Positions 1 to 28,641 are shown, counted from the first letter of the stretch. The stretch is DNA of 28,641 nucleotides from Bdellovibrionota bacterium (GCA_041740355.1 JBGSMD010000019.1:1-28641), one strand, 5' to 3'. Program-made: numbers and translations. Notes: generated from the sequence alone by a model not told the origin.

Positions 1-4
1 CTGA

Positions 5-327
5 TTGTGGGATTCGAACCCTGTCCCGCAGGGAAGAAAAGGCCGAATCGTTTTGCTGCAAGCAAAACCTCCCTCTGGTCGCATTTTTAATCTTTTCAAA
101 AGCTTATATCGAATTCTATGAGATATAACTTTTAGAAAAGACGTAGCCACGTCGAAGATTTATCTAAGGCGGGTTAAACCGCGTCGACTTGTCTCGCCAA
201 AGCCCAATTATTGCTACTAAGTGTCAGGATCTTCTGACGAAGGCGGAAGCCAAAAATAATCTCAAGTTGCAATAAAACTTCAAGCGAAGACGGGTTGTTT
301 GCCTTTGTGGGATTCGAACCCTGCCCC
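5..327. repeat. 23-bp direct repeat pair (5-27 and 305-327) containing a reverse-complement tRNA T-arm motif
   Basis: ttgtgggattcgaaccctgTccc vs ttgtgggattcgaaccctgCccc, offset by exactly 300 bp, 1 mismatch. The reverse complement contains GGGTTCGAATCCC. Confidence 0.85.
179..294. repeat. Two nested copies of a ~60-bp REP-like palindromic element
   Basis: Inner unit 188-247 (cttgtctcgccaaagc...gacgaaggcgga) interrupts an outer unit (179-187 + 248-294, cgcgtcga|agcc...gcgaagacggg). Both resemble the reverse complement of the 16094-16154 unit. Confidence 0.75.
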
Positions 328-453
328 AGTCTACCCTCCTCATTCAGTTAATCCATATATTTCTTTATTACTTCAACTATTAAGAAGAAATATCGATTCA
401 ATCTCATTTTTTCTAAGCTCTCTTAATTCTAATTTATATACAAAAGGCACACA

Positions 454-738
454 TTGTACTATAATTTTAAAAAAGTAATTACTTGGGATTTTGCTAAGAA
501 TGAAAAACTTCAAAAGGAAAGAGGTGTTTCATTTGATGATATTATAGTTGCATTGGAAGCGGGACAGTTACTTGATTTGCAGGAACATTATAATTCTGAA
601 CGTTATGCAGGGCAAAAATTAATGTTTGTTCGCATTCATGATTATGTCTATTTAGTCCCATTTGTTGAAGATTCTGAAAAGTGTTTTTTTAAGACAATTA
701 TCCCTAGTCGAAAAGCGACAAAAGACTATTTGAGGTGA
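454..738 (+). CDS. BrnT-family (DUF497) ribonuclease toxin
   Basis: WDxxKNExLxxERGVSF, YVYLVPFVE and FxKTIIPSRKATKxY motifs. The TTG start is uncertain. Confidence 0.85.
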   Translation: MYYNFKKVITWDFAKNEKLQKERGVSFDDIIVALEAGQLLDLQEHYNSERYAGQKLMFVRIHDYVYLVPFVEDSEKCFFKTIIPSRKATKDYLR

Positions 739-744
739 AGAATT

Positions 745-1041
745 ATGAAAAAAAAGAGTAAATTAAACATTGAAGAACAAAAGCTTTTAAAGTCTTACGA
801 AAAAGGCGAATGGAAGTCTGTGAAAAATCAAGCTAGCGCAATCAAAAAATTAAGATCCGCTGCAAAGTTAACTTTAGCTAAGGATGCACGCATTAATATT
901 CGTATTTCGACGAAGTTACTCGAGGATTTGCAGTTAAAGGCAACAGAAGAGGGCCTACCATATCAAACTTTCATTGCCAGTATTTTGCATAAGTTTTCAA
1001 CGGGTCGATTAATTGATGTTCGCACTTCAAAGGCTAGCTAA
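745..1041 (+). CDS. BrnA/CopG-like ribbon-helix-helix antitoxin
   Basis: KDARINIRIS...LQLKATEEGLPYQTFIASILHK RHH signature; starts 6 bp after the toxin gene. Confidence 0.85.
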   Translation: MKKKSKLNIEEQKLLKSYEKGEWKSVKNQASAIKKLRSAAKLTLAKDARINIRISTKLLEDLQLKATEEGLPYQTFIASILHKFSTGRLIDVRTSKAS

Positions 1042-1181
1042 TATTCAATAGTTTATAAAGTTAAATTGAAGTGGTTCTTGACCTTTCCAAGTAGGCTTGA
1101 TAAAATTCATACTATCTTAGTACGCCAGAGCGCTTTGTATCTTCCTACTAAAGTTTAATTATTTTTTTCAAATAAACTTTT

Positions 1182-3032
1182 ATGTGTGGAATTGTAGGAT
1201 ACACTGGTAATAAACCAGCAGTTAATATATTAATCTCAGGCTTAGAAAAGCTAGAGTATCGTGGCTACGACTCCGCCGGAGTTGCTCTAAATCTTAATCA
1301 TAAAATCACCTTAGAACGAGCTGTTGGCCGCTTAGTAAATCTTTCTGTGGCGCTGGCAAAGTCCGCTGCTAAAGTCGAGCTACAAGCATCTACCTGCGGA
1401 ATTGGACATACCCGCTGGGCAACGCATGGTGGACCATCAGAAATTAATGCCCATCCTCATTTATCAGAAGGCTTAGCATTAGTTCATAATGGAATTATTG
1501 AAAACTACCAAGTATTAAGAAAGCAACTAGAATCAGAAGGTTATAAGTTTAATTCAGAAACTGATACAGAGGTTGCGGCTCATTTGTTAAATAAATATTT
1601 AATTAAAGAAAATAATTCTCCAGAAGTTGCTTTGGCAAAACTAATGTCAAAAGTAGAAGGAAGTTTTGCTTTTGTTGCTACTTGTGATCGTAATCCCGAA
1701 CAATTACTTGTAGCACGTCGTGCCAGTCCCTTAATCGTTGGCTTAGGTGAACATGAATTTTACATTGCTTCTGATGTGACAGCAATTTTAGAATATACTC
1801 GCAAGGTTATCTACTTAGAAGATAATGACTACGCCGTATTGGATAAAAATCAAATTGCCATTTATAATAATGGCGAAAAAGTTACTCGTGATACTGCGAC
1901 AATTAAATGGGACCTTACTCAGGCTCAAAGAGGTGGTTTTGAGCATTTCATGATTAAGGAAATTTTTGATCAACCAAAGGCAATTAATGATACTCTTTCA
2001 GGTCGATTGGTGGCTTCTCATGCCGATTTTAACCTCCTAGAAATTGCGGAGTATGCTGCTCAAATTAAGGATTTACATCGAATTAAAATAGTTGCTTGTG
2101 GGACTGCATGGCATGCCGCCCAGGTTGGAAAGCATTATTTTGAAAGAATTGCGCGCATACCATGTGACGTGGAAGTTGCTTCAGAATTTCGTTATCAAGA
2201 ACCAATCTTTCAAAATAATGATTTGTTGATTTGTGTTTCGCAGTCAGGTGAAACAGCAGATACTTTAGCTGCGATTGATTTAATTGGAAGTCAGTGTCTG
2301 ACACTTGGAATTACAAACGTACTTGGTTCAAGTTTATCCCGAAAAGTTAAAGCGTCAATGTTAACTCAAGCTGGACCAGAAATTAGTGTAGCATCGACCA
2401 AAGCTTTTATCACTCAAGCTTTGGTGATGTATCTTTTAGCCTTAAAATTTGCCAAGGTTCGAAGTCAAATTACACCAGAAGAATTAGAGAAACAGCTAAG
2501 CGATATAACTCTGTTGTCATCAACAATCCATGAAATCTTGCAAGCTAATTCAGAAATTGAAGCCTTGGCGGATAAATACCTAGATTATGAAAATTACTTT
2601 TTCTTAGGTCGGGGCGTCGCTTTCCCAATAGCTTTAGAGGGGGCTTTGAAACTTAAGGAAGTAACTTACCTCTCGGCTCAAGGGTACCCTGCTGGAGAAT
2701 TAAAACATGGTCCTATAGCTTTAATATCTCCAAATGTTGTGACGGTTGCTGTGGTTCAGAAAGAAGAGCCTTACTTTAGTAAGACACTAAGTAACTTATC
2801 TGAGGTTAAAGCACGGAATGGTAAAATTATTGTTATTAGTGATGCCAAAGGGCGAGAGGAGGACTTACGCGCCATTGCCGACGATCTGATATTTGTACCC
2901 TTTATTAACCATTTTATTACACCAATTCTTACAACCATCCCACTTCAGGTCTTTGCTTATGAAACTGCTAGAAAGCTTGGAAGGGAGATTGATTGTCCGA
3001 GAAACTTAGCAAAGAGTGTAACTGTTGAATAA
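1182..3032 (+). CDS. glmS: Glutamine--fructose-6-phosphate aminotransferase (isomerizing)
   Basis: N-terminal MCGIVG, LEYRGYDSAG, GHTRWATHG, SQSGETADT, ELKHGPIAL, C-terminal PRNLAKSVTVE. Confidence 0.99.
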   Translation: MCGIVGYTGNKPAVNILISGLEKLEYRGYDSAGVALNLNHKITLERAVGRLVNLSVALAKSAAKVELQASTCGIGHTRWATHGGPSEINAHPHLSEGLALVHNGIIENYQVLRKQLESEGYKFNSETDTEVAAHLLNKYLIKENNSPEVALAKLMSKVEGSFAFVATCDRNPEQLLVARRASPLIVGLGEHEFYIASDVTAILEYTRKVIYLEDNDYAVLDKNQIAIYNNGEKVTRDTATIKWDLTQAQRGGFEHFMIKEIFDQPKAINDTLSGRLVASHADFNLLEIAEYAAQIKDLHRIKIVACGTAWHAAQVGKHYFERIARIPCDVEVASEFRYQEPIFQNNDLLICVSQSGETADTLAAIDLIGSQCLTLGITNVLGSSLSRKVKASMLTQAGPEISVASTKAFITQALVMYLLALKFAKVRSQITPEELEKQLSDITLLSSTIHEILQANSEIEALADKYLDYENYFFLGRGVAFPIALEGALKLKEVTYLSAQGYPAGELKHGPIALISPNVVTVAVVQKEEPYFSKTLSNLSEVKARNGKIIVISDAKGREEDLRAIADDLIFVPFINHFITPILTTIPLQVFAYETARKLGREIDCPRNLAKSVTVE

Positions 3033-3256
3033 TTAGTCTATATTACTCAAATTTGGGTTAAATCATCTGCAAGGGTCATTTTGATTAAAACATTAAAGGT
3101 ATAAAAAGAAGTCAAAAGGGCTACTTTCTTAATAATTTCACAAAAATAAGCACAAATCTAATTTTTTTTGCATAACAATTGCACTAAGCTTAAAATAGTT
3201 CCCGTAAAGTAAGTTAAATATTAATAATTTGTAGTTTATAACCGATAATTAACTTG

Positions 3257-4120
3257 ATGAGATTTTTCCACCGACATTCAATTGTATCTTTGCCCAGTTC
3301 TGCTGTACCTCAACAGCCTAGCGACTCTCTTCCTTCTATTGAGACAACTGACTTGCCGACTAGAGTTCATACAAAAATTGAGAAACCAGTAACCTTAGGT
3401 TCAAGTGAAGGTCTTCCTGAAAAAGTTGCCCAAAGAGCAGGGGATCTTAAGAGCACAACAGCTACAGCCATAGTAGCCAATCAGCCATCTGCTGAGCCAT
3501 TAAACAGGGGAAGATCTGAATCACCACTTGAAATTAATATTATTTATAAATCGAAGTATAGTTTGTTATCAAACTTTGCTAGGACTCCCTTTCAGATGGA
3601 CACTGAGTCAACCTTTATTAAAATTGGCCATAAGGTCACCTTTGGTTCGATTGAGGCGTTTGTTCAAGCGATTAAATTTCCTTGTCCAGGGCAACTAGTA
3701 AGTACTGGTGTACAGACAGATCGAGAACACTTTATGAAAGAACTGGGGATGACTACGCTAGCTGAGTATTCTAAGTATTGGCACCAAATTGCAAGCCTTA
3801 GTGGAAACGAGGCGCGACATTACCGTAACGTATCTCAGGCTGTACGGGCTAACTCCGATGAACATGATAATAAGTATTTTTATTTCTTTAATCAAAGATT
3901 TGAGTACGCTTCAGATGTACGGTTGCCATTAATTGAAGAAGCCTTGAGGCAAAAGTTTTCGCAAAACAGGCTTGCTTGTAAGCAATTAATCGAAACAGGT
4001 AATGCTAAATTAAAACATGAACTGCCAACAATCAATTTACACCAAACAATCCTTTTGCCAGAAGAGTTTTCACGTCTTCTAGAGAATCTAAGAAACGAGT
4101 TTCTTGACCGGAAAAAATGA
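3257..4120 (+). CDS. NADAR-superfamily protein (T4 gp30.3-like) with a disordered Pro/Ser/Thr-rich N-terminal extension
   Basis: LSNFARTPF, FGSIEAFVQAIKF, KFSQN...LIETGNAKLKH, TILLPEEF..LLENLR. ATG at 3257 is preferred over TTG at 3254. Confidence 0.7.
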   Translation: MRFFHRHSIVSLPSSAVPQQPSDSLPSIETTDLPTRVHTKIEKPVTLGSSEGLPEKVAQRAGDLKSTTATAIVANQPSAEPLNRGRSESPLEINIIYKSKYSLLSNFARTPFQMDTESTFIKIGHKVTFGSIEAFVQAIKFPCPGQLVSTGVQTDREHFMKELGMTTLAEYSKYWHQIASLSGNEARHYRNVSQAVRANSDEHDNKYFYFFNQRFEYASDVRLPLIEEALRQKFSQNRLACKQLIETGNAKLKHELPTINLHQTILLPEEFSRLLENLRNEFLDRKK

Positions 4121-4648
4121 TTCCTTTAGATTTAGTTCAAACGGAATTGTTGTATCATGAAGACTATCCCAATTATCAATAATAATCCTAGATCGATCCT
4201 TAGTTACATGCCAATGGGCAGTTCCAGACATGCCATGCTCATTTACTAAGCCCGCATCAAATAAAATTTTAAAATCCTTCAATATATTCTGGCTAGCATC
4301 TTGGGTATATAATGTCGTTGGATTATTAAATGGGGCTAATTCTTTGATTGGAGTCCCCCAGTTTAATTCTATAACTGAATATCCAGAACTTGTATTCAGG
4401 ATTTTAATGTCAATTGGTGCCGAGGTAAGTTTTAGTTTTATAGCTATTAGATAGTTATCGGCAATTAGTTTTGCTTGTGCATCAGGGTAAGTAGCAAAAG
4501 TGCGAGATCCAACAAAATATCGGTAGGAAGCTCGTCCGTCGGCTAATTCTACTTCGGGTAGGGATTTTAAAATGCTTTGAATTTCAGATATTGAACTAGC
4601 ACGGCTTAGTTTTTCAATTGGGTCTGAATTTTGTATAAATAAACTCAT
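4088..4648 (-). CDS. Hypothetical protein, possible degenerate protein-kinase-like fold
   Basis: 186-aa ORF starting 9 bp after the stop of the upstream minus-strand gene. LFDAGLVNEH...RIIIDNW weakly echoes kinase LHxxGLVHxD...IIIDF. Confidence 0.55.
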   Translation of the reverse strand: MSLFIQNSDPIEKLSRASSISEIQSILKSLPEVELADGRASYRYFVGSRTFATYPDAQAKLIADNYLIAIKLKLTSAPIDIKILNTSSGYSVIELNWGTPIKELAPFNNPTTLYTQDASQNILKDFKILFDAGLVNEHGMSGTAHWHVTKDRSRIIIDNWDSLHDTTIPFELNLKESFFPVKKLVS

Positions 4649-4657
4649 AGTTATTCT

Positions 4658-6526
4658 CTAAGAAGCTTTCCCACATCGAGTGGTGTTTTTTACACCACAA
4701 TTATTTGTTAAACAAATAGAGAAAGGTTCTATTGCAGATATATTATTATTAGGTGCCATATAGGGCAAGATCGCGCAGGTTCCTATGTTGCCATAGCCTA
4801 AAGTGCCTGCCATAGTATATAAAATCATTTGTTCTTCACTACTGTAGTGTCTTAGACTCTTTGGGCCAAACTTACTGACAACCTCACAAGGACTAAAGTA
4901 GAAGTTAGGGTCAGTTGTTTCAATGAACGCAAAACCACGAAAATCAGGAGAAAAAGGTTCTTCATGGGGCATCAGGGCAATTGCTTTATCAGTTGTTGCT
5001 AGACAACAGATGGCTAATTGGCCTTTATAAAAGCTACGAATAGCTTTGTACTCATTATAGAGTGATGCGCCCGTCCCAGCAAAGTCATCAATTAATATTA
5101 ATTGAGAGTCAGGATGTTTTCCTCGGACGATATCTCGAGAAATATCTTTAAGTCGTTCTGGACCTTCCACAATTTTTGCATTTTCAATTCCAGCTGAACG
5201 AATATATAGGTTAATCATTAAATGGTAAGATTTTGCTTCGTTTGAATTCGGTACTGTTGGAAGATAAAAAACTATTTCGCGATCCTCTCTGATTTGAGAG
5301 AGGTTTTGTTCTAAACGCTTAAATGATTCGGCAATTTTCAAATTTGAAAAATAATTGATATTTCTGATTAAATAATCTCTAAGCAGATCGATCTCTTCTT
5401 TTGACCCGGGAATATTTAACATTAAGCTCGCAACTTGCTCAACATTAGTAATATGTTTTGGACCTGCTAGATTGCTGGCTAATTCGGCAACCGAATTGGT
5501 ATTTTCTCCAGTTGCGAGGATAATATTATCTCTGAGTTTGTCTGGGAGTTTTTGCAGAGTCGGTTGGGCAATTGTTTCCGCAACTAAAGTTTTAAGAGTA
5601 TGCGAATCGATCTCTTGGTTTGGATGATCTTTTGTTTTTTTTAAGACAGCTTCAATTAACTGAGAGATTTTTTGGGTGATCGTATCCTTGTCTAGTTTTT
5701 CCTTTCCAAATACTGAGATTCCATTCTCTAGTCCGACTGGCAAGATTAATTGAACTCGACGGGTAATAATTTCATTTTGCAAAGTAGGATCCGAGGCGAT
5801 TTTATCAATAGCAATTTGATCCAATATGATGCGTGAGTCAAACTCTAGTTTAGTAGTAAACTTCAAGGGAACGTTACTTGGTGATTTCTTTTGCAAATAT
5901 TTTAGAGATTCACAAATACTACCTTGTCCGACTCGATAGATTTTTGTGAAGTTAAGTTCGGGATGTGTCGCTAGCTGAAATAAGCTGTGAATGGAAGAGA
6001 AACTACTACCAATTGCTAGAATTTGTAGGGCAAGCTCTCGTTGGTTTTCGGGAAAGCTTTTGACGCTCTCTGCTAACATTTTTGAGCTAATAGTTTTGTC
6101 TTGGAGTTTTAAGGCATCATAAAGATTGTGATCATCTAATTTATATCTGGCAATTCCACGATGAGTAGTTTTTTTGATTACTTCAATTTGTTTTTCTTGA
6201 ACACTAGCGGAATTAAGAGATCCAATATTATGTGGACTCAGTAATGCTCGATCTAAATTAAAATCTAAACTAATTCGGGCGAGGATTTCAATCTCCACAG
6301 GAAGTAAGTCTTGTTTTACGGCTTTTTGTAAGACTCTTGTTAGAATTTTTCGATCTTGATTGCTGGTTCGACAAACCTCACTTGGTGTGAACGGCAAAAT
6401 ACCACTTTGATCTTTATAGATTTTTAATAATTCTAGAAATTTAATGTCCGGATCGGGGGTTGGCGGAAGGGTTGCCTGAGGTAAGGCACTAGCTTGCGGA
6501 GCATTTCTAGATTGTGGGTACGGCAT
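4658..6526 (-). CDS. Large protein with a C-terminal type I phosphoribosyltransferase-like domain (PRTase-CE-like)
   Basis: PRPP-loop LILIDDFAGTGASL, then LGYG...ILPYMAPNNN; Pro-rich N-terminus. Confidence 0.7.
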   Translation of the reverse strand: MPYPQSRNAPQASALPQATLPPTPDPDIKFLELLKIYKDQSGILPFTPSEVCRTSNQDRKILTRVLQKAVKQDLLPVEIEILARISLDFNLDRALLSPHNIGSLNSASVQEKQIEVIKKTTHRGIARYKLDDHNLYDALKLQDKTISSKMLAESVKSFPENQRELALQILAIGSSFSSIHSLFQLATHPELNFTKIYRVGQGSICESLKYLQKKSPSNVPLKFTTKLEFDSRIILDQIAIDKIASDPTLQNEIITRRVQLILPVGLENGISVFGKEKLDKDTITQKISQLIEAVLKKTKDHPNQEIDSHTLKTLVAETIAQPTLQKLPDKLRDNIILATGENTNSVAELASNLAGPKHITNVEQVASLMLNIPGSKEEIDLLRDYLIRNINYFSNLKIAESFKRLEQNLSQIREDREIVFYLPTVPNSNEAKSYHLMINLYIRSAGIENAKIVEGPERLKDISRDIVRGKHPDSQLILIDDFAGTGASLYNEYKAIRSFYKGQLAICCLATTDKAIALMPHEEPFSPDFRGFAFIETTDPNFYFSPCEVVSKFGPKSLRHYSSEEQMILYTMAGTLGYGNIGTCAILPYMAPNNNISAIEPFSICLTNNCGVKNTTRCGKAS

Positions 6527-6943
6527 TAAGTTTTAATAAACAACATATATATTATCCACTATTTAAATATTTAAACAAAGATAATTTTTAACTTATAAAA
6601 ACGGAATCTTTATTAATACTTTAGTCGTTCAATTAAATTAATTTACTAGTATTATTTATCCTTGCCAATCCAACATCTAGAACTAAGAATTTAACGATTT
6701 AAAGTTTTAACTAGTTATCTCATCGTGATTAAATCCAATTTTGTTTCCAAGTAATAATATGAGTGAGAGTTGTTATGACTTGTTAGTCAAAAAAATAAAA
6801 AGTCTCATGAGATTAAATGTAATTTTTTGTTATGAATGCTTAACTCTTATCAGTATTTATAGTAAAATTAGGTAGTTATAATTATTTTATATTTTTTAAT
6901 AATTGTATATTGCGGTGGGAGGATTTGTAATCTATAAATCAAT

Positions 6944-6970
6944 AAGTGGTAGAAAGTGGTATTAAGTGGG
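6944..6970 (+). promoter_or_regulatory. MraZ-binding direct repeats / dcw promoter region
   Basis: AAGTGG three times at exact 10-bp period (6944, 6954, 6964), the known architecture of MraZ operator boxes, upstream of mraZ. Confidence 0.75.
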
Positions 6971-7135
6971 AAAAAAGAATCGCCTGCTAAAGCACTTCGA
7001 ACAGGGTAAGCTTTCAATATAACTGGTTTTTGTTGTCTTGAGAGGTTATTGCTGACCCAGGTTTTCTTAAGGTTTTAGTCTCGTTCCCCAAAAAAGTTAT
7101 TTTGGGGAACGGGTTTGGTTTTCAAACACGAAGTG

Positions 7136-7381
7136 TTTGTCTCGTCGTAGTTTCTAAATATCTTCCAGTAGATGGCAATCAGGAAGCGAAGACGGATTGG
7201 TAGGTTAGATATTTTCCAACGGGTTAATACTAAACCGTAGCTTCTTAATAACTTATTAGTTGTTGGTAAAAGAAAGCGAAGGCGGACTAAGTGGGTAGAT
7301 AAAAAGCAAGAAGTCGGATTATCTACATCGCCATAGCTCCTAAACAACTTCTAGTTGTTGGTAATGGGAAGCATAGGTCGA
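7136..7381. repeat. Three degenerate copies of the ~60-bp palindromic element (about 7136-7196, 7226-7286, 7322-7381)
   Basis: Shared pattern cgYcRtagYtYctWaaYaWctt..agtWgWtggYaa...aagcgaagRcgga with 90-95 bp spacing. Confidence 0.75.
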
Positions 7382-7532
7382 CAGGTTTTTTACTAGAAGT
7401 ACTAGTGATTCAGCTTTACTTAATTCCTAGCTAGACTGAGTAAAGTTTTAGGTTTGTCTTCGTTGAGAGAAGTTGCTTTGAGTTCGCTAGCAACCTGTCT
7501 CAACGAAGGTCTTAAGTATTTATTGCCTCCGT

Positions 7533-8054
7533 ATGAAAAATGATCAGGTTTCATCAAAAGGTTTTGACAGAGAAGAAGGTGAGGGGTTTAGCTCCTCGCT
7601 CTCTTTTCGCGGTAATTTTGTAAATTCAGTAGACAATAAAGGAAGAATCAGTCTTCCTGCCGATTTCCGTCGGGTCTTAACGGAAAAAACACAAACTCAG
7701 ATTGTTCTAACTAACTATATTAGTGATGGAGCTAGGTGCTTAGAGGGATTTGCCTTGTGTGATTGGGAGAAATTCGAACAACGATTACGTGAGAAAAGTC
7801 GTTTCAGTGCTAAGTTGCAAAAGTTAGAAAATTTCTACTTAAGTCGTGCGGCCGAGTGTCGGATTGATGCTGCCGGAAGGATTTTAATTCCTAAACACTT
7901 AAAGGTTTATGCCGGTATCGAAGAAGAAGCAACATTCACTTCTTCTATTCATGGTTTCAGGATTTGGGATAAGCGAGTCTGGGAGATGGTTTTTGCGGAG
8001 GCAGAAGCTGCTCTCATGGAGAACCCGGACCTATTTGAAGATGTGGATATTTAG
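7533..8054 (+). CDS. mraZ: Division/cell wall cluster transcriptional repressor MraZ
   Basis: Two SpoVT/AbrB repeats (VDNKGRISLP, IDAAGRILIP); first gene before rsmH. Confidence 0.96.
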   Translation: MKNDQVSSKGFDREEGEGFSSSLSFRGNFVNSVDNKGRISLPADFRRVLTEKTQTQIVLTNYISDGARCLEGFALCDWEKFEQRLREKSRFSAKLQKLENFYLSRAAECRIDAAGRILIPKHLKVYAGIEEEATFTSSIHGFRIWDKRVWEMVFAEAEAALMENPDLFEDVDI

Positions 8055-8093
8055 TAAGACTTGGCCCTTTGGCCAAGTCTTACTAAATATCCA
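8044..8093. repeat. Perfect 23-bp inverted repeat (4-nt loop) overlapping the mraZ stop codon
   Basis: tggatatttagtaagacttggcc-cttt-ggccaagtcttactaaatatcca. Confidence 0.9.
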
Positions 8094-8094
8094 T

Positions 8095-8148
8095 CCCGTC
8101 TAGCTTCTTGATGTCTTGAAGTTGTAAGAGAACGAGAGCGAAGGCGGG
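8095..8148. repeat. Degenerate copy of the ~60-bp palindromic element
   Basis: cccgtctagcttct...agttgt...agcgaaggcggg. Confidence 0.65.
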
Positions 8149-8277
8149 TTCCATCAAGTCCCTAGTCTCAAAAGAGCTTAGGTGTAATGTAAGTATTGTC
8201 TCTATGCAAGTAGAGGATGTTTGCATACTAATCTAGGGGAGGATGGATATGAAGTTGATTTTTAGTTCATATCACTA

Positions 8278-9216
8278 ATGCAAACCGAGCATCTCGATAT
8301 CATCCCTTCTATCCATCTCTCTGTGATGCCCAAGGAAGTTATCGATTGCCTACAGTGCCAACTTCCGGGTAAATATTTAGATTGCACTCTGGGAGGAGCT
8401 GGTCACAGTCGTCTGATTTTGCAAGCTAACCCAGCGAATTTAGTATCCGCTGGAGATCGAGATCCAGTTGCAGTGGAGCGATCAAGTGAAGTCTCGGAAC
8501 AGTTCCCAAATCGATTTTTTCCTACGAAGGCAAGCTTTTCCGAGCTTGGAGTAGTGTTCCGGAATGAAAAGTTTGATGGTATCTTAGCCGACTTAGGTAT
8601 CTCCAGTGATCAACTTTTAACTGGTCGTGGATTCTCATTTAAAGATCAAGATTCCTTAGACATGAGAATGGATCCGAGTGCCGGTTTAACCGCTCATGAT
8701 GTAGTAAATACATATTCCCAAAAAGAGTTAATGAATATACTGCGAGTAGGTGGAGTTACTCAGAGCGTAATGCAAATTTCAGACGCGATCATTAAGGCCC
8801 GACCAATTGAAAATGCCGAGCAACTAGCACGTGTGATTAACTCAGCTGCAAAATATAATCCAAAAAAAAAGATAAATCCTGCAACACTGGCTTTCCAAGC
8901 GATAAGAATTGAAGTAAATGATGAGTTAGGGGAAATTAAACGACTTTTGGAAATCTTGCCACAAATTGCTACTGCTGGTTGCCGGCTTGTGATTATCAGC
9001 TTCCATTCGATCGAAGACCAATTAGTTGCTCGTGCCATGCGCAATTGGGCGAACCCCCCACAAAAGCCCGCATTATGGGGTGGTACTGGGAATGCCGAGC
9101 AGGTTAAACCGCTGGGACAACTAGTAACAAAAAAAGCTTTAACGCCAAGTGAAGAGGAAATAGCAATTAATCCTCGAAGTCGAAGCGCTAAACTTAGAAA
9201 TTTTATTTTTCACTAG
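8278..9216 (+). CDS. rsmH: 16S rRNA (C1402-N4) methyltransferase RsmH/MraW
   Basis: DCTLGGAGHS, DLGISSDQL, LDMRMD, FQAIRIEVNDEL, SFHSIED, NPRSRSAKLR. Confidence 0.98.
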   Translation: MQTEHLDIIPSIHLSVMPKEVIDCLQCQLPGKYLDCTLGGAGHSRLILQANPANLVSAGDRDPVAVERSSEVSEQFPNRFFPTKASFSELGVVFRNEKFDGILADLGISSDQLLTGRGFSFKDQDSLDMRMDPSAGLTAHDVVNTYSQKELMNILRVGGVTQSVMQISDAIIKARPIENAEQLARVINSAAKYNPKKKINPATLAFQAIRIEVNDELGEIKRLLEILPQIATAGCRLVIISFHSIEDQLVARAMRNWANPPQKPALWGGTGNAEQVKPLGQLVTKKALTPSEEEIAINPRSRSAKLRNFIFH

Positions 9217-9224
9217 GAGAGCAA

Positions 9225-9539
9225 ATGTCAATTAGCTTACAATATCAAACGGTATACTGTCCGCGTGAAAGAGTGATGAAGCCGGTAACAGCTTGGGCAT
9301 TATCAATTAGCTTCTTAGTAATTGTTTGTGTTTTTAAAATTTCATTAAAAGTTAGTGCTGTCGAATATGGATATGATCTTGCTGACTTCAAAAAGCAGAA
9401 TCAAGTATTAATCAAATCAAAAAAAGAGCTGGAATTACAAAAAGCAATTTTATTGCGCGCGGATCATTTTAAGTCTAAGGCTCTAGCTCTTGGCATGCAA
9501 AATATTTCTCCTAAGCAGATTGTTTATCTACGTAAATGA
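9225..9539 (+). CDS. ftsL: Cell division protein FtsL
   Basis: Single TM helix plus coiled coil ending ALALGM...P; lies between rsmH and ftsI. Confidence 0.8.
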   Translation: MSISLQYQTVYCPRERVMKPVTAWALSISFLVIVCVFKISLKVSAVEYGYDLADFKKQNQVLIKSKKELELQKAILLRADHFKSKALALGMQNISPKQIVYLRK

Positions 9540-11263
9540 AATCGGCTAAATCAAAAGGAAATTCAAGTTTTTATAATTTAGATACTAATCGCAATAAGAT
9601 CAGTTATAATCCATTACTAAGATTAAAACTCGTTAGTTTTTTAATCTTGTTGTGGACGGCCTTTCTAGTTTTTCGTTTATTAAGCTTACAAGTCCTTAAT
9701 CCAGAGAAGTGGATTGAGTGGGCTAATCGCCAACATACTTCAAAAATCCAGATTGCTGCCCAACGCGGGAAAATTCTTGATCGTAACGGCTTAGAGTTAG
9801 CTGTGTCCGTTCCAGCCTCTTCGATTTTTGTGCGTCCGGCTGAATTTGAGCACAAAGATCTGATAGTGAAGGTCTTAGCCGAAGAGTTAAGGATGGAACC
9901 AGAATTAATCGCTAAGAAACTAGAATCCGAAAGTCCCTTTATTTGGATCAAAAGACAAATCCATCGTCATATCGCCGAGAAAATTCTTGCCTACAATTTA
10001 AAAGGCGTTGGAGAAATTGAAGAAGCAAGACGAGTTTATCCTTTTGCCCAATCTGCCAGCACCCTAATCGGTAAAGTTGGAATAGATGGAAATGGGTTAT
10101 CTGGATTAGAGTCGATTCATGAAAGATTATTAAGCCCTGAAAAACTGGAAGTTTCTGTTTATAAAGATGCTTTAGGGAAGAAGATTATTGCTGAAAATTT
10201 TAACCATCAGCAAGTAGTCGGAGAAAACCTACAACTAACGCTGGATGCTGAGTTTCAACAATTTGCCAGTAAAGAATTAGAAAAAGTAGTTATTGAACAT
10301 AAAGCCAAACGAGCAATCGCTGTATTATTAAATGCCAAAAGCGGCGAAGTGATTGCCTTAGGACAAGCGCCATCTGAAAATTTTAATTTAGAAAAAGTAA
10401 GTTCACGGGAAGCATTTTTTAATTATGCCTTACAAGGTTCATACGAACCGGGATCAACCATGAAGCCAATGGTTGCTGCTATGGCACTTAACCTTGGAGC
10501 TGTTACCATCGATGAGATTTTTAATACTGAAAACGGACGCTTTCGAATTGGTCGTAGGACGGTCAAAGATGTCCATGGTTCCAGCCAATTGAGTGTTAGG
10601 GATATCGTGGTGCAGTCATCCAATATTGGGATGAGTAAGATTGCCTTTAAGATGGGCAAAGAAAATCTTTACAAAGGCTTAAGAGATTTTGGGTTTGGAC
10701 AAAGTACCAAACTTGGCGTGCCCGGGGAGGCCGCGGGAATTTTAAGACATATGGATAGTTGGGCCGAGATCGATATTGCAACTCATTCCTTCGGGCAAGG
10801 GGTTGCTGTAACTGCAATGCAATTAACTCGTGCCTTTGCAGCATTAGTTAATGGAGGCTTCTTGCCCAATCTAACCTTAATTGCGAATATTCCGATTACT
10901 AATAAACAGGTATTAACCCCCGAAGTTAGTACTCAAATGCGAGACACTTTGGTTGCTGTAGTTGAACAACCAAATGGCACAGGAAAAAATGCTAAAATTC
11001 CCGGATTAATTGTTGGTGGTAAGACGGGAACGGCACAGAAAGCTAAGACAGATGGCCGAGGGTATGCCTCGGGTGCTTATATCGCATCTTTTATGGGCTT
11101 TGCTGATGGACAAAAAATCGGCATCGATGAAAATTTTGTGCTATTAGTAATGGTGGATGAACCTCATGGTTCCAGTATTTATGGTGGAACTGTTGCCGCA
11201 CCAGTATTTCGAAGAATTATGAAAAACGTATTTTACACCTTAGCGATGCGTAAGAAGTTATAA
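9536..11263 (+). CDS. ftsI: Penicillin-binding protein 3 (septal transpeptidase)
   Basis: RGKILDRNG, YEPGSTMK (SxxK), SSN (SxN), KTGTAQK; N-terminal TM; dcw position. Confidence 0.95.
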   Translation: MKSAKSKGNSSFYNLDTNRNKISYNPLLRLKLVSFLILLWTAFLVFRLLSLQVLNPEKWIEWANRQHTSKIQIAAQRGKILDRNGLELAVSVPASSIFVRPAEFEHKDLIVKVLAEELRMEPELIAKKLESESPFIWIKRQIHRHIAEKILAYNLKGVGEIEEARRVYPFAQSASTLIGKVGIDGNGLSGLESIHERLLSPEKLEVSVYKDALGKKIIAENFNHQQVVGENLQLTLDAEFQQFASKELEKVVIEHKAKRAIAVLLNAKSGEVIALGQAPSENFNLEKVSSREAFFNYALQGSYEPGSTMKPMVAAMALNLGAVTIDEIFNTENGRFRIGRRTVKDVHGSSQLSVRDIVVQSSNIGMSKIAFKMGKENLYKGLRDFGFGQSTKLGVPGEAAGILRHMDSWAEIDIATHSFGQGVAVTAMQLTRAFAALVNGGFLPNLTLIANIPITNKQVLTPEVSTQMRDTLVAVVEQPNGTGKNAKIPGLIVGGKTGTAQKAKTDGRGYASGAYIASFMGFADGQKIGIDENFVLLVMVDEPHGSSIYGGTVAAPVFRRIMKNVFYTLAMRKKL

Positions 11264-11351
11264 TCAACGCTAAGCTTAAGCCGTGTTTCGCAAGAACAAA
11301 TTTAGTAAAATATTCTCTATTGTAATTTCATTTTTGAAAAATTAGATTCAA

Positions 11352-12827
11352 ATGTTAGTTAAATTATCAAAATCTTATAGCTTAAAAGAATTATCTGATT
11401 TAGCAGTGAGTAATTTGCAAGCATCTGCAGAAATCAGCACAAGTTTTCAGTATATCACTACAGATAGTCGCAGCGTTGGCAACCAGACATTATTTATAGC
11501 TCTGGGTAGAGGAGGAGATTTTATTCCATCAGCAATAGCGAGTGGCGCTTCTGCCATTCTACATTTCAATTCTGAGTTAATTCTTCAAAGTCCGTATCTT
11601 CAATTTAGTCATCAAGCAGAGGTCTTACCAAAGATTCTAAATTTTTTATTATTTAGTCCCGCAGACAAAATGCGAATAATTGGAGTTACAGGAACTAATG
11701 GCAAAACTTCGATTAATTGGATGATCTACGAAGCTTGTAATTTATTGCAAAGCAATGCCATGCGAGTTGGAACTCTTGGCATAGCTACTCAACAGCAGAG
11801 TTGGCCAGGGGATTACACTACTCCTGATTTATTAAGTAATTATTATTATTTAGAAGAGGCAATTAAAGCTTCCTGCAAGAATTTTGTGATTGAGGTATCA
11901 TCTCATGCCTTGGCACAAGATCGAGTCTTAGGGATCGATTTTGACGTAGCGATTTATACTAATTTAACGAGAGACCACTTTGATTATCATGGTAATTATG
12001 AAAATTACTTTTTAGCCAAGCGCAAATTATTTGAATCTTTGATTCACTCATCAAAAGAAAATAAAATTGCGATTATTAATCAAGATTGTCCATATGCCTT
12101 AGGATTAATAGAGTTACTTCAAAATACAAATGTACAAATCGTAACTGTTGGTCGCGGCAGAAATTCGAATCTGCAGATTTTTCCAAGTGAGCAGACAGCA
12201 AAAGGTGCTGCTTATCATTTCAGTTATAAAGGACAAGATTTTAAATTTTATTCTAAGATTATTGGAAAATTTAATGAAGACAACTTAGCAGTTGTCTTAG
12301 CCTTTGTTGCTGAATATTATGGGTTGGACCAGGTTTTAGCTTGTTTACCTCAAATCAGACCAGTACCCGGTCGATTAGAACCGATTAGTAATTCGAAACT
12401 AGCAACTTTTGTCGATTATGCTCATACTCCTGATGCCTTAGAGAATGCTTTAATAACTCTCCGTTTGATAACACCCAAAGACTCTAAGCTTTGGGTAATT
12501 TTTGGATGTGGAGGAGATCGGGATAAGGGAAAACGCCCCCTGATGGGAGCAATTGCCAATAAGTTTGCTGACCGCGTGGTTGTGACTTCTGATAACCCAC
12601 GAACAGAAGATCCTCTGCAAATCATTCAAGACATTACCAAAGGAATCTCTGTTGACTTTGTTGAGGCAGATCGGGAGTTGGCAATTAAGCAAACATTAGC
12701 TAAAGCTGATAGTGGAGATTTAATCCTGATTGCTGGGAAAGGTCATGAAGACTACCAAGAAATAAATAAAGTTAAATATCCTTTTAGTGATCAACAAATC
12801 ATCGAACATTTTTTTCAACTAAGTTAG
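11352..12827 (+). CDS. murE: UDP-MurNAc-L-Ala-D-Glu--meso-DAP ligase
   Basis: GVTGTNGKTS, EVSSHAL, DYAHTPDAL, GCGGDRDKGKRP, DNPR (mDAP specificity motif), AGKGHEDYQ. Confidence 0.97.
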   Translation: MLVKLSKSYSLKELSDLAVSNLQASAEISTSFQYITTDSRSVGNQTLFIALGRGGDFIPSAIASGASAILHFNSELILQSPYLQFSHQAEVLPKILNFLLFSPADKMRIIGVTGTNGKTSINWMIYEACNLLQSNAMRVGTLGIATQQQSWPGDYTTPDLLSNYYYLEEAIKASCKNFVIEVSSHALAQDRVLGIDFDVAIYTNLTRDHFDYHGNYENYFLAKRKLFESLIHSSKENKIAIINQDCPYALGLIELLQNTNVQIVTVGRGRNSNLQIFPSEQTAKGAAYHFSYKGQDFKFYSKIIGKFNEDNLAVVLAFVAEYYGLDQVLACLPQIRPVPGRLEPISNSKLATFVDYAHTPDALENALITLRLITPKDSKLWVIFGCGGDRDKGKRPLMGAIANKFADRVVVTSDNPRTEDPLQIIQDITKGISVDFVEADRELAIKQTLAKADSGDLILIAGKGHEDYQEINKVKYPFSDQQIIEHFFQLS

Positions 12828-12834
12828 GCGTAAT

Positions 12835-13911
12835 ATGTTTTATTATCTTTGGTATTATTTAGGCGCTGATTATACTTGGTTAAATATTTTTAGGTACATT
12901 ACATTTCGTTCCTTTCTGGCTTTCTCCTTATCATTTTTAGTAGTTATTTTCTTACAACCAATCTTTATTCGTATTATTCAAGGAATGTTTAAGTCAGGTC
13001 AGCCGATTCGAGATGACGGACCCGAGTCACACGCGGTAAAAGTTGGAACTCCAACTATGGGTGGAATTGTAATAATTTTTTCAGTATTAGTTTCCACTTT
13101 ATTATTTGCAAACCTCGATGTTTATTACGTCTGGTTGGTTCTAATGGTGTTCCTTGGCATGGCTGGCTTAGGTTTTGCTGATGACTGGTTAAAGATTAAG
13201 TATAAAAATCCGAAGGGTGTCAGCGGAAAAATTAAACTTTTAACTCAAGCATCAATTTCCTTATTAGTTGGTTTGATCCTTTTGCAACAAGCTTTTCCTA
13301 CTTTCTTAAATGTTCCATTTTTTAAGCATCTAGCAATTCCTTTAGGATTGTTCTTCGTCATCTTTACATTAATTGTAATTGTGGGATCTTCTAATGCGGT
13401 AAATTTAACTGATGGCCTGGATGGCTTGGTGATTGGTCCTGTTATTACAACGGCGCTCGCCTTTGGAATTATTGCTTATCTAGTTGGAAACGTAGAATGG
13501 TCAAAATATCTTAACATTACCTATGTTTCGGGAGCCGGAGAACTTTGTATTATTCTCTCGGCCGTATTAGCATCGGGGCTTGCTTTTCTTTGGTATAACT
13601 CCTACCCAGCTCAAGTCTTCATGGGAGATGTAGGCGCTTTGGCTCTTGGAGGTCTGCTTGGTACAATTGCTGTTATTGTTAAACAAGAATTTTTACTTGC
13701 AATTGCCGGAGGGATCTTCGTAGTGGAAGCAGTATCCGTAATTATGCAACGTTATTATTACAAATTAACTAAGAAACGAATATTTCGGATGGCACCAATT
13801 CACCATCATTTTGAATTACTTGGTTGGCCAGAACCAAAAGTTATTGTGCGATTTTGGATTGTTTCTTTAATGTTGGCAATTATGGCTTTGGCTACATTGA
13901 AGTTGAGATAA
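12835..13911 (+). CDS. mraY: Phospho-N-acetylmuramoyl-pentapeptide transferase
   Basis: GTPTMGG, NAVNLTDGLDGL, FMGDVG, MAPIHHHFE. Confidence 0.99.
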   Translation: MFYYLWYYLGADYTWLNIFRYITFRSFLAFSLSFLVVIFLQPIFIRIIQGMFKSGQPIRDDGPESHAVKVGTPTMGGIVIIFSVLVSTLLFANLDVYYVWLVLMVFLGMAGLGFADDWLKIKYKNPKGVSGKIKLLTQASISLLVGLILLQQAFPTFLNVPFFKHLAIPLGLFFVIFTLIVIVGSSNAVNLTDGLDGLVIGPVITTALAFGIIAYLVGNVEWSKYLNITYVSGAGELCIILSAVLASGLAFLWYNSYPAQVFMGDVGALALGGLLGTIAVIVKQEFLLAIAGGIFVVEAVSVIMQRYYYKLTKKRIFRMAPIHHHFELLGWPEPKVIVRFWIVSLMLAIMALATLKLR

Positions 13912-13914
13912 ATT

Positions 13915-15051
13915 GTGAATAGTATTACTTCTAACCGACAGTTAAAACCGCCCTTCTTAATCGACGTAACACTTTTACTAACAGCTGTGATTATCTCCAG
14001 TTTAAGTTTATTAATGATTTACTCCACTACTGGAGTTTCCGCTGCTGAGAAATTTGGTGACCCTTATTTTTTTGTTAAGCGCCAAGCAGTCGCAGTTATC
14101 ATTGGATTCATCGGACTCTTCCTGGCAACAAAACTAAAGCTAACAACAGTTCGAAAAATATCTCCGTATTGTCTTTTGTTAGCAATGGCCTTTGTCATCA
14201 TCACCTTTATTCCCGGGATTGGTAGATCCTCAGGAGGAGCTCAGCGCTGGATTAATTTACCATTAATTAGTTTTCAACCTGCTGAAATTTCCAAGATATT
14301 ATATGTAATTTTTCTAGCTGGATATTTTGCGCGCAGAGAGGAAAAACTAGGAAGTTGTGTCTACTCAATTATTATTCCAGTACTTTTTATTGGGCTTCTT
14401 TGTGCCTTACTTTTAAAACAACCAGATTTTGGTAGTTCGGCAATTATCGCTTCAGTGACATTTTCCATGATTTTGCTGGCTGGTGTTCGGCCAAAGCATT
14501 TGCTTTATGGTTTTGTGCCAGTTGCAGTTGCTGGTGTTTATTTAGTAGCGACATCCAGTTATCGGATGAAAAGGATATTAGCATTTCTTTCTCCCGATGA
14601 AGATCTATTAGGAAGAGGGTATCAACTTAGTCAGTCTTTAATCGCCGTAAGTGCTGGCTCATGGACTGGTGTTGGAATTGGCGCTGGACGTCAAAAACTA
14701 CATTTTCTCCCTGCTGCCCACACTGACTTTCTGTTTGCAGTAGTGGCAGAAGAATGGGGGTTTCTGGGTGGTGTAGCGATCATCTGTGCCTTCTTAATGA
14801 TTTTTTGGAGAGGAACGCGGATTGCCAAACGTTTATTGCCCGATCAATTTTTATTTGGTCTAGCTTTTGGATTGACCATGCTGTTAATCATTCCAATGCT
14901 TTTAAATATTGGTGTTGTAACCGGAGTTTTACCAACTAAAGGACTAGTTCTCCCATTATTAGGATATGGAGGATCCAGTATGATTAGTAGTCTAATTATC
15001 ATTGGATTATTATTAGCATTGGCTAAACATTGTTATCGAAATGCAATCTAA
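13915..15051 (+). CDS. ftsW: SEDS peptidoglycan glycosyltransferase FtsW
   Basis: GAQRWI, FQPAE, QPDFG, LPAAHTDF, LPTKGL; directly before murG. Confidence 0.95.
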   Translation: MNSITSNRQLKPPFLIDVTLLLTAVIISSLSLLMIYSTTGVSAAEKFGDPYFFVKRQAVAVIIGFIGLFLATKLKLTTVRKISPYCLLLAMAFVIITFIPGIGRSSGGAQRWINLPLISFQPAEISKILYVIFLAGYFARREEKLGSCVYSIIIPVLFIGLLCALLLKQPDFGSSAIIASVTFSMILLAGVRPKHLLYGFVPVAVAGVYLVATSSYRMKRILAFLSPDEDLLGRGYQLSQSLIAVSAGSWTGVGIGAGRQKLHFLPAAHTDFLFAVVAEEWGFLGGVAIICAFLMIFWRGTRIAKRLLPDQFLFGLAFGLTMLLIIPMLLNIGVVTGVLPTKGLVLPLLGYGGSSMISSLIIIGLLLALAKHCYRNAI

Positions 15052-16093
15052 GAAAATTTTAATCGCAGCGAGTGGCAGTGGGGGACATTTATTGCCCGCG
15101 CTGTATATCGCCGAAGAGTTTCAAAAATTATTGCCTGATTCAAAAATTGAATTTTGTGGATCAGGTCGTCCCTTAGAGGAAAAGCTTATTGGTCGTAGGG
15201 GATATCCAATTAACATTATTCCGATTGTCGGGGTTAGTCGCAGGGGACTACTTGGTAAAGTGGAATTTATGTTTAAGTTACCTTGGGCATTTCTGAAAAC
15301 TCTTTACTTTATGTTTCGTTTTAAGCCTGATCTTGTTTTGGGGGTTGGCGGTTACATTTCAGTTTTGCCAATTATTCTTGGTAAGCTTTGTTTTGCAAAA
15401 ACTGTCATTCATGAGGCTGAGCTTCATCCCGGGATGGCTAATCGCTATTTGTCATATTTCGCAGATCTAGCAACTTTAGCAAATTTAGAAACTCAATTTC
15501 CTGGTAAAGTTAAGAAGGCTTTTACTGGGCAACCTTTAAATCCAAAACTCTTTAGTCTGAGTTATCCTTTCCCAACTGAGTTAAAACGAATTTTAATTTT
15601 AGGAGGTTCACAAGGTGCAAATAAATTAGACCTTGGAATTGCAGGCTTAGCAGATTTTTTTGCTTCAGAGGGTATCGCTATTAAGCATCAATCTAGACCC
15701 GAAAATACTGATCATTTAAAAACTGTTTATCAAGAAAAAAAGATTGCAGCTGAAGTCTTTAGTTTTAGTGACGAGATTCCAGCATTCTATCAGTGGGCCG
15801 ATTTAATAATTACTCGAAGTGGATTAAATACTGTTCGTGAATTAGAATTGATTGGAAAGCCAGCGATTTTTGTGCCTCTTCCTAAAGCACCAGAACAAAG
15901 AGAGAATGCCGAACAATATAAACAAAGATTTTTAGCTGAAATAATTTCTGAGTCTGAGGATCTAAGTGCGGAATTAGAAGCTAAAATAAGAGTGATCTCC
16001 AAAGTAATTCTATCTTATCATCCTAAGCAGATAGCTGTAATAAATGGTAGTCAGCAGATTGCGAAGAAACTTGTTGATCTGGTTTCTAAATAA
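15041..16093 (+). CDS. murG: Lipid II GlcNAc transferase MurG
   Basis: GSGGHLLPA, GVGGY, GMANR, GGSQGA; overlaps the ftsW end. Confidence 0.93.
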   Translation: MQSKKILIAASGSGGHLLPALYIAEEFQKLLPDSKIEFCGSGRPLEEKLIGRRGYPINIIPIVGVSRRGLLGKVEFMFKLPWAFLKTLYFMFRFKPDLVLGVGGYISVLPIILGKLCFAKTVIHEAELHPGMANRYLSYFADLATLANLETQFPGKVKKAFTGQPLNPKLFSLSYPFPTELKRILILGGSQGANKLDLGIAGLADFFASEGIAIKHQSRPENTDHLKTVYQEKKIAAEVFSFSDEIPAFYQWADLIITRSGLNTVRELELIGKPAIFVPLPKAPEQRENAEQYKQRFLAEIISESEDLSAELEAKIRVISKVILSYHPKQIAVINGSQQIAKKLVDLVSK

Positions 16094-16357
16094 TCCGTCT
16101 CCGCCAGAAGTTGTTATATATTAAGAAGATGTTTATGGGCTTCGACGCGACGAGTCCGTCTCCGCCAGAAGTTGTTATATATTAAGAAGATGTTTATGGG
16201 CTCTCCCCCTTCGCTAAAGCTTCGGAGGACAAGTCGACGCGAGGCAGTGTCAGGATTTATTTGTTAGGATATCAGATTAATTTTATTTTAAACAATCCAC
16301 CGTCGCTAGGAGTTATTTAAAACTAAGATGACATCATAAGGCTCTGGCGTGACGCAG
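16094..16357. repeat. Cluster of ~60-bp palindromic elements: tandem pair (48 bp identical at 16094-16141 and 16155-16202), a short form nested at 16203-16233, and a diverged copy at about 16296-16357
   Basis: tccgtctccgccagaagttgttatatattaagaagatgtttatgggct occurs twice at 61-bp period. The short unit ccttcgctaaagcttcggaggacaag lies between gggct and tcgacgcga in copy 2. Confidence 0.85.
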
Positions 16358-16393
16358 TCTTTCTTGAGTCCTCGCAAATCAAGAAAGACTGCG
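16353..16393. terminator. 15-bp stem-loop between murG and the aspS promoter (possible terminator)
   Basis: cgcagtctttcttga...tcaagaaagactgcg. No clear U-tract, so function is uncertain. Confidence 0.4.
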
Positions 16394-16394
16394 C

Positions 16395-16422
16395 TTGACA
16401 TTATATCCTGAAGAAATACTAT
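16395..16422 (+). promoter_or_regulatory. Sigma70-type promoter for aspS
   Basis: TTGACA-16 bp-TACTAT, ending 37 bp before the ATG. Confidence 0.6.
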
Positions 16423-16459
16423 GTCTAACTTCCTTATTTACCGAACAATAATTATATAA

Positions 16460-18253
16460 ATGAATAACTTAGCCAGCTTATATCGCTCTCATACTTGTCA
16501 AGATTTAAGATCAACGGATGTCGATTCCACCGTTACATTATCTGGTTGGATTTTACGTAAACGTGATCATGGTGGCGTAATGTTTATCGATCTTCGTGAC
16601 CATTATGGAGTTACTCAAATCGTAATTTCTGGCGAGCAAGCAGCAAAACTTCAAGATATTAGAATTGAATCAGTAATAACGGCCAAGGGTCTAGTGAAAC
16701 TTCGTGATGCTAAAATGGCAAATGCAAAAATCCCAACTGGTGAGGTTGAGGTTCATGCTACTCAAATTGAAATTATTTCCTCTGCCGATGTTTTACCTTT
16801 CTTGATTGACGAAGATGATAATGCCCCCGAAGCAATACGTTTAAAATCTAGGTTTTTAGAATTAAGACGAGAAAAACTTCATAAGAATATTGTACTACGT
16901 TCTAAGATCATTTCTAAAATGCGTGAAGTAATGAACTCGTTAGGGTTCATGGAATTCCAAACTCCAATTCTAACAAGTAGTTCTCCGGAAGGAGCTCGTG
17001 ATTTTATAGTTCCTTCGCGTTTACATCCTGGAAAATTCTACGCTCTGCCTCAAGCTCCTCAACAGTTTAAACAATTACTGATGGTTTCTGGCTTTGATCG
17101 CTATTTCCAAATTGCACCATGTTTTCGTGATGAAGATGCTAGGGCCGACAGGTCTCCCGGGGAATTCTATCAGCTTGATATGGAATTATCCTTTGTAGAA
17201 AGAGATGATATCTTAAAAGTAAATGAAGCAATGATGACTAGCGTGGTTAAAGCTTTTACTGAGCTGCCAGTTACTTCTGCTCCATTTCCACATTTACCAT
17301 ACACGGAAGCAGTTAATACCTATGGTTCTGATAAGCCAGACTTAAGAAACCCACTAAGATTAGTGGAAGTGAATCAGGTATTTAGTGATACCGCGTTCCG
17401 GGTATTCCAAGGTATACTCGCGGATGCTGGTAAAGTTTGGGCAATCAAATTAGATCCCAAAGATATTCCTTCCCGTAAATATTTTGATGATTTAATTGCT
17501 GATTTTACTAAGAATTCAGGTTCTGGTTTGGGCTACTTAATTTATGAAGCTGGTGAGTATCGTGGCTCATTCCAGAAGCTTGTTACTCCAGAAGAAGTGG
17601 AAAGCTTAAAAGTAAAAATGTCAGTGGGAGAGAAAAGCTTAGTATTTTTAGCGGCTGGTAAACCAAAAACTATGTTGCCACACTTGGGACGTCTTCGTAC
17701 TCAGTTAGGAAACGATTTTGGCTTAATCAACAAAGATGAATTTAATTTTTGTTGGATTACAGATTTTCCTTTTTACGAGGAAGATTTGGAAACTGGCAAG
17801 ATCGACTTCTCACACAATCCTTTTTCTATGCCACAAGGCGGAATGGAGGCACTTAATAATTCCAATCCCCTAGAAATTAAAGCCATCCAATATGACTTAA
17901 TCTTAAATGGTTATGAACTAGCCAGTGGGGGAATTCGTAATCACTCACCAGAGATAATGTATAAAGCTTTTGAAATTGTGGGTTATGGTCCAGAAGTTGT
18001 TGAAGAAAAATTTTCTGGACTACTAAAAGCATTCAAGTTCGGAGCACCTCCTCACGGTGGTATCGCTCATGGTGTGGAAAGATTGGTGATGTTGTTGTCT
18101 GGCGAAGAGGCAATCCGTGACGTAACTCCTTTTCCGTTAGCGCAAAATGGGGAAGATTTGTTGATGAATGCTCCTTCCAATGTTAGTAAAAAACAACTCA
18201 AGGAAGTACATATTGATGTTGTCGTTCCTAAGAAGGAAAATTTAATTGCCTAA
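16460..18253 (+). CDS. aspS: Aspartate--tRNA ligase, probably non-discriminating Asp/Asn
   Basis: YRSHTC, RDHGG..FIDLRD, PEGARDF, LPQAPQQFKQLLM, CFRDED, GAPPHGGIA. Confidence 0.98.
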   Translation: MNNLASLYRSHTCQDLRSTDVDSTVTLSGWILRKRDHGGVMFIDLRDHYGVTQIVISGEQAAKLQDIRIESVITAKGLVKLRDAKMANAKIPTGEVEVHATQIEIISSADVLPFLIDEDDNAPEAIRLKSRFLELRREKLHKNIVLRSKIISKMREVMNSLGFMEFQTPILTSSSPEGARDFIVPSRLHPGKFYALPQAPQQFKQLLMVSGFDRYFQIAPCFRDEDARADRSPGEFYQLDMELSFVERDDILKVNEAMMTSVVKAFTELPVTSAPFPHLPYTEAVNTYGSDKPDLRNPLRLVEVNQVFSDTAFRVFQGILADAGKVWAIKLDPKDIPSRKYFDDLIADFTKNSGSGLGYLIYEAGEYRGSFQKLVTPEEVESLKVKMSVGEKSLVFLAAGKPKTMLPHLGRLRTQLGNDFGLINKDEFNFCWITDFPFYEEDLETGKIDFSHNPFSMPQGGMEALNNSNPLEIKAIQYDLILNGYELASGGIRNHSPEIMYKAFEIVGYGPEVVEEKFSGLLKAFKFGAPPHGGIAHGVERLVMLLSGEEAIRDVTPFPLAQNGEDLLMNAPSNVSKKQLKEVHIDVVVPKKENLIA

Positions 18254-18326
18254 TTTTTATCTATAGCTCTGAAGATAAAATTTGCTAATAATATTATCGA
18301 TATTAAAACTTTATTTAAATAATCTT

Positions 18327-19007
18327 ATGCTTAAAAAATTACTATTTATAATACTTATCTTAACTTTTATTGCGGATTCTGTAATAGCTCAGTCAGATTC
18401 ATTAAAAGTATGTATCAAAAACTCTGACGGTAAGATTGTTTTAAAAAAGAAATGTGGGGGCAAATTTACCTCAGCAACCTTATCCTCAATCAATCAAGCA
18501 AATAGCGATCTGATTTCTGCCTTACAAAATAGTAATAGTTCTTTGGAGGCTAATGATCAAGTGTTAGCAGATTCAATTGAGGGTCGTTTTGATTCAATAC
18601 CATCTGGAAAATCTGTATACGGATATGTAGGAATGGATACCGAGATTAGTAATATTGGTGGAGATTATCGAGCCTTCTTTAGCTTACCAGTTCCACCAAA
18701 TCATATAGTTAACGATGAAGATGTTTTGATCGCTAATATTTTTCCATCAACTACTTGCGAAGGTGTTAATTGTTTATCTACGGATGAGACAAGTTTTAAT
18801 TCAGTTTGCACGGGAACGATTGATAATCCTACGGCACCAGCAGGTAAAGTTTGTATTTACATTTCGTCATTGTCAGATAGTACAATTGAGGCAGAAAGTG
18901 TCATTGCCATTCCTTTTGAGAATGGACGGGGTTTAGCTATAGGTGCGCGTCCTGCCGCCACTGGGGATTTTTATTTACGCGGAAGTTGGGCTTATACAGC
19001 ACCTTAA
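18327..19007 (+). CDS. Secreted hypothetical protein with Cys pairs
   Basis: In-frame ATG at 18327 gives a classical signal peptide (MLKKLLFIILILTFIADSVIA-Q), then a short coiled coil and C-terminal CTGTIDNPTAPAGKVCIY...GSWAYTAP. Confidence 0.75.
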   Translation: MLKKLLFIILILTFIADSVIAQSDSLKVCIKNSDGKIVLKKKCGGKFTSATLSSINQANSDLISALQNSNSSLEANDQVLADSIEGRFDSIPSGKSVYGYVGMDTEISNIGGDYRAFFSLPVPPNHIVNDEDVLIANIFPSTTCEGVNCLSTDETSFNSVCTGTIDNPTAPAGKVCIYISSLSDSTIEAESVIAIPFENGRGLAIGARPAATGDFYLRGSWAYTAP

Positions 19008-19031
19008 TTTAAACAAATAATCGCCAAATTT

Positions 19032-19060
19032 TTGACATTTATCTCAAGATAATTTAAAAC
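19032..19060 (+). promoter_or_regulatory. Putative sigma70 promoter for tRNA-Leu
   Basis: TTGACA-17 bp-TAAAAC, about 40 bp upstream of the tRNA. Confidence 0.45.
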
Positions 19061-19099
19061 CTTCACCTGATCTTTGATTAATCAAAGGTTTCCAACTGT

Positions 19100-19183
19100 G
19101 CGATAGTGGTGGAACTGGTAGACACACAGGACTTAAAATCCTGTGAGGGTAACCTCGTGCGGGTTCGATTCCCGCCTCTCGCA
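19100..19183 (+). tRNA. tRNA-Leu(UAA), CCA not encoded
   Basis: D-arm GTGGAACTGGTAGACAC, anticodon arm CAGGA-CTTAAAA-TCCTG, long variable arm GAGG-GTAA-CCTC, T-arm GCGGG-TTCGATT-CCCGC, discriminator A. Confidence 0.97.
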
Positions 19184-19267
19184 TTTCCTTTTATCTTTTA
19201 AAATCGATAAGATACAGTCCTTTTTGAAAAGGACTTAGGTTTTGAAGATTCCCAAAAACAGATTCTT

Positions 19268-19430
19268 GGCACACTCTCGGCACAATTCAGCACAAAAAAT
19301 CACCATCAGGCACAATTAATAGCAAACTTTCAAAGTTAAAAATCGATAGTTATTACTAACTAAAAATGACAAAAGTGCACCTTTAGTGTGCCGAGAGTGT
19401 GCCCAGAATGCACCATGCAAAATGGCACAC
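19268..19430. repeat. GGCACA motif array with a perfect 17-bp inverted repeat (19268-19284 / 19387-19403); candidate integrase arm-type sites
   Basis: ggcacactctcggcaca ... tgtgccgagagtgtgcc, with additional (g)gcaca copies near 19290, 19309 and 19424. Confidence 0.7.
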
Positions 19431-19546
19431 TGATATTCTTAATATTATTAATAGGTTAAGCTTTGAATACTTGGGATTGAATCTCCTATTGAAACATTTT
19501 TAGTCATATTGTAGGCTAATTTTGTCTTAAATGGAGGATTAAATGC

Positions 19547-20644
19547 ATGGCTTCAATTACCAAACGAACAAGGTCAGATGGATCGATTGTTTATCGTGCT
19601 CAGGTAAGACTTAAAGGGCAGGAGCCACAGTCTTTAACTTTCGAAAGAAGAACTGATGCGGTTAAGTGGATTCAAAAGACTGAAACTGAATTAAGAGAAA
19701 ATAGATTTTTTGGAACTAAGGAAGGTAAGAGAAAAACTGTTAGTGAAGCTATTGAGCGTTACATTGAGGATCCAAACATAGTATCTCAAAAGAACTATGA
19801 AAATAAAAAAGCAATTCTTAGATGGTGGGGGAATGAAATCGGACATAGATTTATTGCTGATATTAGTCCTGCGCTAATTACCGAAAAAAGGGATCGTTTA
19901 GCCAAGGCTAAAAAGAAAATTAATAAACGCCTTCAAGCTAAGACAAAAGAGATTATTGAACCAGAAACCTTTAGTAAAGCTAGAGTTAACAGATACCTTG
20001 CAACCATATCTCATTTATTTACAATTGCTTTAAAGGAATGGGGTTGGATTGAATTTAATCCTGTTAAGAATGTTTCTAAACTTAAAGAACCTAGGGGAAG
20101 AGTAAGATATTTAACAGCTGATGAAAAAGTGCGACTTCTAAAAGCTTGTACAGAATCAGCCAGCCCATATTTAAGTCTGATTGTAAGAATTGCATTATCA
20201 ACAGGCATGAGGAAGGGTGAAATATTAGGCTTAACTTGGCAAGATGTTGACCTTATAACTGGAAGACTTCTAATTCGTGAATCTAAAAACGGGGAACAAA
20301 GATCAATTAGAATAATGCCCGATGTTCATAGCTTACTTTTGGAACATTCTAAGTTAAGAAATATTAACTCCAACTTTGTTTTTCCTTCTCAAGATCAGCA
20401 TAAGCCAGCTAGTATTAAAACAGCTTGGGAAAATGCTCTTAAGTCTGCAAAAATTGAAGATTTTAGATTTCACGATTTACGACACACGACAGCTTCATAT
20501 TTACTAATGAGTGGATCTTCCATTGCTGAGATCGCAGAAGTCCTAGGGCATAAGACTCTAGCTATGGTTAAGAGGTATAGTCACATGTCAGAGGGGCATG
20601 CTGATAATGCACTGATGCGAATGCATGAGAGGTTTTTGAGTTAA
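19547..20644 (+). CDS. Tyrosine recombinase / phage-type integrase
   Basis: Catalytic set STGMRKGE (R), SKNG (K), HDLRH, LGH, VKRY (Y); N-terminal arm-binding-like region. Confidence 0.96.
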   Translation: MASITKRTRSDGSIVYRAQVRLKGQEPQSLTFERRTDAVKWIQKTETELRENRFFGTKEGKRKTVSEAIERYIEDPNIVSQKNYENKKAILRWWGNEIGHRFIADISPALITEKRDRLAKAKKKINKRLQAKTKEIIEPETFSKARVNRYLATISHLFTIALKEWGWIEFNPVKNVSKLKEPRGRVRYLTADEKVRLLKACTESASPYLSLIVRIALSTGMRKGEILGLTWQDVDLITGRLLIRESKNGEQRSIRIMPDVHSLLLEHSKLRNINSNFVFPSQDQHKPASIKTAWENALKSAKIEDFRFHDLRHTTASYLLMSGSSIAEIAEVLGHKTLAMVKRYSHMSEGHADNALMRMHERFLS

Positions 20645-20916
20645 TTTATGGTTCTTTTATAGAATTTTAGATAATGTAGATTGTCAGATTAGTTGTCACT
20701 GGTAAGCAGTTGAAAAAAAGTGAGATTGGTACAACTAAGGTTAATAATTTACAAAATTATTTAGTCCTTTGTACTCCCTAAATTTTTATAAATTTTATCT
20801 TAAATTGGTAGTAAGAGATTTTGTTTCTTAAGTATTTACAAATTTCTAATAAATGAAGGTCTGCCCTGCGTGAATAGAGCCAGTTAAAATGATAGACTAT
20901 TTTAACTGGAGGACCT

Positions 20917-21180
20917 ATGAAAAAGCGATATACAGAAGAACAAATTGTAAAAATCCTACAAGAAGTGGAAGAAGGAAGCAGTGTTAGAGACACCTGCCGG
21001 AAGCATAATGTAGCCGAGCCAACCTTTTACCGCTGGCGCCAAGTCTACGGAGGGATGGAAGTGAGTGATGTTCGGGAATTAAAAAACCTGAAACTAGAAA
21101 ACGCCAGACTAAAAAGGATAGTAGCAGAACAAGCATTGGAAAATACGATTCTAAAAGATCTTAACTCAAAAAAGTGGTAA
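20917..21180 (+). CDS. IS3-family transposase OrfA (HTH + leucine zipper)
   Basis: MKKRYTEEQI...TFYRWRQVYGGME...LENARLKR...KKW. Confidence 0.95.
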   Translation: MKKRYTEEQIVKILQEVEEGSSVRDTCRKHNVAEPTFYRWRQVYGGMEVSDVRELKNLKLENARLKRIVAEQALENTILKDLNSKKW

Positions 21181-21202
21181 GCCTGCCTGAAAGAAAGCAG
21201 GC
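21168..21202 (+). promoter_or_regulatory. Programmed -1 ribosomal frameshift signal
   Basis: Slippery AAAAAAG (21168-21174), then 6 nt later a gcctgc...gcaggc hairpin; orfB is in the -1 frame. Confidence 0.85.
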
Positions 21203-22010
21203 GGCTAAATATGTTGTTAATAACTTTTCAGTATCGACTAGGTTTACTTGCAAGTTACTGAAGCTGAGAAGAAATACTTTTAGCTATAAATCAAATGTTG
21301 ATAAATCCGAAGTAATTAATCAGGTTTGTGAATTATCTTATAAATATCCTCGCTGGGGATATCGTAAGATAACTGAACGCTTAAAGATTTTAGGAGTTAA
21401 AGTTTGCAACGAAACTGTTCGTTCCATTAGAAAACAATCTGGCTTACAAGTTAAGCGAAAACAGCATAGGAGAAGGGTTTCAAGAAGCAAGCCAACGCTG
21501 AGACAAGCAGAGTATGTTAATCATGTCTGGAGTTGGGACTTTATGTTTGATGCTACGTTTAATGGCAGAAAGCTCAAAGTCTTAAACATCATAGATGAAT
21601 ACAGTAAGGAACTTTTAGTTAGCTATGTTGCTAGGAATATTACTGCAAGGGATCTGTATAAAGTTTTGCAAAAGTTATTTGCAGAACGTGGATATCCAAC
21701 TCATATCAGATCAGACAACGGATCTGAATTTGTGGCTAAACATATTCAAGAACAACTTACTAAGGCAAAAGTAAATATTATTTACATTCAGCCAGGCAGT
21801 CCTTGGCAGAATCCGTTCATTGAATCTTTTAATTCAATACTAAGGGATAATATTTTAAATCGATATTTGTTTCTGACACCAAAGGAAGCACAATCGATAA
21901 TTAATAATTTCAAGACAGAGTATAATACTGAGCGTCCGCATGGAACACTTGGTGGGATTACTCCACAAATGTTTGTGGAGAAGTGCCTACAGAAAAAACT
22001 TTGTGCTTGA
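21174..22010 (+). CDS. IS3-family transposase OrfB (DDE/rve)
   Basis: PRWGYRK, WSWDF (D), SDNGSEF (D), IESFN (E), YNTERPH. Confidence 0.96.
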   Translation: MVSLPERKQAAKYVVNNFSVSTRFTCKLLKLRRNTFSYKSNVDKSEVINQVCELSYKYPRWGYRKITERLKILGVKVCNETVRSIRKQSGLQVKRKQHRRRVSRSKPTLRQAEYVNHVWSWDFMFDATFNGRKLKVLNIIDEYSKELLVSYVARNITARDLYKVLQKLFAERGYPTHIRSDNGSEFVAKHIQEQLTKAKVNIIYIQPGSPWQNPFIESFNSILRDNILNRYLFLTPKEAQSIINNFKTEYNTERPHGTLGGITPQMFVEKCLQKKLCA

Positions 22011-22083
22011 ATATGGAGAAAAACTATGACAATCTATCTTTAACACTGGCTCTAAAATGCGCGGCTACGCCATGAGTTTTAAC

Positions 22084-22100
22084 TGCGACATTTGGTCGCA
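22084..22100. promoter_or_regulatory. Palindromic operator candidate TGCGAC-N5-GTCGCA
   Basis: Perfect 6-5-6 dyad directly followed by TTGACT, upstream of the 22164 operon. Confidence 0.45.
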
Positions 22101-22163
22101 TTGACTCTCTATGGCTATTAATGGATAAGAGCACCATTGATTTATGTTATATGTTGTTAAATT

Positions 22164-22724
22164 ATGTTATGTCATAAAAGTCCCACTCCTGATAGTAGTC
22201 AGCCAAAAGAGGGAAGTGAGTTAACTGAAGCATCCCTTCCTAGTAAAAAAAATCTTTTTAGATCTATTGCCCTAGCAGGGGGGTTAGCGATAGCACCTCA
22301 TACGCTTTGTATTCTTGGGGTAACTGGCGTTCTAAGTAGTGTCGTGGGTTATAAGATTTGTAGCGATCATAGTTCTACGGACTTTGATATTCCTCTAAAG
22401 AAATTACCAAAATTACCAGAGGATTTTAATGAGTTTCCAACGGCTAAATCTGAATTGGTTGGTAAGCTTTTGTTGCAAGTTGAGCCAAAGTTTCAAGATG
22501 TCATTGATTTTAAACAAGCAGAGTCAAAAGATGAACCAATAAAAATTGTATTTTTAGAGGACAAAATAGATGGAAAAGTTTCTGTTGTCTTTTGTAAAAA
22601 TGGGGGATTATGTCCATGTTCAAAGCCAGAATTATACGAAATAGGATTTAAGGATCGACGCTCAGAAACAGAAAGTTTTAAAGGTCAGAATAAAATTCTT
22701 AGTGAATTATATAAAGTCAATTAA
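22164..22724 (+). CDS. Hypothetical membrane-anchored Cys/His-containing protein
   Basis: Hydrophobic segment containing PHTLC, then ICSDH and FCKNGGLCPC. Confidence 0.7.
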   Translation: MLCHKSPTPDSSQPKEGSELTEASLPSKKNLFRSIALAGGLAIAPHTLCILGVTGVLSSVVGYKICSDHSSTDFDIPLKKLPKLPEDFNEFPTAKSELVGKLLLQVEPKFQDVIDFKQAESKDEPIKIVFLEDKIDGKVSVVFCKNGGLCPCSKPELYEIGFKDRRSETESFKGQNKILSELYKVN

Positions 22725-22754
22725 AATAGATTATTTAAATTAAATAGAGGTCTT

Positions 22755-23405
22755 ATGTGCATTTTTCATGAAGCGTTATCTGTTGATACAGAGCAAGGAT
22801 TCTATATTGCGCCAGTTGTTGTAGCTTTAAGCGGCCTACAAAAAGGTTCAACTTTATTTAATGAATTATCACAAGTGGAGCGGATCTTATCCTCAAATGA
22901 AATCGGGGCTGGGGCAAATTTATTATTACAAGTGGCAAAAGATCCATATCGATACTTAGGTAAGATCCTTTCCTTTGAAGCGGAACGTGGTAATGGAGAT
23001 CAAGCCGTAAATGCAATATTAGAAGAGTTGGCCAGATCGGATGATAGACAAAGATTTTTTGATGCTGTTGCACCATCTGAGCGAACACTTAAAATTGCTA
23101 AAGCTGAATCTGTTGATGTTGCATTAGCTGAAGTCGCAATTGCTGGACATTCAAGTCGCCCTGCATTTTTAGAATGGTTTCGAGAGAATCCTTCAGGTTT
23201 AGAAGCACCTAAAGCAATTCAAGTTTTAGATCGAGTATCTCAAGACGTTTTAGTCGCCTTGTCAAAGAAAATTGAAGTTATTAGTTGTTGCCCAGAGATA
23301 TCTCCAGGAAGATCTGGACTAACTGGCTCGTTTGCTATTCCTAAGATTCCAACTTTACCAATTCCTGTTAAGGGGGATCCAAAGCCAGGATGCTGTCATC
23401 CTTAA
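22755..23405 (+). CDS. Hypothetical protein with CC motifs
   Basis: AGAGG RBS; starts MCIFH; SCCPE and C-terminal PGCCHP. Confidence 0.75.
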   Translation: MCIFHEALSVDTEQGFYIAPVVVALSGLQKGSTLFNELSQVERILSSNEIGAGANLLLQVAKDPYRYLGKILSFEAERGNGDQAVNAILEELARSDDRQRFFDAVAPSERTLKIAKAESVDVALAEVAIAGHSSRPAFLEWFRENPSGLEAPKAIQVLDRVSQDVLVALSKKIEVISCCPEISPGRSGLTGSFAIPKIPTLPIPVKGDPKPGCCHP

Positions 23406-23417
23406 GCAGATAAGTTA

Positions 23418-24935
23418 ATGATGATCAAGCAAGATATAACCAGTGAAACAGGTGACTGTTGTGGAGTCTGTGGATGTAAAGATGCTGTTAAAGTAACTGC
23501 TCGAATACATAAGGATATTGAAAAGTTTTTATCTGATCCGGAGAGAATCTTTTCATTGGTAGATGCTTATGGTTCACCTCTAAATATACTTTTCCCAGAT
23601 TTAGTTTTAGAAAATCTATCTTCCTTTCGAAAGGTTTTATTAGAGAATAGAATAAATGGAGAAATCTTATTTACAACTAAAGCTAATCGATCAAATGCAA
23701 TTCTTGATTTACTTGCAAATAATGTTGTAACAGTTGATGTCTCTTCTCTCGGCTCTTTAAATTCAGCACTTGTTGCTGGTATTCCTGGAAGTAGGATACA
23801 AGTCTCTGGCCCAAAAAATATAGATTACTTAGGCAAGTCCTTACTTCATGGTTGTACAATTAGTATAGATAGTATTGAAGAGTTTGAGTTGTTACTTAAT
23901 TTAAGGGAATCCATACCAGATCTAGTTCCTACTCCAATATTATTTCGTCTGGCTGGATTCAATCAAAGTCAAAAACGAATAAATCGTAAAATTGAAGTTT
24001 TTGGAATTAATCTAGAATCTATTCCTGATTTATTACAAAAGTTAGTTTCCCTACAAGATAGTTTCATTTTTAAAGGTTTTTCTTTTCATATTAGTAATCC
24101 ATCTTTAAATGAAAGATTACAGGCAATTGAGAAGACTTTGAGAGTTTTTATGCAAGCTCGAAATATGGGTTTAGCTCCAACATCAATTAATATTGGTGGC
24201 GGATTTAGAATATCCTATGCGGAAAATCAAGAAGAGTGGAATCGATTTGAGACCTATCTTAAGTCATCTTTAATGGGTGATACTAAACCAGTGACTTGGA
24301 ATGGAACTGGACTTGGATATCAATTGTCAGAGAAGGGAATTGTTGGCTCTCCTTCATATCTTAATCATTATTTAGAAATTTCTGGAGCGAAGGAATTACA
24401 ATATTTACTAAATTGTCCGCTTCCAAATTTTGACAATTCAACTGTTGGAGAAATATTTAGCGATGCTTTGATTAAGTTAGAAGTTGAGCCTGGTAAAGCA
24501 ATTCTTGACCAAGCTGGAGTCACTCTTGCTCGAGTTACCTTTTGTAAGCAAACACCAAATAAAGAGTTGGTAGTTGGTTTAGAAATGAATAATTCAAATC
24601 TTTGTAGCAATGAGCAAAAGCTATTAACCCAGCCATTATTTTTCCCTCTTCAGCAGAGAACATTAGATCCACGAGGGATGTTTTTAGTTGGTAATCTCTG
24701 TATTCCAAATGATGTAATTCAGTATCAAAAAGTATATCCTGGATTTTATCCAAGTATTGGTGACTTGGTATTATTTATTAATACTGGTGCATACTTAATG
24801 GATTTTGTTGAATCTGCTATGTTACATCAACCGATAGCAAGGAAAGTTGCTGTCACAGAATTAAACAATAAATGGATTGCGGTTCTTGACGATGAGTATT
24901 CTGCAATACGCAATCAATTATCTAAAATAAAATGA
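23418..24935 (+). CDS. Y4yA-like fold-type III PLP-dependent enzyme (diaminopimelate/ornithine decarboxylase superfamily)
   Basis: YGSPLNIL, TKANRS (PLP Lys), DVSS, SGPK, FH, NIGGG, EPGKAILDQAG, GNLC, NTGAYLMDF. Confidence 0.85.
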   Translation: MMIKQDITSETGDCCGVCGCKDAVKVTARIHKDIEKFLSDPERIFSLVDAYGSPLNILFPDLVLENLSSFRKVLLENRINGEILFTTKANRSNAILDLLANNVVTVDVSSLGSLNSALVAGIPGSRIQVSGPKNIDYLGKSLLHGCTISIDSIEEFELLLNLRESIPDLVPTPILFRLAGFNQSQKRINRKIEVFGINLESIPDLLQKLVSLQDSFIFKGFSFHISNPSLNERLQAIEKTLRVFMQARNMGLAPTSINIGGGFRISYAENQEEWNRFETYLKSSLMGDTKPVTWNGTGLGYQLSEKGIVGSPSYLNHYLEISGAKELQYLLNCPLPNFDNSTVGEIFSDALIKLEVEPGKAILDQAGVTLARVTFCKQTPNKELVVGLEMNNSNLCSNEQKLLTQPLFFPLQQRTLDPRGMFLVGNLCIPNDVIQYQKVYPGFYPSIGDLVLFINTGAYLMDFVESAMLHQPIARKVAVTELNNKWIAVLDDEYSAIRNQLSKIK

Positions 24936-26260
24936 TTATTGAGAAGATTACTGATTTAATTGGAAATACTCCGCTTTTTCGTATTCCAGATGAAGTACAT
25001 GGATTAAAGAATGTTAATCTTTTTGCGAAGCTAGAAATGTGTAATCCCTTTGGATCTGTTAAAGATCGGATTGCATGGAAATTGCTTGAAGAGCAAATAC
25101 CAGAACTTGTTTCAAATCAAAAAGGTTTAATAGAAAACTCTAGTGGTAATACGGCTAAGGCCATTGCTGCGATTGCTGGCATGCACAAACTCCCATTTAA
25201 ACTTGTAAGTGCTCTAGTACGAGTTCAAGAAACTAAAGATATTCTTAAGCTATTGGGAGTTGAATTAGAGGAAGTTGCTGGTTCTCTTAATTGTTTTGAT
25301 CCAAAGGATCCTAATGACCCCCAATATCTAATTCAAAAACAAGTCATAGAGGCAAAGGGAAAATTGTACTTTACTTCTCAGTTTACTAATGCTCAGAATC
25401 CTGAAGTGCATTATGAAACTACAGGAGCTGAAATTGCTAAAGATTTAAAGAAAGTTGATTTTTTATGTTCTGGACTAGGAACTTCGGGATCGACATTAGG
25501 AATTGCCAGAAGATTGCGAGAAGATAATCCTGACTTATTCTGTCTTGGTATTACTGCGAGTAAAAATGATTTTATTCCTGGCATTCGAACTATTGATCAG
25601 ATTTGGGAAGCAGGATTTTTTAGTAAGAGTGAGTACAGTGATTTTTGCACAGTAGAGTCTCGAGAAGCACTTTCCGGAATGATGACGTTGGTTCGTAATT
25701 GTGGATTATTATGTGGACCGTCTTCAGGTGCACATTATACTGCTACAGTTAATTATCTTCGAGAAAAATCTATAAATTTTAATGAGCCAAAAAATGTGGT
25801 TTTTATTGTCTGCGATCGTATTGAATGGTATCTTTCTTATATCAAAGAGCGAATGCCTGAGTTATTCGCAGAAAAAGTTAATAAAAATTCAATCTTCACT
25901 CTATTCCCTGAAGAAATAAATTCAGCTCCTCAATTATCTGTGGAACAAGTGGAACAGTTCTTAGAGGATTCTAATCCCTTGATTGTTGATATCAGAAATT
26001 CATTTGCTTTCCAGTTAGGAACAATTTATGGAGCAATTAATATTCCAATTGAATATCTAGAAAAATTACTGGATCTTAAAAGTCCGTTCTCTGGGTACGA
26101 TCGAGATGTCATTTTTATTTGTCCGATAGGAGAACAATCAAAAAGATGTGCTGCTCAACTTACAAGAATGGGAGGAAGAGGGTATAGTTTATTAGGTGGA
26201 TTACAAAATTGGAGAACAGCTGGTAAACCAATCTCAACTCAGCAAGAGCAGTATTTTTAG
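24932..26260 (+). CDS. PLP-dependent cysteine-synthase-family enzyme fused to a C-terminal rhodanese domain
   Basis: IGNTPL, KLEMCNPFGSVKDR, SSGNT, GLGTSGS, GPSSGA; rhodanese IVDIR...GAINIP...ICPIGEQS...LLGGLQNW; ATGA overlap with the previous gene. Confidence 0.9.
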   Translation: MIIEKITDLIGNTPLFRIPDEVHGLKNVNLFAKLEMCNPFGSVKDRIAWKLLEEQIPELVSNQKGLIENSSGNTAKAIAAIAGMHKLPFKLVSALVRVQETKDILKLLGVELEEVAGSLNCFDPKDPNDPQYLIQKQVIEAKGKLYFTSQFTNAQNPEVHYETTGAEIAKDLKKVDFLCSGLGTSGSTLGIARRLREDNPDLFCLGITASKNDFIPGIRTIDQIWEAGFFSKSEYSDFCTVESREALSGMMTLVRNCGLLCGPSSGAHYTATVNYLREKSINFNEPKNVVFIVCDRIEWYLSYIKERMPELFAEKVNKNSIFTLFPEEINSAPQLSVEQVEQFLEDSNPLIVDIRNSFAFQLGTIYGAINIPIEYLEKLLDLKSPFSGYDRDVIFICPIGEQSKRCAAQLTRMGGRGYSLLGGLQNWRTAGKPISTQQEQYF

Positions 26261-26341
26261 ATTCTAGTGTTTCGAATTAATCTGACAAGCCAAATCTGAT
26301 ATTTAGTAGTCACAAATTGATCCGATTAAGTTGTTAATTTT

Positions 26342-28641
26342 TTAAAATGTTTTACGTAATGATTCCCTGAGTTGAGACTTTAATTCTATGATTAACTCCT
26401 CTAGTTCTTCAGGAGTAAGTTGTTCTAAGGTTGTGCCATTGCCTTTACTAGCCAACAGTACTTCCATTAGGTATTTCTCTTCGAGTGTTAGATTTTCAAG
26501 CTTACCTTTGAATTTCTTTAGTCCTTGCATTAGCATCATAAAACATAATAATTCTTCAATTGATAAGTCTGGAAGTTGATTGGCAAATAATTTCCTAAAA
26601 TCAATTGTGCTTAAATCCTCAAGTTTGGAATTAAGTAGTCCATTAAGCGCTTGATCTAAATTTGGAATAATCTCACTAAGATCGAATTCTTTACCATCAT
26701 TAAGTAATTTAATTATGCCACTTAGTTGTAAGGTTTCAACTTCGCTGGACTGAATAACATCAATTAAGTTTACAAGTAACATTCGGGCATCTTCTGGATT
26801 CTGAATCAAAAGCAATTTCAGCTCTTCTGGTAAAGCAATATCATCTTCCACTCCAAACTCGATAGCTTGGTTTATTAGTGCAATTAAATCAATTAACTCT
26901 TGATTGACTTCAATCTCTGGAATAAACAATTCTGGGTGCAATTCTTCTAATTTTAAGTTATTAGTTATTTCCACGGTAATTTCATCAACTAATTTAGTTT
27001 GTTCATCTTCGGAAATAATATTATTTGTATTGCTTAATACATTATCAATTTTATCTTCTGGTGATGCTAAATGGGTTTCTGATTCCTGAGTCAGCTCTAA
27101 CTCAGGATCGAATGACTCAAGAGGGGAGGCCACTTGAAGGTCTAGTAATTCTAGTTCTTTGTCTAGTCCTGTGTCACTTTCTTTAGCGACCACTAAACTT
27201 TCCGCAACTTCCGTCAACTCGTCTTCTGTTACTAATATTTCTTCTGTTACTTCAGGTTCAGCTACTGTTTTTAATTCTTGGCCCAACTCATTATCAGGTG
27301 AAGTTTCAAGTAATTCTTCAGGAAGTGCTTCATTAGCCAGCATTACTTCTAACTCTGGATCAACTTCTTGAGCTGACTGTTGTAGTTCTAATTTAACATC
27401 CTCTGTATCTGGTAGGTCTTCAGCACTTACAACTTCTAGATCTTTTTCAACTCCTGCAATCAATTCTGGATTGATTAGTTCTACACCTTCTTGTGATAAT
27501 AGTATTTCTTCAGTTATCTCAGGATTAATTAGTACTTGGTTTTCTAAATTGGAATCAATTGGATAGTCTAGATTTATTTCTAAAGGTAGCTCTGGTGAAA
27601 GAGCAAAAATTGGATCTTTAGCAAGTTCAAGATTACTATTTTCTAAATTATCCTTAGTGATTGTTTCTTCTTTTGGATCAATCACCTGATCGGGATTAAT
27701 TTCCGAACTTAGAAGATCTTTAAGATTTGTATCTTTTGGATTAATAGCATCTTCGATCACTATATCTTGATTATTTGGGCTGAAGGGAAGATTTTTTTCC
27801 AGAAACTCAGGCTGACTAATGTTAGGATCCTCAATTTCCTTTTTTAAATATGTTTTTAAGTTTTCATTTAGATCGGTCACAAGATTTGATTCTACAGATT
27901 GTAAAATAGGATCAACATGTTCTGCTTGTTCCAACTTAGAATTTACTACAGTTGTTGGATTTTCATTATCAATAAGTAAGTTTGCATTAAGCTCTGTCTC
28001 AATTTTGTCTCTTAAAGGTTTTTCATCTTTTTTGTCATTTAAAAGTAGCTCTTCTCTAATCTTTATCTCAACATCAAAATCATCTGGTTCAGAAGCAATT
28101 GCTTTAGTTAACTCATTTAAAGTTTGATTATCTAGAATAGGAATATCTAAGTTTTCATAGTGTTTGTGATCTACATCAACAACTGGTGCTAACATGAAAT
28201 CAACCGCCTCCGCATTTGGCTGAATCCTATTCTCTATTTTATCTAAATCAGCAGTAGGTTTTACAAAGTGTCCACAGTTCTCATCGTGAGTATGAGTAAG
28301 TTCAGCAACTGGTGCTGACATGAAATCAACCGCCTCAGAATTATCTTGAACTCCAACCGACATTTTGTCTAAACCAGCAGTAGGTTTTGCTATGTGTCCA
28401 CAGTTATCATCGTGAGTATGAGTAAGTTCAGCAACTGGTGCTGACATGAAATCTACCGATTCAGCATTAGGCTGAATCCTGCTCTCCATTTTGTCTAGAT
28501 CAGCAGTAGGTTTGGCTAAGTGTCCACAGTTCTCATCGTGAGTATGAGGAAGCTCCGCAACTGGTGCTGACATAAAATCAACCACCTCAGAATTAGCTTG
28601 AACTCCAACAGACATTTTGTCTAATCCAGCAGTAGGTTTGG
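26342..28641 (-). CDS. Very acidic low-complexity protein with tandem 42-aa His/Cys repeats; 5' end lies outside the window
   Basis: The frame stays open upstream of the tracked ATG at 28615 (KPTAGLDK-M), so that Met is internal to the repeat. Body is E/D/N/L/P-rich. Confidence 0.85.
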   Translation of the reverse strand, partial: KPTAGLDKMSVGVQANSEVVDFMSAPVAELPHTHDENCGHLAKPTADLDKMESRIQPNAESVDFMSAPVAELTHTHDDNCGHIAKPTAGLDKMSVGVQDNSEAVDFMSAPVAELTHTHDENCGHFVKPTADLDKIENRIQPNAEAVDFMLAPVVDVDHKHYENLDIPILDNQTLNELTKAIASEPDDFDVEIKIREELLLNDKKDEKPLRDKIETELNANLLIDNENPTTVVNSKLEQAEHVDPILQSVESNLVTDLNENLKTYLKKEIEDPNISQPEFLEKNLPFSPNNQDIVIEDAINPKDTNLKDLLSSEINPDQVIDPKEETITKDNLENSNLELAKDPIFALSPELPLEINLDYPIDSNLENQVLINPEITEEILLSQEGVELINPELIAGVEKDLEVVSAEDLPDTEDVKLELQQSAQEVDPELEVMLANEALPEELLETSPDNELGQELKTVAEPEVTEEILVTEDELTEVAESLVVAKESDTGLDKELELLDLQVASPLESFDPELELTQESETHLASPEDKIDNVLSNTNNIISEDEQTKLVDEITVEITNNLKLEELHPELFIPEIEVNQELIDLIALINQAIEFGVEDDIALPEELKLLLIQNPEDARMLLVNLIDVIQSSEVETLQLSGIIKLLNDGKEFDLSEIIPNLDQALNGLLNSKLEDLSTIDFRKLFANQLPDLSIEELLCFMMLMQGLKKFKGKLENLTLEEKYLMEVLLASKGNGTTLEQLTPEELEELIIELKSQLRESLRKTF
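28160..28641 (-). repeat. 126-bp coding tandem repeat (three full units plus partial units at each side), alternating A/B variants
   Basis: Units 28615-28490, 28489-28364, 28363-28238 encode VDFMSAPVAELxHTHD[ED]NCGHxxKPTAxLDK. Confidence 0.95.

Follow-up and report, generated by a model that had tools for sequence, protein, structure and literature searches.

A conserved decarboxylase and cysteine synthase-rhodanese gene pair, linked to zinc genes in its relatives, on a mobile island of a Bdellovibrionota bacterium

In staphyloferrin B synthesis, a metal-regulated metallophore pathway, a CysK-like beta-replacement enzyme (SbnA) is accompanied by a fold-III PLP decarboxylase (SbnH). Mycobacterium tuberculosis CysM takes its sulfur from a protein carrier, CysO, and not from free sulfide. 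The fungal aspergillomarasmine A (AMA) synthase forms C-N bonds, its product is a zinc-chelating aminopolycarboxylate, and it is not known to need a decarboxylase, desulfurase or ATPase partner. Its CysK-type PLP domain precedes a rhodanese-like one (PDB 8H4H, 8H4Q), and it binds O-phosphoserine according to the title of the PDB entry. Passages of PMC9252823, PMC6103462 and PMC10563805 describe Zur control of the synthesis of small-molecule chelators, such as [S,S]-EDDS of Amycolatopsis japonicum and the opine zincophores staphylopine and pseudopaline.

We hereby analyzed a stretch of 28,641 nucleotides from a Bdellovibrionota bacterium (the window; genome 97% complete), where a cysteine synthase/rhodanese fusion (CYS) and a decarboxylase-like enzyme (DEC) are preceded by two orphan genes, orfA and orfB. 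The original prediction saw here a compact pathway, carried on a mobile island, for an amino acid derivative linked to metal binding or thiol/redox defence.

The locus and its island

The features of the locus are the following:

19099..19184, + strand, tRNA-Leu (anticodon taa), found by ARAGORN
19547..20644, + strand, tyrosine recombinase of the phage-integrase family, adjoining tRNA-Leu (PF00589, E 4e-34)
20875..22054, + strand, IS3-family insertion sequence (HTH_Tnp_1 and rve domains)
22164..22724, + strand, orfA, an open reading frame of 186 aa
22755..23405, + strand, orfB, an open reading frame of 216 aa
23418..24935, + strand, DEC, 505 aa (PF02784 as sole Pfam match, E 5.7e-19)
24932..26260, + strand, CYS, 442 aa (PALP, aa 6-295, E 4e-47; Rhodanese, aa 336-429, E 3.8e-13)

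The ORF call on the window agreed with the predicted run of four co-directional genes, orfA-orfB-DEC-CYS, which are spaced by 30 nt, 12 nt and, between DEC and CYS, an overlap of 4 nt. The same tRNA-Leu followed by the same integrase is also present in a genome of the same genus, G001 (91.8% DNA identity over window positions 19029-20644), and from position 20645 onwards DNA comparison found no match in G001. The predicted mobile island is thus borne out, as the tRNA and the integrase are shared while the cargo differs; the tRNA-Leu is likely the attachment site of the island carrying the cluster. The host of this island is a predatory-type bacterium. The IS3 element, with ORFs at 20917-21180 and 21174-22010 and terminal inverted repeats at 20875-20896 and 22033-22054 (complementarity 82%), ends 110 nt before orfA starts and may have separated the cluster from its native upstream region.

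Every clustered cysteine motif named by the original prediction in orfA, orfB and DEC was found in the translations, as was the rhodanese active-site cysteine in CPIGEQS (aa 397-403 of CYS), and most of these motifs go beyond chance because they are kept in relatives. orfA contains PHTLC (aa 45-49) and CKNGGLCPC (aa 144-152); P45, H46 and C49 (P-H-x-x-C), C66-x-x-H69, C144 and C150-P-C152 are invariant in 5/5 aligned sequences, and the N-terminal C3-H4, present in two of the five, is not conserved. A single hydrophobic stretch (aa 35-66) holds P-H-x-x-C and is followed by a soluble part with C-x5-C-P-C, and the protein is probably membrane-anchored. orfB starts with M-C-x-x-H and ends with GCCHP; M1, C2, H5 and the C-terminal CC are found in 17/17 aligned sequences, in which L92 and C213 are also invariant, and its internal CC (aa 178-179), sitting in a window-specific insertion, is not conserved. 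According to its AlphaFold model (pLDDT 85.3; helices at aa 3-177; tail pLDDT < 50), orfB is predicted to be an all-helical cytoplasmic protein with a disordered tail ending in CC. No Pfam or NCBIfam family matched orfB, or orfA even at E 5, and no fold match was obtained for the orfB model (best Foldseek E 0.44; best VIA Z 4.7 over 46 residues). In DEC, the N-terminal tag CCGVCGC (aa 14-20) has C14, C15, C18, G19 and C20 invariant in 18/18 sequences of the DEC subclade. The suggestion that the orphans are tied to the enzymes also holds elsewhere: orfB always lies directly 5' of DEC (10 loci), and orfA directly 5' of orfB in four loci (the window, L012, L020 and L021).

The DEC-CYS pair and its zinc context

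Judged from its sequence, DEC is a strongly diverged fold-III PLP enzyme of the ornithine/diaminopimelate decarboxylase type, which obtains 101.3 bits with the lysA model (cut-off 297.9); its best solved relative is LysA 2yxx (E 1.4e-12) and the second-best is 6knh, which we take to be SbnH. The DEC family has 305 representatives at E <= 1e-30, and 385 relatives occur among species-representative genomes. CYS joins a CysM-like PLP beta-replacement domain (about nt 24947-25816) to one rhodanese domain (about nt 25937-26218, active-site Cys397). It scores under all cysteine synthase and SbnA cut-offs (145 with the SbnA model, cut-off 350) and retains a CysM-type loop, IPGIR, aligning with that of E. 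coli CysM; K44, S70-S71-G72-N73, C121, C294 and C397 are invariant in 79/79 full-length fusions.

The only solved protein aligning structurally with both domains of the CYS model (pLDDT 85.6) is AMA synthase (8h4q_A/8h4h_A: Z 37.3/37.2, 426/422 residues, model range 1-439, identity 22%), which also takes Foldseek ranks 1-4 (E about 5e-28 to 9e-27), and all the other structural alignments end near residue 315. SbnA, also a sequence match, follows with Z 35.6, and the M. tuberculosis CysM structures and soybean beta-cyanoalanine synthase, the latter also a Foldseek match, both reach Z 35.1; members of the CysK family are all tied within about 2 Z units. At the sequence level the match to AMA synthase spans residues 13-375 only, and a search with the C-terminal 126 residues of CYS alone does not retrieve that enzyme.

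The enzymes DEC and CYS form a pair that is conserved and co-translated: CYS lies directly downstream on the same strand in 79 of the 81 DEC genes that reach 400 aa (78 loci, several phyla), with the 4-nt overlap seen in the window in 40 cases, and a full-length fusion is present in 8/40 other genomes of the same order. Near DEC are found a CooC-like ATPase (51/81), a class-V aminotransferase resembling cysteine desulfurases (40/81) and a Fur-family regulator (26/81). The best solved relative of the ATPase is CooC 3kje, and its C134 and H136, an invariant Cys-x-His, are kept in 51/51 sequences and H148 in 47/51. Further neighbours include COG0523, ZrgA, DUF3299, a MacB-type ABC system, P1B-ATPase, RND/CusB, MFS, an NNMT/TEMT-type methyltransferase and amine oxidase; several loci combine tailoring genes (methyltransferase, amine oxidase, asparagine-synthase-like, acyltransferase-like) with exporters, and type-1 loci have a RegB/RegA-like two-component pair. 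By their labels, many carriers fall into predatory or episymbiotic groups (Bdellovibrionota, Micavibrio, Melainabacteria, Patescibacteria). The four-gene form of the window is a derived variant of this much wider system; the group with tag and orfB is one clade (SH-aLRT 99) nested among loci of the ATPase/desulfurase type. ATPase and desulfurase genes lie near none of its 12 DEC genes, and in this Bdellovibrionota subclade orfA, orfB and the CCxxCGC tag of DEC stand in their place. A single-query search found no homologue of the CooC-like ATPase in the window genome, and no sulfur donor enzyme is linked to the cluster at the window locus.

Two distinct published types of Zur box occur 5' of the operon in 18 loci in total, as computational matches in a scan of 73 regions upstream of core genes. 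The TGCAACNNNGTTGCA-type box, identical to the predicted Desulfovibrio znuABC-zur box given in a passage of PMC545781, was found with at most 3 mismatches in 12/73 regions (11 loci) against 0.55 in shuffles; the TGTTATNNNATAACA-type box, which matches Caulobacter Zur boxes in part of PMC4176598, was found with at most 2 mismatches in 8/73 regions (7 loci) against 0.95. A Fur, COG0523, DUF3299 or FtsX neighbour was present in only 35/78 loci within the DNA fetched. The window locus has no Fur-family gene, COG0523 or transporter and no Zur-type box above chance; its lone 1-mismatch match, over the orfA start, equals the genome background (16 matches, against 15 for a control pattern). The predicted metal link is supported by the relatives, with their Zur boxes, COG0523, ZrgA-type and metallochaperone-like partners, and lacks a metal-responsive operator at the window locus; the overall reading is upheld in part, for the non-housekeeping nature of the enzymes, the linkage of the orphans, the metal context in relatives and the island.

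Hints of copper were also observed: Micavibrio-type loci have a DUF2946/CruR-like leader ORF at their head, and P1B-ATPase and CusB-type genes lie near DEC. The studied CruR member senses copper (PMC9426467).

Candidate chemistries of the pair

Whatever its chemistry, we lean towards the view that the pair is a small-molecule pathway linked to zinc homeostasis. Its best reading is a zinc-linked route to a chelating, decarboxylated beta-substituted alanine. In a version based on sulfur, which we put forward tentatively, the nucleophile would be sulfane sulfur; the substrates and product of this version, the transfer of sulfur, the binding of metal by the tags and the way in which the window copy is regulated are inferred as follows. 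In most lineages DEC and CYS would belong to the Zur (zinc-starvation) regulon and form a short route to a small metal-binding molecule, which may be released as a zincophore or kept inside the cell as a zinc buffer. The CysM-like domain of CYS would make a PLP-aminoacrylate from O-phospho- or O-acetylserine and add a nucleophile at its beta carbon, the favoured one being sulfane sulfur, a persulfide on Cys397 of the fused rhodanese that a cysteine-desulfurase-like enzyme encoded nearby would charge in most lineages. From the resulting thiol, persulfide or thioether amino acid (for example cysteine, thiocysteine or lanthionine) DEC would remove one alpha-carboxyl, leaving as ligand an amino-thiol or amino-thioether comparable to cysteamine or thialysine, and the metal would be handled in most lineages by the CooC-like ATPase with its invariant Cys-x-His. 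In the subclade of the window, orfA (at the membrane), orfB (M-C-x-x-H ... CC) and the DEC tag may take over the role of ATPase and desulfurase, binding or sensing the metal. The predicted order, beta-substitution and then decarboxylation, fits the conserved gene order and the structural match to AMA synthase. The rhodanese cysteine (79/79) and the IPGIR loop count for sulfur; the fusion architecture alone is no proof of sulfur transfer, because AMA synthase, built in the same way, forms C-N bonds.

Family-level similarity to the lysA, cysK/cysM and SbnA models, together with the SbnA and 6knh structure matches, could suggest a siderophore module like that of staphyloferrin B (SbnA/SbnH), or spare copies of LysA and CysK/CysM; we give this hardly any credence. 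Every equivalog cut-off is missed by a wide margin, and a true LysA (370 bits, contig C63) and a housekeeping-type CysK-like gene (contig C9) are already present elsewhere in the genome, confirming that the enzymes are not ordinary LysA, CysK or CysM. The predicted absence of NIS synthetases extends beyond the window, as neither IucA/IucC nor the ornithine-cyclodeaminase/SbnB family was found in the 97%-complete genome or among the annotated neighbours from 84 sources. The same structural matches bear on nitrogen chemistry, possible but rather unlikely in our view, where CYS would join the amine of Asp or Glu to the aminoacrylate derived from O-phosphoserine, as AMA synthase and SbnA do; DEC, in the manner of SbnH, would then take a carboxyl group off the diaminopropionate-like end. 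This would yield an N-(2-aminoethyl)-amino acid serving as an aminocarboxylate zincophore (AMA/EDDS type), and would leave the rhodanese domain a structural or regulatory part. It is favoured by AMA synthase being the sole both-domain alignment and the leading Foldseek match, by the closeness of SbnA in fold and sequence and by the rank of 6knh, presumably SbnH, among the solved relatives of DEC; the Zur-box evidence applies to it as it does to the sulfur version, and [S,S]-EDDS production is Zur-controlled according to a passage of PMC9252823. However, an invariant rhodanese catalytic cysteine and a desulfurase-like gene with 40/81 pairs are not easily accounted for if no sulfur is transferred, the SbnA model stays far under its cut-off, no SbnB-type or NIS gene was found in the genome, and CYS is only 22% identical to AMA synthase.

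The pair might also make no chelator, which we consider improbable, and belong to a zinc-sparing or metal-dependent branch of sulfur/cysteine metabolism, for example supplying cysteine from thiosulfate or protein persulfide for Cys-rich metal proteins; zinc-independent enzyme paralogues and COG0523 chaperones are common in Zur regulons, as described in part of PMC6103462, and CYS keeps the CysM-type loop. As another example of this same reading, the genes could serve metallo-cofactor assembly, the CooC-like ATPase inserting metal into DEC or CYS and the Cys tags replacing it here: CooC-type ATPases are metal-insertion factors, CooC is the best solved relative, the Cys-x-His is invariant, and the mutual exclusion of ATPase and DEC tag suggests that the ATPase acts on or with DEC. 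Against a role without chelator, tailoring genes and exporters in several loci resemble those of small-molecule biosynthesis, a decarboxylase has no place in supplying cysteine, and no zinc-dependent enzyme is known to us for which a CysM-like and DapDC-like pair would substitute. Cyanide defence of predators is very improbable, although cyanide detoxification is known from members of the families of both CYS domains (soybean beta-cyanoalanine synthase being among the fold matches), predatory or episymbiotic labels are frequent among the carriers, and the RegB/RegA-like pair of type-1 loci has a homologue, RoxSR, that responds to cyanide. In that case cyanide would be turned into thiocyanate by the rhodanese and into beta-cyanoalanine by the CysK-like domain, working as a beta-cyanoalanine synthase, and DEC would decarboxylate the beta-cyanoalanine; but the Zur boxes, COG0523, ZrgA, the CooC-like ATPase and the Cys/His-tagged proteins are left unexplained, no nitrilase or other cyanide gene was found among the annotated neighbours, and the fold scores of CysK-family members are all tied.

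Comparison with known systems

With its invariant Cys-x-His, the CooC-like ATPase found in the wider system resembles the nickel and zinc metallochaperones of the CooC/HypB/HypA type; hydrogenase, urease and CO dehydrogenase are absent from the DEC/CYS neighbourhoods, and family and fold searches found no homology of orfA and orfB to these families. As short motifs only, the DEC tag CCxxCGC resembles what we take to be the CxxCGC site of E. coli HypB, and the orfB start M-C-x-x-H-E presumably parallels the M-H-E motif of HypA.

The sulfur version that we prefer has a parallel in CysM/CysO of M. tuberculosis; CYS retains a CysM-type loop and matches the M. tuberculosis CysM structures in fold. 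The carrier would here be the fused rhodanese persulfide and not a ThiS-like thiocarboxylate, and the product would be passed to a decarboxylase in a setting of metal homeostasis. With SbnA/SbnH the pair shares a CysK-like beta-replacement enzyme and a fold-III PLP decarboxylase, but SbnB partner and NIS synthetase are lacking, CYS has in addition a rhodanese domain with an invariant cysteine, and zinc takes the place of iron in the regulatory context.

Chelator synthesis under Zur control is the feature shared with the EDDS and opine zincophore clusters. The EDDS cluster reportedly contains CysK-like and diaminopimelate-decarboxylase-like genes; the opine pathways differ in using nicotianamine-synthase-like and opine-dehydrogenase enzymes, none of which was found among the annotated neighbours of DEC/CYS. 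To our knowledge, a rhodanese fusion, a CooC-like ATPase or Cys-tagged helpers occur in none of these systems. AMA synthase, of fungal and not bacterial origin, has the same succession of domains as CYS, and its zinc-chelating product fits the zinc context of the DEC/CYS relatives.

The four-gene cluster and its island setting

As the original prediction had described, the cluster consists of four co-directional ORFs, with gaps of 30 nt and 12 nt followed by a 4-nt overlap, and the Cys motifs listed there were all found in the translations.

ORF calls of the cluster
22164-22724: orfA, small Cys-motif gene, 186 aa
22755-23405: orfB, small Cys-motif gene, 216 aa
23418-24935: DEC, divergent fold-III PLP decarboxylase, 505 aa
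24932-26260: CYS, CysM-like/rhodanese fusion, 442 aa

In Pfam, CYS contains a PALP and a rhodanese domain, and DEC only the N-terminal PLP barrel of Orn/DAP/Arg decarboxylases (PF02784, E 5.7e-19); PF00278 was not reported for the DEC protein, whose C-terminal stretches align with lysA, BtrK and an aspartate kinase/DapDC fusion. Neither orfA nor orfB has a Pfam match, and NCBIfam agrees.

Upstream of the cluster lie the dcw cell-wall cluster and aspS, then tRNA-Leu (19099-19184), a tyrosine recombinase and an IS3 element, whose inverted repeats stop at 22054 and leave 110 nt to orfA. The window is the entire contig C19 of a 3.27 Mb genome, 97.27% complete, whose placement in Bdellovibrionota is taken from the record titles of its relatives. 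A genome of the same genus (G001) shares aspS (93% identical protein), tRNA-Leu and the integrase, with a DNA identity of 91.8% over window positions 19029-20644; from 20645 on the window has no match in that genome, which carries at this site an AbiE toxin-antitoxin pair and an IS91 fragment. Since the tRNA and the integrase are shared and the cargo differs, the four genes are cargo of a variable island at tRNA-Leu, and the suggestion that they sit on a mobile island holds.

Several other elements of the contig were noted. Between aspS and tRNA-Leu, a 241-aa ORF (18282-19007) without Pfam match is missing from G001, where aspS almost abuts the tRNA. A 23-nt inverted repeat (19262-19284 and 19387-19409, 96% complementary, 102 nt apart) sits between tRNA-Leu and the integrase gene and may serve the island in recombination or regulation. 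Convergent with CYS, an ORF that is very acidic and at least 765 aa long (26342-28639, minus strand) runs off the contig end; 126-nt tandem repeats in its N-terminal part encode H-T-H-D-E-N-C-G-H in each unit, a possible His/Cys metal site. Neither Pfam nor NCBIfam matches this ORF, and the other loci hold no homologue. Upstream of the dcw cluster, positions 454-1041 and 3254-6526 hold a BrnT/CopG-type toxin-antitoxin pair, an ORF with weak NADAR and phage GP30.3 matches and a 622-aa minus-strand protein with a PRTase-CE domain, which may together form a defence-type gene set.

The DEC and CYS enzymes and their spread

Judged by their sequences, DEC and CYS appear to be neither housekeeping nor staphyloferrin-like enzymes. 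DEC scores 101.3 bits on the LysA model TIGR01048, below the cut-off of 297.9, and a genuine LysA (370 bits) is encoded on contig C63 of the same genome; CYS scores 168.5, 155.5 and 140 bits on TIGR01136, TIGR01138 and TIGR01139, where the cut-offs are 344-394, and a 307-aa CysK-like gene is present on contig C9. With these equivalog cut-offs missed, the view that the enzymes are not ordinary LysA or CysK/CysM stands. CYS also falls below the cut-off of the SbnA model TIGR03945 (145.4 against 349.95 bits). NIS synthetases had been reported as absent from the window, and their absence extends to the 97.27%-complete genome, where IucA/IucC (PF04183) and the SbnB family (ornithine cyclodeaminase, PF02423) gave no match in searches that were positive in control genomes. 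As to the 'Y4yA-type' label first given to DEC, NCBIfam yielded no matching model so named, and one relative at 28% identity (P0046) is listed in its source as a 'Y4yA family PLP-dependent enzyme'. The bacterial coenzyme M pathway (XcbD/XcbE) was rejected as a parallel, its enzyme families, as outlined in PMC9457059, being different.

Residues K88, H224, G260-G262, E357-P358-G359, C428 and Y459 of DEC are invariant in 19/19 aligned relatives, and we take them to be the PLP-binding and catalytic residues of the decarboxylase fold. In 79 fusions, the PLP lysine K44 of CYS, S70-S71-G72-N73, P216-G217 and R219 are invariant or nearly so; the S-S-G-N-T loop is kept, and IPGIR aligns opposite the IPGIR of E. 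coli CysM (2bhs). The rhodanese domain (PF00581, 50.2 bits against a gathering threshold of 22.2) has its active-site Cys and is a predicted sulfurtransferase; C397 and G400 are invariant in all 79 sequences, as are D353 and R355. Cys121 is also invariant and lies in an insertion, C-x-D-P-x-D-x-x-D-P (aa 121-130, window 25292-25321), that is missing from CysK and CysM in the printed alignments and could form an additional site for sulfur relay or metal.

Of 40 other genomes of the same order, 8 encode the full-length fusion, at 40-60% identity; the same-genus genome lacks it. An alignment-based search among species-representative genomes gave 385 DEC relatives, the best 80 of which led to 79 loci; ORFs were called and proteins clustered in 84 sources, namely these loci, four fetched earlier and the window's tail. 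CYS lies directly downstream on the same strand for 79 of the 81 DEC genes of at least 400 aa (78 loci), and the 4-nt DEC/CYS overlap of the window recurs in 40 of them. Left out of these counts were two DEC ORFs below 400 aa; L060 has no DEC or CYS cluster member, and in the high-GC Actinoplanes loci L095, L096 and L098 DEC ORFs were merged or missing in the calls. The carriers are labelled Bdellovibrionota, Micavibrio, Melainabacteria/Obscuribacterales, Patescibacteria, Chloroflexota, Actinomycetota and others, a list of the hits nearest to a Bdellovibrionota query rather than an unbiased census. An exhaustive search returned 305 DEC representative clusters at E <=1e-30.

Three kinds of partner recur near the 81 DEC genes: a P-loop ATPase of about 325 aa (51), a class-V aminotransferase of SufS/IscS type (40) and a Fur-family regulator (26; 28 loci). 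The only solved relative of the ATPase is the nickel-insertion factor CooC, and C134 and H136 are kept in 51/51 of its sequences and H148 in 47/51. Other neighbours include COG0523 GTPases, ZrgA, DUF3299, a MacB-type ABC system, a P1B-ATPase with YHS/HMBD domains, RND/CusB-type efflux, a BT1/MFS transporter, an NNMT/TEMT-type methyltransferase, a flavin amine oxidase and a distant cystathionine-gamma-synthase-like protein, with TauE, MerC and SulP in single loci. At least one of Fur, COG0523, DUF3299 and FtsX was found within the fetched DNA of 35 of the 78 loci.

A second, deep-branching DEC+CYS lineage was also observed (L027:15103-16545 with L027:16605 onward; L014:9560-11017 with L014:11093 onward; L018:7845-10681), with identities to the window of 26-27% for DEC and about 40% for CYS, and accompanied by a cystathionine-gamma-synthase-like gene. 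In L014 and L027 this pair is divergent from COG0523 genes, and the 59-75-nt spacer contains a delta-type Zur box, one of two published box types. Two genomes with this lineage also hold a locus of the type with orfB or a Cys-tagged DEC.

Zur-type boxes and metal context

The screen for Zur boxes drew on 57 loci and covered the intergenic DNA ahead of their core genes, 73 regions in all. The delta-type palindrome TGCAACTnAGTTGCA, with up to three mismatches, occurs in 12 of the 73 regions (11 loci) against 0.55 in shuffles; its carriers are Bdellovibrionota, Patescibacteria and gammaproteobacterial MAGs, and several of the sites fall where only a short spacer separates the DEC operon from divergent COG0523 genes. 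This palindrome is the box ATGCAACNNNGTTGCAT that, as described in PMC545781, Rodionov et al. predicted upstream of Desulfovibrio znuABC-zur operons. The alpha-type box TGTTATNNNATAACA, with up to two mismatches, is present in 8 of the 73 regions, from seven Micavibrio-type loci (0.95 in shuffles), and matches the Caulobacter Zur boxes presented in PMC4176598. COG0523 genes, according to PMC6103462, commonly belong to Zur regulons. Because two unrelated box types (18 loci) occur together with COG0523 and ZrgA-type neighbours, zinc-starvation control is the best-supported regulatory reading of the homologous operons, where it would act through Zur-type operators.

At the window's own locus there is neither a regulator nor a transporter, and no Zur-type box rises above chance. 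In the window, TGCAACNNNGTTGCA has 9 matches against 10.7 expected, none of them before orfA, and TTGCAA-N5-TTGCAA has 5 against 3.3 expected, with no site above chance at the locus. The box TGTTATNNNATAACA has one 1-mismatch match (22165-22179), over the orfA start; genome-wide its 16 matches, against 15 for a control pattern, are background. That match is made up by the second copy of TTATGTTAT, which occurs twice, 20 nt apart (22142-22170), this copy overlapping the orfA start codon. It may be that the IS3 element took the place of the cluster's native upstream region. In the whole genome, TGCAACNNNGTTGCA has 6 matches against 1 for a control, the best site being near pilin-type genes, not zinc genes. 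On contig C3 (L113:423-461 and 509-2421), three overlapping perfect TTGCAA-N5-TTGCAA sites immediately precede the only COG0523 gene of the genome, next to which is a gene for a NicO/DsbD_2-like membrane protein with a C-S-C-C motif; these sites are probably the genome's own Zur- or Nur-type operator, so that a comparable operator would exist elsewhere in the genome and not at the window's locus.

First in the Micavibrio-type loci comes a small exported ORF matching DUF2946 (25.4 bits against a cut-off of 23.7). Such leaders, each with an export signal, are L036:267-683, L059:5157-5528 and those of 12 further loci; they end in a RAPP-like xPP motif, 2-5 residues from the C-terminal end, and the spacing from the last Cys to this motif is 46-49 residues in 13/14 sequences. 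Their layout (PF11162 match, export signal, a Cys motif about 45 residues ahead of a C-terminal RAPP arrest motif) is that of CruR, which PMC9426467 reports to be a leader peptide that senses copper and contains CXXC and RAPP motifs; only one Cys of the CXXC pair is kept in them. They may sense another metal; by analogy with CruR, copper itself is a conceivable alternative to zinc. The leaders are unrelated to orfA, for which PF11162 gave no match at E 5 and in which an xPP motif is absent from the C-terminal region.

The Cys-tagged variant and the candidate pathway

The two orphan genes had been proposed to belong with the enzymes, and their linkage is found elsewhere: orfB-like genes lie immediately upstream of DEC in all 10 loci that have them, and orfA-like genes immediately upstream of orfB in 4. 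A CCxxCxC tag is carried by eleven DEC proteins, and C14, C15, C18, G19 and C20 of the tag are invariant in 18 aligned subclade members, metagenomic ones included. No ATPase or desulfurase-like gene is near DEC in 12/12 loci with the tag or orfB, and these loci form one clade (SH-aLRT 99) nested among loci of the ATPase/desulfurase type in a quick IQ-TREE analysis of 81 DEC proteins, where the window's DEC is sister to that of L020/L021 (SH-aLRT 96, 49% identity). Because the clade is nested in this way and has neither gene nearby, the phylogeny argues that the four-gene form is a derived variant, in which Cys/His proteins appear where the ATPase and the desulfurase were lost. Several of its loci hold a RegB/RegA-like two-component pair and a small membrane protein starting M-C-P-x-C, and four of them (L020, L022, L026 and L027) adjoin COG0523 or Fur genes.

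The orfB family is rare, with nine other clusters among 5.8 billion proteins. M1, C2, H5, L92 and one C-terminal Cys are invariant in 17 sequences, all of which end in CC within the last 2-5 residues. AlphaFold predicts an all-helical domain (aa 3-177, pLDDT 85.3, pTM 0.77) and a disordered tail that holds the CC; no solved fold was matched (Foldseek best E 0.44; the top VIA-align wide hit, with Z 4.7, spans a helical hairpin of 46 residues), and the best ESM Atlas score, 0.82, gave no lead. In orfA, a single hydrophobic stretch with an invariant P-H-x-x-C is followed by C-x-x-H and C-K-x-G-x-L-C-P-C; the large database yielded a single additional cluster. The tag on DEC resembles the CxxCGC site of HypB, and this likeness, together with the ligand sets of orfA and orfB, suggests metal binding.

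An unrelated-looking family is present in the Micavibrio-type loci: 16 of its 19 ORFs start with M-C-[KRN]-[FW]-H and it has a CxMC motif, long forms with membrane segments and His-rich tails, and no Pfam family. Its members (L051:618-1808, L041:5649-6686, L035:5694-6845 and others) are placed between the leader ORF and the ATPase, and that of L051 has a run of eleven His. A start of the form [MVL]-C-x-x-H is found in 19 of 1449 called ORFs, 18 of them in orfB or this family. A profile comparison of the two aligns no more than their first 29 columns (E 0.002, with a probability of 13.8%), which suggests a common motif, with homology not established.

In the route that we propose, CYS would carry out a beta-replacement on an activated serine and DEC would then decarboxylate the product; the resulting chelating amine would have its part in zinc homeostasis. 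A small amine product would fit the methyltransferase, amine oxidase and exporters of some loci. The nucleophile would be sulfur, handed over by the rhodanese persulfide of CYS, which we slightly favour because Cys397 is invariant, a desulfurase-like partner occurs in half of the loci and the loop is of CysM type. Nearly as likely is a nitrogen nucleophile, as in AMA (aspergillomarasmine A) synthase or SbnA, which would yield an N-(2-aminoethyl)-amino acid of EDDS/AMA type. The CYS model (pLDDT 85.6) aligns with 8h4q_A at Z 37.3 over 426 residues (model 1-439, identity 22%) and with 8h4h_A at Z 37.2 over 422 residues, entries whose titles name AMA synthase and its O-phosphoserine complex. Both CYS domains, in the same order on a single chain, are alignable full length only with this enzyme; the remaining matches (Z <=36.2, tied within about 2 units) cover the PLP domain only, to about residue 315, also in Foldseek. 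AMA synthase forms C-N bonds, from O-phosphoserine and aspartate, and its product is a zinc chelator.

With sulfur as the preferred nucleophile, a broader proposal can be made, which we regard as rather unlikely in its entirety: that DEC and CYS are the core of a phylum-spanning, Zur-controlled route to a sulfur zincophore or a zinc-buffering amino-thiol, with sulfur passing from the desulfurase to the rhodanese persulfide and on to a PLP-aminoacrylate, with a dedicated metal relay, and common in the genomes labelled Bdellovibrionota, Micavibrio, Melainabacteria and Patescibacteria, all of them groups that include predators or episymbionts. The relay would consist of the CooC-like ATPase and M-C-x-x-H proteins in most lineages, and in the window's subclade of the helical M-C-x-x-H...CC protein, the membrane Cys/His protein and the CCxxCGC tag on the decarboxylase.

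In a search with most subscription journals outside its reach, no published description was found of the CysM-rhodanese fusion paired with this decarboxylase family, nor of the CooC-like and desulfurase-like partners, the M-C-x-x-H proteins or the Zur link; nor do these enzymes appear in PMC2770081, a paper on COG0523. According to PMC10563805, the number of known bacterial zincophores is small, and DEC and CYS are a candidate new route to one. Because the pair is compact and widespread, with a zinc-starvation signature and a build in common with AMA synthase, such a route to metal-binding small molecules would be testable directly with two to four genes, and the system is of high interest for this reason. 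Context is also gained for the unannotated DEC family, the fusion, the Cys-x-His CooC-like ATPase and the M-C-x-x-H proteins, and the carriers include Patescibacteria with very small genomes, in which zinc handling is little understood. The window's variant is a natural swap, of Cys-tagged proteins for the ATPase and desulfurase, that may clarify the roles of the accessory proteins. Metal-regulated metallophore pathways built from a CysK-like enzyme and a fold-III decarboxylase are already known (SbnA/SbnH), and CYS, as modelled, has the PALP and rhodanese build of the fungal AMA synthase.
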